Shown: positions 1-51,295 of the stretch, in pieces | Layout of the letters: every line of letters begins with the position of its first letter | Numbering within the stretch: position 1 is the stretch's first letter | Source: Patescibacteria group bacterium | GTDB taxonomy: Bacteria > Patescibacteriota > JAHJAL01 | Direction of reading: 5' to 3' | Length of the DNA stretch: 51,295 bases | NCBI GenBank assembly: GCA_049322675.1 | Contig: JBMORM010000020.1 | Location: 1 to 51,295 of the forward strand | Translations under genes and position numbers: made by a program | Notes under the pieces: model-generated | Database searches by the model: none | The model's input: only the letters and a program-made list of their open reading frames with translations | Told to the model about the DNA's origin: nothing

Positions 1-56
1 ATTGATTTGCAGATATAAATTAACAATATAGTAAATATTTTTTTGGAGGTATTTTT

Positions 57-155
57 ATGAAAAAAGTAAAAGCGGTCAAGGGTTTTGGTACGAAAATTTT
101 GGATATCATGTCTGTGGTAACGGTTTTTTTATTATTTATTGGTATGTTGTATTAA
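57..155 (+). CDS. tiny hydrophobic peptide (32 aa), hypothetical
   Basis: ATG at 57 sits 6 nt after GGAGGT. The ORF reads MKKVKAVKGFGTKILDIMSVVTVFLLFIGMLY, stops at TAA 153-155, and has one hydrophobic C-terminal segment. It is below the ORF-track cutoff. Confidence 0.3.
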   Translation: MKKVKAVKGFGTKILDIMSVVTVFLLFIGMLY

Positions 156-169
156 TTATTGGTGATGCT

Positions 170-748
170 ATGAAAAGATTATTTAGTTTTTTGCGAACAT
201 TGTCATATGTAATTCTAGTTTCGTTGATCTTTTTGGGTTTGGGACGGGTTAAAGTGATTGCTAAAGCTGCGGGTTGGGATCATGATTTTGTTTTGTCTTC
301 TTTGCGCGCAAATACTGATGGTTTTGAGGACGAAAAAGCAAAAGTTATCGATGAATATTTACGAGAAAAAGATAGTGTTATGGTGGGTATGGGAAAATAT
401 TTTGTTGTTAGTGCCCGCGATTATGATTTGCCAGTTTATTTGTTGGTGGCAATGGCTGGGGCTGAGAGTAATTTTGGTTGTAAAGGTTATGCGGTTGATA
501 CTTACAATGCTTTTGGTTTGGGTGTTCATGAAGGTCGTAGATACAATTCTTGGGAGGAAGGAATATCAGACTTGGCTTTTGTTTTAAGAAATTATTATTT
601 TGATGAAGGGTTGGATCAGACTGTTGAAATTCAAAATAAATGGGCGCCAAGAGGGCTAGATGGAAATGGTTGGCAGAATACTTGGGCGGACAATGTGGAT
701 TACTTTATGGCGGAGTTGGAAAAAAAAGAAAAGGAAATCTCATTATGA
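170..748 (+). CDS. secreted/membrane-anchored glucosaminidase-like (lysozyme-fold) cell-wall hydrolase candidate
   Basis: 192-aa ORF with an N-terminal hydrophobic signal/anchor (LSYVILVSLIFLGLG). The motif LLVAMAGAESNFG...NAFGLG resembles the catalytic-Glu region of mannosyl-glycoprotein endo-beta-N-acetylglucosaminidase/FlgJ-type domains. Confidence 0.55.
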   Translation: MKRLFSFLRTLSYVILVSLIFLGLGRVKVIAKAAGWDHDFVLSSLRANTDGFEDEKAKVIDEYLREKDSVMVGMGKYFVVSARDYDLPVYLLVAMAGAESNFGCKGYAVDTYNAFGLGVHEGRRYNSWEEGISDLAFVLRNYYFDEGLDQTVEIQNKWAPRGLDGNGWQNTWADNVDYFMAELEKKEKEISL

Positions 749-760
749 GATTTCCTTTTC
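731..760 (+). terminator. intrinsic terminator hairpin
   Basis: A 12-bp perfect stem (AAGGAAATCTCA / TGAGATTTCCTT) with a 3-nt loop, followed by a T-run. The stop codon of the upstream CDS lies inside the stem. Confidence 0.6.
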
Positions 761-828
761 TGAAAGTTTAGATAGATTTTGAAATGAGATAGGATTGAGT
801 TATAATTTTAGGTGTTGGATCTAAACAT

Positions 829-900
829 GGGCTCATAGCTCAGTGGTAGAGCAGGCGGCTCATAACCGCTTGGTCGCAGGTTCAAATCCTGCTGAGCCCA
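829..900 (+). tRNA. tRNA-Met (anticodon CAT); elongator type or possibly tRNA-Ile2(CAU)
   Basis: 72-nt cloverleaf: acceptor GGGCTCA/TGAGCCC plus discriminator A, anticodon loop CT-CAT-AA, T-arm GCAGGTTCAAATCCTGC. G1-C72 pairing argues against an initiator. No encoded CCA. Confidence 0.9.
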
Positions 901-920
901 TTTGGATAAATAAAAAAAAT

Positions 921-2552
921 ATGCTGGAAGAAAAGGAGTGGAAAAAAGTAAAACCAGTTTTGATGTTGGTTTTGGATGGATTTGGGGTGACGCTTACCAG
1001 GAAGGGAAATGCGATAATCAATGCCAACACGCCAGTTTTTGATAGATTATGGAATGATTATCCTCATGTATTGCTCAATGCTTCAGGCGAGGCGGTAGGT
1101 TTGCCGTGGGGGGAATATGGAAATTCAGAGGTTGGTCATATTACTTTGGGTATGGGGACGGTGATAAAACAAAGTTTGGCCATGATTAAAGACAGCATTG
1201 CCAGTGGTGATTTTTTTGAGAATGAAGTGATAGTTACGGCTATAAATCAGGCAAAAAGGAAGAATGGGAGGGTGCATTTGGCGGGTATATTTTCTCCGGC
1301 TGGTGTACATGGTCATATAGATTATTTCGCGGCTTTATTGGAGTTGTGCCATAAGATGAATTGCAAAAACGTTTTTTTGCATCTATTTGCCGATGGTCGC
1401 GATGTCCCACCACAATCTTTGCCAGATTTTTTAAGTCAGATTAATGCGGTAATACAACAAAATGGTTGTGGCAAAATTGCTTCTTTAGCTGGTCGTTTTT
1501 ATTCAATGGATCGTATCAGTCGCTGGGATCGTACTCAATTGACATATTTGGCAATGAGAGGGATGGGAAAAGAAACAGCTACGAGTGCGGAAGAAGCAAT
1601 GAATAATTCTTATCAAAAAGGAATATTTGATGAAATGATAATGCCGACGATGATTGTTGATTCTATGGGCAAACCGGTCGGACCGATCGAAAAAGGGGAT
1701 ACTTTGATTTTTATTAATCATAGACGTGATCGAATACGTCAGATAGCTAGCTTTTTTGCATCAGATGAGCCTGTAATTGCGGAGGCGAGAAAAGAGGATA
1801 AACTGTCTGATTTGAATATAGTTAGTATGGTGTTTTATGAATTGGTAAATATGGGTGTTAAGATTGCTTTTACTCCGGAAGAGATAAATAAATCATCTGG
1901 TGAGGCGATGAGTTTGCCTAGAGTATTGAGCGAAAATGGAATAAAACAATATCATGTTGCGGAAACAGAGAAATTTCCTCATGTTACATATTTTTTCAAT
2001 GGGGGAGAGAAAACAAGTTATGATGGGGAGGAATATAAACATGTTCTTTCGCCTAAGGTCAGAGGTTATGAAGAAAAACCTGAAATGAGTTTGTATGAGG
2101 TGACCGATGACATTTTACGCGTACTTGATGGGGGGGGACATGGATTTATTTTGTCAAATTTTGCCAATCCGGATATGATTGGACATACTGGGGTTTATGA
2201 AGCCGGAGTGAAGGCGGTAGAAATAGTTGATAGTTGTGTGGGGAGATTGGTAGATGAAACTTTGAAAAAAGATGGAACTGTCATGATTACCGCGGATCAT
2301 GGTAATTGTGATGAAATGTTGAATCCGATTTCGGGAAATATTTCTAAAGAACATAGTTCGAATCCGGTTCCGTTTTTTTTGATCGACAATCGTTTTAAGA
2401 TAAGTCGAAAGCGTTTGGAGATTTTTGAAAATGCTGGAAATATGAAACCAAATGGTTTGTTGGCCGATGTGTCTCCGACAGTATTGGATGTTTTTGGATT
2501 TGAAATTCCGGAGGAAATGACAGGAGTATCTTTATTGGACGCAGTAGAGTAG
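921..2552 (+). CDS. gpmI: 2,3-bisphosphoglycerate-independent phosphoglycerate mutase
   Basis: Motifs LVLDGFG, GNSEVGH, ITADHGNCD and overall iPGM length. The ORF-track start at 843 is a GTG inside the tRNA; the first ATG outside the tRNA is 921 (MLEEKEWKK...). Confidence 0.92.
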   Translation: MLEEKEWKKVKPVLMLVLDGFGVTLTRKGNAIINANTPVFDRLWNDYPHVLLNASGEAVGLPWGEYGNSEVGHITLGMGTVIKQSLAMIKDSIASGDFFENEVIVTAINQAKRKNGRVHLAGIFSPAGVHGHIDYFAALLELCHKMNCKNVFLHLFADGRDVPPQSLPDFLSQINAVIQQNGCGKIASLAGRFYSMDRISRWDRTQLTYLAMRGMGKETATSAEEAMNNSYQKGIFDEMIMPTMIVDSMGKPVGPIEKGDTLIFINHRRDRIRQIASFFASDEPVIAEARKEDKLSDLNIVSMVFYELVNMGVKIAFTPEEINKSSGEAMSLPRVLSENGIKQYHVAETEKFPHVTYFFNGGEKTSYDGEEYKHVLSPKVRGYEEKPEMSLYEVTDDILRVLDGGGHGFILSNFANPDMIGHTGVYEAGVKAVEIVDSCVGRLVDETLKKDGTVMITADHGNCDEMLNPISGNISKEHSSNPVPFFLIDNRFKISRKRLEIFENAGNMKPNGLLADVSPTVLDVFGFEIPEEMTGVSLLDAVE

Positions 2553-2558
2553 GAGATT

Positions 2559-3281
2559 ATGTATTTTTTTGGTACCGAAAAACATTTGACTAAGCTGTTT
2601 GATTGGTGTTTGGATTGGGTTTGGCCAAGATATTGTTTGGGGTGTTGGAAGGAAGGGGAGTGGGTTTGTGGTGATTGTTTAAAAGAAAAGATAATAACGG
2701 ATACAAATTTTTGCTGTCCGGAATGTCGATTGGAAAATGGGAATGGGGGAGTATGTGTCAATTGTCGAGCAAAGTGGAATTTGGATCATCTGCTGGTCGC
2801 GTGTTGTCCAACTGAGCTTTTGAGAGAAATATTGTTGCAGTATAAGTATAAAGATATTTATCGTTTGACGGATGTTTTGGCTTTTTTCTTGACCAAAAAA
2901 TTGGATAAGGTGGGGGAAAAATATGATTGTGTGACTTTTGTTCCACTTCATTCCAAAAGAGAAAGATGGCGAGGATACAATCAATCGGCGATATTGGCTA
3001 AGATATTAGCCAAAAATTACAATATTGCTTTTGCGAAGATTATGTATAGATGGCGGTTTGGTTCACCGCAAGTAAATTTTGATCGAGTGGGAAGAAAGAA
3101 AAATGTTGAAGGTGTTTTTGCTATGATGAAGAAGATGGATCTGTCCGGAAAAAAAATATTGGTAGTTGATGACGTTTGTACCACGGGGGCGACGATAAAT
3201 GAGTGCGCGAGGATTTTGAAAGAAAATGGAGCGGAGCAAGTTGATGGATTGGTGGTGGTAAGGGGTACTATGAAGAAATAA
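2559..3281 (+). CDS. comF: ComF family protein (double zinc-ribbon plus phosphoribosyltransferase domain)
   Basis: N-terminal Cys pairs CLGC..CGDC and CPEC..CVNC. C-terminal PRPP-binding motif KILVVDDVCTTGATINE. 240 aa, typical of ComFC. Confidence 0.85.
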   Translation: MYFFGTEKHLTKLFDWCLDWVWPRYCLGCWKEGEWVCGDCLKEKIITDTNFCCPECRLENGNGGVCVNCRAKWNLDHLLVACCPTELLREILLQYKYKDIYRLTDVLAFFLTKKLDKVGEKYDCVTFVPLHSKRERWRGYNQSAILAKILAKNYNIAFAKIMYRWRFGSPQVNFDRVGRKKNVEGVFAMMKKMDLSGKKILVVDDVCTTGATINECARILKENGAEQVDGLVVVRGTMKK

Positions 3282-4626
3282 TTTTTGGTTTGAGGATATA
3301 AAAATTTTTGTTGGGTAAAGACAATTGTCCGTTATCGGCTTGATAGAGTTCAAGAGAAAAGATATCTTGAAAAATATTTGATTGCAAAAATTCATTGTGT
3401 ACTGTGAAGTTGCTGGTGGGATTGGTATTGATGATGGTTAGCAGGTATTGGTTTTGGCTATGAGTGATATAGGCAATTTTTTCGTGGTGGCAAGAAATTA
3501 TTTTTATTTGACCGGAGGCGAGAAATGGATGAGCATGACGGATGGTGGTAATTTTTTGGATAAAAGAAAGATGGTTTTTTTGTCGCTCGGTGAGTTTTTC
3601 GGTGTTAATCATCTTTTTTCTGACTTGTCGATCTTGTTTTGATTTTTTTAAACCATCAAATAGGATCTCGTCGCCGTAATATAGACAAGGTTGTCCGGGG
3701 GTAGTAAAAAGGATAACAAATGCCGATTGCAAATCTGGATATGATTCAAGTAAAGAAAAAATACGGTCGGTGTCGTGGTTATTTAGAAAATTGAATAGAA
3801 AAAGATTATCTTGCTGGGTAAATATTTGTTGGAGTTGCCAAAAGTCTTTTTGAGTAAATGACTGATGAAGATGTTGAAAGAGTGGAAAGTTGGTACCAGT
3901 ATGTAATAGGTTTTTATCAATTAGTTTTGTCTGGGATGGGGTCATCAATTCCCCGATTAAGACAGAATCAGGTTGGAGGTCGGTGGTTAGCAAACGTAGT
4001 TTTTTGAGAAAATTTGGTTTGAGTAAATATGCAACATCCAATCTTAGTCCGTCAATTTTAAATTCTTGAAACCAGAACTGAACTGCTTTAAAAATATGAT
4101 TTTGGACGTTGGAATTATCGGTATTTAGGGCGGGTAATTCGACACAGTCTTGGTAAAAATCATAACTAAATCCATCTCGCCAAACAGTGTTGGCGGTGAA
4201 ATCTATTTTTTTATACCAGGAGAGAAAGGGGGAATTTTTTTGATTTTTTTTGAGGTCGATAAATGCGGGAAAGAGGCGGCTGGTGTGATTGAAAACTGCA
4301 TCAACAACGACTTTGATTTTTAATTGGTGTAATTCTTGGACGATTTCTTTGAATAGTTGGTTGGTGCCAAGGCGACGGTCGATTTGACAATAGTCGATAG
4401 TGTCGTAGCCATGGGTACAGGATTCAAAAATTGGTCCGAAATATAGAGCATTGATATTTAATTTTTTGAAATGAGAATAGTATTGTCTGATTTTGGCGAG
4501 GCGGTTAATCGGTTGAATTTGCAATAAAGAATGGTCAATGATTGCAATTGGATTTATTTCGGGACAGTTGAAAAAGCCCAGGGGATAGATATGATAAAAG
4601 ATAGAATTTTTCCACCAAGGAGACAT
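3268..4626 (-). CDS. alpha-amylase family (GH13) glycoside hydrolase
   Basis: GH13 conserved regions DAVFNHTS, GLRLDVAYLL, LIGELM and FLNNHDTDR. It overlaps the convergent comF by 14 nt. Confidence 0.85.
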   Translation of the reverse strand: MSPWWKNSIFYHIYPLGFFNCPEINPIAIIDHSLLQIQPINRLAKIRQYYSHFKKLNINALYFGPIFESCTHGYDTIDYCQIDRRLGTNQLFKEIVQELHQLKIKVVVDAVFNHTSRLFPAFIDLKKNQKNSPFLSWYKKIDFTANTVWRDGFSYDFYQDCVELPALNTDNSNVQNHIFKAVQFWFQEFKIDGLRLDVAYLLKPNFLKKLRLLTTDLQPDSVLIGELMTPSQTKLIDKNLLHTGTNFPLFQHLHQSFTQKDFWQLQQIFTQQDNLFLFNFLNNHDTDRIFSLLESYPDLQSAFVILFTTPGQPCLYYGDEILFDGLKKSKQDRQVRKKMINTEKLTERQKNHLSFIQKITTIRHAHPFLASGQIKIISCHHEKIAYITHSQNQYLLTIINTNPTSNFTVHNEFLQSNIFQDIFSLELYQADNGQLSLPNKNFYILKPKIISS

Positions 4627-4663
4627 GAGGTTTTTTTGATTGATAAACAGATATTATTCTAAC

Positions 4664-4710
4664 AAAAATCCCCTAATATATCATGAAGATTAGTTAGGGG
4701 ATTTGTTTTT
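4664..4710. terminator. bidirectional hairpin terminator (serves the minus-strand oxidoreductase gene)
   Basis: AAATCCCCTAA / TTAGGGGATTT 11-bp stem flanked by an A-run and a T-run, immediately 3' of the stop of the 4730..6661 gene. Confidence 0.5.
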
Positions 4711-4729
4711 GCGAAAATTTTATCGAAGA

Positions 4730-6661
4730 TTATTTGATTTTTTGGCAGAGGTCGGCAGCCTGACGCATCGCATCGTTGAGACGGCCGACTTTGTCAGAAT
4801 CACCGATGTTGTAGATCTTTTTTACTTTTTTCTTGAGACCGATATATAGATCAACGTTTGGACAACGTCCAAAGCAAACAATAATTTGATCGGATTTTAG
4901 TTTGGTTTTTCCGTTGCCCTTTTGGATAATCAGACCATCGGGTTCGATTTTTATTACCTTGGTTTCAGTGTGAATTTTGACTTTTTGTTTGGAGAGCCTT
5001 TCTAGTAGAAGGGCTTTTTCGTCTCCGGGCATTTCCAAGGCGATATCTTTTGATAATTCGATAATGGTTACTTCTTTTTTTTGACTGGATAGCAGATCAG
5101 CAACTTGAGCTCCTTGGCAACCACCGCCGATGATGATAATCTTTTTTTTCAATTTTGATTTGCCTTGGAGCACTTGTTCGGAAAGAAGGACATTACTATT
5201 GTCAATGCCATCGATTGGCGGTTTGACGGCGGAGGACCCGGCGCAGACAATGACTGATTGAGGTTTTTCTTTGATAATGAGTTCTGGTGTTGCTGCGGTT
5301 TTTAGCTTGACTTCAATGGGAAGTTTTTTTACTTGATTGATGAGATAGTTTTTAAAAGTAGCCATACCGTCGCGGAGAGGGGTTTTATCGGCGAGATTTA
5401 AAAGTCCACCAAGAGAGTTATTTTTTTCGAATAATGTGATTTTGTGTCCTTTTTGGCTAAGGCAAATTGCGGAGTATAGACCGGCAGGGCCGCCGCCAAC
5501 AATTACAATCTTTTCCGGTTTGGTAGTAGGAGCGAATTTGTATTTGTTTTCGAAGCCGCAATTTGGGTTGACAGTACATTGTACGTCTTGGCCGGCAAAA
5601 AGTCTGGCAATACAGCCTTGATTGCAGGAGATGCAGTAATTGATATCGTCGAGTTGATTATTTTGAACTTTTTGTGGCCAAGCTGGATCGGCCAATAATC
5701 CTCGTCCAATTCCGATCATGTCTGCTTGTTTGTTATCCAGGATTTTTTCGGCAAGAGATGGTTGATGTATTTTGGCAACGGTGATGATGGGTAGTTTGAC
5801 GTATTTTTTTACTTTGGCGGCATATTTGACCAATGGGGCTTCGGGCGTGGCCATGGGGGGAATCATCATGCCTTGGTTGTATGAACCATAGTTGCCGGCG
5901 GAAAGATGAAGGGCGTGTATATTTAGTTTTTCCAAATCTTGAGCAATTTTTATTGTGTCATCAATAGTGAGTCCGCCATCGGTTAGTTCATCGGCGGAAA
6001 GACGGACGATGATGGGAAAATTGTCTCCTAAAATAGCTTTGACTTTGAGAATAATATTTTTTAGGAATCGGAATCGGTTGGAGTAGTTGCCGCCATATTT
6101 GTCGGTTCTTTTGTTGGAGATAGGTGATAAAAATTGGGTGATGAGATAACCATGAGCGCCATGGATTTCGACAAAGTCCATATTGGCTTCTTTGGCTCGC
6201 ATGGCGGAATCCGCGTATTTGTTTTCCAATTCGATTATTTCGCTGATGGTCAATTTTTTGGGTGGATCTTGGGTGACTGGGCAGGGGATAGTTGAGGGGG
6301 CGACAGGTTGCTTGCCGGTGGTGAGGTGGTGAGTTTGTCGTCCGGCGTGATAGAGTTGTGGTCCAATTTTTGCGCCGTATTGGTGGGCGATTTCGGCCAG
6401 TTTTTTTAGTCCGGCTAGTTGTTTGTCTTTGTCTATTCCCAATTCGTGAGTAAAACCTTTGCCTTCGCTGGAAATATAACTGGCTTCTAATATTAATAGT
6501 CCGGTACCGCCGGCGGCGATGGATTTGATGTGCTTGATGTATTTGTCGGTTACTTCACCGGAAGTGCTGGCATAATTTCGAACCATGGGTGGCATGACTA
6601 TCCGATTTTTTACGGTCATGGTGCCGATTGAAATTGGAGAAAAGAGATTGGGAAATTTCAT
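4730..6661 (-). CDS. NADH:flavin oxidoreductase (OYE TIM barrel) fused to an FAD/NAD(P)-binding domain; 2,4-dienoyl-CoA reductase-like
   Basis: KNRIVMPPM and HGAHGYLITQFLSP (OYE family), Cys cluster CISCNQGC (Fe-S), and two Rossmann GxGxxG motifs (IVGGGPAGL, IIGGGCQG). Confidence 0.85.
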   Translation of the reverse strand: MKFPNLFSPISIGTMTVKNRIVMPPMVRNYASTSGEVTDKYIKHIKSIAAGGTGLLILEASYISSEGKGFTHELGIDKDKQLAGLKKLAEIAHQYGAKIGPQLYHAGRQTHHLTTGKQPVAPSTIPCPVTQDPPKKLTISEIIELENKYADSAMRAKEANMDFVEIHGAHGYLITQFLSPISNKRTDKYGGNYSNRFRFLKNIILKVKAILGDNFPIIVRLSADELTDGGLTIDDTIKIAQDLEKLNIHALHLSAGNYGSYNQGMMIPPMATPEAPLVKYAAKVKKYVKLPIITVAKIHQPSLAEKILDNKQADMIGIGRGLLADPAWPQKVQNNQLDDINYCISCNQGCIARLFAGQDVQCTVNPNCGFENKYKFAPTTKPEKIVIVGGGPAGLYSAICLSQKGHKITLFEKNNSLGGLLNLADKTPLRDGMATFKNYLINQVKKLPIEVKLKTAATPELIIKEKPQSVIVCAGSSAVKPPIDGIDNSNVLLSEQVLQGKSKLKKKIIIIGGGCQGAQVADLLSSQKKEVTIIELSKDIALEMPGDEKALLLERLSKQKVKIHTETKVIKIEPDGLIIQKGNGKTKLKSDQIIVCFGRCPNVDLYIGLKKKVKKIYNIGDSDKVGRLNDAMRQAADLCQKIK

Positions 6662-6734
6662 AACTTATGATTATTTATATTGTTGGCTATATTTTAGCAT
6701 GATTATTTTTTTGGGTGAAAAAAATCATGGGAGA

Positions 6735-6790
6735 AATTTTTAATTTTTAATTTTCAATTTTCAAAGAATTTTCAATGACTCAATTTTCAG
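6735..6790 (+). repeat. 8-bp-period TTTTCAAT-type intergenic element (half copy of the palindromic family)
   Basis: AATTTTTAATTTTTAATTTTCAATTTTCAAAGAATTTTCAATGACTCAATTTTCAG shares the core TTYCAAWRRATTTYCAATGAC with the elements at 14757, 49236 and 50807. It lies in a divergent intergenic region. Confidence 0.6.
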
Positions 6791-6893
6791 ATATTGGCAA
6801 AGGGATAGTAGGACTTGGTGACTACTTGACAAAAATTATAGTAACGAGGTATTATAGATGTATAGATAGTTGTCTATTTAATAATATTACCTT

Positions 6894-7154
6894 ATGGATA
6901 AAGTTTTTAAAGCTTTGGCGGATAAAAATCGAAGAAGTATTTTGGAATTATTGCGGAAGAGAGATATGTCGGTGACGGAGTTGTTGGAAAACTTTGATAT
7001 TACTCAAGCTTCTTTGTCCCATCATTTGGATATTCTGAAGCGGGCCAATTTGGTGATAGATGAGAGAAGAGGACAGTTTGTTTTTTATTCGTTGAATATG
7101 TCAGTGGCTGAGGAATTGATGCAGTGGTTGTATAAAAGGTTTGGGAAGGGATAA
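6894..7154 (+). CDS. ArsR/SmtB-family (SdpR-like) winged-helix transcriptional repressor
   Basis: 86 aa. FKALADKNRRSILELL...MSVTELLENFDITQASLSHHLDILKRANLV is a canonical ArsR HTH. It is paired with an SdpI-like downstream gene. Confidence 0.8.
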   Translation: MDKVFKALADKNRRSILELLRKRDMSVTELLENFDITQASLSHHLDILKRANLVIDERRGQFVFYSLNMSVAEELMQWLYKRFGKG

Positions 7155-7224
7155 AAAGAGTTATCAAGTTTATAAAGTTGAAAGTTTCAAATATTATTCA
7201 AGACAAATTATTCTGGGAGGATAT

Positions 7225-7872
7225 ATGAAAAAAGTTAATTGGCAAGTTTATTTGAGGTTATTTGTAATATTGTTGATGGTGGGAGTGGGATTTTATTTTG
7301 TTGATAAGTTGCCGGATAGAGTGCCGATGCATTGGAATTGGCAAGGAGAGGTGGATAGTTATGGCAGTCGAGCGCAGGGGTTGTGGACAGTGCCGATTAT
7401 GACGGTGGGAATAATGATTTTGTTTTGGTTTCTGCCGAAGTTTGATCCCAAAAGGGAAAAATATCAACAATTTGCCGATGTTTGGGAGATTTTTCAGAGT
7501 TCTTTCGTAATATTCATGTTGTATGTTTATGCAGTGTCTTTGTATGCAGCGATGGTCAAGATAGATGTTGGCGGTTTAGTAATGCTGGGAATCGGATTGT
7601 TGTTTGTTTTGTTGGGAAATTATATGGGCAAGATTCGACAGAATTACTTCGTGGGAATAAAGTTGCCTTGGACTTTAAGTAATGAAGAAGTTTGGAACCG
7701 AACGCACCGAGTAGGTGGTTGGTGTTTTGTTTTGGCTGGAATTTTGATGGTACTTGGGGCATATTTAAAGATAGTGATGGGTTGGTTGTTTGTAGTGGCG
7801 ATGGTTATTTGTTTGATCGTGCCAATAGTGTATTCGTATATTATTTATAAAAAAATTGAGCCGACAAAATAA
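7225..7872 (+). CDS. SdpI/YfhL-family membrane protein (DUF1648 plus SdpI region)
   Basis: ATG at 7225 is preceded by GGGAGG. Motifs PMHWNWQGEVDSYG and NYFVGIKLPWTLSNEEVWNRTHR, with 4-5 TM segments. The ORF-track start at 7141 overlaps the ArsR gene and is less likely. Confidence 0.65.
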   Translation: MKKVNWQVYLRLFVILLMVGVGFYFVDKLPDRVPMHWNWQGEVDSYGSRAQGLWTVPIMTVGIMILFWFLPKFDPKREKYQQFADVWEIFQSSFVIFMLYVYAVSLYAAMVKIDVGGLVMLGIGLLFVLLGNYMGKIRQNYFVGIKLPWTLSNEEVWNRTHRVGGWCFVLAGILMVLGAYLKIVMGWLFVVAMVICLIVPIVYSYIIYKKIEPTK

Positions 7873-7874
7873 TA

Positions 7875-8468
7875 ATGAGTCAAAATACTGTTAGAAAAAA
7901 ACCGAGATTGAATCGTAAATTTAGATTTCAATTATTGAAAGATTGGATAGTTACTCATTTTGAAAAATGTCGGGTGGCGGATGTGGGTGGTGGTAAAGGA
8001 CTATTGGCGTATCTATTGTTGATGGAAGGGTGGGAAACGACGGTGATTGAACCAAATACCACGAAAAATCTGGTGAAGTATCGAGAAGTGCAATCAAAAA
8101 AACGGATTAAGTTGCAAGACAATGATTGGTCCAAGTTGGACAGGATCGAAAGTACTTTATTTCCGGAGATTGCAGACAATTTTGATTTATTGGTGGGATT
8201 GCATGCTCATGGTGTAAATATGGAAATAATTAGAATCTGTGCAGAAAGGAAAAGGGATTTTGTTTTGTTGCCATGTTGTGTAATTGATGAACCGATAATA
8301 AAAAAACCAAACGTGGATTGGTTTGGTTCGTTGGTTGATTATGCCAGAAATCTTGGTTTGGATCCCAAGGTTGGTCAGTTGAATTTTAAGGGTAAAAACA
8401 GAATAATTTACTCTGACAATTTTTTTGGGAAGAGGTCCGAGATTATTCCCCGAGGTACATCAGGCTGA
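7875..8468 (+). CDS. class I SAM-dependent methyltransferase-like protein
   Basis: Motif I-like VADVGGGKGLLAYLL followed by an acidic residue at the strand end (TVIEP). 197 aa. Substrate unknown. Confidence 0.5.
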   Translation: MSQNTVRKKPRLNRKFRFQLLKDWIVTHFEKCRVADVGGGKGLLAYLLLMEGWETTVIEPNTTKNLVKYREVQSKKRIKLQDNDWSKLDRIESTLFPEIADNFDLLVGLHAHGVNMEIIRICAERKRDFVLLPCCVIDEPIIKKPNVDWFGSLVDYARNLGLDPKVGQLNFKGKNRIIYSDNFFGKRSEIIPRGTSG

Positions 8469-8877
8469 TATTGCGGGGGCGGGAGCGATCGAGTTCGATA
8501 AAAAATATTCTCTGCCAGGTGCCGAGATTCATTTTTCCGTCGATTACTTGCAAAGAAATACTAGTGGGTAAAAAGATGGCGTTGCAGTGGGAATGTCCGT
8601 TGACGCAGCCGTCGCCGTTGCAAGCATGGGATTCGTTGTGTTCGTAGTCGCCATTTTCGGGATTAAAGGCGGCTAATTTCTTTTTGAAATCACTGAGTAG
8701 TTTGGGGTCGGTAAATTCATTGATGCAAATGGCAGCACTGGTGTGTTCCAAAAAAACATTGATGAGTCCTTTGGTGAGTTGTTCATTGGTGACCCAGGCG
8801 GAAAGATGATGGGTGATGTCTTGCATGTCGTATATTTCGACGCTTTTCAATGGTATTTTGTGGGTTAAAATGCGCAT
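8443..8877 (-). CDS. yjbQ: YjbQ/UPF0047 family protein (secondary thiamine-phosphate synthase-like)
   Basis: 144 aa. Family pattern: DITHHL, TSAAICINE, GHSHC, LQVIDGKMNLGTWQRIFFIELD..RPR. Confidence 0.85.
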   Translation of the reverse strand: MRILTHKIPLKSVEIYDMQDITHHLSAWVTNEQLTKGLINVFLEHTSAAICINEFTDPKLLSDFKKKLAAFNPENGDYEHNESHACNGDGCVNGHSHCNAIFLPTSISLQVIDGKMNLGTWQRIFFIELDRSRPRNISLMYLGE

Positions 8878-9028
8878 GATAAAATGACAATTAATGATAA
8901 ATAATAGTCTGTCATGGTTGGTGCTTTTATAATAGCAGACAGGGGGTGGGATGTGAAGTTGGAACTTTATAATTGATAATTGATAATGAATAGTGAATAA
9001 TAGTTAGTGATAAGAATTTTAACCATGA

Positions 9029-9117
9029 GGAGAGGTGGCAGAGTGGTTGAATGCGGCGGTCTTGAAAACCGCTATCCGTCTTAGGGCGGATCGTGAGTTC
9101 GAATCTCACCCTCTCCG
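9029..9117 (+). tRNA. tRNA-Ser (anticodon TGA)
   Basis: 89 nt: acceptor GGAGAGG/CCTCTCC plus G, anticodon loop CT-TGA-AA, long variable arm (class II), T-arm GTGAGTTCGAATCTCAC. No encoded CCA. Confidence 0.9.
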
Positions 9118-9173
9118 TTTTTTGTTTATGTCTTTTTTTGTACTATAAATGGTTGGTTAGACGTGAATGATTT

Positions 9174-9206
9174 AAACAGTTTGCCGCTTGGCGAACTGTT
9201 TTTTTG
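9174..9206 (+). terminator. intrinsic terminator after tRNA-Ser
   Basis: AAACAGTT..GCC-GCTT-GGC..AACTGTTT hairpin followed by T7. Confidence 0.5.
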
Positions 9207-9281
9207 CCTGGGATAAAAGAGTAGTAATATCGGTTATATTATGTTATAATACTGGGATTGTTTGAAAAATAAGAATAAAAA

Positions 9282-10754
9282 ATGAACTCGAAAGAAAAAA
9301 TTGGGTACAAAGATAAATTTCCGGAAGGAGAGTTTCCTATTGATGACTCGAGAAAACGAGAACTAGCAAATGATATTGGGCAGGCGATTGAGGATAGAAA
9401 GAAATATTTTCGTGGAGTATTTCTGAGTGAACATGAAAAGAATACTGGTGAAAATTTACAGGTATGGAAAAGTTTTACTTCTTTTGGGGCTTTATTGACG
9501 ACAAAGGATAATTTAAGAAAACTTAAAGAAAAATATCCCAAATCCGTGGCATTTTTTTCCGAAGATAACAAAGTAATCTCAAAAGAGCATCAGAATATAG
9601 TCTGTTTGCGTGGTCGGGATTATTATTTCTTTTACAAAGAGTTGAAGGATAATATTAACAAAGCTTCATATGAAAAATATCAGAATTTGATTGGTGATTT
9701 TCAAGATATAAACAGAATATTGGATGAGGAATATGCTGATGTTGACACGAGGAAAATGCTTTTTCAAGAGAAGGTGTTATTTCTGGCCTTGTTGGATTAT
9801 CGTAAAAATATCTTATTGAATGTATATAATTCGGCTGTACTTTTGAAATCAAATAATTTTGAGGTATTGGCCGGAGAAACCAAAGAGAATACAAAAGGTC
9901 CTCTAGGTTTTAATAAGAGTAAAAAAATATGGGATGAAAAAACGTCTGGTTTGTTGGACGGTATTGATTTGAATAATATTGAAGTTTTTTCTAACCAAAT
10001 ACAGATGGCGGTGGATGATTATTACAAGATATTATTGGGAGTAGAAGGTAAGGTTTCAATTATTGGAAGTGAGCAGGTTAATAAGGTTTCGGAAAAGATT
10101 GTGAGAATATTGTCTATTTTGGAGACGGATATTGAACCTGTAAATAGAAAGTATGTAAAAAATATTTTAAGAAAAATATTTCGATCGGAAAGGGCGAGTG
10201 ACAATCCTTTATTGAATTTACTTCAAGCCTATTTGCAAAAAACAAAGGATCAAAAAGATGGTATAGAATATGATTATCTGGTTTCAATTTTGTATGGGGG
10301 TTTGGAGTTGGCTTATGTTTATAAGACTGTGGGAAAATTTTTAGGAGATAAAAAAAGTGACAATGCCAAGATAATTCCTATGATATTATCTCAGTACAAT
10401 GTAAAGAATTTTTCTGAGGCCGGTTTGTTGCATCAGTATATGCCTTTAAATAAAACCGAAAATTTTGAATCTAAAAATGTGTTGTTGATTGACGACAATA
10501 TAGTGACCGGTAAGACATTTGATGCAACTATTAAGATGTTTTTGAATGTTGGGGCAAAAATAAGAGGGAGTGTCACAGAGATTGATATGTACAAGATTGC
10601 TGATAATTATTTACCGATGTCATTATTGAATTTGATTACTCCTTCAGTAGCGCAGGTATTACCGATTAATTTGAAAAATCGGGAACATAATCCAAAGTCG
10701 GCATCAATCAAATATTCGCAGATGCTTTATAGACTTTTGAAAATGGATAAATAA
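9282..10754 (+). CDS. hypothetical 490-aa protein with a C-terminal phosphoribosyltransferase-type domain
   Basis: PRPP-loop-like motif NVLLIDDNIVTGKTFDAT near the C-terminus. The ~380-aa N-terminal region is Lys/Asn-rich with no motif I recognise. Confidence 0.6.
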   Translation: MNSKEKIGYKDKFPEGEFPIDDSRKRELANDIGQAIEDRKKYFRGVFLSEHEKNTGENLQVWKSFTSFGALLTTKDNLRKLKEKYPKSVAFFSEDNKVISKEHQNIVCLRGRDYYFFYKELKDNINKASYEKYQNLIGDFQDINRILDEEYADVDTRKMLFQEKVLFLALLDYRKNILLNVYNSAVLLKSNNFEVLAGETKENTKGPLGFNKSKKIWDEKTSGLLDGIDLNNIEVFSNQIQMAVDDYYKILLGVEGKVSIIGSEQVNKVSEKIVRILSILETDIEPVNRKYVKNILRKIFRSERASDNPLLNLLQAYLQKTKDQKDGIEYDYLVSILYGGLELAYVYKTVGKFLGDKKSDNAKIIPMILSQYNVKNFSEAGLLHQYMPLNKTENFESKNVLLIDDNIVTGKTFDATIKMFLNVGAKIRGSVTEIDMYKIADNYLPMSLLNLITPSVAQVLPINLKNREHNPKSASIKYSQMLYRLLKMDK

Positions 10755-10770
10755 TTTAGAGATGATTTAC

Positions 10771-10806
10771 AAAAAAAACAATCCGTCAATTCACGGATTG
10801 TTTTTT
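10771..10806. terminator. bidirectional intrinsic terminator
   Basis: A8-CAATCCGT-caattc-ACGGATTG-T6, between convergent genes. Confidence 0.6.
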
Positions 10807-10826
10807 GTAGAAAATTTATCAGGGGA

Positions 10827-11009
10827 TTAATGGGATTTTGTATAATTGAAAATTAATAAACCAAGGGCGAGGGCGATGGTGATGGTGGCGAGAATCCAAA
10901 AGGTTTGGCTGAGGCCGAAATATAGGTAGAAGGAATAAACAATGCTGGAAGTTATCATGATTATTATATATTGAAAGAGGGATAGAGGGCCGACGAATTT
11001 TTTGTTCAT
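10827..11009 (-). CDS. small two-TM membrane protein (60 aa), hypothetical
   Basis: Internal ATG at 11009 (MNKKFVGPLSLFQYIIIMI...). The longer 116-aa ORF-track version runs antisense through tRNA-Ser and is rejected. Confidence 0.45.
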   Translation of the reverse strand: MNKKFVGPLSLFQYIIIMITSSIVYSFYLYFGLSQTFWILATITIALALGLLIFNYTKSH

Positions 11010-11095
11010 AAATTGGGATCTATTTTGATAAAAAATAATTTTCGAGTTTATCATAACAGTATAGAAATGATAAAATGAAGAAGATGCGAGAGCAG

Positions 11096-11185
11096 GGAGA
11101 GGTGGCTGAGTTGGTTGAAGGCGCTCGACTCGAAATCGAGTATCCGTCGTAAGGCGGATCGTGGGTTCGAACCCCACCCTCTCCG
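11096..11185 (+). tRNA. tRNA-Ser (anticodon CGA)
   Basis: 90 nt: acceptor GGAGAGG/CCTCTCC plus G, anticodon loop CT-CGA-AA, long variable arm, T-arm GTGGGTTCGAACCCCAC. No encoded CCA. Confidence 0.9.
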
Positions 11186-11317
11186 TTTTTTAGAAGTAAA
11201 AGCATATTTTTACTTCTTTTTTTGGAGTTGGTTTAGGGTTTTTGGGAGGGGAGAAATTTTTTCACGTTCAAATAGTGTAAAATAGAGGTGTGGTTACTTT
11301 ATAAAATAAAATAGATT

Positions 11318-12061
11318 ATGAAAAAAGTTTGGTGGATTGTTGGAGGGTGTTGCGCAGTGATGGCGGGGTTGGTAGTGGTAGCGGTGGCAGTGGTAATCGC
11401 CGGGTTGTTGCTTGTTCCCAAAAGTATGCCTGATATTACCGGGATGTTGGGTTTGAATAAGGCACGGGATTTGGGGGTGAGATATTCTTACGAAGATCTT
11501 CAGGCGGGTAGAGAGATTACACAGGTGGAGTTTGAAGATTTGCCGGAAAGCAGCGAGGCTTCTATTCAGTTTTCCGGAGAAAAAGATATATCGGGAGAAT
11601 TTTCCAGTGAGATGATAACGGCGATGATCAGTGGGGCGACGTACAAATATTATCCCTTGACCAATACTCAGGTAAAAATATATCCGGGAGGTTTGATTGA
11701 AACTTCGGGGAATATTGATATATCCAAACTGGTGAAGTGGGCGACCGATCTCAATGCTGATCCGGAAGTAACCGGTCAGATTGATCAATATATTGGTGGG
11801 ATAGCGGCCAATCCCAGTTTTTATCTCAAAGGGACAATGTCGGTGACTAACAATAATGTTGATTTGAATGTGCAGCAGGCGCAGATCTCGGTGTTGCAGG
11901 TGGACAAGGCGACTATTGATCAATATCAGGGTCAGGTAGCCGATTTTGTGGAAGAAAGGATTGCCAATGTGCCGGGGATGGATGTGCGGTCGGCGGATTT
12001 TTCTTCGGGAAAATTGATATTGGATGCAAGTTATCCTGAAATTGAGAAAACTTTGAAGTAA
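11318..12061 (+). CDS. membrane-anchored hypothetical protein
   Basis: 247 aa. N-terminal TM (WWIVGGCCAVMAGLVVVAVAVVIAGLLLV) followed by a soluble domain with no recognised motifs. Confidence 0.6.
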   Translation: MKKVWWIVGGCCAVMAGLVVVAVAVVIAGLLLVPKSMPDITGMLGLNKARDLGVRYSYEDLQAGREITQVEFEDLPESSEASIQFSGEKDISGEFSSEMITAMISGATYKYYPLTNTQVKIYPGGLIETSGNIDISKLVKWATDLNADPEVTGQIDQYIGGIAANPSFYLKGTMSVTNNNVDLNVQQAQISVLQVDKATIDQYQGQVADFVEERIANVPGMDVRSADFSSGKLILDASYPEIEKTLK

Positions 12062-12099
12062 CGAGGTGGATTATTTGTTTCGGATAAAAAATATTTTTC

Positions 12100-12819
12100 A
12101 TGAAAATTAGTCAGAAAATATGGAGTTTGGTAATACTGGCGGTGGTGATATTGGCGATTGCGGCGGTTGGGACTTATTATGTAAGTCGTGCTCGGACATG
12201 GCAGTTGTTTGGCAATCTTTATTGGCGAGTCGATACGCAGGAAAAAGTGGTAGCCTTGACTTTTGATGATGCGCCCTCAAAATATGTTGATGAAGTGTTG
12301 ACTGAATTGCAAAAACAGGACGTTAAAGCGACGTTTTATGTAGTGGGGGCGGGTTTGGAAAAAGATCCGGAGATTGGAAAAAGCATTGTGGCGGCCGGAC
12401 ATGAGTTGGGGAATCATTCTTATTCTCATAAACGCTTTGTTTTTAAATCTCAGGAATATATTGATGCAGAGATTTCCAAAACCAATGATTTGATAATGGC
12501 GGCGGGATATACCGGGGAGATTACTTTTCGGCCGCCAAATGGAAAAAAATTGTTTGGTTTGCCTTGGTATTTGTATCGACATCAGATAAAGACAGTGATG
12601 TGGGATGTGGAGCCGGATACGAAATACGCCGGTGACGTCGATAAGATTATTACTTCGACTTTGGAGGAGACCAGGCCCGGTTCGATTATTCTTTTGCATC
12701 CTTTTTGTGGTCAGGAGTGTGCGGCTGATCGAGAAGCTTTGCCGGAGATAATATCCAGTTTGAAAGAGCGGGGCTATCGATTTGTGACGATAAATGAGTT
12801 GATAAAAATGAGCAATTAG
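12100..12819 (+). CDS. polysaccharide deacetylase (NodB homology, CE4), membrane-anchored
   Basis: NodB motifs ALTFDDAP, GHELGNHSYSH, FRPPNG and IILLHP, plus an N-terminal TM. Confidence 0.85.
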   Translation: MKISQKIWSLVILAVVILAIAAVGTYYVSRARTWQLFGNLYWRVDTQEKVVALTFDDAPSKYVDEVLTELQKQDVKATFYVVGAGLEKDPEIGKSIVAAGHELGNHSYSHKRFVFKSQEYIDAEISKTNDLIMAAGYTGEITFRPPNGKKLFGLPWYLYRHQIKTVMWDVEPDTKYAGDVDKIITSTLEETRPGSIILLHPFCGQECAADREALPEIISSLKERGYRFVTINELIKMSN

Positions 12820-12851
12820 TAAGATTAATAAATTTTTATGAAAAAAATAAT

Positions 12852-13148
12852 TTGATCGGGATAGCATTAAAACAGGCGGTGGGGGTTTTTGGTTATGTGC
12901 TGTTGGTCTCTTTGTTTATGAATAATGCGGAAAAGATTTTTGGAAAAGAAGATGGTTTGTGGGCGCCGGTGGCGTTTTTGATGTTGTTTGTGATTTCGGC
13001 GGCTGTCACCGGATTTATGGTATTGGGAAAATCGGTGATGTTTTATCTGGATGGGGCCAAAAAAGAAGCAATCAAATTGTTGATGCTGACGGTGGGCTGG
13101 ATGGCGATCATGATGTTGTTGGTGATGTTGGGATTGTTGGTTTTTTAA
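12852..13148 (+). CDS. small integral membrane protein, hypothetical
   Basis: 98 aa, TTG start, three hydrophobic segments. Co-directional with its neighbours. Confidence 0.5.
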   Translation: MIGIALKQAVGVFGYVLLVSLFMNNAEKIFGKEDGLWAPVAFLMLFVISAAVTGFMVLGKSVMFYLDGAKKEAIKLLMLTVGWMAIMMLLVMLGLLVF

Positions 13149-13161
13149 ATTATAGAAAAAG

Positions 13162-14211
13162 ATGAAACAATCTTGGCAACTGATTTTGTATAGTTTTTGT
13201 CATTTGGTGGTGGATCTGGTTTGCGTGGCGTTGGTTTTGAGTTCGCAAAGATTGGGGATGATAGCGGAAGTTCAGTATTGGTGGTTGATTGTGACGTACA
13301 ATTTTTTGGCGTTTGGGACGCAGGTTGGTTGGGGGATATGGCTGGACAAATGGCAAAAGCCGAAGAATGCAGTAATGATCAGTTTTTTGTTGATTATTTT
13401 TGGGTGTTTGTCGGCCGGGCTAAATGTGTATGCGATGGTAATATTGTTGGGTTTGGGAAATGCTTTGTTTCATGTGGGAGCGGGAAGTTGGGTATTGAAT
13501 ATATCTGAGGGAAAGGCAAGTAAACCGGGTCTATTTGTGGCGCCGGGAGCGTTGGGGTTGTTTTTGGGAGTTGTCTGGTCCAAAGCCGAGATAGAGTATT
13601 ATTGGATTTTGGTTTTTTTGATGGGTTTGTGTCTGATTTTAGTTTTTTTGCTGGTAAAACTGGGGAGTAGCTATCAAAAAAAATTTGTTAAAGTTAATTT
13701 TGCTTGGGAGTTGGTGTTGTTTTTGATGTTGCTAACAGTGCAGTTGCGCTCGTTGCTTGGGGTGATTTTGGTTTTTTCTTGGAAGAGTAATCTTGTCTGG
13801 TTAACGGTTTCAGTGATGGGAATTGTTTTCGGTAAAGGATTGGGGGGAATTTTGGCGGACAAATGGGGGTGGAGAAAAATCGGAGTAAGCTCGTTGTTGT
13901 TGTCGATAGGATTATTGACTTGGGGCGTATCCAATCCGCTGTTGGCCACTTTGGGGTTATTTTTGTTTAATTTCACGATGCCGATAACTTTGACGGTTTT
14001 GGCTAATGTGTTGCCTGGTCGACCGGGTCTGGCTTTTGGTTTGACCTGTTTGGCGTTATGGCTAGGTGTGATACCGTCGATTTTGGGGTTGGATTATTGG
14101 CTAAAAAATGGATGGGTGGGAGGCGGATTGATTTTGTTGTCGGCTATAGCTTTATTTTTCGGTTTAAAATATTATTATTTGTTTAAAATTGATCATGGAA
14201 AAAATGTTTGA
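13162..14211 (+). CDS. polytopic membrane protein, MFS-like transporter candidate
   Basis: 349 aa with about 10 hydrophobic segments. GKGLGGILADKWGWRKIG resembles MFS motif A (GxLaDrxGrr). Confidence 0.55.
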   Translation: MKQSWQLILYSFCHLVVDLVCVALVLSSQRLGMIAEVQYWWLIVTYNFLAFGTQVGWGIWLDKWQKPKNAVMISFLLIIFGCLSAGLNVYAMVILLGLGNALFHVGAGSWVLNISEGKASKPGLFVAPGALGLFLGVVWSKAEIEYYWILVFLMGLCLILVFLLVKLGSSYQKKFVKVNFAWELVLFLMLLTVQLRSLLGVILVFSWKSNLVWLTVSVMGIVFGKGLGGILADKWGWRKIGVSSLLLSIGLLTWGVSNPLLATLGLFLFNFTMPITLTVLANVLPGRPGLAFGLTCLALWLGVIPSILGLDYWLKNGWVGGGLILLSAIALFFGLKYYYLFKIDHGKNV

Positions 14212-14398
14212 TGTCTTGACGACGGTGTGTGATATGCCTCCTCTTTTTCCTCCACCAGAACCGATTTTCGAGCCAACGGGACAAATCGGGGTTGGGGTGT
14301 GGGTGGTGTTGGGGTTGGTAATGTTGGCGATATTGGGAGTAGGGGTAAAATTGATTTTGTTGTTGGTAAAAAATTTGAAAGAGAAGAAAAATAAGTAA
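14189..14398 (+). CDS. small single-TM protein, hypothetical
   Basis: 69 aa (TTG at 14189; first ATG at 14195). Pro-rich N-terminus, one TM, basic tail. Overlaps the upstream gene's end. Confidence 0.4.
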   Translation: MIMEKMFDVLTTVCDMPPLFPPPEPIFEPTGQIGVGVWVVLGLVMLAILGVGVKLILLLVKNLKEKKNK

Positions 14399-14454
14399 TT
14401 TTTTTCGATTTGGTTCTTGGGTATAATGTTAGTGAATTATTTAATTAAAAAAAT

Positions 14455-14745
14455 TTGATGGAATTTATTTTATCGGTGATGGGAATATTTTTTGTTTTGC
14501 CGAGAATAGTGCTGGTTGTGGTCTATATCTTTTATCGGTGGTGGTTAAATAGTATGCCGAATATTTGGTGGATGGTGGCCGGTTTGTTGTTGGCACCATA
14601 TACCATGTTGTGGTATTGCGCGGTTCACAATTGGTGGGGTGGAGGTTGGAATTGGTGGCAGTTCTTGATTTTGGCAGTAGCGATTTGGGCGGATCTTACT
14701 TCTACTGTGAGAAATATTCAGATGTTGTTTGTGAGAGAGAAGTAG
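14455..14745 (+). CDS. small Trp-rich membrane protein, hypothetical
   Basis: 96 aa. Hydrophobic segments with WW/WWGGGWNWWQ clusters. Confidence 0.5.
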   Translation: MMEFILSVMGIFFVLPRIVLVVVYIFYRWWLNSMPNIWWMVAGLLLAPYTMLWYCAVHNWWGGGWNWWQFLILAVAIWADLTSTVRNIQMLFVREK

Positions 14746-14756
14746 GAGATTTTGAT

Positions 14757-14852
14757 TACAAAATCAATTTCCAATTTCCAATTCTCAATTTCCAATAAAT
14801 TTCCAATGTTTGGAAATTGGAAATTGAGCTTTTTTTGGAAATTGGAAATTTT
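14757..14852. repeat. palindromic TTTCCAAT-run intergenic element
   Basis: The left arm is CAATTTCCAATTTCCAATTCTCAATTTCCAATAAATTTCCAATG. The right arm is its near inverted complement, TTTGGAAATTGGAAATTGAG...TTGGAAATTGGAAATTTT. It contains the 25-mer CTCAATTTCCAATAAATTTCCAATG (14784..14808), which is identical to 50827..50851. Confidence 0.85.
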
Positions 14853-14921
14853 ACGCATAGTTTTTTTGAGAGAGCAAGTATTGAAACTTGAATGTAGAGA
14901 TTACAATAAATAGTAATAAAA

Positions 14922-15746
14922 TTGAAACGTATGTTTTCCAGAATTAAAAAATTTTGGTGGTTGGGGTTGGTGATTTTTTTGGTGGGGTTGACGGGTTATT
15001 GTGTTTTTGAGGCTTTTTGGATAAAAGTGGAAAATATTACTTATCGAAAAGATGTGCCGGCGGCATTTTCAGGATATAAAATCGTGTATTTGTCTGATAT
15101 ACATTATGGTCCGTTTTTTTCTGATGAAAGATTGGCCGAGATGGTGGAGCGAGTAAATGGGTTGCGTCCGGATTTGATATTGTTGGGAGGTGATTATATT
15201 TTTGATAAAACCGATCAGATTGAGCCGGTTTTTCAAGGTTTGTCGCAGTTGAAAGCCAAAGATGGCGTGTTTGCCGTATTGGGGAATCATGATCACTGGG
15301 AAGATCCGGATGTTTCTTGGAAATGTATGCGAGAAGCGGGAATTGTGGCGTTGGACAACAAGGCGACGTGGATTGTCAGGGGAGGGGAAAAAATCAGGTT
15401 GGGAGGTGTGGGGGACTGGTGGAATGATAAAGTAGATTTTGAGCCAACGATAGCCGGTACTACAAAAGGTGATTTGGTTATTTTACTTTCGCATAATCCG
15501 GATGTGGCGGAATTGGAGGATAGCGGTTTGGTGGATTTGATTTTGTCCGGGCATACGCACGCCGGTCAGTTGACTTTGTTTGGTCAGTGGGGGGTGATAC
15601 CTTCATTTTATGGACAAAAATATCGGCAGTCTTGGGCAAAAGCCCAAGAGACAGATGTTTATGTTTCGCGAGGAGTGGGAAATACTTTTTTGCCATTGCG
15701 ATTTTGGGCAAGGCCGGAAATTACGGTTCTTACTTTAGAAAATTAA
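14922..15746 (+). CDS. calcineurin-like metallophosphoesterase, membrane-anchored
   Basis: Motifs LSDIHYG, GGDY, GNHDH, SHNP and GHTHAGQ, with an N-terminal TM. TTG at 14922; alternative ATG at 14931. Confidence 0.85.
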   Translation: MKRMFSRIKKFWWLGLVIFLVGLTGYCVFEAFWIKVENITYRKDVPAAFSGYKIVYLSDIHYGPFFSDERLAEMVERVNGLRPDLILLGGDYIFDKTDQIEPVFQGLSQLKAKDGVFAVLGNHDHWEDPDVSWKCMREAGIVALDNKATWIVRGGEKIRLGGVGDWWNDKVDFEPTIAGTTKGDLVILLSHNPDVAELEDSGLVDLILSGHTHAGQLTLFGQWGVIPSFYGQKYRQSWAKAQETDVYVSRGVGNTFLPLRFWARPEITVLTLEN

Positions 15747-15756
15747 TTGAAGTCAA

Positions 15757-16659
15757 ATGAAAATATCGGTAATAATACCAACTTTGAACGAGGAAAAATA
15801 TTTACCCAAGTTGCTGGGTGATTTGAAAAAACAAACTTTCACTGATTTTGAGGTGATTGTGGCGGATGCGTTCTCCAAAGATAAAACTCGGAAAATTGCC
15901 GAAAGTTATGGGGCAAAGGTGGTAGATGGAGGGATGCCGGCGGTGGCACGAAATGCTGGCGCCAAAGTGGCGCGGGGTGATTTTTTATACTTTTTGGATG
16001 CCGATGTGCGCGTGAAAAAGGATTTTTTGGAAAAAAGTTATTTTGAAATAGAAGATAGGTTTTTGGATTTGGCGACTTGCGATTTGGTGCCGATTTCGGA
16101 CTTGATGATTGATAAAGTGTTTCATCAGATATCCAATATTTTTATCAAGCTGCAGCAGTATTCAGATCCGATAATTTCCGGTTGTTGTATTTTGGTATCG
16201 CGACGTTTGTTTGAAAAAATAGGTGGGTTTGATGAAAAGTTGAAGTTGGCCGAAGATCATAATTTTGCCAAAAGAGCGGCGGTGTGGCGAAAAATGGGTG
16301 TGTTGTTTGATACGGATGTGATGCTCAGTGTAAGGAGATTGCGCAAAGAAGGAAGAGTCGGTTATGCCGAGATGGTATTGAAAACAGTTGTTTATCGGGG
16401 ATTGATTGGTGAGATTAAGGATGATTTGATTAAATATGATTTTGGTGAGTTTGAGAGAAATAACAATGGTAAAGTCGAAAAAATACTCATCAGATATGAT
16501 AAAAAATTATCTTTGATAAATAAGCAAATTAATAAAATGATAAAAAATGGACGAAAGGATAATGTTTGGTTGGATACTTTTTCCGAACAAGGTCTTCTTT
16601 TCAAAAAACAATATCTCAAGATGTTGGAGGGGATAAAAAAGTTGGTAAAAATAAAGTAA
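15757..16659 (+). CDS. family 2 glycosyltransferase
   Basis: ISVIIPTLNEEKYLPKLL, FLDADV (DxD) and AEDHNF. Confidence 0.85.
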   Translation: MKISVIIPTLNEEKYLPKLLGDLKKQTFTDFEVIVADAFSKDKTRKIAESYGAKVVDGGMPAVARNAGAKVARGDFLYFLDADVRVKKDFLEKSYFEIEDRFLDLATCDLVPISDLMIDKVFHQISNIFIKLQQYSDPIISGCCILVSRRLFEKIGGFDEKLKLAEDHNFAKRAAVWRKMGVLFDTDVMLSVRRLRKEGRVGYAEMVLKTVVYRGLIGEIKDDLIKYDFGEFERNNNGKVEKILIRYDKKLSLINKQINKMIKNGRKDNVWLDTFSEQGLLFKKQYLKMLEGIKKLVKIK

Positions 16660-16689
16660 AATTAGGATAGATAATAATTTGGAGGATGT

Positions 16690-17268
16690 ATGAAAGTAAA
16701 AGTGTGGTTGTTGGCATTTTGTTTGTTTTTATCGCTGGCCAATATTGGTTTGTCTGCCAAAGCGGTCGCGATTGACCCCAATCAGATCAAGGACAGTATT
16801 GATACCGAGAAATTGAAAGAATTGGGTGACCAGATCAAAACAAATTTGGAAGAAAGTAAGGAATGGCGTTGTTCGATGATTACAACCAGGATTGAGACGT
16901 CTATAGCCCGGTTTGACAACAATAAAGATCGGCATGTGCAAACCTATCAAGAGGTCAAACAAGATATCAATGATATGATTGTGATTTGGAAAGCGGCGGG
17001 ATTGGATACGACCAAGTTGGAACAGGATTTGCAGACTTTTGATCAGATGATCTTGGATTTGGTTTCCGACTATTCCGCCTTTATTGCCAAATTGGGTCAA
17101 ACCAAAGATTTGGCTTGCGGAGAAGCCGAGGGTCAATTTAAGGATGTATTAAATGAAGCGAGAGTATTGATGAAAGTTGTTCATCAAGATATTTTGGAGA
17201 TTCGCAATTTTTACCAAACGGTGATCCGGGTTGATTTGAGTATTTTGGAAAGTCAGATGCAATTATAA
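16690..17268 (+). CDS. secreted hypothetical protein
   Basis: 192 aa. Signal peptide MKVKVWLLAFCLFLSLANIGLSAKA, preceded by GGAGGA. The remainder looks helical with no motifs. Confidence 0.6.
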   Translation: MKVKVWLLAFCLFLSLANIGLSAKAVAIDPNQIKDSIDTEKLKELGDQIKTNLEESKEWRCSMITTRIETSIARFDNNKDRHVQTYQEVKQDINDMIVIWKAAGLDTTKLEQDLQTFDQMILDLVSDYSAFIAKLGQTKDLACGEAEGQFKDVLNEARVLMKVVHQDILEIRNFYQTVIRVDLSILESQMQL

Positions 17269-17286
17269 ATAATATTGGGAGTGATT

Positions 17287-17715
17287 ATGGAAAATGAAAA
17301 TGTAAAGTCGGAAGAAGTAAAAAAAGAAGAGGTTGTGACAAAAGAGGGGGAGAAGGCCGGAGAAAAGAAAAAGACGGCAACTTGGGTGTATTGGTTGATC
17401 GGCTGTTTGGCGTTGATTGTGATTGTGGTTTTGGTAATTGGTGGTTTGGCCTGGTGGGGAATAAATCAAGCCGGCAAAGCCTTGAAAGAAAATTCCAATC
17501 AATGGGAAGACGCTTTGAAAGAAAATCAGGATGCCTGGAAAGATTGGGAAGAATTGGGAAACAAATTGGATGATAACGCCGATACTGACAGCAGTTCGAC
17601 GGGAACGGAGGGTGATATCAAAGCACAGATGGAAAAATTGGATAAAATGATGAATGATATGTCGGAGGATGATTTTTCTGAGGACAAGTTGTCGGATAGC
17701 GAATTGGGGATGTAG
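17287..17715 (+). CDS. membrane-anchored acidic hypothetical protein
   Basis: ATG at 17287 (the ORF-track TTG is at 17275). One TM (WVYWLIGCLALIVIVVLVIGGLAWW) and an acidic Asp/Glu-rich C-terminus. Confidence 0.55.
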   Translation: MENENVKSEEVKKEEVVTKEGEKAGEKKKTATWVYWLIGCLALIVIVVLVIGGLAWWGINQAGKALKENSNQWEDALKENQDAWKDWEELGNKLDDNADTDSSSTGTEGDIKAQMEKLDKMMNDMSEDDFSEDKLSDSELGM

Positions 17716-17725
17716 GGTTTGGTGC

Positions 17726-17832
17726 GACAAAAGAAGGCAAGACAAAATATTTTTAAAATTTAAACTAGCGGAAGGGATATGGATAGCTTAACAGTAAATT
17801 TTTAAAAATATTTTGTCTTGCCTTCTTTTGTC
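17726..17832. repeat. 33-bp perfect inverted repeat with a 41-nt loop
   Basis: GACAAAAGAAGGCAAGACAAAATATTTTTAAAA (17726..17758) has its exact reverse complement at 17800..17832. Confidence 0.9.
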
Positions 17833-17842
17833 TGTTATTGGA

Positions 17843-17946
17843 AAAAAGTGAAAAACCTCCGGTTTGGTTGCCGGAGGTTTTTCTTAAGAAAAAATTAATA
17901 TTTGGGGTGTATGATGGGGGCGTTGAGGTTGTTTTGGTGGTAAAAT
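17843..17946 (+). repeat. 104-bp direct repeat, copy 1 (contains a terminator hairpin at 17851..17882)
   Basis: AAAAAGTGAAAAACCTCCGGTTTGGTTGCCGGAGGTTTTTCTTAAG...GTTTTGGTGGTAAAAT matches 19132..19235 with 2 mismatches. Confidence 0.9.
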
Positions 17947-18022
17947 TGAAATTTTGTTGTAATTTTTAATATTGAAAATAAAAAATGTATTAGGGCAAAA
18001 AATAAGGCTTTAGACCAGATAA

Positions 18023-18136
18023 GAAGCATTTAATATGCTAAGTATATGGTCTAGAGCCATACTATTTATTGATGCCAGCGAAGTAGGTTATATGGAAGAT
18101 CGGACATATTTCAAAAATGTATGGTTTGAACTATAG
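18023..18136 (+). pseudogene. possible remnant of an N6-adenine DNA methyltransferase gene (C-terminal fragment)
   Basis: The short open frame ...LSIWSRAILFIDASEVGYMEDRTYFKNVWFEL* resembles the conserved (L)FIDA(R/S)..G.M.DRT block found after the catalytic domain of type I/IIG gamma-class methylases. There is no start codon context and the upstream part is missing. Confidence 0.3.
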
Positions 18137-18192
18137 AAATTACTTAGCTGATTTGTTAAGATAAAGGTGATTAATTTTTTAAATAGTGAATT

Positions 18193-19044
18193 ATGATGAA
18201 AAGAAAAATAAAAGTTAAAGGCAAGGAAATTTTGTTGTTAAGTAAGGAAAAAGAAGATTATATTTCGCTGACTGATATTGCCAGATATAAGAATGCGGAG
18301 ACAACAGGACTAGTGATTTCTCATTGGTTGAGTACTCGGTATACTATTGAGTTTTTGGGTATTTGGGAACGAATTAATAATCCAAATTTTAATGTTACGG
18401 AATTCAGTAACATTAAAAATAATGCCGGTTCAAATGGTTTTGTTTTATCGAATAAACAATGGATAGAAAAAACCGGGGCAATTGGTATTATTTCCAAATC
18501 TGGCAGATATACAGGCGGGACTTATGCGCACAAGGATATTGCATTTGAATTTGCTTCTTGGATTAGTCCGGAGTTTAAGCTGTATTTGATCAAAGATTAT
18601 CAGCGTCTCAAAGAGCAAGAGATTGAAAGAGAAAAACTGGGTTGGGATCTAAAGAGAAATTTAGCCAAGATAAATTATAGAATTCATACTGACGCAATCA
18701 AGGAATATATTATTCCGAAAAAATTGAGTGGTAATGATAAGTTTGTTTATGCCAATGAGGCGGATTTGTTGAATAAAGCATTGTTTGGACAAACTGCTTT
18801 GGAATGGAAAAAAACTAATCCTGATAAAGAAGGGAATATCAGAGATTATGCAGATGTCGCCCAACTGGTGGTGTTGGTCAATTTGGAAAATTTGAACGCG
18901 GAATTTATCAGGCAGGGTTTGGTGCCGGAGGTGAGATTGGAGAAATTAAATGAAATTGCGATTATGCAAATTGAAGCGTTGGTGGGTAATAGGAGTGTGA
19001 GGAGGTTGGAAGATTTGGACAACAAAAAAGGGCCATCGTCCTAA
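18193..19044 (+). CDS. KilA-N domain-containing protein
   Basis: 283 aa. The N-terminus IKVKGKEILLLSKEKEDYISLTDIARYKN...ISHWLSTRYTIEFLGIWE matches the KilA-N DNA-binding domain pattern common in phage, plasmid and defense-island contexts. Confidence 0.8.
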   Translation: MMKRKIKVKGKEILLLSKEKEDYISLTDIARYKNAETTGLVISHWLSTRYTIEFLGIWERINNPNFNVTEFSNIKNNAGSNGFVLSNKQWIEKTGAIGIISKSGRYTGGTYAHKDIAFEFASWISPEFKLYLIKDYQRLKEQEIEREKLGWDLKRNLAKINYRIHTDAIKEYIIPKKLSGNDKFVYANEADLLNKALFGQTALEWKKTNPDKEGNIRDYADVAQLVVLVNLENLNAEFIRQGLVPEVRLEKLNEIAIMQIEALVGNRSVRRLEDLDNKKGPSS

Positions 19045-19131
19045 CGGTCAACGCTCTTCTTTTTGATTATAGAAATGTTTATATGGTTTTAGAATATTTT
19101 GAAGATAATTGTAATGTGTTTTATTTGGGAT

Positions 19132-19235
19132 AAAAAGTAAAAAACCTCCGGTTTGGTTGCTGGAGGTTTTTCTTAAGAAAAAATTAATATTTGGGGTGTA
19201 TGATGGGGGCGTTGAGGTTGTTTTGGTGGTAAAAT
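19132..19235 (+). repeat. 104-bp direct repeat, copy 2 (terminator hairpin at 19139..19171)
   Basis: Same sequence as 17843..17946 apart from G>A and C>T. The C>T change converts one stem pair to a G-U wobble. Confidence 0.9.
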
Positions 19236-19266
19236 GAGCGTGTATATTATTTTTTTATAAATCAAT

Positions 19267-20196
19267 ATGGCTTTATACCAATTGGGTAAACAAAAAATAT
19301 GTTTGATCGAAGAAAAGAAAATTGATCTGGAAAAAAATATTCAAGGAGTGATTGAAAATAATTTGGATGAAATATTTGGGCTGCAATTTGTTTGTAGTGA
19401 GTTGCCGCTGCATAATTTTCGGATTGATACATTGGCTTTTGATGAAGAAACAAAATCGTTTGTGATTATTGAATACAAAAGAGACAAGAGTATTAGTATT
19501 GTTGATCAAGGCTTTAGTTATCTGGCTTTGATGATAAACAACAAGGCCGATTTTGTGCTGGAATACAACGAAAAACTGGGAAAAAATTTGAATAAGACGG
19601 CGATTGACTGGTCGCAGTCGAGGGTGGTATTTATTGCCAATAGTTTTACTACTTACCAACAAAATGCGATCAATTTTAAAGATTTGCCGATAGAATTGTA
19701 TGAAGTAAAAATTTTTGAAGACGATATTTTGTCAATCAACCAATTGAAACCAATTTCGTCGACCGAGTCGATCAAGACGATTTCAAAATCCAAGAATGTG
19801 GAGACGGTGAGCAAGGAGATAAAAATTTATACGGTTGAAGATCATTTCAAACCGGGGTGGGAAAAATCGCGGGAGTTGTTTGATGATTTGCGAGAGAAGA
19901 TTTTGGGATTGGATGATCGGATTGAGGAAAAATTTAATAAACCATATATCGGGTATCAGGTTGGTCGCAAAAATATTGTGGCGGTGATCGCGCAAAAACA
20001 GAAGTTGATTTTTGAATTGAATCGGACTGATATTCGAAACAAGGAAGTCAAAGATCCGGAGAAAAAAGTATATTATCGAAAAGATAGTAAGGAATATTTT
20101 AATCAACACATTAGTCGTTTTGATATCAATAATTTTAATGATGTTGATTATGCAGTGTTTTTGGCAAAGCAAGTTTGGGAGAGGTTTTTTAAATAA
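19267..20196 (+). CDS. PD-(D/E)xK nuclease-like (NucS/DUF91-type) N-terminal domain plus DUF5655-like C-terminal domain protein
   Basis: The N-terminus has the pattern LEKNIQGVIENNLDEIFGLQFVCSELPLHNFRIDTLAFDEETKSFVIIEYKRDK (D...ExK). The C-terminal half (YTVEDHF...PYIGYQV...) resembles DUF5655. It ends 8 nt before the methylase start. Confidence 0.55.
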   Translation: MALYQLGKQKICLIEEKKIDLEKNIQGVIENNLDEIFGLQFVCSELPLHNFRIDTLAFDEETKSFVIIEYKRDKSISIVDQGFSYLALMINNKADFVLEYNEKLGKNLNKTAIDWSQSRVVFIANSFTTYQQNAINFKDLPIELYEVKIFEDDILSINQLKPISSTESIKTISKSKNVETVSKEIKIYTVEDHFKPGWEKSRELFDDLREKILGLDDRIEEKFNKPYIGYQVGRKNIVAVIAQKQKLIFELNRTDIRNKEVKDPEKKVYYRKDSKEYFNQHISRFDINNFNDVDYAVFLAKQVWERFFK

Positions 20197-20204
20197 TAAA
20201 TAAT

Positions 20205-22235
20205 ATGAATATTTCACAATTAATAAAATCTGATGGTAAATACGATTTATCAATTTTTTCTGGGGAGAGTATTGATCGTATTGAAAAAAATATTTTTGAA
20301 AAAAATGAGAAATATTTTGTTAAATGTCTAAAAAGGAATAAAGACATTCAAGTAAAACCGGAAGAGATTGTAAGGCAGTTGATGATTGATAAATTGTTAA
20401 GTGAATATGGCTACACAGTTGATTTGATTGATGTGGAATATGTTGTTTCTTTTGGTCGGGAGAAAAAATTTGCCGATATTGTGATTTTGAATAAAGCTGA
20501 TAAAACGAGTATTTATTGTGTGTTGGAAATCAAAAAGCACAAGGCGCAGGATGGCAAAGATCAATTAAAAAGTTATACCAATGCGACTGGTGCGCCGTTG
20601 GCTGTTTGGACCAATGGAGTGGAAATAAATTATTATGAAAGACTAGATCCAAACTATTTTGAACCGCTTTCTGATTTGCCAAAAGCAAATGAAACAATTG
20701 ATGATGTAAAAAATGAAAAATTTACATATTTGGAATTGATGCAAAAAGACAGACTCTTGGAAGAGAGAAAGTCTTTGAAATCTTTGATCCAAGAAATGGA
20801 AGATGAGGTATTGTCCAATGCTGGTGTGGATGTTTTCGAAGAAGTATTTAAACTAATATTTACGAAATTGTATGACGAAATGGAAAGTGCTGATGATCGA
20901 GTAAATATTGAAACTCAATATAAAATAGTTAAAAAACAAAATCCGGAATTAGCTGATAAGCAAATTCTAGAAAAAGTTGACAGTGATGGTTTTAGAAAAT
21001 TGGAATTTAGAAGTCGAGGAGATGCACATCATACCAAAGAAGTAATAAATAATTTGTACCAAAAAGCCAAAGACAAATGGCAAGGTATTTTTGAAAAAGG
21101 TGAGCCACTACGAATTACTGACGAAAACCACTTACAAATTTGTGTGGGTTTTTTGCAGAATGTGAAATTATTTAATTCTAATTTGCAAGTAATAGATGAA
21201 GCTTTTGAATACTTGGTCAACAAATCTGCCAAGGGAGAAAAAGGGCAATATTTCACACCTAGAAATGTGATTGATATGTGTGTTTATATGATGAATCCGC
21301 AAGCTAACGAATATATGATTGATACGGCTTGTGGCAGTTGTGGATTTACGGTCCATACACTTTTTAATGTTTGGCAAAAATTGGTCAATCAAGGCAAAGC
21401 ACATTTTGCCAATTTTTCCAATCAAAAACTGACGAGTGAACAAAAAAATTATGTTGATAAAGTTTTCGGAATTGATTTTGATGAAAAATCTGTTCGCGTG
21501 GCTCGTACTCTAAATATGATTGCTGGAGATGGCAGGACAAATGTATTGCATTTGAATACTTTGGATTACACGAGATGGGAAGAAAAATTAAAAGATAATT
21601 CGTGGGCAAAAACGTATCTTGAAGGATATTATCGACTGTTAGATTTGGCAAAAGATCGTCAAAATCCCAAAGATTTTAATTTTGATATCGTAATGGCAAA
21701 CCCGCCTTTTGCGGGGGATATAAAAGATAGCAGATTGATTTCCAATTATGAAGTTGCCTTTAATGGCAAAAAGAAAGCAAACAAAGTTTCTCGTGACGTT
21801 TTGTTTATTGAGAGAAATTTGGATTTTCTCAAACCGGGTGGTCGGATGGCGATTGTGTTACCGCAGGGGAGATTTAATAATACTAGTGATGAAAAGATTA
21901 GAAATTTTGTTATGGAGAGGGCGAGATTGATCGCAGTGGTGGGGCTAGATGGAAATACATTTAAACCCCATACAGGCACAAAAACTTCTGTCTTGTTTGT
22001 ACAAAAATGGGATGATGAGATCAATCCAAAAGTTGATGATTATGAGATTTTTATGGCAGTGAGTGAGTGTAGCGGAAAAGATAATTCTGGGCTTGAGATT
22101 TATGAGATGGATGAAAATGGGGAGAGAAAACTGGATGAACATAATCATTTGATTCAAAAGCATGATCTGAAAGATATTGCGGAGGCTTTTGAGAAGTGGG
22201 CAAGAGGGCAAAAGCTTGGTTTTTGGAAATTTTAG
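20205..22235 (+). CDS. hsdM: N6-adenine DNA methyltransferase (type I HsdM-like, gamma class) with a fused N-terminal HsdR_N-type PD-(D/E)xK domain
   Basis: Motif I is IDTACGSCGF and motif IV is ANPPFAG, with YFTPRNVIDMCVYMM upstream. The N-terminal ~190 aa carry EEIVRQLMIDKLL...FADIVIL...YCVLEIKK (D-Xn-E-X-K). Confidence 0.88.
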   Translation: MNISQLIKSDGKYDLSIFSGESIDRIEKNIFEKNEKYFVKCLKRNKDIQVKPEEIVRQLMIDKLLSEYGYTVDLIDVEYVVSFGREKKFADIVILNKADKTSIYCVLEIKKHKAQDGKDQLKSYTNATGAPLAVWTNGVEINYYERLDPNYFEPLSDLPKANETIDDVKNEKFTYLELMQKDRLLEERKSLKSLIQEMEDEVLSNAGVDVFEEVFKLIFTKLYDEMESADDRVNIETQYKIVKKQNPELADKQILEKVDSDGFRKLEFRSRGDAHHTKEVINNLYQKAKDKWQGIFEKGEPLRITDENHLQICVGFLQNVKLFNSNLQVIDEAFEYLVNKSAKGEKGQYFTPRNVIDMCVYMMNPQANEYMIDTACGSCGFTVHTLFNVWQKLVNQGKAHFANFSNQKLTSEQKNYVDKVFGIDFDEKSVRVARTLNMIAGDGRTNVLHLNTLDYTRWEEKLKDNSWAKTYLEGYYRLLDLAKDRQNPKDFNFDIVMANPPFAGDIKDSRLISNYEVAFNGKKKANKVSRDVLFIERNLDFLKPGGRMAIVLPQGRFNNTSDEKIRNFVMERARLIAVVGLDGNTFKPHTGTKTSVLFVQKWDDEINPKVDDYEIFMAVSECSGKDNSGLEIYEMDENGERKLDEHNHLIQKHDLKDIAEAFEKWARGQKLGFWKF

Positions 22236-22252
22236 TTTTTACTTACATAAGA

Positions 22253-24064
22253 ATGAAATACACTAAATTTATTGTCAAAAAATTCAAAGGTATTGAAAGG
22301 TTGGAACTAGATCTGACAAAATATCCTGTTGGAAAAATTTTCCCATTGGTTGGATTAAATGAGAGCGGAAAAACAACTATTTTAGAATCTCTAAATTTCT
22401 TTCAAGAAGATTTGTCTGATGGGAAAAAACATGAAATTCTACATAAAAAGGACAGTGGGAGCTTTACAGGAAATATCGAGGTTGAAGCTGAGTTATTGTT
22501 GGACGATGGTGATAATAAAATCATTAAAGATTATCTAAATTCTAAATCCTTTAAAATTGAAAATGATATTGAAAGAATTACGATTACAAAAAAATATATT
22601 TTTAAAAATGCTTCATTTGAAAAGTCAGAATCGACTTGGTTTTGGAATCCAAGCTTAAAGGTAAAAACTGGTACGCAAAGATCTTACAAGGGTTTGTATC
22701 CTGAGAATGAAGAGGTATGGAAAGAGCTAACGAATGAAGTTAAGAAAATTATTCCTAAAATATTATATTTTCCCGATTTTCTTTTCGATTTTCCAACAAA
22801 AATATATTTAGAAAATATCGAAACCATAACAAGTGAAAAGGAAAAAGAAGTACAAAAAGAGTATAAACAAATAATTGACGACATATTACATACCATTAAT
22901 TCTAATTATTCAATCAACGATTTTTTAACAAAACTAAAAGCTTTAACTGATACCGCAAAACAATCTGCTGCCTCTCAAATAAAACAAGAAATTTCTTCAA
23001 TTTTAAATCAAAAAATCGTAGCTCCTTGGCAAGAGATATTTCAGGGACCAAATAAAAACATCATTATTGAAACTGGTAATGATCAAACAGGGTATTTTAT
23101 CCAGTTGAAAGTGAATGAAGGCACAAGTCATTTTTTGATAAATGAAAGGAGTCTTGGTTTTAGATGGTTTTTTGGTTTTATTCTTTTTACAGAATTTAGA
23201 AAAGCGAGAGCTGATGAAAGTGGTGAATATCTTTTTTTATTTGATGAACCAGCAAGCAATTTGCATGAAAGTTCTCAGCAGAAATTGTTATCTCTTTTTG
23301 AAAATTTGATTGATAAATCAAAAATAATATATTCAACACATAGCCCATATCTTATAAATCCAAAATATATTTTAAATTGTTTTATAGTTAAAGATGCAGG
23401 AAGGGAAAATTCAAATGATTATGATTTTAGACAAAATATTAATGCAATACCATATAGGCAGTTTGTAGCAAATTATCCGGATGAAGAAACACATTTTAAG
23501 CCAATTCTTGATGTTTTGCAATTTTGTGCTACCGATTTTGATTTGGCAGACAAGATTGTGTTTTTTGAAGGGAAATTTGATTACTATACTTTTAAATGGA
23601 TATTAAAAACTTTTTTTAATGATGCTTGTTTTGATTTTAAGTTTTATCCAGGGGCAAGCGTTGATAAATATGAAAACATTTTTAGAGAATATTTAGCTCA
23701 TAATAAAAAATTTGTTGCTATTTTTGATGCAGATGGGAATGAGACCACAAAAGGTAAAGGAGCAAAAAATAGGTACATAAACAATATTTCTCAAGAGCTA
23801 GAAAAACAAGTATTTACTCTCAATGATGTAGATCAAAATTTTGATACTTTTACTACAGAAAAGTTATTTACAGAAACTGAAAGATTACAAATTCAACAAA
23901 AATCATTTCCAAGTTATACTATTTTTAATAAAAATCATTTCAATTCAGCGATTCTAGAGCTTTTCATTAGTGAAGAATCTTTCACTTTATCAGACGAAAC
24001 AAAAGAAAATTTTAAAAAAATCCTTGAATTTATTAAAAATAAATTTACCCAATTAGATATATAA
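22253..24064 (+). CDS. OLD-family-like protein: ABC-type ATPase with a C-terminal Toprim/DUF4435-like domain
   Basis: ATG at 22253 (the ORF-track start at 22196 overlaps hsdM). Walker A is GLNESGKTT, Walker B is YLFLFDEPASNLH and the H-loop is YSTHSPYL. The C-terminus has KIVFFEGKFDYYTF (E-G-x-x-D) and VAIFDADG (DxD), typical of Toprim. Confidence 0.7.
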   Translation: MKYTKFIVKKFKGIERLELDLTKYPVGKIFPLVGLNESGKTTILESLNFFQEDLSDGKKHEILHKKDSGSFTGNIEVEAELLLDDGDNKIIKDYLNSKSFKIENDIERITITKKYIFKNASFEKSESTWFWNPSLKVKTGTQRSYKGLYPENEEVWKELTNEVKKIIPKILYFPDFLFDFPTKIYLENIETITSEKEKEVQKEYKQIIDDILHTINSNYSINDFLTKLKALTDTAKQSAASQIKQEISSILNQKIVAPWQEIFQGPNKNIIIETGNDQTGYFIQLKVNEGTSHFLINERSLGFRWFFGFILFTEFRKARADESGEYLFLFDEPASNLHESSQQKLLSLFENLIDKSKIIYSTHSPYLINPKYILNCFIVKDAGRENSNDYDFRQNINAIPYRQFVANYPDEETHFKPILDVLQFCATDFDLADKIVFFEGKFDYYTFKWILKTFFNDACFDFKFYPGASVDKYENIFREYLAHNKKFVAIFDADGNETTKGKGAKNRYINNISQELEKQVFTLNDVDQNFDTFTTEKLFTETERLQIQQKSFPSYTIFNKNHFNSAILELFISEESFTLSDETKENFKKILEFIKNKFTQLDI

Positions 24065-24066
24065 CT

Positions 24067-25425
24067 ATGCCCCAAATAAGCTACATAAAATATTCGGATA
24101 TTTTAAAAGAAAGTTCTGAACTTAGAATTGAAGCAGAATTTTATATTAATTTAAACAAATACAAGATTAAAAAGTTTATTTTTGGGAAAGATATTATTGA
24201 TTTTGTTCAATATGGAACTTCAAAAGACTTGAATGAAGAGCAAAAAGGTTTTCCAATTCTTAGATTAAATGAATTTGATGGATATTATATAGGGAGTCCT
24301 TCAAAATATTCCAATTTAATAACAAAAGAAATTTTCGAATCTTTGAAACTTAAAAAAGGAGATGTTTTGATTTGTAGAACTAATGGAAATCCACATTATG
24401 TTGGCAAATCTGCAATTTGTATGGAAAATTTAGAGGTGGGATATGCTTCATATTTATTTAGAATAAGACCAAATAAAGAAATAAATTCAGAATCTTTAAT
24501 GATCTATTTAAACTCTGATTATGGAAGAAACGAGATAGAAAAACATTCAATGGTTAGCAACCAAGCAAATTTTAGTCCTGCAAAATTTAGACAAATTAAA
24601 ATTCCTCTTCTTCCTCAATCTTTCCAACTACAAATCGAAGAAATCGTAAAATTCGCTTACCGAAAACAAACCCAATCCAAACAACTCTACCGCGAAGCCG
24701 AAAAATTGCTTTTGCAGGAACTTGGACTTTTGGATTATCGAGTCAAACATTCGCTTTGGTTTGCTACAACAAAAAAAGAAATTGATGAAGCCAAAAGATA
24801 TGATAGTGAATATTTTCAGCCGAAATATGCGGAGATTATAAGGAAAATTGAGGAATATGAGGGCGGATATTTCAAATTATCAGATAAAAATTATGCAAAA
24901 ATATCTCGTGGTTCATTGATTCCTGATAGTTTTTATAATTCAGAAAAAGGCAATCCGTATATCAGAGGCGCTGATTTTTCAAGTGGCATTTTAGGAAACG
25001 ATAAACTTGTATTTATTGATGATTCTTTTCAAAAGACAAGGGAGACGATGGTAAGAGAAAATGATATTGTTTTTTCATTAATAGGCAGTGTCGGAGCAAC
25101 TGCGATAGTTTCAAAAAATTTTGATAATTCATTTATTTCAAATAATACTGGAAAAATTCGTGTAATAAATTTTGATCCAGTTGTTTTGCAAATAATATTT
25201 CAGTCTGTTGTTGGAAAACTTCAATTTGAAAAAGAAAAAACTCAAACAGCGCAACCGAAAATTTCAAGTGATCAAGTCGGAAATTTCAAAATCCCTCTCA
25301 TTAAACAATCTATCCAACTACAAATCAATGAAAAAATCCAAGAGAGCCATAGATTGAGAAAAGAAAGTAAAAAATTATTGGAGGAGGCGAAGAGAAAAGT
25401 GGAGGAGGAGATTGAGAGGGGATAA
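24067..25425 (+). CDS. hsdS: type I restriction-modification specificity subunit (two TRDs)
   Basis: 452 aa with two target-recognition halves. Each half ends in the conserved helical spacer: IPLLPQSFQLQIEEIVKFAYRKQTQSKQLYREAEKLLLQELGL, and IPLIKQSIQLQINEKIQESHRLRKESKKLLEEAKRKVEEEIE. It starts 2 nt after the upstream stop. Confidence 0.88.
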   Translation: MPQISYIKYSDILKESSELRIEAEFYINLNKYKIKKFIFGKDIIDFVQYGTSKDLNEEQKGFPILRLNEFDGYYIGSPSKYSNLITKEIFESLKLKKGDVLICRTNGNPHYVGKSAICMENLEVGYASYLFRIRPNKEINSESLMIYLNSDYGRNEIEKHSMVSNQANFSPAKFRQIKIPLLPQSFQLQIEEIVKFAYRKQTQSKQLYREAEKLLLQELGLLDYRVKHSLWFATTKKEIDEAKRYDSEYFQPKYAEIIRKIEEYEGGYFKLSDKNYAKISRGSLIPDSFYNSEKGNPYIRGADFSSGILGNDKLVFIDDSFQKTRETMVRENDIVFSLIGSVGATAIVSKNFDNSFISNNTGKIRVINFDPVVLQIIFQSVVGKLQFEKEKTQTAQPKISSDQVGNFKIPLIKQSIQLQINEKIQESHRLRKESKKLLEEAKRKVEEEIERG

Positions 25426-25510
25426 AAGGTAGTCAAATCTTTGTTTGACAGTAATTATTTTTTATTTTATTATTAGTCATAGTAGTTATATATAGTTATA
25501 TATATTTTTC

Positions 25511-26173
25511 ATGAGAAATAAACTTTCTAAAAACCAGATGATTTTTTTCAAATTTTTAAAAAACTATATTTCTCGAAATAAATATTCTCCTACATATAGT
25601 GAAATGCTCGATTTGTTATCGGCAGAGGGACTGAGGATAAAAAGTAATAATAGTTTGGCTCAATATTTGAAGGTGCTGGAAAAAAAAGGATTAATTAAAA
25701 ACACTTCTTTGCCAAGGGGTATAAAACTTATAAAGGAAGAAGAAAAACAATGTTGTGCCATTCCTTTTTATGGTAAAGCAAATTGTGGTGAAGCATTAAT
25801 TTTTGCTGAAGATACGGTTAATGATTATATAAATATTTCTAGAAAGTATATTTCCGGTGATAAAAATGATTACTTTTTTGTTGAAGCTGATGGAAATTCG
25901 ATGAATAAGGATGGAATTAATAATGGTGATATGGTTTTGGTTAGAAAGAAAAATAATTATTTAAAGAATAAAAATGTTGTTGTGATAATCAATGGATTGG
26001 CAACAATTAAAAAATATATTGAAAAAGATGGTATAACATTTTTGGTTCCATCTTCAACAAATTCAAAACATAAACCAATAATACTGCATCCTGAAGATGA
26101 TATTAATTTTTGCGGTGAAGTAGAAAAGGTTTTTAGTTTTTCAGATATGGATAGCAAAGGAGGTCGAAGCTAA
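25511..26173 (+). CDS. lexA: LexA-like repressor (winged-helix plus S24 peptidase)
   Basis: The N-terminus LSKNQMIFFKFLKNYISRNKYSPTYSEMLDLL...LKVLEKKGLIK is a LexA DNA-binding domain pattern. The S24 catalytic Ser is in ADGNSM and the Lys is in ATIKKY. The linker is IPFYGKANCGEA. Confidence 0.8.
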   Translation: MRNKLSKNQMIFFKFLKNYISRNKYSPTYSEMLDLLSAEGLRIKSNNSLAQYLKVLEKKGLIKNTSLPRGIKLIKEEEKQCCAIPFYGKANCGEALIFAEDTVNDYINISRKYISGDKNDYFFVEADGNSMNKDGINNGDMVLVRKKNNYLKNKNVVVIINGLATIKKYIEKDGITFLVPSSTNSKHKPIILHPEDDINFCGEVEKVFSFSDMDSKGGRS

Positions 26174-26214
26174 CCTAAGTCTGAATTTATTCGTAAGACA
26201 TCCGAAAGGATTTA

Positions 26215-26514
26215 ATGTTTGGAAAAGATATGGAATATGCATGGTTAAAATTTCCCTCACAAGTATTGTATGCTCCAGAGACAAAAGGGGTATATTTATT
26301 GTCTGAATGGGCGTCTGAAAATAGTATTGTGTATATTGGGAAAGCAGATAGTTTGCATGAGCGACTTAGCCAACATCCAGATCCAAACAATCGTTGTTTG
26401 AATAGAAAAAGTATCAAATACTTTTCCTATGAAGAGTGTAGTAATCCTGACATTCGAGAAAAAGAATTGATACGAAAATATAATCCCGTATGCAATGATT
26501 TGCTAAAGGATTAA
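26215..26514 (+). CDS. small GIY-YIG nuclease-domain protein
   Basis: 99 aa with GVYLL (GIY), VYIGKA (YIG), LHERL (Arg), REKELI (Glu) and YNPVCN (Asn). Confidence 0.7.
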   Translation: MFGKDMEYAWLKFPSQVLYAPETKGVYLLSEWASENSIVYIGKADSLHERLSQHPDPNNRCLNRKSIKYFSYEECSNPDIREKELIRKYNPVCNDLLKD

Positions 26515-26520
26515 GAAAAC

Positions 26521-26555
26521 AGGCCTTTGAAAAAAATCAAAGGCCTCTCTTTTGT
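26521..26555 (+). terminator. intrinsic terminator
   Basis: AGGCCTTTGA-aaaaaa-TCAAAGGCCT 10-bp stem followed by CTCTTTTG. Confidence 0.6.
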
Positions 26556-26591
26556 ATTTATATTGTATATTTTTATTTAGTTATTTGAAAT

Positions 26592-26792
26592 GTGGATAAA
26601 AAAATTATGGAAAATTTAAGTTATTTTCTTTCTGTTGTTGCATCTGTCTTAGGTATTGCAGGTTTTGTCTGGTCTTGGATGAATCATGTCAAAATCAAAA
26701 AAATAAATAATTTTGGTAATTATTTTAGTAATATTCATTCTTCGAGAAATGGAAGAGACGGTATTCATATTGGAGATGATAGAAATGAATAA
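26592..26792 (+). CDS. small single-TM protein, hypothetical
   Basis: 66 aa with the TM segment LSYFLSVVASVLGIAGFVWSW. Its stop overlaps the next ATG (ATGAATAA). Confidence 0.4.
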   Translation: MDKKIMENLSYFLSVVASVLGIAGFVWSWMNHVKIKKINNFGNYFSNIHSSRNGRDGIHIGDDRNE

Positions 26793-27342
26793 AAAGAGTA
26801 GCAAAAAAGTTCAGTATCAAATTGTTTCCGCAAATGATTGGTTAAACAAGATAGGCTGTAAAATTGTCGATGGAAAAATTAGACTTCCGATGAAACATTT
26901 GATTTTTCCCCTTATGAAAGCAAGTGAGGAAATGGAAAAGTATAAAAATTTCAAGCGTTTAAATGAACAAATGAAGTGTATTGATGTGATAGCTTTGAAT
27001 GTGAGACAAGCGGATAATGCATATTTTTTTGCGTGGTCGCAAAGCATATTGGTTAGCAATAAAAAGGAAACGATACCAGAAATATTTCCATGTTATAACT
27101 GTTTTCAAAAGACGATATCGTCAGACAATTTGAGAAAACATTTTTCTTCCAAATTACAGAAACTTAGAGATAAAGTTAGTAGTGAAATAATACATGCTGC
27201 AGAAGCTGGGGTTATTGTTTCGTCAAAACATTTTGGTCTAGTTGAGGAATATTATAATGAATTTATAAGTTTAAATATGTTTTATTTTTCAGGAATAAAA
27301 GATCTTAATGTTTGTTTTTGTAAGGAACATGAAAGGAATTGA
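26785..27342 (+). CDS. hypothetical protein (185 aa), Cys/His-containing
   Basis: ATG at 26785 (MNKKSSKKVQYQ...), translationally coupled to the upstream small ORF. CYNC...CFCKEH is a possible metal site. No recognised family. Confidence 0.55.
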   Translation: MNKKSSKKVQYQIVSANDWLNKIGCKIVDGKIRLPMKHLIFPLMKASEEMEKYKNFKRLNEQMKCIDVIALNVRQADNAYFFAWSQSILVSNKKETIPEIFPCYNCFQKTISSDNLRKHFSSKLQKLRDKVSSEIIHAAEAGVIVSSKHFGLVEEYYNEFISLNMFYFSGIKDLNVCFCKEHERN

Positions 27343-27357
27343 TGTTGTTGTTACTAA

Positions 27358-27389
27358 TAAAACACCAGTAAAAATTTACTGGTGTTTTT
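27358..27389 (+). terminator. intrinsic terminator
   Basis: AACACCAGTAA / TTACTGGTGTT stem followed by a T-run. Confidence 0.6.
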
Positions 27390-27496
27390 AAGATTTTGGA
27401 GGATGTCAAAATTATAGCAAGCTGTAATCTAGCTGGATGTTTTGGTTGATATCGTTTATTATCTCGTTTAACTGATTTTCGCGATATATTGAGATA

Positions 27497-27572
27497 GGTT
27501 GGGTTTCGCCGGAGGTATTTTGTGTTAAGGAAAAATTAATATTGGATCGGTATAATGATGGTGGGTGGGTTA
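27497..27572 (+). repeat. degenerate third copy of the 104-bp island repeat
   Basis: GGTTGGGTTTCGCCGGAGGTATTTTGTGTTAAGGAAAAATTAATATTGGATCGGTATAATGATGGTGGGTGGGTT aligns by eye (roughly 70%) with GGTTTGGTTGCCGGAGGTTTTTCTTAAGAAAAAATTAATATTTGGGGTGTATGATGGGGGCGTT. The left half of the hairpin is missing. Confidence 0.45.
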
Positions 27573-27666
27573 TTATTTCGATAATACAGAATTGAAAAGA
27601 GAATCAAATATTAGGAAATTCAAAATAGTTCAAAATATCGCAATAGAAAATAATAAGTATAAATTT

Positions 27667-28221
27667 ATGAAGAAAGAAATTATAAAGTCGTTAACAAATA
27701 ATTTTGAAAGTTATTCCCACAAGACTGATGGGGGAATATAATTTTGGTTTGCTAGAGATTTGCAGCATTTATTGGGATATTCAAAATGGGATAATTTTTT
27801 GAATGTAATTTTGAAAGCTAAAACAGCTTGTGATATAAGTGGCCATGATATATGCGATCATTTTGCCGACGTCGGGAAAAAGGTCAAATTGGGCTCTGAG
27901 AGCGAAAGGGAGATTGAAGACATTATGTTGACTCGCTATGCGTGTTATTTAATAGCGCAAAATGGCGATCCAAAGAAACAAGAAATTGCTTTTGCTCAAA
28001 ATTATTTTGCCGTGCAAACTAGAAAATATGAGTTAATTGAAAAAAGAATTCTGGATTCAGAAAGATTATCAGCTAGACAAAAATTGGCAATTACCGAATC
28101 TGAATTATCAGGGCTGATATTCGAGAAAACTAAAAATGACAAAAATTTTGGATTAATTCGAAGCAAGGGCGATAAGGCGACGATTGAAAACGGAAGACAA
28201 AAAAACATTAAAAAATGTTAG
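27667..28221 (+). pseudogene. dinD: DNA-damage-inducible protein D (DinD) homolog, interrupted by an in-frame TAA and 3'-truncated
   Basis: ATG at 27667 opens MKKEIIKSLTNNFESYSHKTDGGI. TAA at 27739..27741 follows, and the same frame continues FWFARDLQHLLGYSKWDNFLNVILKAKTACDISGHDICDHF...LTRYACYLIAQNGDPKK, colinear with E. coli DinD. The conserved C-terminal half is absent after ...LIRSKGDKA. Confidence 0.75.
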
Positions 28222-28263
28222 AAAGTTAAAGAAGAAATGAAATTATAAAATTTAATAAAAATT

Positions 28264-28587
28264 ATGAACGAAGCAAATATAACTAAAAATAGTGATGATA
28301 GTTTGGAAATTGTTTCGGCGACTGTTAATAATGAGGGAGAGGAATATTGGTTGGCGGGGGAGGTGAAAAATATTTCTGGTGCGAGATTGGATTATGTGGG
28401 GGTGGTGGTGGCAGTGAAAGATTGTGATGGTCAGGTAATTAATTGTGATCAAATATATTTGTTGGGTAATTCATATTTGCAGTCGGGAGAGACCGGTTAT
28501 TTTAAATATCATTTTTCGGCGGCGATGTTTGGCCGAATGTCAGGACTGAAAGTGGTGGTTAGTCCTTTTTATCAAAAGCTAGAATAA
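28264..28587 (+). CDS. hypothetical small protein (107 aa)
   Basis: ATG ORF with a beta-rich look and no recognised motifs. Composition returns toward backbone-like values. Confidence 0.5.
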   Translation: MNEANITKNSDDSLEIVSATVNNEGEEYWLAGEVKNISGARLDYVGVVVAVKDCDGQVINCDQIYLLGNSYLQSGETGYFKYHFSAAMFGRMSGLKVVVSPFYQKLE

Positions 28588-28674
28588 AAGATCGAGTGGA
28601 TTTGATTGACAATTAATTTTGGAAAAGTAATGTAAAAATCAAAATAGGGAGTGAATGAGCGATATTATTCAAAC

Positions 28675-28711
28675 AAAAATACTCCGGCAAATTTTTTGCC
28701 GGAGTATTTTT
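28675..28711. terminator. bidirectional intrinsic terminator between convergent genes
   Basis: AAAAATACTCCGGCAAA-ttttt-TGCCGGAGTATTTTT. Confidence 0.65.
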
Positions 28712-28734
28712 AAATATTGAAAGAAGGTTGGAGA

Positions 28735-29790
28735 TTATAACAATCCGTAATTTAACTGACTATTGGTGATTAGATTTATTTTTTGATTGTCGGATGTGTT
28801 CAAAACTAAGCTGGTTCCCTCCACTGGGCAGCCGGCGGCGTAAACGATGTCTTGGTGGATGTCGCTGATGATTTGGCCGCCGAGGTGGGAGCTGGTGCCG
28901 TAGGCGATGTGGAGGCCGACTTTTTCGTCTTCCAAAATATTGCCGGTGACGACGGCTTCGGGGTTGCAGCCCAGGCCAAGTTCGGCAATATTTAAGCGGG
29001 TGGGATTTTGCCAGAGGTATTCTTTGAGTTTGGTGGCTAGGGGGTTGTCTCCTTGGATTTCGGTTATTTTATTTTCTTTGATGACAAATTTTATCAGTTG
29101 ATCATTTTCTTTGTATGGCAAAATGCCGTTGGTTTGACTGGGGCCAAATTGGGCCAGCTCACTTTCTACAGCCTCATATGGAACCTTGAAAGCTTCGCCG
29201 CTGGGGAAGTTGATAAATTGGCCGGGGGTGGTGCATTCGCCTTTGTCGGCTTGGGCGGTGCGGTTTCTTAAATCCAGGTGGAGAGTGTCGCCGGTGGAAA
29301 AAGTGATATCGCAGCTGTCGGATTGATTTAATAATTTTTGGAGAGCCAAAGCGTAGCGTTTGACGAGTTGGTAATCGGCTTTGAGGGAAGTTTCTTCCAT
29401 GCGTTTTTCGATGCCGGGCATACTGGCGACACGAAATTGTAAATTGGGTTGTTGGCACAGTGGTTTTAAAGAAGAAGAAGCGGAAAATTCGGTGAGGGCG
29501 CAGACGAGGTTGTATTCGGAAATTTTGTCCAATAGCTCTGGTGGGAGTGGAGAGTTGTTGATACCGGTGGCGGGAAATTCCAGGTAATCGATGACTTGGT
29601 CGGGGAATTCATTTTTTTGACCGATGATTTGGAATAATTCTTGCCACTCGTGGGCCATGTTGATTCTTTCCTGCCAGCCGGGGTTGACGGTGATTTGATC
29701 GTGCGGGGTGTCAACGATGATGAGAATTTTTTCCCCGGCTTGCGGGGCGAAGACGTCGGTGATTAGTTTTATTTTTTCGGTTTGGTTCAT
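28735..29790 (-). CDS. M29 (AmpS/aminopeptidase T)-like aminopeptidase
   Basis: 351 aa. The C-terminal pattern NFPSGEAF...IAELGLGCNPEAVVTGNILEDEKVGLHIAYG resembles the conserved metal-site region of the M29 family. Confidence 0.55.
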   Translation of the reverse strand: MNQTEKIKLITDVFAPQAGEKILIIVDTPHDQITVNPGWQERINMAHEWQELFQIIGQKNEFPDQVIDYLEFPATGINNSPLPPELLDKISEYNLVCALTEFSASSSLKPLCQQPNLQFRVASMPGIEKRMEETSLKADYQLVKRYALALQKLLNQSDSCDITFSTGDTLHLDLRNRTAQADKGECTTPGQFINFPSGEAFKVPYEAVESELAQFGPSQTNGILPYKENDQLIKFVIKENKITEIQGDNPLATKLKEYLWQNPTRLNIAELGLGCNPEAVVTGNILEDEKVGLHIAYGTSSHLGGQIISDIHQDIVYAAGCPVEGTSLVLNTSDNQKINLITNSQLNYGLL

Positions 29791-29820
29791 TTTATTAATA
29801 GTTAAAAGTTATGTGGAAGC

Positions 29821-29982
29821 GTGAGAAAGTGTAAAAGTGAGAAAGTGTAAAAGTGAGAAAGTGTAAAAGTGAGAAAGTGTAAAAGTGAGAAAGTGTAAAA
29901 GTGAGAAAGTGTAAAAGTGAGAAAGTGAAAACGTATAAAGGTTTTGACTTTCGTGCGTTTTCACTTTTACACGTTTGCACGC
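29821..29982. repeat. 16-bp tandem array with an inverted terminal copy
   Basis: GTGAGAAAGTGTAAAA occurs as 6 perfect copies, followed by the variant GTGAGAAAGTGAAAAC (29821..29932). After a 24-nt loop comes the inverted copy GTTTTCACTTTTACACGTTTGCACGC (29957..29982), giving a stem-loop. Confidence 0.9.
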
Positions 29983-29998
29983 TATAAGTTGTTTCAAG

Positions 29999-30088
29999 CT
30001 AAAGTCCCATTTTATATGAATAGATAATATAGCCGATAAAGATCAGGATAATAATTACGAGCGCTGTTAGCCAAAATGATCTGGACAT
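29999..30088 (-). CDS. tiny hydrophobic peptide (29 aa), hypothetical
   Basis: MSRSFWLTALVIIILIFIGYIIYSYKMGL with a single TM. No clear RBS. Confidence 0.25.
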   Translation of the reverse strand: MSRSFWLTALVIIILIFIGYIIYSYKMGL

Positions 30089-30226
30089 AAAAATTGGTTA
30101 TTTGTTTCTTTGTCTCATTGTAACAAATATTTTTCCGGTATGCAGAAAATGGATTTTTTGGTAAAAAAAGAAAATACTATTTGAAGTATTTTCTTTAGAA
30201 AAATTTTGATTGGTCAGAGGTGGATA

Positions 30227-30763
30227 TTATTTGATCTGGTTGAGTTGTTCCAAATATTTTTCAGTGTTCCAGTCATCAGTGCTTTGAACTATTTTTTCAC
30301 CCTTAGAGTTGATGATAATTTTAGTTGGCTCGGCGGCGACTTGGTATTGAGTGGCGAGTTGGGATTCGGCGGCGGAAGAGTCGGGTGAGTTGTATTTGAG
30401 ACTAAAACCGATCAGATTGGGAAGATCGAGTTGATTGAAAGCGGAGATGGCATTTTGCATTTCAATCAGACAGACAGTGTCGTTTTGGTTACAAAAGATG
30501 AGAAAGATATTTTTTTTATCGATTTGTGCTTTTTGATAATCTTCGGGAGTAAAGTTGAGAAGGGGGGCGGTGGTACCGGCGAGAGTGGAGCCGATGTAGG
30601 GGGTGCCGTTTTTGGTGACGTTGAGGGACAATTCAGTGGAGGTGGAGCTGGTTTGGTTTTCGACCGGTTCTTTGACCTCGGGGGCGATAACAGTGTCGCA
30701 ACCGACGAGCATGGTGACCAATAAAATAGAAAAGATTATGGGCAAGGAATATTTTTTTGTCAT
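30227..30763 (-). CDS. lipoprotein, possibly thioredoxin-like fold without CxxC
   Basis: Signal plus lipobox MTKKYSLPIIFSILLVTMLVGC. It is the last gene of the ABC exporter operon. Confidence 0.6.
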   Translation of the reverse strand: MTKKYSLPIIFSILLVTMLVGCDTVIAPEVKEPVENQTSSTSTELSLNVTKNGTPYIGSTLAGTTAPLLNFTPEDYQKAQIDKKNIFLIFCNQNDTVCLIEMQNAISAFNQLDLPNLIGFSLKYNSPDSSAAESQLATQYQVAAEPTKIIINSKGEKIVQSTDDWNTEKYLEQLNQIK

Positions 30764-30848
30764 GGGTTGTAAATTTAATTTTTAAAATTTTTGCTTAGGT
30801 TTATTATCTAATAATTTGAAAAAAAAGAAAATGTTTGTCGGGTAATGA

Positions 30849-31355
30849 TTACAGAATTTTTTTTAATTGCTGGTGAGAGTTTTTGTCCAACTTGGCGAGC
30901 GATTCGATCAGAAAAAAGTTGCCGATTGAGTCTTTGACGATCAGACGGTCGGCGGTGATATAGGTGATGTGGCGGGAAGGGGTGCGCATGGCGAATTTGA
31001 TTGGACCGCGATCGGTTTCGACGGTCCAATAGCGAGTGCCGAAATCAATGTCGATTTTGAGAATTTGGTTGATTATCGGTAGAAAATATTTTTCTTTGAT
31101 GGCCTGACGAATGATTTTTTGGTTACTTAGACTGGTTTGATTGATATTGGCCAGAAAATATATTTCTTCTTTTTTTTGGTTGGTAAAGACGATGTCCTTG
31201 TGAATGGAGATGAGGGGTTTTAGAACGCTGATTTCCACTTTTGTTTTTGGTTTTTGACCAAATTGAATGAAAAAATCATGGTTTGATTCGGACAAAATCA
31301 TGTTTTCGGTGGATTTGGAATCGTTGTTCATGGATTTTATATTATTTTTATTCAT
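30849..31355 (-). CDS. DUF1854-like protein associated with the ABC exporter
   Basis: ATG at 31355 overlaps the ABC stop by 8 nt. The C-terminal RYWTVETDRGPIKFAMRTPSRHITYITADRLIVKDSIGNFFLIESLAKLD resembles the DUF1854 pattern known downstream of ABC transporters. Confidence 0.5.
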   Translation of the reverse strand: MNKNNIKSMNNDSKSTENMILSESNHDFFIQFGQKPKTKVEISVLKPLISIHKDIVFTNQKKEEIYFLANINQTSLSNQKIIRQAIKEKYFLPIINQILKIDIDFGTRYWTVETDRGPIKFAMRTPSRHITYITADRLIVKDSIGNFFLIESLAKLDKNSHQQLKKIL

Positions 31356-33570
31356 GCAATATTTCTCCTTTGATGCGGGTGAGGCGGGATTGGATAGCGA
31401 CCAGTTTGGCGTATTTGCCATTTTTTTTCAGCAAGTAATCGTGAGTGCCGGTTTCGATGATTTTTCCGTCTTCGATAAAAACCAAACGATGGGCGTTGCG
31501 GAGGGTGGAGAGGCGGTGGGCGATAGCGATAGTGGTGCGATTGTTGATGAGAATATCCAGGGCGTCTTGGATTTTTTTCTCGGTTTCGACATCGACGGAG
31601 GAAGTGGCTTCGTCCAAGATGAGGATGGGAGGATTTTGGAGGATGGCGCGGGCGATGGAAAGTCGTTGTTTTTCGCCGCCGGAAAGCTTGAGACCGCGTT
31701 CGCCGATAATAGTATTATAGCCGTTTTCTTTTTGGATGATAAATTCGTGAGCGCGGGCGGCGCGAGCGGCGGCGAGGATGTCGGAAAATTTGGCTTGATA
31801 ATTGCCGTAGCGAATATTGTCGAGAATGCTGCCATTGAATAAAAATGGTTCTTGCAAAACTAGTCCGATATTGCGGCGGAGGAAATCCAGGGGATAGTTT
31901 TTGATATTTTTGTCATCAATCAAAATTTGGCCGCTGTCGGGGTCGTAAAAACGGTTGATCAGATTGATGATAGTGCTTTTGCCGGCGCCGGATTTGCCGA
32001 CCAGTCCGATCATTTCACCCGGTTTAATATCAAAGGAAAGTCCCTTGATAACTTCTTTGCCTTGTTCGTAGCTAAATCTGATGTTTTGAAAAATGATGTG
32101 TCCGGAAATTGGTTTAGTTTTAACGGAGGTAGTTTTGATTTCTTCTTCCGGTAAGTCCAGGATTAAAAATATTCTCTCGGCGGCGGCCAAGGCGTGGGTG
32201 AGCCAATTGAGGATTTGAGTGAACCATTGGAGTGGTCCGTAGAATAGCCAGATGTAGCCGACAAAAGCCAAAAGATCACCGAGGGTCAAATCTTGGGAAA
32301 AAATTATTCTTTTGGTAGCAAAAAGCCAGACGCCGATGATGCCGATTTGCATAATAACGTACATGATTTGTCGGAAGCCAATCCAGTATTGATCGATGCG
32401 ATAATTGCTGGTAAAAAGTTGATTGCTTGAGGTTTGAAATTCTATTTCGTGACGGGGTTGTTGGGTAAAGGCTTTGACTATTCTTATGCCTTCGATTGAT
32501 TCGCCGAGGATTGTCATGACTTGATCGCGGACGCTGCCGCGATAATGAAATAGGGGGATCAGTTTTTCTAAAAACCATTTGGAACCGAAAATCAGAAAGG
32601 GAACGGGAAGGAGAATGAGTAGGGTCAGTTTGAAATCAATATACAAGAGAATGCCGGCAATTAGGATGACGGAAAAAATATTGATGACGAGGTAAGACAA
32701 GCCGTCCATGAGAAAATGTTCGATTTCGTTGGTGTCACTGAGAGTTTTGCTGACCAACTCGCCGGAAGGGAAACGATTGAAAAAAGTTAGTTTGATCCGG
32801 AGGATTTTGGAATATACTTGTTCGCGGAGATCGGCGATAACGCGGGTGGCTAACCAGGTGGTTTGGATGCCGGAAAAATAACTACTGACAAAATAGATGA
32901 TATTGACGGCCAACATTATGATTATCCAAAAATTGAGATCGTTGATTTGACCGTTTTTTATCACATCATCGACAATCCTTTTGGTGATGTAAGGGGGGAC
33001 GGTTTGAGCGGCGACCATGATGCCGGTAATGACTAGGAGATACAAGGTTTGAAAGCGATATGGTTTTAGAAGATTGAAGAGTCGGGCCAGGATGGTGATT
33101 TTTGGTAAACAGATGGGACAGTTGCTGCCTCTTTCCGGAAGGGGATTGCCGCAACGGGCGCAGTGGGAGTTGTGGATACGATCGGGGATAAGAGTAGTCG
33201 TTTGTTTGGTATGAAGGTAGAGGTTGGTTAGACGGACGATGGTACCAAATTGGGGAGCGAGGTTTTTGGTGTAATAGAGAACGATTTCGGATTGATGGGG
33301 GGTGATGGCTATTAATCTGGTGTGGTTAAAAAGTTCGTTAACTTTTAATTTTTTGATTTTTGAGAGTAAAATTTCGGATATGATTTTTTCTGAGTCGATG
33401 ACCAAGAGGCGAATATTGGTAATGACCAAATAGTTGGGATAGAATTTTTTTTGTTGATTGAGGTCGGTAAGTTGGGTATAGATTATTTTTTCACCTGGTT
33501 GCAGGAGTTTGGTACTAAGGAGTTGGAATGGTTTCTGATTGAGGTAAAAATTGTATTTGGCGGTACGCAT
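31348..33570 (-). CDS. ABC exporter (fused TMD-NBD, MsbA-like) with an N-terminal bacterial-PH-like domain and a zinc ribbon
   Basis: Walker A GKSGAGKST, signature LSGGEKQR, Walker B ILILDEATS and H-loop IAHRLST, with six TM helices. An extra ~150-aa N-terminus carries GEKIIYTQ...LVITNIRLLVID and CARCGNPLPERGSNCPIC. Confidence 0.9.
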   Translation of the reverse strand: MRTAKYNFYLNQKPFQLLSTKLLQPGEKIIYTQLTDLNQQKKFYPNYLVITNIRLLVIDSEKIISEILLSKIKKLKVNELFNHTRLIAITPHQSEIVLYYTKNLAPQFGTIVRLTNLYLHTKQTTTLIPDRIHNSHCARCGNPLPERGSNCPICLPKITILARLFNLLKPYRFQTLYLLVITGIMVAAQTVPPYITKRIVDDVIKNGQINDLNFWIIIMLAVNIIYFVSSYFSGIQTTWLATRVIADLREQVYSKILRIKLTFFNRFPSGELVSKTLSDTNEIEHFLMDGLSYLVINIFSVILIAGILLYIDFKLTLLILLPVPFLIFGSKWFLEKLIPLFHYRGSVRDQVMTILGESIEGIRIVKAFTQQPRHEIEFQTSSNQLFTSNYRIDQYWIGFRQIMYVIMQIGIIGVWLFATKRIIFSQDLTLGDLLAFVGYIWLFYGPLQWFTQILNWLTHALAAAERIFLILDLPEEEIKTTSVKTKPISGHIIFQNIRFSYEQGKEVIKGLSFDIKPGEMIGLVGKSGAGKSTIINLINRFYDPDSGQILIDDKNIKNYPLDFLRRNIGLVLQEPFLFNGSILDNIRYGNYQAKFSDILAAARAARAHEFIIQKENGYNTIIGERGLKLSGGEKQRLSIARAILQNPPILILDEATSSVDVETEKKIQDALDILINNRTTIAIAHRLSTLRNAHRLVFIEDGKIIETGTHDYLLKKNGKYAKLVAIQSRLTRIKGEILHE

Positions 33571-33752
33571 AACGCAAAGATGCCTAGAGGGGCGTCACTA
33601 GACATTTTTAGAAAATAAAAATTTTAATTAGTTATATTTTAACCAATGTATGATTAAGCTGAGATTAAATGCAATTTTGTTGGTATAATGAGGATGGAAG
33701 TGATATGGTGTTTTGGTCAAATTTTTATTTGCGCTATTTAGCAGGAGGTTTT

Positions 33753-33935
33753 ATGGAAGATGATAATTGTTGCGGTTGTCAGTGCGGGAACAACAATTGC
33801 GTTTGTCAGGCTTGCAAAATGCCGATGAAAAAAAATGAAGATTTTGGGACTGAAGCGGATGGTGGCCAAAATTGTGATTATTGTATTCATTGCTATCAGA
33901 ATGGAGTTTTGATTACTGAAGATGATAAGGCCTGA
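33753..33935 (+). CDS. Cys-rich zinc-ribbon protein (Zn_ribbon_2-like), 60 aa
   Basis: ATG at 33753 follows AGGAGG. It reads MEDDNCCGCQCGNNNCVCQACKMPMKKNEDFGTEADGGQNCDYCIHCYQNG and matches the C.MP....FGT..DG...DYC..CY.NG pattern. Confidence 0.6.
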   Translation: MEDDNCCGCQCGNNNCVCQACKMPMKKNEDFGTEADGGQNCDYCIHCYQNGVLITEDDKA

Positions 33936-33953
33936 TTGATAGATTGAAGTATT

Positions 33954-33988
33954 AAAAAACATCACCCAAAGCAGGTGATGTTTTTTTG
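33954..33988. terminator. bidirectional intrinsic terminator
   Basis: A6-CATCACC-caaagca-GGTGATG-T7, between convergent genes. Confidence 0.65.
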
Positions 33989-34001
33989 ATGCCAATGTTT
34001 T

Positions 34002-34934
34002 CTAGAGATTCTGGAAGAAATCAGAGGAAAGAAGAGTGCCAAAAATGCCAAAAGCGAGAGCGGCCAAGATGATACCGATAATGATAATAATACCCACGAT
34101 GGCTAAGATAATCATCCAAGTTTTGGAGGATTGAGGAGTGCTGTCATCAGGTCGAAGTTCGGTCAAGTTTTTGTAGATGAGATAAGTATAAATGACAGGT
34201 AATGGAGCTACAAAAATTGAGAGTAATCCTTGCATGATGTTGGCGATCCAGCCGAGGCCGATGATTCCGGCGGTAAGTCCGATGGGAGTTACGATAATAC
34301 CAATGAATGCATTTAGTATGTAAATAATGATTCCGATGATTATCATACGGGCTAGTATGTCCCACCAACGGCTGGAAATGATGCTTTTGCTTTTGGCCAG
34401 GGCATCGAAACCAAATTGATTTTTGTCCAACATGGTCCAATGTGCCAGTTGAAAAAAGACAGAAATGATTATGCCGGGGATGATGAGAAAGGCGAAACCG
34501 GGTAGGCTAACCAAGGCGGATATAATACCGATCCAGATAAAAGCGAAAATATAGCGAAAACCTTTTTTGTAAAGAGCAAAGGTTCCCAATTTTTCTTGAT
34601 CCAAGACGGCGAGCATGAGAGTAGATTGAAACCAGGATCCTAGAAGAATGGCGACAATGATCACGAAGATGATGGTTAAAATGAAGACGATGGTTAGTAT
34701 GGTGTTGAGGAGGCCGGTAGTCGAGTTGAGGGTGGGGGCAAGAGCTAAAGCAATGATGGCCACGATGATGGCCAAAATCAGCGCCGGGACGATGGTGACT
34801 AGTTGAACGGTGATACAGGAAAACAATTTTTCTTTGTACAATTGCCAGGTTTGATTGATCAATAGACTGATGTCGGTCATGTTTTTGTGAGGAATGACTT
34901 TGGCGTGATCGATTGAATTTTCTTTTTGGTTCAT
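34002..34934 (-). CDS. polytopic membrane protein, hypothetical
   Basis: 310 aa with about 6-7 long hydrophobic segments. No catalytic motifs recognised. Confidence 0.6.
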   Translation of the reverse strand: MNQKENSIDHAKVIPHKNMTDISLLINQTWQLYKEKLFSCITVQLVTIVPALILAIIVAIIALALAPTLNSTTGLLNTILTIVFILTIIFVIIVAILLGSWFQSTLMLAVLDQEKLGTFALYKKGFRYIFAFIWIGIISALVSLPGFAFLIIPGIIISVFFQLAHWTMLDKNQFGFDALAKSKSIISSRWWDILARMIIIGIIIYILNAFIGIIVTPIGLTAGIIGLGWIANIMQGLLSIFVAPLPVIYTYLIYKNLTELRPDDSTPQSSKTWMIILAIVGIIIIIGIILAALAFGIFGTLLSSDFFQNL

Positions 34935-34957
34935 GAAGAAAGTTAATAAATAAAATG

Positions 34958-35380
34958 TTATTTTGATAAATATTGACTGATTTCGGGGTGATCTTGGGCT
35001 ATCAATTGAAGATGACCAATGGGTGGTTGGCCAATCGAAATATTATGGGTATTTTGCCAATATAGTTTTCCCTGGCCGCTAATGGTTAATTCGGCCCAGG
35101 GGAAAAATAGGGCGGGATAGCTTTTGAAAGGGGCGTTGATTTTTAGGTATAGGCCTTGGTTGTCAGTTCCCAAATCAACACAGTTTTTCCAGACCACGGC
35201 GCCTATTTGTACGGTTTGAAATTTTTTCAATGCCGGAGGTGGGGTCTGGGAGGTAGAGTAGATTTTCAAGAGGTGATCAAGATTGCTATTTCCGATTTTG
35301 CCGATTCCAAAGATGATTGCGAAAACAACAAATCCGACAAGTAATAGGGAAATGAGGATGATTAAAGTTAGGATAATCAT
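34958..35380 (-). CDS. membrane-anchored hypothetical protein
   Basis: 140 aa with an N-terminal TM and a soluble domain. Confidence 0.55.
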   Translation of the reverse strand: MIILTLIILISLLLVGFVVFAIIFGIGKIGNSNLDHLLKIYSTSQTPPPALKKFQTVQIGAVVWKNCVDLGTDNQGLYLKINAPFKSYPALFFPWAELTISGQGKLYWQNTHNISIGQPPIGHLQLIAQDHPEISQYLSK

Positions 35381-35422
35381 AAAAACTATTTGATAATTAT
35401 TTTCATTATAACAAAAAGTGGT

Positions 35423-36220
35423 TTATCGCAGAGAAAAATAGATGGCGATGATAATCGCGATGATTATTCGATAATAACCGAAGATCGTAAAGCTATGTTG
35501 GGCAATATATTTGATTAGTTTGCTGATAACCAAATAACTGACTAAAAAGGCGGAAATAAAACCGAGACTGAGCCAGATTATTTCTTTTTGGTCAAAATGG
35601 ATATCAGCTTTGAATAGCGAATAGATTGAGGCAATTCCCAAAGTGGGAACGGAGAGGAAAAATGAAAATTCGGTGGCGGTGGGTCGATTGAAACCCAGTA
35701 AAAGAGCGGTAATGATGGTGGCGGCGGAGCGGGAAGTGCCGGGGATCATGCCGAGACATTGAGAAAAACCGACAATGAGTGAATTTTTGAATGAAATTTT
35801 TTCACAAGAGTTGGTAGTGCTTGCTTTGGGTTTTCTTTCGATCAAGATGATAATAATTCCGCCCAATAAAAGACTGGAACCGACGACGGTGGGAGTAAAT
35901 AGATGATCTTTGATCCAGTCACCGAAAAGTAGCCCGAAAAAACCGGCGGGGATGAAAGCGACTATGGTTTTTAGCCACAGATCAATGATAGATCGATTGA
36001 TTTTTTGGTCTTTTTGCCATAGGTAGGGTATTAGACGATTTCGATAAAAGATAATAACAGCCAGGACGGCGCCGAGTTGAATAAATATGTCGAAAGTATT
36101 GGCAAAATCAGAATTGGAAAAAGTGATAAATTGATTGGCTAGGATTAAATGGCCGGTAGATGATATCGGTAAAAATTCAGTGATGCCTTCGATGATGCCT
36201 AAAATGATTGCGATGAACAT
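35423..36220 (-). CDS. uppP: undecaprenyl-diphosphate phosphatase
   Basis: GIIEGITEFLPISSTGHL and PGTSRSAATI motifs. 265 aa, polytopic. Confidence 0.92.
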   Translation of the reverse strand: MFIAIILGIIEGITEFLPISSTGHLILANQFITFSNSDFANTFDIFIQLGAVLAVIIFYRNRLIPYLWQKDQKINRSIIDLWLKTIVAFIPAGFFGLLFGDWIKDHLFTPTVVGSSLLLGGIIIILIERKPKASTTNSCEKISFKNSLIVGFSQCLGMIPGTSRSAATIITALLLGFNRPTATEFSFFLSVPTLGIASIYSLFKADIHFDQKEIIWLSLGFISAFLVSYLVISKLIKYIAQHSFTIFGYYRIIIAIIIAIYFSLR

Positions 36221-36443
36221 AGTTGTAAAAAAGTTTATAAAATTATTGGGTCGAAAGTTAAATTTTTTTTACCGATGGGTTTAGTAACTGGCTATTTTGG
36301 ATATGTTTCAATTATACATTTTTTTAGGAATATATTTTATTGATTATGAAAAAGATTGCGAGTAGAGTAGATTTGTAAGAAGAAAATATGTTTGTTTGGT
36401 TGGAAATTTATTTTCTGATAACGAAAAATATTTTTAGGTTTAC

Positions 36444-36472
36444 AAAACCGCAGGATTGTCTGGCGGTTTTTT
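36444..36472 (+). promoter_or_regulatory. terminator-like hairpin in the 5' leader of the giant gene (possible attenuator)
   Basis: AAAACCGCAG-gattgt-CTGGCGGTTTTTT ends 30 nt before the ATG at 36503. The upstream gene is on the opposite strand, so any plus-strand transcript reaching the hairpin must start within the intergenic region. Confidence 0.4.
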
Positions 36473-36502
36473 CGTAATTAATTATTAATTTTTTGAAATA
36501 AT

Positions 36503-39500
36503 ATGCAAGACTGGTGGCGAAGAAATAAAAAAATTGGGATATTTGTGTTGATTGCGGTTTTGTGTTTGTCTGGTGTATTGCTTGTCTGGTGGGCGAGGGT
36601 CAAAAAGGATAGCCATAAGAATATTAGCGATAGTAGTGAGCGAACAAAGGAATCGGAAATGACGACGGTGGCTCAGCTGGAAATTGTACCGGAAATAAGG
36701 TCGCAGGAGGTGGCATTTAAGTTACTGGAGGAAAACTGGTTAGGAATGACCGAGGGACAGGAAATGTCAGGGGAGCAAGCATTGCAAGCATTAATGTTGG
36801 CGACGACGAGTACTGATGATCTGAATAAGATGTTGTGGTCGGAAGTGATAAAGTCGGAAGCCGGTCAACTGGCGGCAAGCCAGATGTCTGACAGCGACAA
36901 TGTTAAGAAAATGAGTAAAGTTTTGCCGGGGGAGTGGTGGAATGTAGTGGTGCCTCAGCAAAAAAGAATAATTGGTTTACTGACAAGTCGTCTGCGTGAT
37001 GATAGTGATTTACGTCGGGAGTTGGCTGGGATTTTGGTGGGGGAGGAAAAATATTCTTTTTTCTGGGACGGTCAAAAAAAGAAAAATTTTTTGGCGGGTG
37101 TGGTGAAGGGCGATGTGAATTTGGCGGATTATTTTGATGGAGTGCAACTGGAAGAAATAAAAAAACAAATAGCGACTGATTTTAGGGACAATTATAAAGT
37201 TGGAAATGTGTTGGCGCAAAGATTTTTGGTTTTGCCGGAATTAAAAAATAAAAATCAAAGTTCTTTGGTGGCAGTGAAGCTAAAACATGGTGAAGAAATT
37301 TTGGAAGTCCCGATGGATAAAATCCGCTGGCGAACCGGGTCGTTGGTAATGGTGTTGGAACCGTTGCCAGAATTTGCGCCCGGCCAATACAATTTGGAGG
37401 TTGAATTTTTTAATTCGATTACAAATAAGCGGCAGTTGTTTACTCAGGATTTTTCTTGGGGAGTTTTGTCAGTAAATACTGATCAAGATTGGTATTTGGT
37501 TGGGGAAAAAATGAAAATTGATATTGGTATTTTGGATGATCAGGGCAGTCCGATTTGTGATGCTGAAGCAAGTTTGGTAGTTAAAGATGCTCAAGGAAAT
37601 GTGGTAGATAGTTTGCCGGTAACAAATACGGGGGAGTGTAAGGTTCTTCAGCCAGGTCATATTGTCCCCGACTATAATACAGAATATACTGCGGCGAAAG
37701 CGGGAGAATATTTTTTAAATTTAAAAGTAAAGACGAGAAACGGTGAAAGAACAGCTACTTCGTCGATAAGGGTATTGGGTGAAAGTTCGGAATTTTTTCG
37801 GGTGAAGAGAACTTCGGCGACTCGTAATTTTCCTTTTGGAATGACGCCTATGAATTTGGAAGTGGAATTTGGTCGTGATTTTTCCGGTAGGTTGGTGGAG
37901 GTTGTTCCGGCGGATTTTGGACTTGAGCAAATTGGCAATGACGGGGTGGAGGTGACAGAAAATGGACAGAAAAAAATTGTTTGGAAAGTGGAGGCAAATA
38001 CTGGGGATAGGTTGATGTTGGATTATTGGTTTGATGCCCCAAATATTAGTCCGATGTTTTATGTTTTGGGTCCAGTGACTTTGGAAGATGAAGACGGTCG
38101 TATTTTTTCCACGGAAAAAAGAGTTTGGCAGATTGCCAATGATATAACTTGTGCTTGGACAAATGGTAATGCCAATAATAGTTGGAGTGATGCGGGTAAC
38201 TGGTCGGGTTGTGGTGGCAATGTTCCTGGTGTGGGAGCGGGAGTTGATTATGATGTATTATTTCAGCCGGTTGGGGGCGGAGGAAGTGGCAGTGAGTTAA
38301 TAAAAGTAAATACAGATGTGCCGGGAACTTGTGACAGTTCGGGAACTCATGACACACCTTGTCCGGACGGGGATGGACGGTTGGGAATGGGAACAAGCGG
38401 AACAGGTGATGTAGGAGCAGTGGCTCATCCTTCAATAATATATGATGGCGGAGTCTACAAGATGTGGTATACCGGTCGGGATGGAAGTGGTGTAACCAGA
38501 ATATTTTATGCTTATTCAAATGATGGTTCGACCTGGACTAAATATGACAATACGGTTGAAACGCCATCAAATACAACTGGTACCAATGGACGTATTCCGC
38601 TCGGTGTTTCCGGTAGCGGTGATGATACCGGGGTATGGATTCCCCATGTGATAAATGACGGGGGTACTTACAAAATGTGGTACGCCGGTTCTTCCGCCAG
38701 CAGTGATTGGCGGATATATATGGCCACTTCAACAGATGGCGGGTTAACTTGGACAAAAGTAGATAACTCATTGCCGGCCGATTCGGATACCACTTCCACC
38801 AATGGCCGCGTACCGTTGGGAACGGCTGGAAAAGGTGACAGACAGACTGTTCATGGTGCATCGGTGATGAATGATGGCGGTACATACAAGATGTGGTATA
38901 TGGCACAAGACACTTCTTATGTTTTTAGAATATATTATGCGACTTCGCCGGATGGTTTGACCTGGACTAAATACGACAATACCATTCCGGCTGATTCGAA
39001 TACAAGTTCTACCAATGGTCGGGTGCCGCCTGGTTTGGCAGGAAGTGGAGACGATACACACGTCGCTGCGCCCAACGTCTATTTTGATGGTGGTACGTAC
39101 AAGATGTGGTATCTCGGCGGAAATGGAGATCCATTTTTCTATGGTTATCGGATTTATTACGCGACTTCATCCGATGGTTTGGTTTGGACAAAATTTGATA
39201 ATAGTGTGCCGGCTGATAGCGATACTTCTTCTACCAATTGGCGGGTGGCACATGGAACGGATGGCAAGGGTGATGATTACTCAATAGATAATATGTGTGT
39301 GGTGGTGGATGGTACTGATATTCGTATGTACTATGGTGGTAATGATGGCAGTTACACTAGAATATATTCGGCAAATAATATTTCGACTGGTGGTAGTCCG
39401 GATGTTAGCTTGGATACGAATGTAAATATTGGTTCGTTGGAAATGTCAGGAGGATATGGTGGCACGGTTTATTTGAATAGCCGGACGGTAAATATTGGTG

Positions 39501-42500
39501 GTACTTTTAATCATGCGGAAGGAAATCTCGATGCCGGCACAAGTACAATTATTTTTGATGGCACGACAAGCGGTTCACTAATTGTATCCGGTGGATCCGA
39601 GCTTTATAATCTGGAATTTAATGGTGGCGGGGGTGATTGGACTTTGTATGATCCATTGACGGTCAACGGTACTTTGACGACAGTGAATGGTGAGTTAATA
39701 AAAAATTCGCAAAATATTATTGCCAAAGGAACGGTTAGCTTAGCCAATAATACGTTTACTGCCGGTTCCGGTGGTGAGTTCAGGTTGAACGGAGATTTTA
39801 ATCTAAATAGCGGTAATAATAATTTGGGGCATCTGATTGTCGGCGCCAGCCCGGACACGATTACTTTGACTAGTGATTTGATGGCGACGGATTTATCAAT
39901 TGCTGATTGGGATAGTTTGATAACTGATGGTTTTGATATCAGTGTTGATGATTTTGTAACAATCTATGGTGAGGCCACTTTGGATGCTACGGCCGGAACA
40001 GGTGGTGATACAAACATCTCGGTTGGGGGAAACTGGACCAATTATAGTATTTTTACGGCTGATACCAGTACCGTGACTTTCACGGCGACGGATACTGGTA
40101 ATACAATTAATTCCGGCTGGTGGGGAGAATTTAATAACGTGGTGTTTGATGGTGTTGGTGGGGAGTGGATTTTGCAGGATGATATGGTGATCAACGGGGA
40201 TTTGACTATCACAAATGGCACTTTGGATATCAATGGTCACAATTTGACAGTATCTGGAACATTTACCAATAATGGCAGGTTAAAATTGAATGGTTATGAG
40301 GGAGTATCGTTAACGAATGATACCGATTCGGGAACGATCGAATACTATGGGGTGGGGGTTGATAATAATCTCGTAACCGGAAATGACTACTATAATCTAT
40401 TGATTAGTGGGGCCAGTGATCGTTGGGCGACCGGAGAAGTACATATTAATAATGATTTGATAATCACTGCCGGCTCGCTGAATATAGCTTGGAATAATTT
40501 AACGATTACCGGAAATCTGGATAATACCTCTGGTTCCAGTGGTATTTACAATGTATCTCGGGTTTTATTTAATGCTCCGGATAAAAATAATACTATCCGT
40601 TTATCAGGCGCGCAATTGTATGATGTGGTTTTCAGTGAAGAACGGGGGGAGTGGATTTTGTTGGATGATATGTATGTGAATCGGGCTTTTGATATCAAAA
40701 GTGGATTATTCAATGTTGGTAATAATGTGTTGACGGTCAGACAAGGATTTTATATTCGACAAGCGGGGAGATTTCAGAAGGGAGAATCATCGATAGTTCG
40801 GTTTTCTCCGGATGATGATCGAGAGTGGGGGGATGAAACGTATGAAGGGCAGGATTTGGGAGTGGTGGAAGTTACTGGGGGCACGGGTGTTAAAAATTTG
40901 ATTGTTAGATGGAATGTAGCCAAATGTACCTCTTTGTTTGTCGATACGGGTCATACCGTAAAGTTGTTGCAAACAGAATTGCGCTTGACTGGTGAAGGAA
41001 CGCCAATATCCGGTTTGGGCACGGTGGATACCTGGTCGTATGGGGAAAGTACAGTAAGTTATAATGGAGGACAAAATACTAATGTGCTGACATCGGGCGC
41101 AGTTAATAGATATGATAGTTTAAATATTGATTCGTCGACTGGTTTATTAATGAAAATTGGTGAAGATGATTTACGTAGCTCTGTTATTGATACGGATAAT
41201 GGTTATGCCTATTTTGGTACAGCTATTTCTTCTCCGGCGATGATTATCAAAGTGCGTTTGTCAGATTTGACCAGAGTAGCGACGCTGATGATGGATGATG
41301 CAGGGGAGTTGGGGGCGGCGGCGATAGATTTGGCCAATCACAAAGCTTATTTTGTCTATAGTAGTCCAGGAATTCAAATAATAAAAATCGATTTGGATAC
41401 TTTCACTATTGAGAGCAAGTTGGCACTGACCAATGTAGGGACACCATCTCGAAGTGCCGAGTTTACGCGAACGGCGACGATCGATAATGACGGTGGCTAT
41501 TTGTATATTGGTAGCACTCAGTCGAGTGATGGTTATCCAGCTATGCTAGTCAAGGTCAGATTGAGTGATTTTACTGTTGAAGATGACTATACTTTTAACT
41601 CGGGTTACAATGGAGTGACGTGCGGCGTGATTGATCCGGCTAATGATTTTGGTTATTTTGCTATGCGAACCAATCCGGGGACGATAGTCAAAATCAAGTT
41701 ATCAGATATGTCACATGAGGAAGATTTGACTTTGAGTGCGGGGGAAAATGCGCCGATGGCAGCGATAATCGACACTTCCGGTGGATATGCTTATTTTGGT
41801 ACTACCAGTAATAATGAGGGAGGTAGTGGAAATAGAATAGTGAAAATTCGACTATCTGATTTTTCAGAAATAGAAAGTCTGGTTACATCGGAGTCAGAAT
41901 ACGATACTGCGGTTTTTGATCCAATAAACAATATGGGCTATTTTGGTACTTCGACATATGTAAATTATGTGGTGCAGGTTGATTTGGCCAATATGACGAA
42001 ATTGAATTCCGCGTTTATAACCAATGATGCTGGTATTACAACTTCAATAATTGATTCGACTGGAGGATTTGCGTATTTTGGTACAAGTGCTTCAGCTGGA
42101 CAGATTTATAAAATTAACCTTTATACTTCTTTGCCTGGCGTAAGTACGAGTTTATTGAAGGAAAATAATGTAATTCCGGGAACTTGTGATAGTTCGGGAG
42201 CTCATGATACTCCCTGTCCGGATGGTGATGGACGTTTGGGGTTGGGTACTAGTGGCATGGGTGATGAAAAGGCGGTTGATATGCCAGCGGTGATATATGA
42301 TGGTGGGGTATATAAAATGTGGTATACGGGGAAGGATGATGCTGGTGGAGTTAGAATATTTTATGCTTATTCAACAGATGGATTGACATGGACTAAGTAT
42401 GATAATTCGATTGAAGCACCATCAAATACTACCGGTACCAATGGCCGGATACCTTGGGGAGAAGCTGGTAGTGGTGATGCTACGGGGGTATGGATTGCCA

Positions 42501-45500
42501 ATGTAATCAATGATAGTGGTACTTACAAAATGTGGTATGCGGGTTCTTCGGCTGATAGTGATTGGCGGATTTATATGGCTACATCCACTGATGGTGGTTT
42601 AACCTGGACAAAAGTAGATAATTCTTTGCCGGTTGATTCTGATACTACATCGACAAATGGCAGAATTCCTTTGGGAACTGCAGACAAGGGCGATGAACAA
42701 ACAGTTCATGGAGCATCAGTTATAAATGATGGTGGAACATATAAGATGTGGTATATGGCCCAAGATACTTCATTTCATTTTAGGATTTATTATGCCACTT
42801 CACCCGATGGATTGACCTGGACAAAGTATGATAATGATATTCCGGATGATTCGGATACTGATTCTACCAATGGTCGAGTACCTTTGGGCTTGACTGGTGG
42901 AGATATGAGATATGTAGCAGCTCCTCATGTGTACAAAGATGGTAGTAATTATCGGATGTGGTATTTGGGTGGTTCAGATTTTGATTATGTTTATCGGATG
43001 TATTACGTCACTTCACCTGATGGATTGGTGTGGACGAAATTGGATAATAGTGTGCCAGCCAATACTGATACGTCTTCGACTAATTGGCGGGTAGCTTATG
43101 GAACTGATGGTCGGGGTGATTATTTTGGAGTTGGAAATATGTCAGCAGTGATAGTCGGTAATTCTCTAAAAATGTATTATGGCGGAAGTGGGGCGGGTGG
43201 TTCGAGGATATATTTGGCAACAGCTGATGTAAACACGCCAATGTCGATAGATAGTCATCTGACTTTGATGCCGGGTGAGGACAGTTTTGGTGCTGAAGTG
43301 ATTGATACGGTTAATGGTTATGCTTATTATGGTACACGTACAAAACCGGGAGTGATTGTCAAAGTCCGACTGTCTGATTTTAGCCGGGTGGATTCGATTA
43401 CGCTGGACGATGGAGAATGGAATTTGGAAACAGCGGTGATTGATCAGACAGCTGGTTATGCTTATTTTGCGACTAATACAAATATTGGAAAAATAATTAA
43501 AATTCGTTTATCCGATTTTACCAAGGTAGCAACATTGACTTTAAATCCTGGGGAGGATTCGTTTGAGTCTTCAGTAATTGATACTGTTGATGGTTACGCA
43601 TATTTCGGTACGGCCGGATATTCTGACTGGATTGTCAAAATCAGATTGTCAGATTTTAGTCGGGTGGGTGCGATTTCGACCGATGAGGATGAAAATACCT
43701 CAGCAACGATTGATACAACTCGTGGTTATGCTTATTTTACGAATACTGCAGATCAAGGAAAAATAAGGAAACTAAGGTTAAGCGATTTTACGATTGAAGA
43801 TACGCTTGAATTAGATGATGGGGAAAATCGACCGATTAAATCGGGAATTGATTTATCAAACAATGTTTTGTATATCGGAACTAGCTACAATGATAGAAAA
43901 ATTATTAAAGTAGATCTGTCGACTTTTACGGAAGTGGGTACGATGGACTCCGATTCGGATATCATCAGTGGTGTAGCAATAGATACAATCGATGGTTATG
44001 GATATTTTGTTTTGACGGAAGTACCGGGACGGATGTTAAAAGTAAGGTTATCTGACTTTTCTAAAGTGGGAACGACAACTATGAATAATGGCGCAAATTG
44101 GACTGATTCGATTCTGATGGGTGATGATTTTATTTATATGTCAGCATCAACTAGTCCTAGTATCGTGATACGTGTTCCAAAAAATGGTTTAAACACTTTT
44201 TCTACCGGAGCAGGAGAAAGTTTGATAATTGATAAAAACTTAACAATTGAGGGTTATAACGTCGATTGGGATACTAATGATACGGCGATTACGTTGAAAG
44301 GAAATTTCTATATTGATAGTCTGGCTCGTTGGCAAAAGTCGCCCACGCAGACATTTACCTGGTCGCCGGAGGGAACCAAGACTTTTACTGATCTGACCTA
44401 TGATCTACAGGATATTGGTTTTGTCGATGAAACGGGTGGGCATAGTGAGATCGTATTGTTGACGCCAATTCATTTGACTACTTTGCATATTGCCAACGGC
44501 CACACGTTTAATTTAAATGGTTATGATTTTTCGATTGATTCGACCTACACCAGTGAGGGCAAGTTGAAGTTGTTTGGTTCGGAAACGGTGACGGGTTTTG
44601 TCAATGATCTGGATTCGGGTAATGTGGAATATTATGGTACTGGCACATATAGTAGTTTACATACTGGCAATGATTATTATGATTTGATTTTCAATGGCGG
44701 TGGCGGTAGTTTTAGTTTGGATAATGATCTGGACGCGGAACATGATTTGACGGTGACAGCGGGAACTTTGTTGTCGGATGGTTTCGAAATGGATATGTCC
44801 GGTACAGTATCGATTGCAACGGCCGGGGTATTAAATGCTAGTGATGGTACAGATGGTGTTAGTCTGATCCGGGTGCAGAATAATTGGTCGAATGCCGGTA
44901 GTTTCGTGGCCGGTGGTTCGACGGTAGAATTGACTGGTGAAAATCAGTTGATAACCGGGGCGACGACTTTTTATAATCTGCTGAAAACAGAAATGGTGGA
45001 TAATGCGACCGATGAAGTTTTGACGTTTGGATCCGGACAGTTTCAGAAAATCAGCAATTTACTGACATTTGATGGACGCGATGGCGATGATATGATTTGG
45101 CTTCGGTCATCCGTACCGGGAGGTCAGGCATTTATTGAATTTGACGGGACGGGGGTGGCGATTGGAACAGTGAAGTGGTTGGATATTCAGGATCATGCCG
45201 TGATAAATAGTAACGGCGCGGCGGTAGTGTTTCCGGTCAATCCCGCTAATTCTATTAATAGTGGCAATAACTCCAATTGGTTTGAGCTCAGTACGGCTTT
45301 GGCGGAGTCGGCGACTGTTACCGCGACAGTTCCATCGTTGCTTAGTTTTGCTATCAATCCAGTGGCAAGTGGGCAGAATATAAATGGCGAATTGACAAAT
45401 ATTAATACTACGACTGCGGGAGTTGATTTTGGAATATTCGCGGGGGCGGCGGATAAAATTGGGGCACATGATTTGGTGGTTTCGACCAATGGGGGAGGCG

Positions 45501-45853
45501 GATATGTGGTAACTTTGCAGTATGATCATCAATTGATGTCATCAGCCGCCAATGTTCCCAATTTTCCAGGTTCAAATAGTAGTCCAATTTTTTGGTCCAC
45601 ACCTCCAGGCAGTGGTACAGAAGGATATTTTGGTTATACCACCAATGATATTTCCTTGGGTGGTATGCCAATTGATCGTTTTGTGGCTGATAAATGGTCG
45701 GGATTTAGTCCGATTCCGGAAGAGGTAGTTTATTATAATGGTGCAGTAGCTGATCAATTGACGCGAGTGGGTTATCGTTTGCAGATTACTAACCAGCAGG
45801 CGGCGGGTTTTTATGCTAATACTTTGAGATATATTTGTACGAGTACTTATTGA
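36503..45853 (+). CDS. giant (3116 aa) membrane-anchored multi-propeller / beta-helix-like surface protein
   Basis: A single uninterrupted ORF.
- N-terminal TM anchor (IGIFVLIAVLCLSGVLLVWWA) and an Ig/MG-like beta-sandwich region.
- Two ~350-aa modules of five blades with GGxYKMWY...RIYYATSxDGLxWTK (Asp-box SxDGxxW).
- Two sets of seven ~55-aa YAYFGT...VK(I/V)RLSDF repeats.
- Two long regions of xLTVxGxLTNxG-type beta-helix-like repeats.
- A ~200-aa distinct C-terminal domain. Confidence 0.9.
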   Translation: MQDWWRRNKKIGIFVLIAVLCLSGVLLVWWARVKKDSHKNISDSSERTKESEMTTVAQLEIVPEIRSQEVAFKLLEENWLGMTEGQEMSGEQALQALMLATTSTDDLNKMLWSEVIKSEAGQLAASQMSDSDNVKKMSKVLPGEWWNVVVPQQKRIIGLLTSRLRDDSDLRRELAGILVGEEKYSFFWDGQKKKNFLAGVVKGDVNLADYFDGVQLEEIKKQIATDFRDNYKVGNVLAQRFLVLPELKNKNQSSLVAVKLKHGEEILEVPMDKIRWRTGSLVMVLEPLPEFAPGQYNLEVEFFNSITNKRQLFTQDFSWGVLSVNTDQDWYLVGEKMKIDIGILDDQGSPICDAEASLVVKDAQGNVVDSLPVTNTGECKVLQPGHIVPDYNTEYTAAKAGEYFLNLKVKTRNGERTATSSIRVLGESSEFFRVKRTSATRNFPFGMTPMNLEVEFGRDFSGRLVEVVPADFGLEQIGNDGVEVTENGQKKIVWKVEANTGDRLMLDYWFDAPNISPMFYVLGPVTLEDEDGRIFSTEKRVWQIANDITCAWTNGNANNSWSDAGNWSGCGGNVPGVGAGVDYDVLFQPVGGGGSGSELIKVNTDVPGTCDSSGTHDTPCPDGDGRLGMGTSGTGDVGAVAHPSIIYDGGVYKMWYTGRDGSGVTRIFYAYSNDGSTWTKYDNTVETPSNTTGTNGRIPLGVSGSGDDTGVWIPHVINDGGTYKMWYAGSSASSDWRIYMATSTDGGLTWTKVDNSLPADSDTTSTNGRVPLGTAGKGDRQTVHGASVMNDGGTYKMWYMAQDTSYVFRIYYATSPDGLTWTKYDNTIPADSNTSSTNGRVPPGLAGSGDDTHVAAPNVYFDGGTYKMWYLGGNGDPFFYGYRIYYATSSDGLVWTKFDNSVPADSDTSSTNWRVAHGTDGKGDDYSIDNMCVVVDGTDIRMYYGGNDGSYTRIYSANNISTGGSPDVSLDTNVNIGSLEMSGGYGGTVYLNSRTVNIGGTFNHAEGNLDAGTSTIIFDGTTSGSLIVSGGSELYNLEFNGGGGDWTLYDPLTVNGTLTTVNGELIKNSQNIIAKGTVSLANNTFTAGSGGEFRLNGDFNLNSGNNNLGHLIVGASPDTITLTSDLMATDLSIADWDSLITDGFDISVDDFVTIYGEATLDATAGTGGDTNISVGGNWTNYSIFTADTSTVTFTATDTGNTINSGWWGEFNNVVFDGVGGEWILQDDMVINGDLTITNGTLDINGHNLTVSGTFTNNGRLKLNGYEGVSLTNDTDSGTIEYYGVGVDNNLVTGNDYYNLLISGASDRWATGEVHINNDLIITAGSLNIAWNNLTITGNLDNTSGSSGIYNVSRVLFNAPDKNNTIRLSGAQLYDVVFSEERGEWILLDDMYVNRAFDIKSGLFNVGNNVLTVRQGFYIRQAGRFQKGESSIVRFSPDDDREWGDETYEGQDLGVVEVTGGTGVKNLIVRWNVAKCTSLFVDTGHTVKLLQTELRLTGEGTPISGLGTVDTWSYGESTVSYNGGQNTNVLTSGAVNRYDSLNIDSSTGLLMKIGEDDLRSSVIDTDNGYAYFGTAISSPAMIIKVRLSDLTRVATLMMDDAGELGAAAIDLANHKAYFVYSSPGIQIIKIDLDTFTIESKLALTNVGTPSRSAEFTRTATIDNDGGYLYIGSTQSSDGYPAMLVKVRLSDFTVEDDYTFNSGYNGVTCGVIDPANDFGYFAMRTNPGTIVKIKLSDMSHEEDLTLSAGENAPMAAIIDTSGGYAYFGTTSNNEGGSGNRIVKIRLSDFSEIESLVTSESEYDTAVFDPINNMGYFGTSTYVNYVVQVDLANMTKLNSAFITNDAGITTSIIDSTGGFAYFGTSASAGQIYKINLYTSLPGVSTSLLKENNVIPGTCDSSGAHDTPCPDGDGRLGLGTSGMGDEKAVDMPAVIYDGGVYKMWYTGKDDAGGVRIFYAYSTDGLTWTKYDNSIEAPSNTTGTNGRIPWGEAGSGDATGVWIANVINDSGTYKMWYAGSSADSDWRIYMATSTDGGLTWTKVDNSLPVDSDTTSTNGRIPLGTADKGDEQTVHGASVINDGGTYKMWYMAQDTSFHFRIYYATSPDGLTWTKYDNDIPDDSDTDSTNGRVPLGLTGGDMRYVAAPHVYKDGSNYRMWYLGGSDFDYVYRMYYVTSPDGLVWTKLDNSVPANTDTSSTNWRVAYGTDGRGDYFGVGNMSAVIVGNSLKMYYGGSGAGGSRIYLATADVNTPMSIDSHLTLMPGEDSFGAEVIDTVNGYAYYGTRTKPGVIVKVRLSDFSRVDSITLDDGEWNLETAVIDQTAGYAYFATNTNIGKIIKIRLSDFTKVATLTLNPGEDSFESSVIDTVDGYAYFGTAGYSDWIVKIRLSDFSRVGAISTDEDENTSATIDTTRGYAYFTNTADQGKIRKLRLSDFTIEDTLELDDGENRPIKSGIDLSNNVLYIGTSYNDRKIIKVDLSTFTEVGTMDSDSDIISGVAIDTIDGYGYFVLTEVPGRMLKVRLSDFSKVGTTTMNNGANWTDSILMGDDFIYMSASTSPSIVIRVPKNGLNTFSTGAGESLIIDKNLTIEGYNVDWDTNDTAITLKGNFYIDSLARWQKSPTQTFTWSPEGTKTFTDLTYDLQDIGFVDETGGHSEIVLLTPIHLTTLHIANGHTFNLNGYDFSIDSTYTSEGKLKLFGSETVTGFVNDLDSGNVEYYGTGTYSSLHTGNDYYDLIFNGGGGSFSLDNDLDAEHDLTVTAGTLLSDGFEMDMSGTVSIATAGVLNASDGTDGVSLIRVQNNWSNAGSFVAGGSTVELTGENQLITGATTFYNLLKTEMVDNATDEVLTFGSGQFQKISNLLTFDGRDGDDMIWLRSSVPGGQAFIEFDGTGVAIGTVKWLDIQDHAVINSNGAAVVFPVNPANSINSGNNSNWFELSTALAESATVTATVPSLLSFAINPVASGQNINGELTNINTTTAGVDFGIFAGAADKIGAHDLVVSTNGGGGYVVTLQYDHQLMSSAANVPNFPGSNSSPIFWSTPPGSGTEGYFGYTTNDISLGGMPIDRFVADKWSGFSPIPEEVVYYNGAVADQLTRVGYRLQITNQQAAGFYANTLRYICTSTY
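38321..39375 (+). repeat. intragenic duplicate A: five-blade Asp-box propeller module
   Basis: PGTCDSSGTHDTPCPDGDGRLG...MYYGGNDGSYTRIYSA is about 80% identical in protein (by eye) to the module at 42176..43225, with many synonymous DNA differences. Confidence 0.85.
41175..42125 (+). repeat. seven tandem YAYFGT...RLSDF blades (set 1)
   Basis: Seven ~50-60-aa units, for example IDTDNGYAYFGTAISSPAMIIKVRLSDLTRV and IDTSGGYAYFGTTSNNEGGSGNRIVKIRLSDFSEI. Confidence 0.8.
42176..43225 (+). repeat. intragenic duplicate B: five-blade Asp-box propeller module
   Basis: PGTCDSSGAHDTPCPDGDGRLG...MYYGGSGAGGSRIYLA lies 3855 bp (1285 codons, in frame) downstream of duplicate A. Confidence 0.85.
43290..44190 (+). 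repeat. seven tandem YAYFGT...RLSDF blades (set 2)
   Basis: Units such as IDTVNGYAYYGTRTKPGVIVKVRLSDFSRV, IDQTAGYAYFATNTNIGKIIKIRLSDFTKV and IDTVDGYAYFGTAGYSDWIVKIRLSDFSRV. Confidence 0.8.
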
Positions 45854-45970
45854 TAAAATTTGCAAACTTGTTGTTAGATTTAGGGAAGTGATATTGAAAG
45901 TGTTAACTAATTAATTTTTAAAAAGAAAGCGTAAGGAGGAAATATAGTTTCGTTTTTATTGGAGGTGAAA

Positions 45971-48604
45971 ATGAAAATAAGAAGTTGGGTGGTTTTGTTT
46001 TTGGTGATTAGTTTGGTTGGTTGTGAGGTGCCAAAAACGTCTCAGGATTTGTCAATCGATCAAACGACCACCTCACAAATCAGTACACCGGTTCCGCCGC
46101 CTCCGCCGGTGGCGGCACAGGTTAGTAATTTTTCTTCCAATGGTGATTTGATTGCCGATTGGTATTGGTTGCGTGGTAAATCGGAGCAGAAATACGCCGA
46201 GTGGGTTTTGGACAATGTGCCGACTGGTCAAGATAGTGTTGAGCTAGCATTGACCGCATTGGCGACAAATACTTTTAATGGTGGCAAGGGATTTGAGGCG
46301 GCATTCAAATTGTATTACGGAAATGTGGCTGATAAGGCTGATTTGTCAAAATTACGATTTGTTGAGGTAGTGTTGCCAAATGTGTCAACCTTGGATGACC
46401 CCGTCGGTTATACTTGTCTAGGAACGGCGGTTTTGGATTTGAGCGGTTTGGATTTTGGTTCCCGACTTTATCTGAAGGCGATGAGAATGGATGTAAATGG
46501 TAATCATTTGGCTTTCAATGCGACTACTATTGTGACGGTTGGTGGGAGTAGCGGTGATCAAAACAGTGAAGGGCAAAGTGGAGAAGGCAATCAAGGCGAA
46601 AATGGACAGACGGAACAGATATTGAATCCGGATGATGACAATGATTTGGTACCAAATAATAATGAAACTTTTTATGGCACTCAGTCCAACAATCCCGACA
46701 CGGATGGCGATGGGATTATTGATGGCAAGGATTTGTCTTCGATGATTAATCCGTCCGAGCCAACTTGGAATGATCTACAAAAGAAGGGAATGGTGCGGAT
46801 TGAGCAGCCGGCTTTGGCGTATGGTTTGGATGGTTGGGTGGATGTTTATGAAAGATATTTTTCAGCTTGGCCGCCGCGAACCTGGATGAAAAAGATTGCT
46901 TACAAAGAGGATGATGGAACGAAAAAAAGCACAATGGATGAGGATCATTATAAAAAGTCATTGAATAAGATCTTTAATGATCAAAAATTTACTTGTTATC
47001 AAGTGGAGAACAAAACAGCGGCGGATTTTGCTTCCGGTACGGCGGAAAAGGTTCATGATTTGGACGCGGAAACGAGTTTGATATATTCCGAAAGCTTGTT
47101 TGTGCCAAAGAGATATGAATTTTATTATGATTATTTGTCGGACTATCAATTGGCGTATTTGAAAAATACTGAGGAAATAAAATATCCCAGTGAAAGTGAA
47201 TATTTCAAATATTTGTTGTATCCGTTGAATATTTATACTGGCAAGGAACAGACTATCGCTTTGCAGTTCAAAGACAATCAGATGTATGCAGATTTGTATG
47301 ATAACAACGATAATGATTATAAATTGCCGGCTTTTTTGTACACCTTTTACAATAACAACAATTTTGACGCTGATGATGGCAGTAATGTGGCTTATTATAA
47401 GGATAATTTGGCAATGGCTAGTTTGATTGATGGAAATAATTTAGAGGTGAGGATTACTTTGCCGGCGGATTTGGCGACCAATAGTAGTAGTTATTTGAAA
47501 ATAACTCCAGTGTGGGTGATAAAGAAAAATGGCAAGACGGATTATAAGCCGATGAATTTAAATTGGGATTTGACCGGGATTGTGCGAGATGTGGTGATTT
47601 CCAAGGCGGAAAATAATAATACTACTTTGTCTTTGGAATATAAAAATTTTGAGGGTTTGAATAATACACCGGTGGATGCGGGATGGGTTAAAACGCACTC
47701 CGGATCTGCTGATTATCAAAGTCGAACGGAAACTATGAAAATGTTGACCAAAGATCCGAATGCTCCAGTCAATGAGCGATACAATGATTTGGAGGTAGGT
47801 ATTACGGCGACCAATTATGTCGAGAAGGAAATGGGAATTGCCGGAAATGTTTATTCGGTAATTGAGGCTGTGACTGTAAAGTCCAATAAAGTAAAAGAAA
47901 TCACAGATTTGCCAGCGGATCACTGGGCGCGGCAATCAAATTATACCGGTCCGATTGCAATTTTTGCTGTTGCTCAGGGAGTGGCGTCGGTGGCGACCAA
48001 CGGTCAGCAGGCTTGGACGGCTTACAAGAATGGCGAAAAAATGAATGTGGCTTATTATTCAGCTAAAGCGGTTTTAGGTGGGACCAATGCTGTGGCCAAT
48101 GTCGTCAAAGTGACGGAAAATACGATTGGATATGCAGGCAAAGCTGGTCGTTTAGCCAAGTTGACGACCAAAAAAGCCGGAGTAATCTTGGCGGTGGCTA
48201 CTGGAACGGTAGAAGCGAGTTATAATATTTATAAATATAATTCTACCAATGATCCGATCCTCAAGTCATCTTATGCGGAAAACGTGGGAGCCAATGTCTT
48301 GGATACTGGCATTTCGGTTGCAGCTGTGTTTTCGCCGCATGTGCTGGCGGTACAGGCAACTTGGATGATTGAAATTGAAATATATGGTTTGATTTTTGGT
48401 GAGGATTTCGCTTATCAGGTGGCCAAATCACCGGGTCAAGCAGCAATGTTTTTGTCGGAATATTTTTTCACCGGAGATGTGCCATCGCAAATGTCCAAGA
48501 CGGCTTACACTGACTGTCGGGATGATTTGTTGGAATGGATTGAAAATGATAATGCGGTGCAATTACCCTATATGGCGTTTTTTGTTGATCCGGATGTTTC
48601 CTAG
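45971..48604 (+). CDS. large lipoprotein (877 aa) with TSP3-like Ca-binding repeats and a hydrophobic Ala/Gly/Val-rich C-terminal region
   Basis: ATG at 45971 follows GGAGGTG. The lipobox is MKIRSWVVLFLVISLVGC, followed by a PPPPP linker. It carries NPDDDNDLVPNNNE...NPDTDGDGIIDGKD. The C-terminal ~250 aa contain AIFAVAQGVASVA, GVILAVATGTVEA and ISVAAVFSPHVLAVQATWMIEIEIYGLIFG. Confidence 0.8.
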   Translation: MKIRSWVVLFLVISLVGCEVPKTSQDLSIDQTTTSQISTPVPPPPPVAAQVSNFSSNGDLIADWYWLRGKSEQKYAEWVLDNVPTGQDSVELALTALATNTFNGGKGFEAAFKLYYGNVADKADLSKLRFVEVVLPNVSTLDDPVGYTCLGTAVLDLSGLDFGSRLYLKAMRMDVNGNHLAFNATTIVTVGGSSGDQNSEGQSGEGNQGENGQTEQILNPDDDNDLVPNNNETFYGTQSNNPDTDGDGIIDGKDLSSMINPSEPTWNDLQKKGMVRIEQPALAYGLDGWVDVYERYFSAWPPRTWMKKIAYKEDDGTKKSTMDEDHYKKSLNKIFNDQKFTCYQVENKTAADFASGTAEKVHDLDAETSLIYSESLFVPKRYEFYYDYLSDYQLAYLKNTEEIKYPSESEYFKYLLYPLNIYTGKEQTIALQFKDNQMYADLYDNNDNDYKLPAFLYTFYNNNNFDADDGSNVAYYKDNLAMASLIDGNNLEVRITLPADLATNSSSYLKITPVWVIKKNGKTDYKPMNLNWDLTGIVRDVVISKAENNNTTLSLEYKNFEGLNNTPVDAGWVKTHSGSADYQSRTETMKMLTKDPNAPVNERYNDLEVGITATNYVEKEMGIAGNVYSVIEAVTVKSNKVKEITDLPADHWARQSNYTGPIAIFAVAQGVASVATNGQQAWTAYKNGEKMNVAYYSAKAVLGGTNAVANVVKVTENTIGYAGKAGRLAKLTTKKAGVILAVATGTVEASYNIYKYNSTNDPILKSSYAENVGANVLDTGISVAAVFSPHVLAVQATWMIEIEIYGLIFGEDFAYQVAKSPGQAAMFLSEYFFTGDVPSQMSKTAYTDCRDDLLEWIENDNAVQLPYMAFFVDPDVS

Positions 48605-48620
48605 ATTTTTTGTTTGAATA

Positions 48621-48650
48621 AAAAAGAGAGACAAAAATGTCTCTCTTTTT
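48621..48650. terminator. bidirectional intrinsic terminator
   Basis: AAAAAGAGAGAC-aaaaat-GTCTCTCTTTTT, between convergent genes. Confidence 0.65.
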
Positions 48651-48695
48651 AGATTATGAAATTTTTGCTTTTTAGTTTGGATGTTAGAAGGATTT

Positions 48696-49235
48696 TTATT
48701 TTTTGGTAAATAATCCAACCAATTCATTTTGATCAATAATATGATCGTGGATATTTTGGAGAAAAATTTCTTTAGTTGTTGTGCGATCGAGATTGAGGAT
48801 GCTGTCGAGGGCATAGATTTTGAAATGATAATGGTGGGTTCCTGAGGGTGGGCAGGGTCCTTCGTATTGATTTTGGCCAGAACTATTGAGTCCGATGACA
48901 GAATTGGCGGGAATAGAATTTTCCGGTATATTTTTGGTGACTGGGTCGATATTGAATACCAGCCAGTGAACCCAATCGCCGATGGGGGCGTCAGGGTCGT
49001 CGATTAGTAGGGCGAGGCTTATGGTATTTTGAGGAATGTCAGAAATAGAGAATGGGGGATTGATGTTCTTACCTAAGCAAGAATATAGGGATGGGATATA
49101 TTCGTTATTGGTAAACGCGGGACTGGTTAGTTTCATATTGTTATTGGTTAAGGGTAAATTATTTGCATTATTATTTTGGCAAGCAGAGAATATAAAAAGT
49201 AAAATTAGAAGAAGTATTTGAGGAGCGGTAATCAA
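48696..49235 (-). CDS. YbhB/YbcL-family PEBP (Raf-kinase-inhibitor-like) lipoprotein
   Basis: LLIDDPDAP, WVHWLVFNI and GPCPPSGTHHYHFKIYALD. The N-terminal signal has FSAC. TTG start. Confidence 0.85.
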   Translation of the reverse strand: MITAPQILLLILLFIFSACQNNNANNLPLTNNNMKLTSPAFTNNEYIPSLYSCLGKNINPPFSISDIPQNTISLALLIDDPDAPIGDWVHWLVFNIDPVTKNIPENSIPANSVIGLNSSGQNQYEGPCPPSGTHHYHFKIYALDSILNLDRTTTKEIFLQNIHDHIIDQNELVGLFTKK

Positions 49236-49353
49236 TTTTCAATTTTCAATAGATTTTCAATGACATAATTTCCAATTTTCAAACATTGATTTGCCCTTTG
49301 ATTCATTGAATCATTATCAATTGACTGAAAATTGAAAATTAAAAATTGAAAAC
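49236..49353. repeat. palindromic TTTTCAAT-run intergenic element
   Basis: The left arm is CAATTTTCAATTTTCAATAGATTTTCAATGACATAATTTCCAATTTTCAAAC. After a ~40-nt loop, the right arm is TGAAAATTGAAAATTAAAAATTGAAAAC. It lies in a divergent promoter region. Confidence 0.8.
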
Positions 49354-49439
49354 AAATATTTAATATATTATATCAGTTTGTTTGTGATGGGAGTTTAAAT
49401 AAGCTAAAATGGGATTGAATTATTATCTAATTAAAACAA

Positions 49440-50783
49440 ATGAAATTAAAATTTTGTGGAGCGGCGGGAGGAGTTACGGGATCGTGTACTTTGATTGATA
49501 CCGGAAAAAACAAATACTTGGTTGATTGCGGAATGTTTCAGGGGGAGGCGGATGAGTTGAACGCGGCGCCATTTTTATTTGTTCCCAATGAGATCAAGGC
49601 CGTTTTTTTGACGCATGCCCATTTGGATCATGCGGGGTTGTTGCCGCGTTTGATTCGAGAAGGTTTTTCCGGTCAGGTGTATTGCACAAAACCGACAAAA
49701 GAGTTGGCAGAAATAATTTTACTTGATTCGGCAAAAATTGCCGAGGAAGATTCGCGTTATGAAAAGCAAGAACCACTGTATTCGATGGATGATGTGGTGA
49801 TTTTGATGGATAGTTTTGTGGACAAAGATTATTACGAAGAATTTTTGGTTGATGATTTGAAAGTCAAATTTTGGAATGCGGGTCACATACTTGGTTCTGC
49901 GTTGATTTCAATCGAAAACGAAGGTAAAAAAGTTTTGTTTTCCGGGGATTTGGGAAATTATCCGGTGTTGTTGTTGGATAAACCGGATATACCGGATGCG
50001 GCCGATGTGGTGGTGTTGGAATCGACTTACGGCGATCGGCAGCATGAAGATGTTTATATGCGTAAACTATTGTTGAAGGATACTGTTTGTGAGGCTTTGG
50101 GTAATGGTGGAGTAGTGATGATACCGGCGTTTGCAATGGAAAGGACGCAAGAGTTGCTTTATGTCTTCAATGAATTTGCCGAGCGTGACCAAATGTGTCG
50201 GGGCAAGGTTTATCTGGATAGTCCGATGGCTAGAAAAGTCACTGATGTTTTTAAGAAATATGAAAGTTATTTGAATGAAGAAGCGCGTTTCTTTTTGCTG
50301 AGAGACAAAGACTTGTTTGACTTTCCGCAGTTGACCGTGACGCAAAGTGTGGATGATTCGAAAGCGATCAATCAAGATTCGACTCCAAAAGTGATTATTG
50401 CCGGTTCGGGAATGATGACGGGTGGGAGGATCAAACATCATTTGAAACACTATTTGTCTGATACGAGGAATACGGTTTTTGTGGTTGGTTTTCAGGTAAA
50501 AGGGACTTTGGGGCGTAGTTTATTGGATGGAGCCAAGGAAGTGATGATTTTTGGAGAAAAAATTCAAGTTGGGGCCAAGATTACGGCAGTGGGAGCTTTT
50601 TCCGCACACGCTGACCGCAATCGTTTATTGCAATGGTTGGCGGCGATGGAAAAATTGCCCGGGAAAGTAATATTGAATCATGGTGAAGATGAGGTGCGGG
50701 AAAGTTTGAGAATTAAAATAGATGAAACACTGAAGACGACGGCAGTTTGTCCGAAGTTGGGGGAAGAGATTGATTTTAATTAG
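49440..50783 (+). CDS. MBL-fold beta-CASP family hydrolase (RNA-metabolising type)
   Basis: HAHLDHAG (HxHxDH), GHILGSA, ESTYGDRQH and FSAHAD. 447 aa. Confidence 0.88.
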   Translation: MKLKFCGAAGGVTGSCTLIDTGKNKYLVDCGMFQGEADELNAAPFLFVPNEIKAVFLTHAHLDHAGLLPRLIREGFSGQVYCTKPTKELAEIILLDSAKIAEEDSRYEKQEPLYSMDDVVILMDSFVDKDYYEEFLVDDLKVKFWNAGHILGSALISIENEGKKVLFSGDLGNYPVLLLDKPDIPDAADVVVLESTYGDRQHEDVYMRKLLLKDTVCEALGNGGVVMIPAFAMERTQELLYVFNEFAERDQMCRGKVYLDSPMARKVTDVFKKYESYLNEEARFFLLRDKDLFDFPQLTVTQSVDDSKAINQDSTPKVIIAGSGMMTGGRIKHHLKHYLSDTRNTVFVVGFQVKGTLGRSLLDGAKEVMIFGEKIQVGAKITAVGAFSAHADRNRLLQWLAAMEKLPGKVILNHGEDEVRESLRIKIDETLKTTAVCPKLGEEIDFN

Positions 50784-50806
50784 AAATTGAGGTTGAATAA
50801 TATTTT

Positions 50807-50933
50807 AAAATTTTCAATTTCCAAGGCTCAATTTCCAATAAATTTCCAATGACCAATTTCCAAACGGATTGTGTTTATTGAAAATTGGAAATTGGATATT
50901 TTTTGGAAATTGAAAATTGAAAATTGGGAATTT
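50807..50933. repeat. palindromic TTTCCAAT-run intergenic element
   Basis: The left arm is AAAATTTTCAATTTCCAAGGCTCAATTTCCAATAAATTTCCAATGACCAATTTCCAAAC. After a 13-nt loop, the right arm is TGAAAATTGGAAATTGGATATTTTTTGGAAATTGAAAATTGAAAATTGGGAATTT. It shares a 25-mer with 14784..14808. Confidence 0.85.
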
Positions 50934-51086
50934 ATGTCATATTCATTTGAATGTTTGAATAAAAAAGTTTTTCCGTCGCATGCTTTGTTCTTGGCTGAGG
51001 TGGCTAAAGATCTTGGTTGTGAGGTGGAGTGGATTGATCGGTGGACTGGTTTGCATACGACCGCGGTTTGTCCAAAGTTGGGGTAA
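50934..51086 (+). pseudogene. chimeric gene fragment ending in a duplicated beta-CASP C-terminus
   Basis: MSYSFECLNKKVFPSHALFLAEVAKDLGCEVEWIDRWTGLHTTAVCPKLG*. The last 9 residues and ~38 nt (51057..51094) duplicate 50736..50773. The front part looks like an N-terminal piece of an unrelated enzyme. Confidence 0.35.
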
Positions 51087-51120
51087 GAGATTGAGATATG
51101 ATTTAGGTTAATATTATGAT

Positions 51121-51295
51121 ATGAGAGAAATTATGATTGAATGCTTGGCAATGAGTGCTCCTAGGCCTGTGTGGTGGTGGGAAAAATTGGTTGTAATACT
51201 GATAATAGTTTTGATTTTATTGGGATGTGTTTATGGTCTATGGTTGTTGGTTAGAGCAGTTATGTTGTGGGGAAAAAAAGAAAAGAGAGCAGTTA
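51121..51295 (+). CDS. small membrane protein, partial (runs off the window end)
   Basis: MREIMIECLAMSAPRPVWWWEKLVVILIIVLILLGCVYGLWLLVRAVMLWGKKEKRAV..., open to the end of the window. Confidence 0.3.
   Translation, partial: MREIMIECLAMSAPRPVWWWEKLVVILIIVLILLGCVYGLWLLVRAVMLWGKKEKRAV

What the first reader, a model, noticed from the sequence alone, without database searches (positions are those of the whole stretch)
17843..27572. Three copies of a ~100-bp terminator-containing repeat partition an AT-rich accessory island into cassettes
Copies at 17843..17946 and 19132..19235 differ by only 2 nt and bracket a 1.2-kb segment holding a methylase remnant and a KilA-N gene. A third, degraded copy (27497..27572, lacking the left hairpin half) sits after the RM/LexA/GIY-YIG block and just before dinD.

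Proteins between the copies are conspicuously Lys/Asn/Ile-rich, and the DNA is visibly more AT-rich than the flanks. I did not compute the composition.

This pattern is what serial insertion or cassette exchange at one recombination site would leave. No integrase or transposase is present, so the mechanism is open: homologous exchange through conserved boundaries, a trans-acting recombinase, or an unrecognised element type.
Basis: seen in the sequence. Interest (0 to 1): 0.66.

Follow-up and report, generated by a model that had tools for sequence, protein, structure and literature searches.

The report
Terminator–promoter repeat bounding swappable defence cassettes
A ~120-base unit, made of a transcription-stop hairpin plus a probable start signal, is repeated at the edges of a gene island in an uncultured Patescibacteria genome; close relatives carry different anti-phage systems between the same edges, so the repeat marks where defence genes are swapped.

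Summary
Two 118-121-nt copies (17829-17946 and 19115-19235) are 98% identical over 104 nt. A third, partial copy lies at 27494-27587. A profile search finds exactly these three in the 51 kb.

Each copy is a perfect terminator hairpin, then an invariant 19-nt AT-rich core (TTAAGRAAAAATTAATATT), then a -10-like hexamer 8 nt on. Each copy sits upstream of the first gene of a block.

The enclosed DNA is foreign in composition: GC 0.31-0.33 against 0.41, and GC3 0.27 against 0.49. It consists largely of defence genes.

Relatives with the same flanks carry different content between the same boundaries:
- a complete type I restriction-modification (R-M) operon (hsdM-KilA-N...hsdR);
- a type III CRISPR-Cas locus (Cas10, array);
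- a DUF3800-like candidate.

Homology to the window's right flank stops at the core. Contigs with 99% identical right flanks differ in content there.

No recombinase gene is in the window, no integron attC features are present, and the repeat is absent from phage, plasmid and other genome collections.

The best reading is a PeSL-like terminator-promoter boundary module, through which cassettes are gained, lost and replaced by homologous and homology-anchored illegitimate recombination. Promoter activity and the recombination mechanism are inferred, not shown.

The parts
17726..17832 (.). 107-nt perfect palindrome (36-nt arms, 35-nt spacer) between the last conserved left-flank gene and repeat copy 1. 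It belongs to the conserved left flank.
   Evidence: I3, 97% complementary; fold -48 kcal/mol, z = -8.9. Conserved in L001/L003; right arm shortened in L006.
17829..17946 (+). Repeat copy R1. Parts: AT-rich lead-in; hairpin 17850-17883; invariant core 17884-17902; -10-like TATGAT 17910-17915; G-rich leader, which contains a mini-ORF at 17911-17943.
17947..18192 (+). Relic of a type I methylase gene (hsdM). The 5' UTR and first codons, one internal fragment and the hsdM-KilA-N spacer remain; about 1.5 kb has been deleted relative to L006.
   Evidence: BLASTN against L006; translation; intact 531-aa HsdM in L006.
18193..19044 (+). KilA-N domain protein (PADLOC candidate PDC-S22). In relatives it is the second gene of the hsdM-KilA-N...hsdS...hsdR operon.
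19013..19114 (+). Conserved 3' boundary: the last codons of KilA-N (..DNKKGPSS*) plus a spacer. The same stretch is found fused to an unrelated gene in L001.
   Evidence: (L001 4872-5000).
19115..19235 (+). Repeat copy R2. Parts: hairpin 19139-19172, with a C-to-T change that still gives a G-U pair on the + strand RNA; core 19173-19191; TATGAT 19199-19204.
19267..20196 (+). DUF5655 protein (PADLOC candidate PDC-S18), the first gene after R2.
20205..22235 (+). Type I-like N6-adenine methylase with an N-terminal HSDR_N_2 domain.
   Evidence: (MTase_I, E = 3.5e-260).
22196..24064 (+). AAA_15 / OLD-AriA-like ATPase lying between the methylase and specificity genes.
24067..25425 (+). Type I specificity subunit (HsdS).
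25511..26173 (+). LexA-like repressor (LexA DNA-binding domain plus S24 peptidase). A canonical TTGACA-17-TATTAT promoter-like site lies at 25445-25473.
26215..26514 (+). Small GIY-YIG nuclease-domain protein, followed by a terminator-like hairpin at 26521-26546.
26713..27342 (+). 209-aa ORF with no family match, followed by a hairpin at 27359-27388.
27494..27587 (+). Repeat copy R3 (partial). Parts: 3' arm of the hairpin only (27510-27518); core 27525-27543; perfect TATAAT 27551-27556; diverged leader with a mini-ORF at 27555-27584. Homology with relatives' right flanks begins at 27520-27525.
27667..28221 (+). dinD / Bro-N gene, a pseudogene here. It has an in-frame TAA at 27739-27741 and a 272-bp frameshifting deletion at 28178/28179. 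It is intact (281-315 aa) in L011 and L012.

Best explanation
The repeat (R) is a composite intergenic boundary module of a defence-gene hotspot in a Patescibacteria chromosome.

Anatomy and presumed function. The left half is an intrinsic-terminator hairpin that ends transcription from whatever lies upstream. The right half is an invariant 19-nt AT-rich core, then a -10-like hexamer 8 nt on, then a G-rich leader. This half most likely starts transcription of the next block. Each block is therefore an insulated expression unit.

Role in recombination. The same 50-120 nt recur at the left edge of the island, between blocks, and in front of dinD (as the promoter half only). They therefore provide patches of homology. 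Incoming DNA, or another copy in the same genome, can recombine through them. The possible routes are:
- RecA-type crossover or gene conversion between copies;
- Campbell-type insertion or excision of a circle, which creates or removes a flanking direct repeat;
- homology-anchored illegitimate joining at the far end.

The result is gain, loss and replacement of defence systems at one address without an element-encoded integrase.

Shown here: the anatomy; the restriction to this locus; the variable defence content between identical boundaries; homology breakpoints at the core; sequence homogenisation of the two copies within one genome.

Inferred: promoter activity, and the recombination pathway.
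For: 1. Anatomy.
- The hairpin has a 12-14-bp stem with flanking A5 and T5 runs (z = -4.1 and -3.0).
- Hairpin changes keep the pairing: CCTCCGG/CCGGAGG becomes CCCCCGG/CCGGGG in L001 R2, and the window's R2 has a G-U pair.
- The 19-nt core is identical in 7 of 8 boundary copies from three lineages whose flanks are only 83-91% identical. The eighth copy has one change.
- A TATGAT or TATAAT hexamer follows the core at a fixed 8 nt. A TATTAT hexamer sits at the same position after the near-identical core (17 of 19 nt) of the lineage D operon.
- Every copy lies roughly 30-110 nt upstream of the first start codon of a block.

2. Restriction to this locus.
- nhmmer finds only three copies in 51 kb.
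- Collection scans find only the related contig.

3. Variable defence content between the same boundaries.
- Window: relic hsdM plus KilA-N, then DUF5655, methylase, OLD-like ATPase, HsdS, LexA and GIY-YIG.
- L001: a PDC-M04A/DUF3800-like gene, then Cas10.
- L006 and L012: the full type I R-M operon.
- L011: a CRISPR array.
- L011 and L012/L013 right flanks are 98.9-99.5% identical yet differ in content.

4. Breakpoints.
- Right-flank homology to the window stops at 27520-27525, the 5' edge of the core.
- On the other side of the core, homology ends at a different point for each block. That fits homologous or illegitimate exchange and does not fit one fixed crossover point.

5. Signs of recombination.
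- The window's R1 and R2 share two states absent from all other copies, although R2 is positionally orthologous to L001's R2. This points to gene conversion.
- The tract from 27520 to about 28450 is 96-100% identical to lineage B, against 88-92% next door. The gene in it is dead, so selection does not explain this.
- In L001 the unrelated gene is fused to the last 30 nt of KilA-N. One end of that replacement was anchored in R and the other was illegitimate.

6. Foreign composition: GC3 0.27 against 0.49.

7. No recombinase gene in the window and no attC R' box.

8. A documented precedent for this design exists: the PeSLs of T4-type phages (PMC2839356).
Against: - Promoter function is not shown. 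The sigma-70 consensus scan did not call a promoter in R. TTAAGA lies 20 nt from the hexamer and there is no TTGACA-like -35.
- ATG codons overlap the hexamer and open a mini-ORF. The segment could therefore be read differently.
- Only three species-level lineages plus one within-species variant were found. No complete island of lineages B2 or C was seen, and no empty site.
- Two of the three right junctions break within about 4 nt of the 5' edge of the core. A site-specific enzyme would also produce that.
- The same type I R-M operon occurs at another locus (after tRNA-Pro, L021) with a near-identical core but no hairpin. The core may simply be that operon's own promoter, carried in with it.
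- L006 has no second copy after KilA-N, so the repeat does not separate every block.
Confidence: 0.6

Rival explanations
1. The 19-nt invariant core is the recognition site of a recombinase encoded elsewhere in the genome (tyrosine, serine, Xer-like, or a new type). Cassettes would be inserted and excised site-specifically, as in an integron whose integrase lies outside the window.
For: - The core is perfectly conserved over 19 nt in copies whose surroundings diverge.
- Right-flank homology ends within about 4 nt of its 5' edge in L011 and L012.
- Direct repeats flank a 1.2-kb segment, as after integration of a circle.
- The same core sits in front of the same R-M operon at a different locus.
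Against: - No recombinase gene was found in the 51 kb, nor in the parts of relatives' islands that were seen.
- The homology end on the 3' side of the core differs for every cassette: +17, +34, +53 and +62 nt.
- No attC-like R' box and no imperfect-palindrome architecture.
- Homogenisation of the whole 104 nt in the window looks like gene conversion.
- The KilA-N tail fusion in L001 is an illegitimate joint.
Confidence: 0.13
2. R is only a regulatory sequence (terminator plus promoter or operator) that was copied passively along with genes. The island varies because of ordinary exchange through the conserved flanking genes or illegitimate insertion, and the repeat has no part in recombination.
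For: - Defence islands commonly vary between conserved flanks without special sites (established knowledge).
- The recent high-identity tract runs into dinD and the next gene, so the flanks do serve as homology arms.
- L021 shows the core travelling as part of an operon.
- L006 lacks an internal copy.
Against: - Homology between lineages ends at the core itself, not inside the flanking genes.
- Two copies in one genome are homogenised.
- Unrelated first genes (hsdM, DUF5655, a DUF3800-like gene, cas10, dinD) all sit behind the same module. Passive co-transfer does not explain that.
Confidence: 0.22
3. The tandem layout is an assembly artefact. The real state would be one chromosomal copy plus a separate 1.29-kb circle, or strain mixing.
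For: Logan unitigs break at the copies. The 1275-bp contig L002 alone is compatible with a 1289-bp circle.
Against: - The identical stretch shared by R1 and R2 is only about 72 nt. Single short reads or large-k assembly can span that.
- The window contig reads through both copies, which differ at two positions.
- An independent MAG from another assembly has the same two-copy layout, with diverged copies.
Confidence: 0.03

Closest known systems
PeSLs (promoter-early stem-loops) of T4-type phages (Arbiol et al. 2010, PMC2839356; Comeau et al. 2014, PMC4122927)
   Same: - A conserved intergenic module of about 100 bp that combines a terminator stem-loop, an AT-rich stretch and a promoter.
- Several copies flank non-essential variable genes.
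- Differences between close relatives are bounded by the module.
- Crossover points are scattered within the module.
- No dedicated recombinase is known.
- Direct repeats predict excision as mini-circles.
   Different: - The host is a cellular Patescibacteria chromosome, not a phage.
- There are only three copies, at one locus.
- Cassettes are multi-gene defence systems of up to 8 kb, not single ORFans.
- There is no sigma-70 consensus -35.
- Promoter activity, terminator activity and circles are untested here.
Defence islands and hotspots between conserved core genes (for example the P2/P4 hotspots and chromosomal defence islands; from my own knowledge)
   Same: Conserved flanks; different anti-phage systems at the same address in close relatives; atypical base composition.
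   Different: Those hotspots are usually defined by the flanking genes or by an integrase and att site. Here a repeated terminator-promoter unit lies at the breakpoints and also inside the island.
Integron cassette arrays, including sedentary chromosomal integrons that store defence systems (bioRxiv 10.1101/2024.07.02.601686; PMC12614218)
   Same: A serial array of cassettes separated by a repeated structured site; defence genes as cargo; circular-intermediate logic.
   Different: - No IntI gene in the window.
- The hairpin is a perfect terminator, not an attC with extrahelical bases.
- No GTTRRRY box.
- Cassettes appear to carry their own promoter instead of relying on Pc.
Neisseria minimal mobile elements (cited in PMC1538595, PMC3082526)
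   Same: Alternative gene cassettes at one site between conserved sequences, exchanged by homologous recombination after DNA uptake, with no mobility genes.
   Different: The homology arms there are the flanking genes. No repeated regulatory module inside the site is described for them, as far as I know.
Phage morons, and 'promoter propagation' (identical promoters upstream of unrelated genes; from my own knowledge)
   Same: Genes that travel with their own promoter and terminator; the same promoter in front of non-homologous genes.
   Different: [quoted passage not shown] Here the breakpoints fall in them.

Membership tests
PeSL-type mobile regulatory cassette | Conserved intergenic motif of about 100 bp containing a stable stem-loop that can terminate transcription. 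| tested here: met
   Hairpin 17850-17883 and 19139-19172. Fold z = -4.1 and -3.0. Terminator-like call. Pairing-preserving changes between copies. Termination itself was not assayed.
PeSL-type mobile regulatory cassette | Strong sigma-70-consensus promoter (-35 and -10) within the motif. | tested here: inconclusive
   A -10-like TATGAT, TATAAT or TATTAT lies at a fixed distance from the core in all copies. The consensus scan found no -35/-10 pair in R. The promoter rules of Patescibacteria are unknown to me.
PeSL-type mobile regulatory cassette | Copies flank variable genes, and insertions, deletions or replacements between close relatives are bounded by the motif. | tested here: met
PeSL-type mobile regulatory cassette | Recombination between neighbouring copies yields mini-circles. 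| not testable with these tools
   This needs raw reads or inverse PCR. L002 (1275 bp) is compatible with a circle but is not evidence for one.
PeSL-type mobile regulatory cassette | Resides in the hyperplastic regions of T4-type phage genomes. | tested here: not met
   The window carries tRNAs, iPGM, BacA and ABC-transporter genes, among others. Its closest relative is a Patescibacteria MAG. No phage or viral match.
Integron / CALIN | IntI tyrosine recombinase next to the array. | tested here: not met
   No integrase or recombinase family in any ORF of 100 aa or more in the 51 kb. A distant gene cannot be excluded.
Integron / CALIN | attC sites: imperfect palindromes with R''/L''-L'/R' boxes (GTTRRRY). 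| tested here: not met
   No GTTRRRY on either strand of five full copies. The stem is perfect and is followed by a T-run.
Defence island / hotspot | Same conserved flanks with different content in related genomes. | tested here: met
   Left flank 83-91% identical and right flank about 92% identical, with unrelated content between them.
Defence island / hotspot | The content is anti-phage defence genes. | tested here: met
   Type I R-M, OLD/AriA-like ATPase, PDC-S18, PDC-S22, PDC-M04A, Cas10 and a CRISPR array.
Dispersed intergenic repeat (REP/MITE-like terminator family) | Many copies scattered through the genome, irrespective of variable content. | tested here: not met
   Three copies, all at the island. 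The related MAG has two copies, both at this locus. The complete genome of the window organism was not available.
Integrase-borne genomic island at a tRNA | Integrase gene, and direct repeats derived from the 3' end of a tRNA. | tested here: not met
   No tRNA at the island edges and no integrase.

The most novel reading that the evidence does not exclude
Patescibacteria, which take up DNA but carry few classical mobile elements, may use an integrase-free cassette system. In this reading, defence operons are packaged between copies of a terminator-promoter module, loop out as small circles by recombination between copies, and re-enter any genome that carries the module. That would be a cellular counterpart of phage PeSL mini-circles and a functional analogue of integrons. 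The invariant 19-nt core could serve both as a promoter element and as a preferred pairing or protein-binding site.
Probability: 0.15. Interest if true: 0.7.

Novelty: new variant of a known kind. Interest (0 to 1): 0.5.

Why it matters
Defence-system turnover is usually ascribed to mobile elements or to exchange through flanking core genes. Here the breakpoints fall in a small repeated regulatory unit.

That unit would do two things at once. It would insulate and express whatever is inserted, and it would offer the homology needed to insert it. Until now this design has been documented only for PeSLs in T4-type phages.

If it operates in Patescibacteria, it gives a simple account of how these reduced genomes swap R-M and CRISPR systems within a species. 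It also gives a concrete sequence tag for finding such slots in other genomes.

The claim can be tested directly with existing read sets and metatranscriptomes.

Tried and rejected
- Rfam: no family matches the repeat or the palindrome.
- Integron attC: no R' box and a perfect stem.
- Xer/dif-like site: compared by eye with the dif consensus, from memory; no convincing match. Not tested formally.
- LexA/SOS operator in the core: a literature search did not retrieve the Patescibacteria LexA motif. Left open.
- Phage or plasmid origin of the repeat: no match.
- Wider occurrence: a strict pattern found only L001. A loose pattern gave 17 single hits in unrelated AT-rich taxa, about the number expected by chance. 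One of these is in a Peribacteria MAG, upstream of a start codon; I could not tell it from chance.
- Metagenome scans found nothing, either by pattern or by the flank protein.
- Empty site (left flank joined directly to dinD): not found in any retrieved contig.
- More distant relatives have a different neighbourhood and are uninformative (NicX at 57% identity, L019/L020; at 81%, L018).
- Exact-protein look-ups for the window's own flank and cassette proteins returned only one sample, SRR32167788.
- Mini-ORF in the leader (MMGALRLFWW*; MMVGGLLFR* in copy 3): the stop codons align, but the ATGs overlap the -10-like hexamer, L006 shifts frame and L021 lacks the ATG. It cannot be told apart from a by-product of G-rich sequence.

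Full report
**1. The observation**

A repeat search of the whole window finds a 104-nt direct repeat at 17843-17946 and 19132-19235 (98% identical), and a third member at 27484-27587 (61% ungapped). Alignment extends the unit leftwards to 17829-17946 and 19115-19235.

The 21-nt core pattern TTAAGRAAAAATTAATATTKG occurs in the three copies and nowhere else in the window, against 0.13 matches expected. A profile built from nine copies scores the three window copies at E = 6e-26, 1e-24 and 4e-18. The next hit has E = 0.5.

Independent assemblies agree with the layout. Logan contigs from SRR32167788 break exactly at the copies (L004, L002 and L005). An unrelated MAG shows the same two-copy layout.

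The DNA between the copies is compositionally foreign. GC is 0.33 and 0.31, against 0.41 in both flanks, and GC3 is 0.27 against 0.49. Lys and Asn are enriched; Ile is not.

**2. Anatomy of the unit (R)**

Reading 5' to 3', R contains:
- a short AT-rich lead-in;
- a perfect hairpin (GAAAAACCTCCGG-loop-CCGGAGGTTTTTC, 17850-17883) with A- and T-runs, which looks like an intrinsic terminator;
- the 19-nt core TTAAGAAAAAATTAATATT (17884-17902);
- eight bases, then TATGAT (17910-17915; TATAAT in copy 3);
- a G-rich leader that ends at 17946.

Changes between copies keep the hairpin paired. L001's second copy has a C/G substitution on both arms, and the window's second copy has a C-to-T change that gives a G-U pair on the + strand RNA only.

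Copy 3 keeps only the 3' arm of the hairpin, then the core and a diverged leader. Rfam has nothing for any of this.

**3. Genes**

Between R1 and R2:
- a relic of hsdM (17947-18192);
- a KilA-N gene (18193-19044).

After R2:
- a DUF5655 protein (PADLOC candidate PDC-S18);
- a type I-like methylase with an HSDR_N_2 domain;
- an AAA_15/OLD-AriA-like ATPase;
- HsdS;
- a LexA-like repressor;
- a small GIY-YIG protein;
- a 209-aa ORF with no family match.

After R3 lies dinD (Bro-N). It is dead here, with an in-frame TAA and a 272-bp frameshifting deletion, but intact in relatives.

No ORF of 100 aa or more anywhere in the 51 kb matches an integrase, transposase or recombinase family.

**4. Relatives**

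Four informative lineages were recovered. The window is lineage A.

- **Lineage C** (Patescibacteria MAG contig DAIRGB010000024.1; L001/L003). The left flank is 91% identical to the window. The order is palindrome, R, then a DUF3800-like/PDC-M04A gene that carries an in-frame stop and ends in the last 30 nt of KilA-N (..DNKKGPSS*). The same spacer and a second R follow, and then Cas10 (HD plus Csm1_B domains).

- **Lineage B, left side** (L006). The left flank is 83% identical. After R comes an intact hsdM, then KilA-N, then a membrane protein. There is no second R.

- **Lineage B, right side** (L012; the same sample series as L006). The order is ...hsdR, then the core, then an intact dinD.

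- **Lineage B2** (L011). The right flank is 98.9-99.5% identical to L012/L013. Here a CRISPR array abuts the core.

- **Lineage D** (L021-L023). The same type I R-M operon (90% nucleotide identity to B) lies at another locus, after tRNA-Pro. About 45 nt upstream of hsdM is TTAAGAAAAAATTAATAAGTTGGGTGTATTAT, with no R hairpin.

The window's 'methylase remnant plus KilA-N' is therefore the decayed head of the operon that is complete in B and D.

**5. Where homology ends**

All right-flank contigs lose homology to the window at 27520-27525, the 5' edge of the core in copy 3.

On the 3' side of the core, the conserved stretch ends at a different point in front of each first gene:
- 2 nt after the hexamer, before cas10;
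- after GGTTGTTTT, before the DUF3800-like gene;
- after GGTAAAAT, before DUF5655.

So the core is the common denominator, but there is no single crossover nucleotide.

**6. Traces of recombination**

- The window's R1 and R2 share two states found in no other copy: an extra A before the stem, and a G in the loop. Yet R2 sits at the same position, behind the same KilA-N tail and spacer, as in lineage C. The simplest account is gene conversion between the two copies.

- From the core of copy 3 to about 28450 the window is 96-100% identical to lineage B, while the adjoining flank is 88-92% identical. The gene in that tract is a pseudogene, so selection does not explain it.

- The KilA-N tail fused to an unrelated gene in lineage C is what a replacement leaves when it is anchored in R on one side and joined illegitimately on the other.

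**7. Distribution**

A strict and a looser pattern were scanned over one genome per species (596 Gb). They returned only the lineage C contig, with two copies at this locus. The other 17 hits were single hits in unrelated AT-rich taxa, about the number expected by chance.

Scans of JGI metagenome contigs, IMG/VR, GenBank phages and PLSDB plasmids found nothing.

A second variable slot in the window has no R. It spans 9124-10773, holds a PRTase-domain ORF next to tRNA-Ser, and is absent from lineage C.

R is therefore neither a genome-wide terminator family nor a general marker of variable DNA. It belongs to this hotspot.

**8. Interpretation**

R is best read as a terminator-promoter boundary module. 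It closes the upstream transcription unit and opens the next one. Because it recurs, it also supplies 50-120 nt of homology at which cassettes are inserted, deleted, replaced and homogenised.

Three things together favour homologous and homology-facilitated illegitimate recombination over a dedicated site-specific enzyme: the scattered breakpoints, the conversion of whole copies, and the absence of a recombinase gene. Uptake of foreign DNA is plausible, since competence genes are common in Patescibacteria (from my own knowledge; not tested here).

I put this reading at about 0.6. A recombinase acting in trans at the core gets 0.13. A purely regulatory repeat with no role in exchange gets 0.22. 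An assembly artefact gets 0.03.

Weak points:
- Promoter activity is inferred from position and a -10-like hexamer only.
- The sigma-70 scan does not call a promoter in R.
- The sample of lineages is small, and no empty site was found.
- The core also travels with the type I operon at another locus. It may have entered the hotspot as that operon's promoter.

**9. Comparison with known systems**

The closest documented design is the PeSL of T4-type phages. A PeSL is a conserved module of about 100 bp, made of a stem-loop terminator, an AT-rich stretch and a promoter. Copies flank variable ORFs, recombine at scattered points and release mini-circles (PMC2839356; PMC4122927).

R shares the architecture and the comparative signature. 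It differs in several ways:
- it is in a cellular chromosome, with three copies at one locus;
- it bounds multi-gene defence systems;
- it lacks a consensus -35.

It fails the integron tests: no IntI in the window and no attC features. In function it resembles integron defence 'biobanks' (bioRxiv 10.1101/2024.07.02.601686) and Neisseria minimal mobile elements (PMC1538595).

I file it as a defence hotspot with a PeSL-like boundary module, that is, a new variant of a known kind.

Noticed in passing
window 17726-17832: A perfect 107-nt palindrome (36-nt arms; fold z = -8.9) lies directly upstream of repeat copy 1. It is conserved in relatives, with the right arm shortened in L006 by a deletion between TTTTGTCT repeats. 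Several Logan contigs end in it. It could be a strong terminator, or a fragile site that helps make this locus a hotspot.
   Followed up: partly
window 27667-28221: dinD (Bro-N) is a pseudogene here: GAA-to-TAA at 27739-27741 and a 272-bp frameshifting deletion at 28178/28179. The gene is intact in L011 and L012.
   Followed up: yes
window 27520-28450: This tract is 96-100% identical to lineage B (L012), while the adjoining right flank is 88-92% identical. It looks like a recent inter-lineage recombination tract that ends at the core of copy 3.
   Followed up: partly
window 9124-10773: A 1.65-kb AT-rich insert (GC 0.33) with a 490-aa ORF carrying a phosphoribosyltransferase domain. It sits right after tRNA-Ser(TGA) and is absent from relative L003. 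This is a second variable slot with no copy of the repeat. There is no PADLOC hit.
   Followed up: partly
window 6727-6784, 14749-14850, 49220-49352, 50809-50940: A separate family of intergenic palindromic elements built from AATTTCC/AATTTTC heptamer runs. This is the genome's dispersed hairpin family and is unrelated to the repeat studied here. Relatives lose homology across the one at 14750-14929.
   Followed up: no
window 29797-29950: A tandem array of a 16-nt unit (GTGAGAAAGTGTAAAA, about 9 copies) upstream of the NicX-like gene. All relatives lose homology between 29803 and 30000.
   Followed up: no
window 1-51295: GC skew is positive in every 1-kb bin (0.09 to 0.51), including stretches where genes are on the minus strand. 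That is unusually strong and uniform.
   Followed up: no
window 17911-17943 and 27555-27584: A mini-ORF lies inside the repeat leader: MMGALRLFWW* in copies 1 and 2, and MMVGGLLFR* in copy 3. The stop codons fall in the same alignment column. The start codons overlap the -10-like hexamer. In L001's second copy the ORF overlaps the cas10 start; in L006 a 1-nt insertion puts it in frame with hsdM.
   Followed up: partly
L001 4196-4903: The DUF3800-like/PDC-M04A gene in the first slot of lineage C has an in-frame TAA after codon 45. So the first slot holds a decayed gene in both lineages A and C.
   Followed up: partly
L021 1-12806: The type I R-M operon with embedded KilA-N (hsdM, KilA-N, two small ORFs, hsdS, DUF3644, one ORF, hsdR) is 90% identical to that of lineage B but lies after tRNA-Pro in a different genomic context. 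No integrase lies between the tRNA and hsdM.
   Followed up: partly
L011 7025-7069: The ENA contig starts with Illumina adapter sequence next to the CRISPR array, so its end is an assembly artefact.
   Followed up: no
window 36503-45853: A 3116-aa ORF with many internal repeat families (D2-D9) and only weak BNR and MG2 domain hits.
   Followed up: no

Follow-up and report, generated by a model that had tools for sequence, protein, structure and literature searches.

A Patescibacteria locus with a BsaXI/BcgI-like restriction-modification gene pair, an embedded ABC ATPase-Toprim gene and a NucS-like gene: probably three separable defence modules

Could a restriction-modification (RM) operon without HsdR, with extra nuclease-like genes packed into it, represent a new composite defence system, or is it composed of recognised modules placed side by side? 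This question is raised by four adjacent genes on a Patescibacteria (CPR) chromosome, found in a stretch of 51 kb (the window, i.e., the whole DNA that was analysed). Based on the letters and open reading frames only, a first-pass annotation had regarded them as a candidate for an undescribed four-gene composite. Here, we examine the genes by profile searches, fold comparison and the survey of homologous loci.

Layout of the locus

The four genes, which are referred to as A to D, are listed below.

Gene A, 19267..20196, + strand: 309 aa; N-terminal NucS/EndoMS-like PD-(D/E)xK domain (E45, D54, E69-x-K71) and C-terminal DUF5655; PDC-S18
Gene B (RM subunit), 20205..22235, + strand: 676 aa; HSDR_N_2 PD-ExK nuclease and gamma-class N6-adenine methyltransferase
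Gene C (embedded cargo), 22253..24064, + strand: 603 aa; OLD/GajA-like ABC ATPase fused to a Toprim-like nuclease domain
Gene D, 24067..25425, + strand: 452 aa; HsdS-type specificity subunit with two target-recognition domains (TRDs)

They are real genes and not chance reading frames: the ORFs are long, and they match known profiles and folds strongly. The co-oriented ORFs and their gaps of 8, 17 and 2 nt (A/B, B/C and C/D, respectively) were found as first described, and the domain calls for all four proteins were upheld by Pfam and PADLOC profiles together with fold matches. No convincing terminator or promoter was found within A-D, and the four genes are probably co-transcribed, as had been proposed. 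The start of gene C is the ATG at 22253, with the GTG at 22196 as an upstream alternative; 33 homologs begin with MKYTKF.

The earlier observation that the window lacks an SF2 helicase or HsdR also held. None was detected in the window by Pfam searches of every ORF of at least 150 aa, and HsdR was found there neither by jackhmmer with EcoKI HsdR nor by a four-seed HsdR profile run over all stop-to-stop segments. The absence of HsdR covers 51 kb of this genome and 10 kb around about 80 loci homologous to the gene B family.

A probable type IIB-like enzyme from genes B and D

Gene B matches the Pfam families HSDR_N_2 at residues 52-159 (1.8e-23) and N6_Mtase at residues 329-665 (3.6e-34). The nuclease domain lies at ~20358-20681 and carries E78, D91, E108 and K110, while the methyltransferase domain lies at ~21189-22199 and carries DTACGSCGF and NPPF. 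The top PDB match of gene B in phmmer is RM.BsaXI (8w0p, 4.8e-26), in which both the nuclease (36-123) and the methylase (327-604) are aligned. In BsaXI, mutagenesis identified E73/D90/E105/K107 as catalytic, and type IIB enzymes have these residues in common (PMC11997821). The corresponding tetrad of gene B is retained by 60-61 of 61 homologs, which come from many phyla and share 49-90% identity, and the methylase motifs (NPPF and motif I) do not vary in any of the 61. The fusion of a nuclease domain to the methylase N-terminus, as first annotated, is thus confirmed, and with the tetrad conserved in gene B, HsdR would therefore not be needed.

For gene D, two stretches of Methylase_S were identified in Pfam, and the PADLOC profiles Specificity_I and mad5 were matched. 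An internal 46-nt repeat (24598-24643 and 25288-25333) corresponds to the duplicated conserved region. Both the HsdM-type methylase and the two-TRD HsdS stand. Compared with the S proteins of close relatives, gene D shows 35-40% identity, against 82-90% for gene B. In 61 homologous loci the S gene lies downstream of the RM gene, either directly or behind cargo genes. A Klebsiella plasmid has the RM-S pair without R. The B family also includes single-chain RMS fusions, and such relatives are known from the BsaXI family survey as well.

To regard the nuclease-methylase and S genes as BcgI-like (type IIB) is therefore supported by the significant BsaXI similarity over both domains and by the conserved tetrad. 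As in BsaXI and BcgI, an N-terminal PD-ExK domain with its catalytic E/D/ExK residues is joined to a gamma-class N6-adenine methylase, the two-TRD S subunit is separate, and no HsdR is present. However, RM.BsaXI (916 aa) is longer than gene B (676 aa) by about 240 residues, and gene B may lack its paddle and possibly also its knob. In addition, the B/D gene pair is interrupted here by a cargo gene.

By comparison with these enzymes, the two-TRD S subunit would read a bipartite site, and two RM subunits would join it as (RM)2S. Through its NPPF methylase, the complex could modify host DNA by methylating adenine in each half-site. Unmethylated DNA would be cut near the site by the E-D-ExK nuclease of gene B with no HsdR motor, presumably on both sides of the site as for BsaXI and BcgI.

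The cargo slot, gene C and gene A

Among the 61 loci having both M and S, the RM-S interval is empty in 19. In the other 42 it is filled by 1-7 cargo genes in the same orientation, which belong to about 40 unrelated families, such as RhuM, Fic, DUF4145, AAA_15, OLD-like Toprim, the Thoeris-like ThsA/ThsB, GmrSD_N, NYN and PycTM. The B-C-D order occurs in about 10 of the 61 loci. That is, the B-D gap is a variable cargo slot of this RM family, and gene C is one such cargo. Defence genes embedded in RM loci, including those for ABC-ATPase/Toprim proteins, have already been described (bioRxiv 10.1101/2024.01.29.577857; PMC11411939; PMC1484252), for example PrrC in EcoprrI, the Rlo genes, TgvAB and the HEC/PDC candidates of Payne et al. 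2024; the phage defence candidates (PDCs) of PADLOC originate in the embedding survey. As in the RM, BREX and Hma loci with embedded genes, an ABC-ATPase-nuclease gene is lodged here among RM subunit genes, and the slot cargo is interchangeable (RhuM, Fic, DUF4145, GmrSD-like, NYN). However, the described hosts are complete systems (type I, BREX, DISARM or Hma), whereas gene C is lodged in a nuclease-methylase/S pair that lacks R. HEC-04, the ABC ATPase-TOPRIM fusion of Payne et al. 2024, is absent among the 25 best PADLOC matches of gene C, and the effector of PrrC is an anticodon-nuclease domain, that of gene C a Toprim domain.

Gene C matches AAA_15 at residues 1-368 (3.6e-22) and also AAA_21 in Pfam, and its PADLOC matches are AriA (8e-24, the best) and Old (7.5e-17). 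The ATPase extends from residue 1 to about 370, with Walker A GLNESGKT and Walker B/D-loop LFLFDEPASNLH. The Toprim-like domain contains EGKFDYY (E439/D443) and FDADG (D492/D494), and these four acidic residues are invariant in an alignment of 33 homologs. No Pfam Toprim match was obtained at E<=0.01, the domain being too divergent, and identity to solved OLD/GajA members is about 15%. Nevertheless, the model (pLDDT 86.6) gave full-length Foldseek matches to GajA (8x5i, 1.2e-13) and Thermus OLD (6p74, 1.9e-13), and the OLD-like ATPase-Toprim call for the gene between M and S is borne out by this fold and the invariant residues. Gene C thus shares with GajA, OLD and PARIS the ABC ATPase joined to a Toprim nuclease, the profile matches and the conserved acidic metal-binding set. 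Unlike Gabija, it has no GajB/UvrD helicase partner, and unlike PARIS, no separate AriB/DUF4435 protein.

The gene C family is also found inside canonical type I operons with HsdR, while about 50 of its 80 loci have no RM neighbour by the profiles used; the family can therefore function without RM. Where it is embedded in RM loci, it adjoins hsdS in 23 of 24 cases, at spacings between -20 and +10 nt, in both RM-C-S (nuclease-methylase) and M-S-C-R (canonical type I) arrangements. This abutment sets the family apart from OLD, GajA and PARIS; it argues for more than casual co-location and hints at a PrrC-like guard. Gene C is probably an autonomous OLD/Gabija-type ABC-ATPase-Toprim nuclease occupying the cargo slot. 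It would act as a second line of defence, a nucleotide-gated nuclease that responds to a signal of infection, and the parallels with PrrC, PARIS and Gabija make a phage anti-restriction protein its likely trigger.

Gene A shows a full-length match to PADLOC PDC-S18 (8e-100) and a Pfam match to DUF5655 at residues 190-268 (9e-8). Its AlphaFold model (pLDDT 83.6) has EndoMS/NucS (5gke, 6e-5; 2vld, 1e-4) and SfsA (4dav) as the best PDB folds, and E45, D54, E69 and K71 are the same in each of 31 homologs, which agrees with the original NucS-like and DUF5655 assignment. Homologs of gene A adjoin type III RM loci as well as type I loci, both canonical and with cargo. A syntenic relative keeps gene A, at 86.5% nucleotide identity, beside a canonical HsdR-HsdM-HsdS system. 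The KilA-N gene upstream matches another PADLOC candidate model, PDC-S22. Gene A therefore reads as a separable RM-associated module, a putative NucS-like nuclease that does not depend on B, C or D and whose family is habitually found next to various types of RM operon.

The locus was also compared with MADS, where the gene order methylase-ATPase-...-S is the same and B, C and D give sub-threshold matches to MAD2, MAD3 and MAD5. However, the NCBIfam scores of B, C and D are far under the cut-offs (302 vs. 720, 25 vs. 420 and 120 vs. 400, respectively) and the mandatory MAD6-8 genes are absent.

One system or separate modules

Based on the modularity observed over about 160 loci, the locus likely comprises three recognised anti-phage modules side by side: the BsaXI/BcgI-like B+D, the OLD/Gabija-type C and the PDC-S18 A. 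They would form a small defence island, running in one direction and probably sharing a transcript. The alternative that A-D are obligate partners of one new machine, with the C and A nucleases replacing HsdR as the restriction arm, appears highly improbable. The tight co-oriented packing is in line with it, and so is MADS, where restriction needs an ABC ATPase encoded between homologous methylase and S genes. The identical four-gene order does recur in one Nomurabacteria contig (L006), but that is the only one of about 80 B-family loci in which gene A is the partner, and the four-gene order is thus nearly unconserved among these loci. Moreover, gene B has its own conserved nuclease, the RM-S interval is often empty or holds unrelated cargo, C occurs with HsdR-containing type I systems or alone, and A adjoins other RM types. 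The proposal of an undescribed four-gene composite is thus not supported, the more so as such embedding has been described before.

It is also very unlikely that B+D is a methyltransferase only, either orphan or served by an unlinked HsdR, with HSDR_N_2 as a non-catalytic DNA-binding or regulatory domain and C or A as the sole nuclease. The nearest PADLOC profile of gene B is indeed filed under type I methyltransferases (MTase_I PDLC03034, 3.5e-260), at variance with the type IIB assignment. The visible genome is 51 kb, so hsdR could be unlinked, and CPR genomes are reduced and often have partial systems. However, it is difficult to see why four BsaXI-essential residues would persist in nearly all homologs across phyla if they did not serve catalysis. 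HsdR is also missing from the 10 kb around each of the 80 loci, and gene B lacks the HsdM_N domain present in canonical HsdM neighbours. Alternatively, gene C could be a PrrC-like guard that stays latent while bound to S or to RM2S and whose Toprim nuclease (DNA or tRNA) is released when the restriction enzyme is put out of action by a phage anti-restriction protein; we consider this possible, though rather unlikely. Precedents exist in PrrC, an ABC-NTPase with a nuclease that EcoprrI keeps latent and the T4 protein Stp activates (PMC1484252), and in PARIS, an ABC ATPase with Toprim that responds to anti-restriction proteins by cleaving tRNA (PMC11464382, PMC9122126) and whose AriA is the best PADLOC match of gene C. 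The hsdS adjacency in both arrangements favours such a guard, but it may just mark where insertions are tolerated; the RM-less majority of the family speaks against it, and in one locus (L088) two genes separate S from C.

The four genes and their chromosomal setting

The four genes analyzed here are located in chromosomal DNA of a Patescibacteria/CPR bacterium, with housekeeping genes and tRNAs present in the window and CPR MAGs as the source of the nearest loci.

Features of the four-gene locus
19267-20196, + strand: ORF, gene A, NucS-like PD-(D/E)xK and DUF5655 protein (309 aa)
20205-22235, + strand: ORF, gene B, HSDR_N_2 nuclease fused to an N6-adenine methylase (RM, 676 aa)
22253-24064, + strand: ORF, gene C, OLD/GajA-like ABC ATPase-Toprim protein (603 aa)
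24067-25425, + strand: ORF, gene D, HsdS with two TRDs (S, 452 aa)

The positions of these ORFs in the first-pass annotation, as well as the gaps of 8, 17, and 2 nt (A-B, B-C, and C-D, respectively), were reproduced, and its domain calls for all four genes agree with the profile searches. In Pfam, DUF5655 was identified in A, AAA_15/AAA_21 in C, and Methylase_S in two stretches, that is, two TRDs, in D, while B contains HSDR_N_2 at 52-159 (1.8e-23) and N6_Mtase at 329-665 (3.6e-34). Gene C starts at the ATG at 22253, not at the GTG at 22196 offered by the ORF list, since all 33 aligned homologs begin at MKYTKF.

The GC content is 0.28-0.35 in the stretch that carries the four genes vs. 0.36-0.46 in the flanks, and the same stretch also holds KilA-N, LexA-like, GIY-YIG, and Bro-N genes. 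A promoter and terminator scan gave counts at the level of shuffled sequence and is silent on internal transcription units; CPR promoters may differ. Its sole stand-out is a promoter-like site, TTGACA-17-TATTAT (11/12), the strongest sigma-70-like match in the region, which precedes the LexA-like S24 repressor gene at 25445-26173, immediately 3' of hsdS (TIGR00498 at 2e-32); this repressor may be an island regulator. In addition, every 1-kb bin from 1 to 51295 shows a strong positive GC skew (+0.09 to +0.51), also over the minus-strand genes (3268-6661 and 28735-36220); this skew far exceeds that usually seen from replication. The region 36503-48604 is occupied by a 3116-aa ORF with weak BNR_2/MG2 matches only, followed by an 881-aa ORF without Pfam match.

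The nuclease-methylase B and the specificity subunit D

Among all solved structures, the best match of gene B is RM.BsaXI of type IIB (8w0p, 4.8e-26), with the alignment extending over the nuclease at the N-terminus (B 36-123) as well as the methylase (B 327-604). BsaXI acts as an (RM)2S heterotrimer, whose residues E73, D90, E105, and K107 are essential for cleavage according to mutagenesis and conserved across type IIB enzymes (PMC11997821). In the HMMER alignment, E108 and K110 of B align directly to E105 and K107, and D91 is two residues off D90. Homologs of B at 49-90% identity were collected with their genomic surroundings from 80 loci, which span CPR, Ignavibacteria, Gammaproteobacteria, Cloacimonadota, Clostridia, and one Aenigmatarchaeota MAG. 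E78, D91, E108, and K110 are kept in 60-61 of the 61 full-length homologs, where motif I (DxAxGSxGF) and NPPF are invariant. The S gene follows the RM gene in 61 loci, and an IncF plasmid of Klebsiella carries RM and S without R. Single-chain RMS fusions also occur in the family, both in three of the fetched loci (L061, L068, and L072) and on pAQ6 of Picosynechococcus PCC 7002 (1179 aa); the same variation between single-chain and separate forms has been described for type IIB enzymes (PMC11997821).

The statement of the first-pass annotation that the window lacks an SF2 helicase or HsdR was upheld by every search. ResIII, Helicase_C, and HSDR_N were found by Pfam in none of the window ORFs of at least 150 aa, and HsdR was found neither in the stop-to-stop segments of the window (EcoKI HsdR jackhmmer and a four-seed HsdR profile) nor within 10 kb of the 80 B-homolog loci (Pfam census, jackhmmer, and the four-seed profile). 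Among the 41 ORFs of at least 690 aa within 10 kb of the B loci, no helicase family recurs, and the HsdR profile matches none. The absence thus applies to the window and the 10-kb surroundings of the loci; an unlinked copy may lie elsewhere in the genome. Because none of its 80 loci shows a nearby HsdR, the R-less state is the rule for the B family, and consequently the simplest reading is that the B-family enzyme carries its own nuclease. A type I RM system (HsdR2M2S) was rejected, as the HsdR SF2 translocase motor is missing from the window and from within 10 kb of the 80 B loci, and HsdM_N was not found in gene B by Pfam; HsdM_N is present in the canonical HsdM of L088 and L089 (loci of C homologs) and of L091 and L092 (loci of A homologs).

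Like BsaXI and BcgI of type IIB, gene B unites a nuclease and an N6-adenine methyltransferase in one chain with the conserved PD-ExK residues, and gene D likewise is a separate HsdS-like subunit with two TRDs. Judged from sequence, the pair displays every defining feature of type IIB that can be assessed in this way, and appears to fall in this known class. Based on the BsaXI match, the catalytic residues and the R-less family, the BcgI-like layout suggested earlier is well supported, yet it places the pair in a class already known. B and D probably form an (RM)2S type IIB-like enzyme, which would methylate adenine in a bipartite motif and use the PD-ExK domain of B, without need of HsdR, to cleave DNA lacking the methylation. 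As is characteristic of type IIB, the cuts would fall at fixed distances on both sides of the site, without ATP-driven translocation; stoichiometry and activity are here modeled on BsaXI. That the pair, which has no HsdR nearby and keeps the nuclease residues, is a methylase only is poorly supported and very unlikely. For the "R-less type I" systems often seen in CPR and other MAGs, a type IIB-like RM/S enzyme equipped with its own nuclease is the better reading. Defence-system censuses would be affected, since PADLOC-style rules would score such enzymes as incomplete type I.

It was also observed that the nuclease-methylase protein is 80-90% identical across CPR, Ignavibacteria, Gammaproteobacteria, Cloacimonadota, and the Aenigmatarchaeota MAG (L007-L085), and that the S and cargo genes of those loci are diverged or swapped. 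Such wide identity would imply very recent, wide horizontal spread, or else MAG binning noise.

Gene C and the interval between the RM and S genes

Among the 61 loci having both genes, S is located directly after RM in 19, and 1-7 co-oriented genes occur between them in the other 42. These genes form about 40 families by all-against-all clustering, and the interval behaves as a cargo slot. The Pfam census of the interval includes RhuM (8), Fic/DOC (7), and AAA_15/AAA_21 ATPases (5), as well as PDDEXK_3, DUF4145, DUF4357, OLD-like Toprim, Bro-N, DUF6119, DpnII, YhcG, ThsB-TIR and ThsA-Macro, GmrSD_N, NYN, PycTM, and others. Many of them match the PADLOC candidate families PDC-S05 and PDC-S23, and C-like genes occupy the interval in about 10-12 loci. 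Between loci where B is 82-90% identical, C is only 47-88% and S 35-40% identical. The same repertoire is known from genes lodged within RM loci of type I and within BREX, DISARM, and Hma loci, according to the survey from which the PADLOC phage defence candidates (PDCs) derive (Payne et al., 2024, bioRxiv 10.1101/2024.01.29.577857), and embedding has precedents in TgvAB in Vibrio (PMC11411939) and PrrC in EcoprrI (PMC1484252). It is modestly new that R-less RM/S operons of the type IIB-like kind also host embedded genes. The RM-S interval of this highly mobile family can be mined at low cost for more defence candidates by "guilt-by-embedding". Seven genes occupy the interval in a Paceibacterota MAG (L018/L096; L018:12050-17977): a DUF4145 gene, ORFs of 77, 379, and 103 aa (the latter two unknown), a Thoeris-like pair (ThsB-TIR and ThsA-Macro), and a C homolog, which is the last and adjoins hsdS.

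The C family has more than 3000 members, each about 600 aa long. In the alignment of 33 homologs, Walker A (GLNESGKT), Walker B/D-loop (LFLFDEPASNLH), and H-loop (YSTHS) are invariant, and the C-terminal pattern EGKxDYY ... FDxD contains the invariant residues E439, D443, D492, and D494, although Pfam gave no Toprim match in this domain at E<=0.01. The AlphaFold model (pLDDT 86.6) matches Gabija GajA (8x5i, 1.2e-13) and Thermus OLD (6p74, 1.9e-13) over its full length in Foldseek; its ATPase part alone also matches Septu/retron PtuA and Rad50/SMC heads. PADLOC Old matches residues 2-536 at 7.5e-17. Based on the invariant ATPase and Toprim residues and the full-length fold matches, gene C is an OLD/GajA-type ABC-ATPase-Toprim protein, as the first-pass annotation had proposed. 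It shares with the class 1-like, single-gene OLD family an ABC ATPase followed by a C-terminal Toprim with an acidic metal site. Gabija was rejected, since GajB (UvrD-like helicase) is absent, the neighbours are a methylase and HsdS, and no helicase occurs in the window. The AriA profile of PARIS matches residues 1-368 at 8e-24. PARIS pairs AriA with an AriB DUF4435/Toprim effector; in C, a divergent Toprim is present as a fused domain, with no DUF4435 match and no separate AriB, and a relation to PARIS may exist. PrrC/RloC have RM linkage and an ABC ATPase in common with C, but were rejected because the C-terminal domain is Toprim-like, not an ACNase; PrrC is not among the PADLOC and NCBIfam matches listed for C.

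Three C homologs were looked up individually: one, from a 2.3-Mb genome, has the same RM-C-S layout, and the other two lie in canonical type I operons with HsdR (HsdM...HsdS...C-Fic-HsdR and HsdM-DUF559-C-HsdS-RhuM/Fic-HsdR). A profile-guided scan of 80 loci (33-88% identity), with jackhmmer in place of a first-pass phmmer too insensitive for the neighbours, gave about 12 nuclease-methylase-C-S loci (all of at least 45% identity), about 12 canonical type I loci with HsdR, mostly M-S-C-R, and about 50 without RM neighbour by the profiles used, among which divergent RM, BREX, and DISARM may be under-called. In the RM-free loci, where a GajB/UvrD-like partner was sought downstream of C, the sizes of the neighbours vary from locus to locus. 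Given the type I loci with HsdR and the RM-free loci, gene C is an autonomous module, often yet not always RM-embedded, and no substitute for HsdR. C directly abuts hsdS in 23 of the 24 RM-embedded loci (from L094-L166 and L087-L089; junction -20 to +10 nt), the exception being L088 with two genes between. In type IIB-like loci C precedes S, and in the canonical ones it follows S, the latter order being the same as in prrA-prrB-prrC-prrD. That the C family tracks hsdS is modestly new.

C would act as an independent, nucleotide-gated Toprim nuclease in a second line of defence. Folds, motifs, HsdR absence and modularity were observed directly, whereas we infer the activities, stoichiometry and triggers from BsaXI, OLD/Gabija, PARIS (PMC11464382, PMC9122126), and PrrC. 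The main live alternative, which we consider unlikely, is that C is a guard of the PrrC type, physically coupled to S and responding to anti-restriction proteins. In that case C would fire when the RM complex has been dislodged or put out of action by an anti-restriction protein of a phage, either an Stp-like factor or a mimic of DNA such as Ocr/ArdA. The C-hsdS adjacency supports such coupling, which would explain why C abuts hsdS across two RM architectures, but the many RM-free members of the family weaken it. It is tentatively conceivable, at about the same low level, that the C family is a widespread class of restriction guards docking on the HsdS common to type I and type IIB-like enzymes. 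If so, C would be a Toprim-armed functional analogue of PrrC, and the RM-S gap of the horizontally mobile nuclease-methylase family studied here would be a dedicated docking slot for second-line modules. The near-constant adjacency offers a concrete hypothesis for infection sensing by this large ABC-ATPase-Toprim family.

Gene A and the turnover of the chromosomal site

Gene A matches PDC-S18 over its full length (8.1e-100, residues 1-304 vs. profile 1-301 of 302) and belongs to a very large, well conserved family (more than 5600 homologs, about 55% identity), in which E45, D54, and E69-x-K71 are invariant. In its model (pLDDT 83.6), the N-terminal half matches EndoMS/NucS and SfsA, and the DUF5655 half weakly matches YjbR/DUF1801-type folds. 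Literature searches on PDC-S18/DUF5655 found nothing useful on A. Because only one of about 80 B loci (L006) has A, it is not a partner of B. In L092, an A homolog precedes a cargo-bearing type I operon, and in L093 one neighbours a type III RM system; A is read as a generic RM-neighbour gene, a separate RM-associated nuclease candidate.

The first-pass annotation had regarded the four genes as the best candidate in the window for an undescribed composite defence system. Its genes, domains and HsdR absence stand; the single shared occurrence of A and the variable RM-S interval go against the composite, and a fully integrated machine of A, B, C, and D is poorly supported and highly improbable. 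MADS, the methylation-associated defence system, was also rejected. Sub-threshold NCBIfam matches to MAD2/3/5 were found, all scores being far below the cut-offs, and MAD6-8, which are mandatory in its authors' model (MADS preprint), are absent, the neighbour genes being KilA-N, LexA-like, GIY-YIG, and Bro-N. The locus adds a further example to kinds already known and leaves current understanding intact.

The same chromosomal site is found in a relative, L091:8001-16930 (GCA_016294905.1, contig JAEAMF010000488.1), which is syntenic with the window in its polysaccharide deacetylase, metallophosphatase, and glycosyltransferase genes and keeps A at 86.5% nucleotide identity. There, a 63-aa ORF and a canonical HsdR-HsdM-HsdS operon come after A, and further on lie an RVT_1 reverse transcriptase and the toxin-antitoxin genes HTH-SocA/Panacea and PemK. 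The different content at the same site indicates a defence-island hotspot with cassette turnover.

Upstream of A, a KilA-N gene (18193-19044), which matches PDC-S22 (2.5e-126), is bracketed by a 104-nt direct repeat with 98% identical copies at 17843-17946 and 19132-19235, containing the hairpin AAAAACCTCCGG...CCGGAGGTTTTT. The relative has a single copy, directly before the A homolog; compared with it, the stretch at about 16.5-19.2 kb of the window is therefore an insertion. A third, diverged copy lies at 27484-27587, 5' of the Bro-N gene. In addition, a tandem array at 29797-29950, with about nine copies of the 8/16-nt unit GTGAGAAAGTGTAAAAGT, is located between two minus-strand ORFs and adjoined by an imperfect inverted repeat.

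Follow-up and report, generated by a model that had tools for sequence, protein, structure and literature searches.

The locus described here raises the question of what an ATPase-nuclease gene of the OLD family is doing between the modification and specificity genes of a restriction-modification (RM) system, and whether it serves that system as a component, as a guard or as an independent back-up. The gene is located at positions 22253..24064 (forward strand) of the window, by which we mean the whole analysed stretch of 51,295 nucleotides from a Patescibacteria group bacterium (contig JBMORM010000020.1). A preliminary description had presented it as an OLD/PARIS-like gene embedded between hsdM and hsdS, and had proposed that it either guards the RM system by sensing anti-restriction proteins or replaces a missing HsdR. 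In what follows M, S and R stand for the methylase (or RM-fusion), specificity and restriction genes, and A for the OLD gene.

Translation, Pfam, PADLOC, homologs and structural alignment together identify the gene as a class-1-like OLD-family ABC ATPase-Toprim nuclease of 603 amino acids without internal stops. All of the motifs quoted in the preliminary description are present in the translation, namely Walker A (GLNESGKTT, residues 34-42), Walker B (LFLFDEPASNLH, residues 327-338), an H-loop (STHSP, residues 361-365) and the two Toprim motifs IVFFEGKFDY (residues 435-444) and AIFDADG (residues 489-495). The ATG is found 17 nt past the stop of the methylase gene (22235), while the TAA ends at 24064 and the hsdS ATG stands at 24067, coordinates with which the previously reported gap of 2 nt agrees. 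In an alignment of 50 homologs of 43-87% identity, K40/T41, D331/E332, H363, E439, D443, D492, D494 and E536 are invariant, and conservation of this kind in the aligned sequences rules out a chance occurrence of the motifs.

The ABC ATPase domain covers residues 1-368 (22253..23356, forward strand), as delineated by Pfam AAA_15 (3.6e-22, residues 1-368, with AAA_21 also matching), the invariant residues, an AF2 model and the best PDB sequence match, 6p74 (3.3e-9, at only ~14% identity). It consists of Walker A (G34-T41), the Walker B/catalytic pair D331-E332, the H-loop (H363) and a beta-rich insertion with long helices at approximately residues 55-300; Walker A, the DE pair at 331-332 and H363 being invariant, the protein possesses the ABC ATPase expected of OLD-family nucleases. 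A Pfam search revealed no AAA_13 match in the protein; the match to the PADLOC Old model extends from residue 2 to residue 536. The AF2 model of the full-length protein (pLDDT 86) can be aligned structurally from end to end only with the Thermus OLD protein 6p74 and with GajA, and the structural matches of its ATPase domain are OLD, GajA, Rad50 and SMC heads.

The Toprim core extends over approximately residues 432-540 (23546..23872, forward strand) with E439, D443, D492, D494 and E536, as defined by invariant columns, Pfam and a Foldseek search with the domain alone, and it is followed, as in OLD C-terminal regions, by a helical region (residues 541-603; 23873..24061, forward strand) that the AF2 model resolves into helices 541-551, 560-573 and 581-602. 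The Pfam profile OLD-like_TOPRIM matches residues 432-494 of the window protein below its cut-off (E = 0.024; 15.6 versus 23.2 bits), and it matches 10 of 23 family members (best 3.9e-5), with Toprim_2 matching 14 of the 23 (best 1.9e-5). When the model of the C-terminal domain was searched on its own, the top six Foldseek matches were all OLD C-terminal regions, including 6nk8, 6njw, 6njv, 6njx and 6p74 (probability 0.98-1.0, TM 0.37-0.53, E 7e-3 to 6e-2), with alignments over 183-217 columns. A conserved Glu and DxD are thus present on the same polypeptide as the ATPase, as in OLD-family nucleases, and both the OLD-family architecture proposed earlier and the expectation that the C-terminal domain would model as Toprim were borne out by the concordance of Pfam, PADLOC Old, invariant residues, structural alignment and domain-only fold matches.

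The designation PARIS-like, on the other hand, was not upheld. The C-terminus matches Toprim_2 and OLD-like_TOPRIM and never DUF4435, the AriB domain, which Pfam, with E <= 10 allowed, detected in none of the 23 C-terminal domains, and no AriB chain occurs among the 50 structural matches listed in the fold search with this domain; membership of PARIS was rejected on these grounds. The match to the PADLOC AriA model PDLC02979 (8.3e-24) is confined to residues 1-368, a region of generic AAA_15 fold that the Old, PtuA and GajA models match too. Profile searches with RloB and DUF4276 likewise gave no match to the C-terminal domain.

The neighbouring genes required a reassessment of their own. The upstream gene (20205..22235, forward strand), previously called hsdM, does encode an N6-adenine methylase (Pfam N6_Mtase, Eco57I), but it is not a plain HsdM, since an HsdR-type PD-(D/E)xK nuclease domain (HSDR_N_2; residues 52-159, nt 20358-20681) is fused to its N-terminus, the whole forming an RM-fusion subunit of 676 aa. 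The best PDB match of this protein is RM.BsaXI (8w0p, 1.1e-25, with both domains aligned), followed by 7vru_A (9e-15), which is named only as a site-specific adenine methyltransferase, and by chains named type I M at 1e-12 or weaker. D91, E108-x-K110 and Q120xxxY124 are invariant in the nuclease domain, and D91/E108/K110 align with D90/E105/K107 of RM.BsaXI, which have been shown experimentally to be essential (PMC11997821); owing to this match the RM enzyme appears complete without the OLD gene. Downstream, at 24067..25425 (forward strand), lies the gene of a specificity subunit with two target-recognition domains (TRDs), supported by two stretches of Pfam Methylase_S, by PADLOC mad5 and Specificity_I and by an NCBIfam MAD5 match below cut-off. 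The NCBIfam MAD models all score low, with MAD2, the best NCBIfam match of the RM fusion, reaching 302 bits against a cut-off of 720, MAD5 120 against 400 for S, and MAD3 24.9 against 420 for the OLD protein.

An RM fusion accompanied by a separate two-TRD S subunit is the gene set of the type IIB (BsaXI/BcgI-like) enzymes, which operate as (RM)2S and have no separate HsdR-type restriction subunit (PMC11997821). No HsdR/ResIII/SNF2-type protein was found in the 51-kb window. Nor was an HsdR found beside any M-A-S locus or any of the 80 loci retrieved with M, the flanks covered reaching up to 10 kb in genome loci and 7 kb in metagenome loci, and ~150 related loci likewise yielded none. Given the conserved catalytic D/E/K of the fusion and the lack of HsdR across these loci, nothing would seem to be missing; a type I assignment, for which the separate HsdR was not found, was rejected, and the apparent HsdR-less type I system is, judged from its genes, more aptly regarded as an RM/S enzyme of type IIB-like character.

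A gene matching Pfam DUF5655 and PADLOC PDC-S18 (8.1e-100; 19267..20196, forward strand) ends 8 nt upstream of the RM-fusion gene and has a homolog upstream of M in locus L017. It probably belongs to this operon as a further accessory gene. Small ORFs with KilA-N, LexA-like, GIY-YIG and Bro-N domains surround the operon, and the OLD gene of the window sits in a low-GC island with mobile-element genes. Within this island, positions 22400..25400, comprising the OLD gene and S, form a compositionally distinct block (GC 0.23-0.30) with a GC skew of ~0-0.2 that differs from that of M and of the remaining island (0.3-0.5 to either side), and the counts of G and C at third codon positions are 67/47 in the OLD gene, 54/44 in S and 139/57 in M. 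The block looks like a recently imported cassette. A scan for promoters and terminators yielded sites no more numerous than in shuffled sequence.

The family to which the OLD gene belongs is populous, with more than 3000 full-length homologs, and patchily distributed over many phyla, being present in 350 of 185,579 species genomes. Approximately two thirds of it is stand-alone and one third resides in restriction operons: M, S and R genes are all absent within 10 kb of the OLD homolog in 52 of 80 genome loci, and 26-27 of ~78 informative genome loci have it inside a restriction operon, counts that are approximate because M, S, R and A were detected with HMMs built from a few seeds, which may have overlooked divergent M, S or R genes. 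Translation table 25 was used to re-score the UGA-recoded loci (L016, L028, L050, L115 and others), which had resembled pseudogenes under table 11. The orders M-A-S, M-S-A-R, R-A-S-M, M-A-S-R and R-A-M-S were all observed, the embedded copies being tightly packed against or overlapping their neighbours and nearly always next to S, and the family also occurs in canonical operons having a full HsdR. Capture into restriction operons took place on at least eight separate branches of a quick neighbour-joining distance tree without support values, so that the linkage of homologs to restriction genes, on which the preliminary description had made its proposal depend, is real and recurrent. Five canonical loci (L041, L048, L052, L072 and L085) display the order M-S-A-R, in which the OLD gene occupies the place that prrC has at EcoprrI. 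In the clade of the window's own OLD protein nearly every locus is M-A-S (29 of 30, made up of 27 that were scored and the UGA-recoded L016 and L115), although one stand-alone locus, L001, is nested within it.

Among the stand-alone homologs no conserved partner emerged from the immediate neighbours of the 52 loci, and DEAD/ResIII domains were present in only 3 of 95 such neighbours. As in class 1 OLD systems, there is no conserved UvrD/PcrA-type helicase next to the gene, and its neighbours in the window are RM and S. Many stand-alone copies are found among housekeeping genes, and some other copies adjoin type II RM, Schlafen, NYN or Fic genes. Regardless of context all members align end to end over ~600 aa, which implies that embedded copies have no adaptor domain specific to them. 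Phage collections contained no match to the OLD protein, and plasmid collections only partial matches of ~25% identity annotated as 'AAA family ATPase'.

The junction between M and S was then considered from the side of the RM fusion. Among 67 loci with a relative of this protein and a readable M-S junction, 14 have an OLD gene in it, 22 have other cargo and 31 are empty, so that M-S pairs without an OLD gene are the majority (53/67). The other cargo is diverse and includes AAA_13 (PrrC/RloC family), AIPR, PIN, YhcG, DUF4357, D12 methylase and RhuM/Fic-like genes, the AAA_13 genes filling the M-S slot in the sister loci L106 and L118; the presence of PrrC/RloC-type, AIPR, PIN and Fic genes in the slot fits the earlier suggestion that genes embedded in such operons are accessory or back-up defences. 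At M identities of at least 65% the slot is filled in ~36 of 38 loci, and from its being almost never empty in the window's own RM subfamily it may be argued that a third component is functionally required there rather than optional. The identities of the two proteins to those of the window are discordant, L015 and L017 showing 89% for M but 49-50% for OLD, and L006 90% for M and 87% for OLD; such exchange of OLD cassettes among near-identical M backbones speaks against a tightly co-adapted interface. Viewed over all loci, the OLD gene is an optional and swappable cassette.

The explanation that we favour, and to which we would assign about an even chance, is that the OLD gene is a self-contained and interchangeable back-up nuclease cassette which lies between RM and S of a BsaXI/MAD2-like two-gene system and remains outside the restriction enzyme. 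Domain identity, conservation of the catalytic residues, the optional and exchangeable character of the cassette and recurrent placement next to hsdS are direct observations, and the gene is co-transcribed and translationally coupled with S, with which it apparently arrived; the defence role, ATP gating, substrate and trigger are proposed as follows. An ABC ATPase, presumably dimeric, would gate the C-terminal two-metal Toprim nuclease. An invader that has passed the first-line RM enzyme would then meet the OLD protein as a second-line nuclease of the back-up or abortive-infection type, a phage-induced cue leading to ATP-dependent activation of the Toprim site and to cutting of nucleic acid. 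The target may be DNA, as with class 1/2 OLD proteins and GajA; tRNA, the target in PARIS, is a further possibility.

A counterpoint to the back-up reading deserves mention here, namely that an insertion which is repeated, precise, translationally coupled and on the side of hsdS exceeds ordinary defence-island clustering and fits coupling as a guard at least as well.

The strongest rival, which we regard as possible but clearly less probable, is that the OLD protein is a guard coupled to the RM enzyme in the manner of PrrC or PARIS, being held latent by (RM)2S or S, or monitoring it, and firing when the enzyme is put out of action by an anti-restriction factor of a phage (such as a DNA mimic or an Stp-like peptide), with growth arrest or nucleic-acid cleavage as the outcome. 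The repeated capture of the gene into translationally coupled positions beside hsdS, the M-S-A-R order of canonical loci and the AAA_13 genes occupying the identical M-S slot all argue for such coupling. It has moreover been documented that PrrC and PARIS are RM guardians (PMC12707154), and that P2 Old, the founding class 1 OLD protein, responds to inactivation of the host nuclease RecBCD (PMC10802454). In the MADS system, deletion of mad5 (S) is survived only when mad2 or mad3 is deleted as well (bioRxiv 10.1101/2023.03.30.534895), the behaviour to be expected of a guard that fires when its complex is perturbed. A PrrC-like guard role is plausible. On the other hand, most family members being stand-alone and partnerless, the OLD protein must be able to work without an RM complex; embedded members have no extra domain compared with stand-alone ones, cassettes have been swapped among near-identical M backbones, and an AriB-type domain is lacking.

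A broader form of this idea can be put forward more tentatively still: the RM-S junction of this Patescibacteria-centred subfamily might be a dedicated effector-swap site, at which the restriction complex would act as a common sensor or latch restraining interchangeable abortive-infection effectors. If this were true, no OLD-family nuclease before that of the window would have been shown to be under restriction-enzyme control, and the window gene would represent a generalised, modular form of the PrrC-EcoprrI arrangement.

Less probable than guard coupling, and in our view rather unlikely, is an integral role resembling MADS, in which RM/S would recognise and methylate DNA and the ATPase-Toprim protein would be required for the exclusion of unmodified DNA. 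In MADS an OLD-ABC ATPase (Mad3) and a DUF4276 Toprim protein (Mad4), encoded at the same position between mad2 and mad5, are needed for defence and not for methylation (bioRxiv 10.1101/2023.03.30.534895; PMC12065111). In NCBIfam and PADLOC the models nearest to M and S of the window are MAD2 and MAD5, the OLD clade of the window holds almost uniformly to M-A-S, and the slot is rarely empty in its RM subfamily. Against this, the MAD2, MAD3 and MAD5 scores fall far under the equivalog cut-offs, and the mandatory mad6-8 are absent, as judged from the domains of the flanking ORFs. Furthermore, the related M-S loci mostly lack the OLD gene and 31 of the slots are empty, its alternatives in the slot are unrelated toxins and nucleases, M has a conserved BsaXI-type catalytic triad of its own, and M and S are fused into a single chain in L111, L126 and L162.

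That the OLD gene has no part in defence, either as a DNA-repair or housekeeping ABC-Toprim protein or as a decaying remnant, we hold to be very improbable; nothing specific points to it beyond the many stand-alone copies among housekeeping genes, and it is contradicted by the intact ORF with all catalytic residues invariant, the patchy distribution, the enrichment in restriction operons and, for other copies, the proximity of type II RM, Schlafen, NYN and Fic genes, and by the setting of the window copy among mobile-element genes. Finally, the proposal of the preliminary description that the OLD protein substitutes for the missing HsdR motor-nuclease of a type I system is almost certainly wrong and was rejected, since, although no HsdR was found in the window or in the flanks of any M-A-S locus, M is itself a type IIB (BsaXI) kind of RM fusion whose nuclease residues are conserved, M-S pairs commonly go without the OLD gene, the same family stands beside a full HsdR in canonical loci, and OLD/Rad50-type ABC ATPases are not known to have DNA translocase activity.

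With regard to their significance, these data add a populous family of fused, class-1-like OLD proteins to the accessory genes found inside restriction operons, and they indicate that a BsaXI/MAD2-like two-gene system of candidate-phyla-radiation bacteria has in its RM-S junction a cargo slot that takes widely differing toxins and nucleases. As one RM backbone carries varied cargo or none, the loci offer natural, isogenic-like comparisons between guards and co-travelling back-ups. Reading the 'HsdR-less type I system' as a type IIB-like RM/S enzyme also puts right an annotation error that is easily made. The embedding of an OLD gene between RM-system genes is in itself an arrangement of an already known kind; a back-up effector function has been ascribed to OLD-ABC and Toprim modules of BREX and RM-like operons (PMC12839542), and with these and the PrrC and PARIS guardians already published only a demonstration of coupling would make the finding more than incremental.

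When the window protein is set against the known systems, its closest counterparts are the class 1 OLD proteins (P2 Old; Thermus scotoductus OLD, PDB 6P74), which like it are a single polypeptide of ABC ATPase, Toprim and helical region with no helicase partner. It differs from them in the larger insertion in its ATPase (~residues 55-300) and in that one third of its family is embedded in restriction operons, a feature that to our knowledge has not been described for class 1 OLD proteins. Gabija GajA (class 2 OLD; PDB 8SM3, 8X5I, 8U7I) is an ATPase-Toprim fusion alike and can be aligned structurally over its full length (668-706 columns), but the PADLOC GajA matches to the window protein are weaker and partial, and Gabija was rejected since a GajB/UvrD-type helicase is neither found in the operon nor conserved beside homologs. 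PARIS, which is activated by Ocr and leads to tRNA cleavage, shares the OLD-type ABC ATPase, the Toprim nuclease and a conceptual link to anti-restriction; it is a two-protein AriA6:AriB3 complex, unlike the fused window protein, and the Toprim of AriB is of the DUF4435 type as opposed to OLD/Toprim_2. A term search of the main text of Rousset 2022 for RM co-localisation of PARIS brought up no passage on it.

The anticodon nucleases PrrC/RloC (EcoprrI) resemble the window protein in being ABC-type NTPases fused to a nuclease and encoded within a restriction operon beside hsdS, but the ATPase of the latter is AAA_15/AAA_21 and not AAA_13, and its C-terminus is Toprim and not an anticodon-nuclease domain, for which reasons membership was rejected. 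RloA/RloB of Campylobacter hsd loci are likewise accessory ORFs inside a type I hsd island (PMC2928727), and RloB is a member of the Toprim superfamily (PMC12065111); compared by their description, they are two separate overlapping genes as against one in the window. MADS has the same order of methylase, ATPase/Toprim and specificity subunit, with ATPase and Toprim split between Mad3 and Mad4 instead of fused, and the window protein shows only a weak N-terminal Mad3 match and none to DUF4276; with the sub-threshold scores and absent genes noted above, membership of MADS was rejected. The flanking genes, for their part, correspond to type IIB enzymes (BsaXI, BcgI) in their combination of a PD-(D/E)xK and gamma-class N6-adenine methylase fusion with a separate HsdS-like subunit; M of the window is shorter than that of BsaXI (676 versus 916 aa) and is placed nearer to MAD2 by profile libraries, and the likeness to type IIB extends to the existence of single-chain RMS relatives.

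The gene between the methylase and hsdS genes of the window (22253-24064, plus strand) is an uninterrupted ORF of 603 codons, its ATG separated by 17 nt from the stop codon of the methylase gene before it, and its TAA by 2 nt from the ATG of hsdS. Its translation contains the Walker A motif GLNESGKTT (residues 34-42), LFLFDEPASNLH (327-338), STHSP (361-365), IVFFEGKFDY (435-444) and AIFDADG (489-495); ORF, motifs and the gap to hsdS were each found as stated in the preliminary description. Residues 1-368 correspond to Pfam AAA_15 (3.6e-22) and AAA_21, and the PADLOC Old model aligns with residues 2-536, while the AriA, PtuA and GajA models match the ATPase part and nothing beyond. Homologs retrieved by database search number more than 3000; the top 120 are nearly all about 600 aa long and align over essentially the full protein, the closest among them being from Patescibacteria (87% identity). 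Across 50 aligned homologs (43-87% identity), the ATPase residues K40/T41, D331/E332 and H363 and the Toprim-type acidic residues E439, D443, D492, D494 and E536 are invariant. In the AlphaFold2 model (pLDDT 86), whole-length structural alignment was obtained only with the Thermus scotoductus class 1 OLD nuclease 6p74, also the best solved relative by sequence (3.3e-9), and with Gabija GajA, the remaining strong matches, including Rad50, SMC and PtuA, being confined to the ATPase head.

The C-terminal 212 residues were analyzed separately, with 23 family members for the Pfam comparison. Toprim_2 was matched in 14 of these 23 domains (best 1.9e-5) and OLD-like_TOPRIM in 10 (best 3.9e-5), the window protein itself reaching 0.024 with the latter over residues 432-494; no match to DUF4435 (AriB), RloB or DUF4276 was found in the 23. 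When this domain was modeled alone (pLDDT 85), its top six matches were OLD C-terminal regions from Burkholderia, Xanthomonas and Thermus (probability 0.98-1.0, TM 0.37-0.53, E 7e-3 to 6e-2); GajA ranked after them and AriB was absent among the matches listed. The E-values of this search are weak, yet the ranking appears coherent, and the structural comparison with OLD nucleases and AriB that had been proposed earlier places the domain with OLD C-terminal regions. The OLD-family architecture claimed in the preliminary description is thus borne out by Pfam, the invariant residues and the structural matches, and the gene is a predicted OLD-family ATPase-Toprim nuclease gene, class-1-like in that a helicase partner is lacking. 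The label 'PARIS-like' was not upheld, a PARIS protein being ruled out by the OLD-type C-terminal domain and the missing DUF4435/AriB match.

The neighboring genes had been described as hsdM and hsdS of a type I system missing HsdR; their methylase and specificity annotations hold (Pfam N6_Mtase, 20205-22235, and Methylase_S, 24067-25425, both plus strand), but the type I assignment does not. The upstream product (676 aa, here M) carries HSDR_N_2 (residues 52-159) followed by N6_Mtase/Eco57I, with a nuclease signature, D91...E108-x-K110...Q120xxxY124, that is invariant across eight orthologs. By far its best PDB match is the RM subunit of type IIB BsaXI (8w0p, 1.1e-25), the alignment including both nuclease and methylase parts; D91/E108/K110 coincide with D90/E105/K107 of BsaXI, residues indispensable to cleavage by that enzyme, which acts as (RM)2S without a separate restriction (HsdR-type) subunit (PMC11997821). 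The second-best chain (7vru_A, 9e-15) is named only site-specific adenine methyltransferase, and no chain named a type I M protein scores better than 1e-12. No HsdR-type protein was found across the 51-kb window, within the flanks of related loci with the OLD gene between M and hsdS (up to 10 kb in genomes, 7 kb in metagenomes), or in 80 loci retrieved with M as query. In NCBIfam/PADLOC, M is nearest to MADS MAD2 (302 bits versus an equivalog cut-off of 720) and the hsdS product (S) to MAD5 (120 versus 400). Given the nuclease domain, the BsaXI match and the lack of HsdR, the best reading of the two genes is a complete BsaXI/MAD2-like RM/S system with its own predicted nuclease, and not a type I system minus HsdR. 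Relatives of M and S are fused in one nuclease-methylase-specificity ORF in three loci (L111, 5020-7522; L126, 2-3097; L162, 6998-10489), as in single-chain type IIB enzymes.

With one genome scanned per species, OLD relatives were present in 350 of 185,579 species from many phyla, and the context of the best 80 loci was analyzed with HMMs built from seed proteins for M, S, HsdR (R) and the OLD gene (A), UGA-recoded loci being re-scored. The expected linkage of homologs to RM genes was observed in 26-27 of about 78 informative loci, where the OLD-family gene lies inside a restriction operon, nearly always adjoins hsdS and overlaps or almost overlaps its neighbors. Within the window's clade (Patescibacteria, at least 47% identity) the order is M-A-S with a nuclease-methylase M, the exception being a stand-alone copy nested in the clade (L001); distant members occupy canonical type I operons with HsdR, as M-S-A-R, R-A-S-..-M, M-..-A-S-..-R or R-A-M-S. 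One canonical type I operon (L003, 1023-14006) holds a D12 methylase, two unknown ORFs, an OLD-like gene and a Fic protein between M and R. The remaining 52 loci have no detected M, S or R gene, and their 95 immediate neighbors share no common family, comprising housekeeping genes and a few type II RM, Fic, Schlafen and NYN genes. Family members align end to end regardless of context, and on a quick NJ tree the embedded copies are interspersed with stand-alone copies, which indicates at least eight independent captures. As to recoding, the translated stretches of L016, L028 and L050 (OLD-like gene) and L115 (M gene) contain 4-20 in-frame TGA codons and are without stops under table 25 or 4; L016 and L115 re-scored as M-A-S and L028 (Gracilibacteria) as R-A-M-S. 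UGA recoding was likewise inferred for L117, L119-L124, L130 and L132, whose M and S are readable under table 25.

Among the 80 metagenome loci retrieved with M, 67 have a readable M-S junction, which holds the OLD gene in 14 and other genes in 22, while M directly abuts S in 31, all at 53-56% M identity; where M identity is at least 65%, the slot is occupied in about 36 of 38 loci. Alternative cargo includes full-length AAA_13 proteins, the Pfam family of PrrC/RloC (L118, 9083-11338, 4.4e-127; L106, 8403-10589), AIPR (L091, 4711-6393), PIN (L105, 9203-9679), a YhcG/DUF1016 PD-(D/E)xK protein, a D12 methylase with an unknown gene, a RhuM/Fic-like gene, a Bro-N-like gene and, in five loci (L095, L097, L116, L125, L133), the uncharacterized DUF4357 family. 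Identity to the window's M and to its OLD protein does not run in parallel: L015 and L017 share 89% in M and 49-50% in the OLD protein, but L006 90% and 87%. Seeing the RM-S junction as a cargo slot, in which near-identical RM backbones carry many different toxins, goes somewhat beyond the published accounts consulted.

The plus-strand GC skew of the window is extreme (+0.34 over 1-51295; G 13100 versus C 6496) and unrelated to gene orientation, third codon positions being G-rich in plus-strand and C-rich in minus-strand genes; four related Patescibacteria loci (L002, L006, L010, L013) show only -0.09 to +0.11. M and its neighbors belong to a low-GC island (about 18000-28300, GC 0.28-0.35 versus about 0.40) with mobile-element-type genes, namely KilA-N (18193-19044), a LexA-like S24 peptidase (25511-26173), GIY-YIG (26215-26514) and Bro-N (27760-28221). 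The skew is 0.3-0.5 over M and elsewhere in the island but falls to about 0-0.2 exactly across the OLD gene and hsdS (about 22400-25400), which suggests that these two were imported together, more recently, as one block. A Bro-N-like gene 66% identical to that of the window lies within the M-S slot of L096 (10111-10944). A DUF5655 gene (19267-20196, plus strand) matching the PADLOC phage-defence candidate PDC-S18 (8.1e-100) ends 8 nt before M, and the same gene is upstream of M in L017. Directly after the GIY-YIG gene, a perfect 10-bp palindromic hairpin (AGGCCTTTGA...TCAAAGGCCT, 26521-26546) has T-runs beside it on each strand and resembles a bidirectional terminator. Elsewhere, a 3116-aa ORF (36503-45853, plus strand; weak BNR_2 and MG2 matches only) and the 881-aa ORF downstream of it (45959-48604, plus strand; no Pfam match) probably encode giant surface proteins, and a 569-aa ORF with a GTG start at 843 (843-2552) overlaps tRNA-Met (828-901), its true start probably being further downstream.

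To judge from its sequence, the OLD gene is intact and encodes a nuclease whose catalytic residues are conserved; as a cassette it is optional and exchangeable, not a constant part of RM/S, which has a predicted nuclease of its own, and its family is able to live alone and has been captured repeatedly beside hsdS. Together these points give about an even chance that the OLD protein would act on its own as a second-line defence nuclease, expressed and inherited together with the restriction enzyme. The main rival, the direct guard role of the preliminary description, is possible although rather doubtful: the protein would be latent on, or monitor, the RM complex and fire once this is inhibited. 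The OLD gene does occupy a slot also used by PrrC-family genes, and the M-S-A-R order of its relatives in type I loci is that of prrC in EcoprrI. Moreover, PrrC and PARIS are precedents for guarding restriction (PMC12707154), P2 Old responds when RecBCD is lost (PMC10802454), and mad5 deletion in MADS is lethal only if mad2 and mad3 are present (bioRxiv 10.1101/2023.03.30.534895). However, stand-alone members form the majority, no domain is specific to the embedded context, and cassettes are swapped among near-identical M backbones. A MADS-like role as an integral part of RM/S would fit the affinity of M and S to MAD2 and MAD5 and a slot that is seldom empty, but it is improbable, as unrelated genes occupy that slot in other loci, M-S loci with an empty slot exist and M has its own nuclease. 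That the OLD protein has no defence role is very improbable, and its earlier proposed substitution for HsdR is hardly credible, since M carries a BsaXI-like nuclease and distant family members sit beside HsdR.

Compared with known systems, the OLD protein aligns whole-length with Gabija GajA but has no helicase partner, its Toprim differs in type from the DUF4435 of PARIS, and MADS is approached by M and S at scores far below the equivalog cut-offs, with no DUF4276 in the OLD C-terminal domains. It has long been known that 'restriction-linked' rloA/rloB lie within Campylobacter hsd islands (PMC2928727), and both RloB and the DUF4276 protein Mad4 are Toprim proteins (PMC12065111). One account, citing Krishnan et al. 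2020, catalogs OLD-type ABC ATPases with Toprim or other nucleases in RM-like and BREX operons as back-up effectors (PMC12839542). The window gene therefore extends a known arrangement: its OLD lineage is fused and class-1-like, and the operon that houses it, in a Patescibacteria genome, is type IIB-like.

Follow-up and report, generated by a model that had tools for sequence, protein, structure and literature searches.

As far as is known, every cultivated member of the Patescibacteria lives attached to another microbe, and the basis of host recognition is largely unexplained. The locus analysed here raises the question of whether one giant gene could contribute to such recognition, and of how its product might be displayed. 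In the 51,295-nt stretch of DNA that we examined (the window), the gene occupies positions 36503..45853 of the forward (+) strand, on which all features of the protein described below are also encoded. As the first-pass annotation had claimed, it encodes 3116 aa in one ATG-started frame, which is unbroken across 9.35 kb. The start is well defined, since the open frame reaches no more than two codons 5' of this ATG. The small-genome host envisaged in that annotation is identified by sequence as a Patescibacteria (CPR) bacterium, the iPGM and BacA proteins encoded near the giant gene being 97% identical to those of the Patescibacteria MAG CTOTU29514. Self-BLAST and blade listings give the order of the large modules as A-BH-B-A-B-BH, i.e., five-blade propellers (A), G/N/T-rich repeat regions (BH), and seven-blade propellers (B). 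When the whole protein was compared with the PDB using phmmer, there was no match. An exhaustive search returned 5,732 relatives, compared to only three for a word-indexed whole-protein search, which shows that the latter badly under-reports propeller families.

The protein begins with its sole hydrophobic segment in a Kyte-Doolittle scan (~aa 9-34, 36527..36604), RRNKK-IGIFVLIAVLCLSGVLLVWWA-RVKKD, which bears out the predicted N-terminal transmembrane anchor as one anchor or signal segment. The hydrophobic stretch spans ~21 residues, has no canonical A-x-A site, and reads as a long signal peptide or else as a Sec signal-anchor. It is followed by a region without detectable relatives (aa 35-279, 36605..37339), which has no Pfam match and is not common to the related proteins P0002-P0004, and then by a conserved head (aa 280-552, 37340..38158), which shares 29-33% identity with P0002, P0003, P0004, and P0018-P0022. 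The head consists of an MG2-like β-sandwich with two invariant Cys residues and a second β-sandwich-like unit ending in R-x-W-Q-I-A-x-D. The Ig/MG-like region noted earlier is thus supported: although the Pfam MG2 match in the window protein is below the gathering threshold (28.5 versus 32.8 bits, E 2e-6), the best Pfam match recurring in eight of nine members of the head family is MG2. We also considered a Cys-Gln thioester formed by the invariant I-C-D-A and W-Q-I-A motifs, which was dropped because the order of the motifs is unfit and a second invariant Cys lies 27 residues after the first, making a disulfide the simpler reading. Separately, a weak match to WxLIP_HBD (PF11797) in five of nine head homologues (best 1.3e-4) is absent from the window protein, and no WxL Pfam family matches the C-terminal family, which speaks against membership of a WxL surface complex.

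The opposite end of the protein is more informative as to how it might be displayed. The C-terminal domain (aa 2936-3116 including a candidate linker strand, 45308..45850), which had been taken for unique, belongs to a recurring family. Its AlphaFold2 (AF2) model has a pLDDT of ~90, and the best Foldseek match is the TasA fibre (8aur; probability 0.99, E 4.7e-4); next come FimA, FimF, the PapG pilin domain, and CsuA/B, with low TM-scores (0.29-0.33) that are normalised over a query including 100 disordered residues. The sequence family is more specific. NCBIfam NF058581 (CPR_Pam_pilin_C), which represents the C-terminal domain of the Pam pilins that occur in CPR bacteria (Troman et al., bioRxiv 2026, doi 10.64898/2026.03.03.709456), is matched by 14 of the 14 members of the C-terminal family alignment. 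The homology of the window protein is transitive since its own match, limited to the last 36 residues, falls well short of the curated cutoff (23.4 versus 55 bits, E 5e-5). Its nearest relatives P0009, P0014, and P0012 match all 148 positions of the model with 29-31 bits, the giant proteins P0003 and P0002 score 44.4 bits (full domain) and 56.1 bits (above the cutoff), and the PamT-like protein P0017 scores 161 bits. A profile of the window subfamily aligns directly with P0017 in hhalign (86.9%, E 4e-6, 125 columns). Together, these comparisons show the fold class and family kinship of the domain, which we regard as divergent but belonging to the Pam-pilin C-terminal family, its homology being sub-threshold and transitive. 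A WxL-domain idea for the tail, which had no Pfam support, is superseded by this match.

In Pam pilins, the C-terminal domain accepts a strand and donor-strand exchange builds the pili, the linker that is donated and the site that binds it being the most conserved parts of the proteins (Troman et al. 2026). The giant protein displays a candidate for such a linker, SLLSFAINP (aa 2946-2954), in which the motif L-[ST]-F-x-I is conserved in all family members and lies ~15-20 residues ahead of the modelled domain, matching the published pattern of linker conservation. The same tail terminates other giant proteins and small pilin-sized proteins of 355-396 aa, which are often clustered. In L003/L004, two giant genes are found together with three small pilin-like ORFs, while three consecutive giant genes bear the tail in L087/L088.

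We therefore propose, tentatively, that the giant protein is an accessory, pilus-linked host-binding adhesin, or "mega-pilin," that displays multivalent binding propellers; we think this quite possible, while stopping short of calling it probable. The last ~180 residues would be a divergent Pam joining module, composed of a linker (donor) strand and a truncated Ig-like domain accepting the strand of a neighbour, and the ~2,900 preceding residues would take the place of the small β-sandwich N-terminal domain of ordinary Pam pilins. After presumed export via Sec through the single N-terminal hydrophobic segment, the C-terminal module might link the protein, through donor-strand exchange, to Pam-type subunits whose genes lie elsewhere in the genome, or to further copies of the protein. 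This would position it at the distal end of a filament or close by, as FimH and PapG are on chaperone-usher pili. There, four pseudo-symmetric β-propellers separated by β-rich spacers, i.e., two five-bladed propellers of GH130/GH43 fold, probably non-catalytic, and two seven-bladed propellers of an unnamed family, could bind repeated structures on the host surface, most likely glycans. The cell-surface adhesin role first proposed is plausible, and its purpose would be adhesion to a host.

The same N- and C-terminal features could be accommodated without any pilus. In this case, the protein would be a stand-alone fibrillar adhesin held in the membrane by its N-terminal helix, its chain projecting over tens of nanometres and ending in an Ig-like domain that is either self-complemented at the distal end or engaged in a homotypic contact. 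We consider this possible, if doubtful. The single 21-residue hydrophobic segment between RRNKK and RVKKD is signal-anchor-like and may be a permanent anchor, which fits a position at the tip of a pilus poorly. Within the 51-kb window, a search with the domain HMM and inspection of the ORFs revealed no other gene encoding the C-terminal domain and no recognisable Pam chaperone or PamR. In addition, P0004 has the head but no C-terminal domain, and AF2 predicts the linker as a strand, with LLSFAIN folded in cis onto the C-terminal domain (pLDDT ~97). This last point is weakened by the fact that AF2 monomer models routinely self-complement donor strands. Moreover, the domain to which the tail is related by homology is known for strand acceptance in filaments (Troman et al. 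2026), and in other genomes the tail co-occurs with small pilin-like genes. The giant protein P0152, which has the same tail, would need another means of attachment since its signal peptide is canonical and cleavable (VMA/NE).

The top Foldseek match raises another scenario, in which the protein would polymerise through its TasA-like tail to form a biofilm matrix or S-layer-like scaffold, making it a structural component of the matrix or envelope rather than part of a host-targeting pilus. Patescibacteria are reported to have homologues of TasA (PMC9245690), and TapA has a macroglobulin-like domain that recalls the MG2-like head. We nevertheless judge this scenario unlikely. None of the 14 members of the C-terminal family matches TasA/camelysin (Pfam PF12389, Peptidase_M73), even at E 10, so the match to 8aur is at the level of fold and membership of the TasA family was rejected; the specific sequence family is that of Pam pilins. 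Absence from a near-identical strain, documented below, would also be unusual for a core envelope component.

As for the parts that an accessory pilus-linked adhesin would present to its host, the five-blade propellers are the best defined. A1 (aa 594-960, 38282..39382) and A2 (aa 1881-2240, 42143..43222) are 75% identical at the protein level, each with five blades of 71-72 aa, and the blades within a module share 40-57% identity. In A1, blades 1-4 carry the Asp-box-like motif S-x-D-G-x-T-W. The AF2 model of propeller A contains five four-stranded blades (pTM 0.70, with a moderate pLDDT of 62). Foldseek matches it to GH130, GH43, GH117, GH159, and GH32 structures (E 8e-11 to 1e-7, probability 1.0, TM 0.5-0.65), the first four of these families at E 8e-11 to 1e-8, and a propeller A profile finds GH117 in the PDB at 1e-7. 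Modelling thus shows a predicted GH130/GH43/GH117 fold, confirming the five-blade, Asp-box, GH43/GH130-like propeller read from the translation.

Whether these modules are enzymes, as the earlier mention of hydrolysing propellers had it, is a different matter. A surface carbohydrate-active enzyme, whose A modules, as active hydrolases or phosphorylases of GH130/GH43 type, would degrade host cell-wall glycans, would be in keeping with the fold and the GH117 profile match, as well as with the name that JGI gives P0030, a relative ("predicted GH43/DUF377 family glycosyl hydrolase"), and with weak HMM matches to GH130 and BNR_2. However, the scores of all family HMMs are below threshold: 17.5 versus 26 bits for Pfam Glyco_hydro_130, ~24-25 versus 31.4 bits for Pfam BNR_2, and 37.9 versus 450 bits for the NCBIfam β-1,2-mannobiose phosphorylase. 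In the blade alignment, the inner strands do not open with a conserved catalytic Asp/Glu; at this point the five blades read AHP/WIP/HGA/AAP/DNM in A1 and DMP/WIA/HGA/AAP/GNM in A2. The residue preceding each inner strand, a position mapped from one HMMER alignment to GH117 and from the known GH43/GH32 motifs, is non-acidic (H/I/G/A/N in A1 and M/I/G/A/N in A2), and the family consensus also has no conserved residue at the canonical catalytic position. Because the positions of the GH43/GH32/GH117 catalytic acids are occupied by H/I/G/A/N and differ between two copies that are otherwise 75% identical, a hydrolytic role is unlikely, and we give the enzyme reading little credence. To our knowledge, catalytic propellers have diverged blades, unlike the near-identical blades of the A modules. 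Every A blade, here and family-wide, keeps the G-x-G-D and T-N-G-R-x-P loops. Blade loops that are kept while catalytic acids are not conserved would fit multivalent binding, and the five-blade modules are probably non-catalytic. In sum, the A modules resemble GH130/GH43/GH117/GH32 enzymes in fold and in their blade pattern (Y-x-M-W-Y … S-x-D-G-x-x-W), and differ from them in their catalytic positions, in the similarity of their blades, in their sub-threshold HMM scores, and in being found twice inside one giant surface protein.

The seven-blade propellers B1 (aa 1536-1880, 41108..42142) and B2 (aa 2241-2585, 43223..44257) do contain the seven YAYFGT/RLSDF repeats described earlier, as confirmed by blade listing. 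Blades are ~46-50 aa long in B1, with the motifs GYAYFGT and VKVRLSDF. B1 and B2 are only 34% identical to one another, whereas each is 40-47% identical to propellers in proteins of other organisms. Consequently, of the duplicated supermodule inferred at first, the five-blade propeller stands and the seven-blade propeller does not; by identity, the former is the only clear intragenic duplicate. The B modules belong to an unnamed family of 46-residue repeats spread over many phyla, whose members co-occur with the surface-protein domains DUF11, CARDB, LamG, Big_3_5, and dockerin. No Pfam family matched across 23 B-propeller relatives, and the match of Pfam Lactonase to B1 is weak (E 0.003). A YWTD/LDL-receptor class B propeller was considered and rejected, there being seven repeats instead of six and only a marginal LRP2 profile match (E 7.5e-4).

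The two G/N/T-rich repeat regions lie between A1 and B1 (region 1) and between B2 and the tail (region 2). Region 1 (aa 961-1535, 39383..41107) consists of units of ~165-177 aa, defined by self-matches, and is common to P0002, P0003, P0036, P0037, and P0145. Region 2 (aa 2586-2935, 44258..45307), locally 30-49% identical to region 1, includes an end-cap (…LRSSVPGGQAF…NSGNNSNWF) whose motif is also found in P0002 and P0016. It is by composition only that region 1 appears β-solenoid-like: neither the sequence nor a 10-sequence profile run against the PDB gave a Pfam or PDB match in the repeat region, and a search for the ~22-aa coil periodicity of β-helices there gave no clear signal. The β-helix first read from the translation is a candidate fold.

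A gene built of repeats invites doubts about assembly. We looked for an exact 40-mer in genome contigs, where it was absent, and for the N-terminus of the giant protein in genome contigs and metagenome contigs, where it had no match. That the gene is an assembly chimera or a collapsed repeat is nonetheless very improbable: a related MAG lacks it and an exact-protein look-up, like the metagenome-contig query, found no identical protein on record, but the longest exact direct repeat is just 22 nt, repeat copies are 72-75% identical in DNA (73% for A1 versus A2, with a saturated dS of ~1.5 and a dN/dS of 0.11), the frame has no breaks, GC content and the very unusual genome GC skew equal those of the flanks, and the adjacent leader is the same as in the relative. 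The giant gene is real and under selection.

Comparison of genomes among relatives provided direct evidence of strain variation. In one related MAG with ~93% identical flanks, exactly the giant gene is missing from the same locus: a 9,486-bp segment comprising the whole gene and short flanks (36473..45958) is replaced by 41 bp. As shown by blastn, positions 9476-10579 of the MAG contig (L085) correspond to 36472-35372 of the window, and 6214-9434 to 49150-45959. This shows a presence/absence polymorphism. The giant gene is accessory, strain-variable, and dispensable, as is evident from its absence at the same locus of so close a relative. Insertion and deletion are not separable, since the indel junctions exhibit no clean signal of microhomology or target-site duplication.

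The neighbours of the giant gene are bacA, a lipoprotein gene, and genes encoding PEBP and RNase J. The leader between it and the divergent bacA (36221..36502, + strand) is conserved and also present in the related MAG, where it stands before the lipoprotein gene. It ends with a bulged hairpin and a T-run 27 nt ahead of the ATG, which is not preceded by an obvious Shine-Dalgarno sequence, and there is a single σ70-like match (36214-36243). We dropped the idea of a riboswitch or attenuator, the leader having no Rfam match, a weak fold z-score (-2.3), and a negative terminator scan. Downstream lies a gene for an 881-aa lipoprotein (45959..48604, + strand; probable ATG at 45971) with an LVGC lipobox and a TSP3-like Ca-binding motif. 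Co-transcription of the two genes is probable, yet the lipoprotein gene is not a conserved partner: the related MAG carries it without the giant gene, and beside the giant genes of other loci no homologue was found, the TSP3 motif excepted. More generally, the neighbours of giant genes in L001-L004 share only this motif with those in the window, so conserved partner genes were rejected.

These observations lead us to a broader and more speculative idea, which we hold as a possibility on the doubtful side. In CPR bacteria, the Pam-type C-terminal module might serve as a general "plug" with which filaments assembled by donor-strand exchange are loaded with binding proteins that are very large and interchangeable, the giant gene being a strain-specific cassette. 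The proposed "mega-pilins" with a Pam-type tail range from ~2,500 to >6,000 aa. The Pam pilus was first described in 2026, and this giant, modular, and strain-variable family would provide a concrete, testable candidate for a specificity determinant. If true, the "plug" reading would supply the host-recognition function left open by Troman et al. 2026, who state that how Pam pili recognise their host is not known, would explain gain and loss of the giant gene between near-identical strains, and would extend donor-strand exchange to subunits with ten times the size of any known pilin. Propellers of two abundant groups also become targets for ligand discovery: the pseudo-symmetric, apparently non-catalytic branch of the GH130/GH43 fold, and the unnamed 46-residue-repeat family found in many phyla.

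Several known systems resemble parts of this picture. The giant genes of Omnitrophota (bioRxiv 10.1101/2023.11.21.568195) and the envelope proteins of Southlakia (PMC10633639) likewise involve very large modular extracellular proteins in organisms with an attached lifestyle, for which a glycan-targeting role has been proposed; in the Saccharibacterium Southlakia, glycan-binding envelope proteins are described as essential for epibiotic growth (PMC10633639). Their domain content is different, and the accessible parts of these two sources report a pilin-type C-terminal module in none of them. TasA/TapA fibres of Bacillus and the archaeal AbpA bundling pili, which include the best single structural match (8aur), assemble by usher-free donor-strand complementation, but TasA is a single-domain subunit that donates its N-terminal strand and has no sequence-family match to the tail. 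The tip adhesins FimH and PapG offer the closest parallel in organisation, with an N-terminal receptor-binding part and a C-terminal strand-accepting pilin domain, PapG and Fim-subunit pilin domains being among the Foldseek matches of the tail. However, they are ~300 aa long, have one lectin domain, and are found in diderm bacteria with an usher, while the giant protein is monoderm-type, has ten times their size, and in addition retains a candidate donor strand.

The Pam pilins (PamA/PamB/PamE/PamT; NF058581, NF058579) are encoded in a pam operon together with membrane-anchored chaperones (PamC/D), PamT, and PamR, none of which is found in the window, and have a cleavable Sec signal peptide; the N-terminal segment of the giant protein may be an uncleaved anchor. 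Instead of their ~9-strand β-sandwich N-terminal domain, the giant protein, which scores below the family cutoff, has ~2,900 aa of unrelated head, propellers, and repeats, and the preprint does not describe giant proteins bearing the C-terminal domain (Troman et al. 2026). Pam pilins are restricted to CPR/Patescibacteria, having been reported mainly in Saccharimonadia and Microgenomatia (Troman et al. 2026), and the host of the giant protein is also a member of this group. Like them, the giant protein has a putative N-terminal export signal, and its extreme C-terminus, a truncated-Ig domain of ~150 aa, belongs to their sequence superfamily and is preceded by a conserved β-strand at the position of the donated linker.

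The giant gene is a single open reading frame (ORF) at 36503-45853 on the + strand, which encodes 3116 aa and whose ATG start is preceded by just two codons of stop-free frame. A Kyte-Doolittle scan detected one hydrophobic segment (aa 9-34) and none in the remainder of the protein. Self-comparison and blade listings delineated two five-bladed propellers with blades of 71-72 aa each (A1, aa 594-960, and A2, aa 1881-2240), two seven-bladed propellers with blades of about 46-50 aa each (B1, aa 1536-1880, and B2, aa 2241-2585), two G/N/T-rich repeat regions (aa 961-1535 and 2586-2935) and a distinct C-terminal domain in the last 180 aa, which reproduces the single ORF and the module architecture described in the first-pass annotation. 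The gene is real, with no assembly collapse of the kind that would yield a chimera of collapsed repeats, since its repeat copies share just 72-75% DNA identity, its longest exact direct repeat is 22 nt, A1 and A2 have diverged to a saturated dS of about 1.5 with a dN/dS of 0.11, and its GC content and GC skew (+0.31 vs +0.34 for the window) are those of the flanks.

The C-terminal domain, previously taken to be unique, is not, since a 3-sequence profile retrieved 13 small proteins and the same tail recurs on giant proteins and small ORFs. Neither Pfam nor PDB sequence profiles contain anything for this family. An AF2 model of about aa 2940-3116, based on a 14-sequence alignment (pLDDT about 90), has the TasA fibre as its top structural match (E 4.7e-4, probability 0.99). 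Next come chaperone-usher pilins in a long series (FimA, FimF, the PapG pilin domain and CsuA/B); like TasA, all of these are donor-strand-complemented subunits. The NCBIfam model NF058581 (“CPR_Pam_pilin_C”) matches all 14 members of the family. Relative to its cutoff of 55 bits, scores range from 161 bits for the related protein P0017 (which also scores 179 bits with PamT, NF058579), 75.4 bits for a small ORF (L003:24388-25461) adjoining the giant protein P0002 and 56.1 bits for P0002 itself, above the cutoff, down to 44.4 bits for the giant protein P0003 and 29-31 bits for the nearest relatives P0009, P0014 and P0012, each over the full-length domain, and 23.4 bits for the window protein, over its last 36 residues only. 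When the window subfamily profile was aligned with P0017 using hhalign, the probability was 86.9% (E 4e-6, 125 columns). On the basis of this alignment and the scores of the relatives, we regard the C-terminal domain as belonging, in divergent form, to the Pam pilin C-terminal-domain superfamily, an assignment that is transitive, with no direct above-threshold match.

An HMM of the C-terminal domain matches at the extreme C-terminus only. It identified the tail on P0002 and P0003, on a third giant protein upstream of P0002, on three small pilin-sized ORFs flanking P0002 (361-396 aa, stop-to-stop frames) and on three consecutive giant genes in L087/L088, including P0152, in which an A-type propeller is combined with LamG/DUF2341 domains and a canonical cleavable signal peptide. 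In stop-to-stop frames, these three giants (L087/L088 1-29035) are at least 2865, 3748 and 2582 aa long. Each ends in a Pam-like tail, LamG/DUF2341 domains abound in their bodies, and they are followed by a fourth giant gene. In the L003/L004 cluster, a Peptidase_S26 gene is found a few genes further downstream. Such clustering of giant and small proteins with a common strand-exchange tail is what co-assembly would predict. The giant gene in the window is solitary within 51 kb.

As for propeller A, its single-sequence HMM matches were all sub-threshold (BNR_2, GH130 and beta-1,2-mannobiose phosphorylase), while a 9-sequence profile matched GH117 at E 1e-7, together with GH130 entries. The AF2 model consists of five four-stranded blades (pLDDT 62, pTM 0.70) and matches GH130, GH43, GH159, GH117 and GH32 enzymes with E values of 8e-11 to 1e-7, probability 1.0 and TM scores of 0.5-0.65, which bears out the GH43/GH130-like five-blade fold proposed initially. 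In GH130/GH43/GH117-type propeller enzymes, the catalytic acids belong to particular blades, where they immediately precede the innermost strand. The equivalent positions, which we took from one HMMER alignment to GH117 and from the GH43/GH32 motifs, read AHP/WIP/HGA/AAP/DNM in A1 and DMP/WIA/HGA/AAP/GNM in A2 in the blade alignment. None of the candidate catalytic positions is acidic in either copy, and they are conserved neither between A1 and A2, which are otherwise 75% identical, nor in the family consensus. The case for catalysis is therefore weak. Every blade, here and in relatives, retains a G-x-G-D loop, a T-N-G-R-x-P loop and an Asp-box-like S-x-D-G-x-T-W motif. With these loops kept in each blade and its five-fold pseudo-symmetry, propeller A resembles a module for multivalent binding more than an enzyme.

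The putative propeller B is made of seven repeats with the motifs GYAYFGT and VKVRLSDF. No Pfam family was matched in any of 23 relatives, and its profile matches just the YWTD propellers of LRP2 (E 7.5e-4). The first-pass annotation described a duplicated supermodule, which holds for A1 and A2, mutual closest relatives with at most 55% identity to any other sequence, but not for B1 and B2, which are 34% identical to each other vs 40-47% to copies in foreign proteins. An exhaustive search with aa 1917-3116 returned 5,732 proteins at E<1e-3, 772 of them at E<1e-30; among the best 150 of the 5,732, 108 have B-type modules only, 36 have A-type only, and the query alone has both. B-type modules with 30-40% identity occur in Chloroflexota, Planctomycetota, Acidobacteriota, Omnitrophota, Bathyarchaeota and Peregrinibacteria, adjoining DUF11, CARDB, LamG, Big and dockerin domains. 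More broadly, this 46-residue-repeat propeller, for which there is no Pfam model, turns up in large proteins from across many bacterial phyla and from Bathyarchaeota (30-47% identity; L089-L110; P0024-P0171), sometimes in arrays of two or three.

The repeat regions are built of ~175-aa units common to the giant proteins P0002, P0003, P0036, P0037 and P0145. Neither Pfam nor PDB yielded a match to them, even in profile searches, and they lack a clear coil periodicity; a beta-helix is a reasonable guess. The head (aa 280-552) is conserved at 29-33% identity in the giants P0002 (4742 aa), P0003 (3762 aa) and P0004 (2042 aa) and in fragments P0018-P0022, one of them labelled Patescibacteria. Pfam MG2 is a recurrent sub-threshold match (8 of 9 members), WxLIP_HBD matches weakly in five of nine, the window protein not among them, and two invariant Cys suggest a disulfide. 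P0002 (L003 10001-24229) starts with an HTH_17/MerR-like domain ahead of its extracellular modules; either its start was mis-called or this giant surface protein has an unusual cytoplasmic head that binds DNA.

The giant gene lies among cellular genes of an ordinary kind (bacA, an ABC exporter, PEBP, a beta-CASP RNase, iPGM and tRNAs). iPGM and BacA show 97% protein identity to the GTDB representative MAG “Patescibacteria group bacterium isolate CTOTU29514,” a 10.6-kb contig of which aligns colinearly with the window to either side of the giant gene (81-95% DNA identity). Window positions 36473-45958 (9,486 bp, including the entire giant gene) correspond to 41 bp in CTOTU29514, so that the bacA-proximal leader there joins directly onto an 883-aa lipoprotein gene. 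Neither junction showed clean microhomology that would tell an insertion from a deletion. Given the colinear flanks and the 41-bp replacement, the giant gene is an accessory, strain-variable cassette, a new presence/absence polymorphism between near-identical CPR strains. The window lipoprotein (45959-48604, 881 aa), with an LVGC lipobox, TSP3-like DTDGDGIIDGKD and a weak CglD-like match, shares 81% DNA identity with its counterpart, vs 90-95% for adjoining genes, and looks like a fast-evolving surface protein. The 280-nt upstream region (36221-36502), conserved in the related MAG 5' of the lipoprotein gene, ends in a bulged hairpin (CCGCAGG…CTGGCGG) and T6, 27 nt before the giant-gene ATG; it has no Rfam match and a fold z-score of -2.3. 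There is no obvious Shine-Dalgarno for the giant gene; the lipoprotein has GGAGG.

Across the window, GC skew (mean +0.34) is far above typical bacterial values and similarly extreme in the related MAG (L005, L085). Genes on both strands show it, at +0.22 to +0.38, which ties it to replication strand or mutation bias and not to transcription. A low-GC island (about 18200-28000, GC 0.28-0.33) encodes a KilA-N protein, DUF5655, a fused HsdR_N/N6_Mtase/Eco57I-type methylase, an AAA_15/AbiEii-like ATPase, an HsdS specificity subunit and a LexA-like S24 repressor, and is probably a mobile restriction/defence island. The iPGM ORF (843-2552) has a listed GTG start that overlaps tRNA-Met (828-901); its Pfam match starts only at residue 37, and translation therefore probably begins downstream of the tRNA. 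Scattered cell-wall/glycan genes (170-748, 12100-12819 and 15757-16659) encode a glucosaminidase-domain protein, a polysaccharide deacetylase and a GT2 glycosyltransferase.

Troman et al. (bioRxiv 2026, doi 10.64898/2026.03.03.709456) solved filaments from Mycosynbacter amalyticus, a CPR bacterium, and propose PamT, which has a C-terminal domain only, as the tip, PamC/D as membrane-anchored chaperones and PamR as an anchor protein. They report the Pam system to be exclusive to CPR bacteria, state that how Pam pili bind the host is not known, and make no mention of giant proteins. In the window protein, the strand SLLSFAINP (L-[ST]-F-x-I across the family) precedes the C-terminal domain at the exact place expected for the linker, and the layout therefore matches that of a Pam pilin, with 2,900 aa standing where the pilin has its NTD. 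We propose that the protein would be exported through Sec, that its linker-plus-domain module would couple it by donor-strand exchange to Pam-type subunits or to itself, and that four pseudo-symmetric propellers displayed on beta-rich spacers could then bind host-surface polymers multivalently. The main rival explanation, in which the N-terminal helix is a permanent anchor and the tail a self-complemented distal domain, is also plausible, given the length of the hydrophobic segment, which has no canonical cleavage site, and the absence of pam genes near the giant gene. The proposed mechanism gains general plausibility from work on a Saccharibacterium whose epibiotic growth requires envelope proteins with glycan-binding domains (PMC10633639). 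The original observation stands and its interpretation is partly supported; a hydrolysing role is unlikely, and the C-terminus is not unique. If the proposed mechanism is true, strains that acquire or lose the gene would differ in host range or adhesion. The protein is a testable candidate for the host-recognition component of the just-described pilus system. That giant modular proteins end in a Pam-pilin-type module appears to be new, the window protein being included through sub-threshold, transitive homology. Among known kinds, it is to CPR surface adhesins and Pam pili that the giant protein relates.
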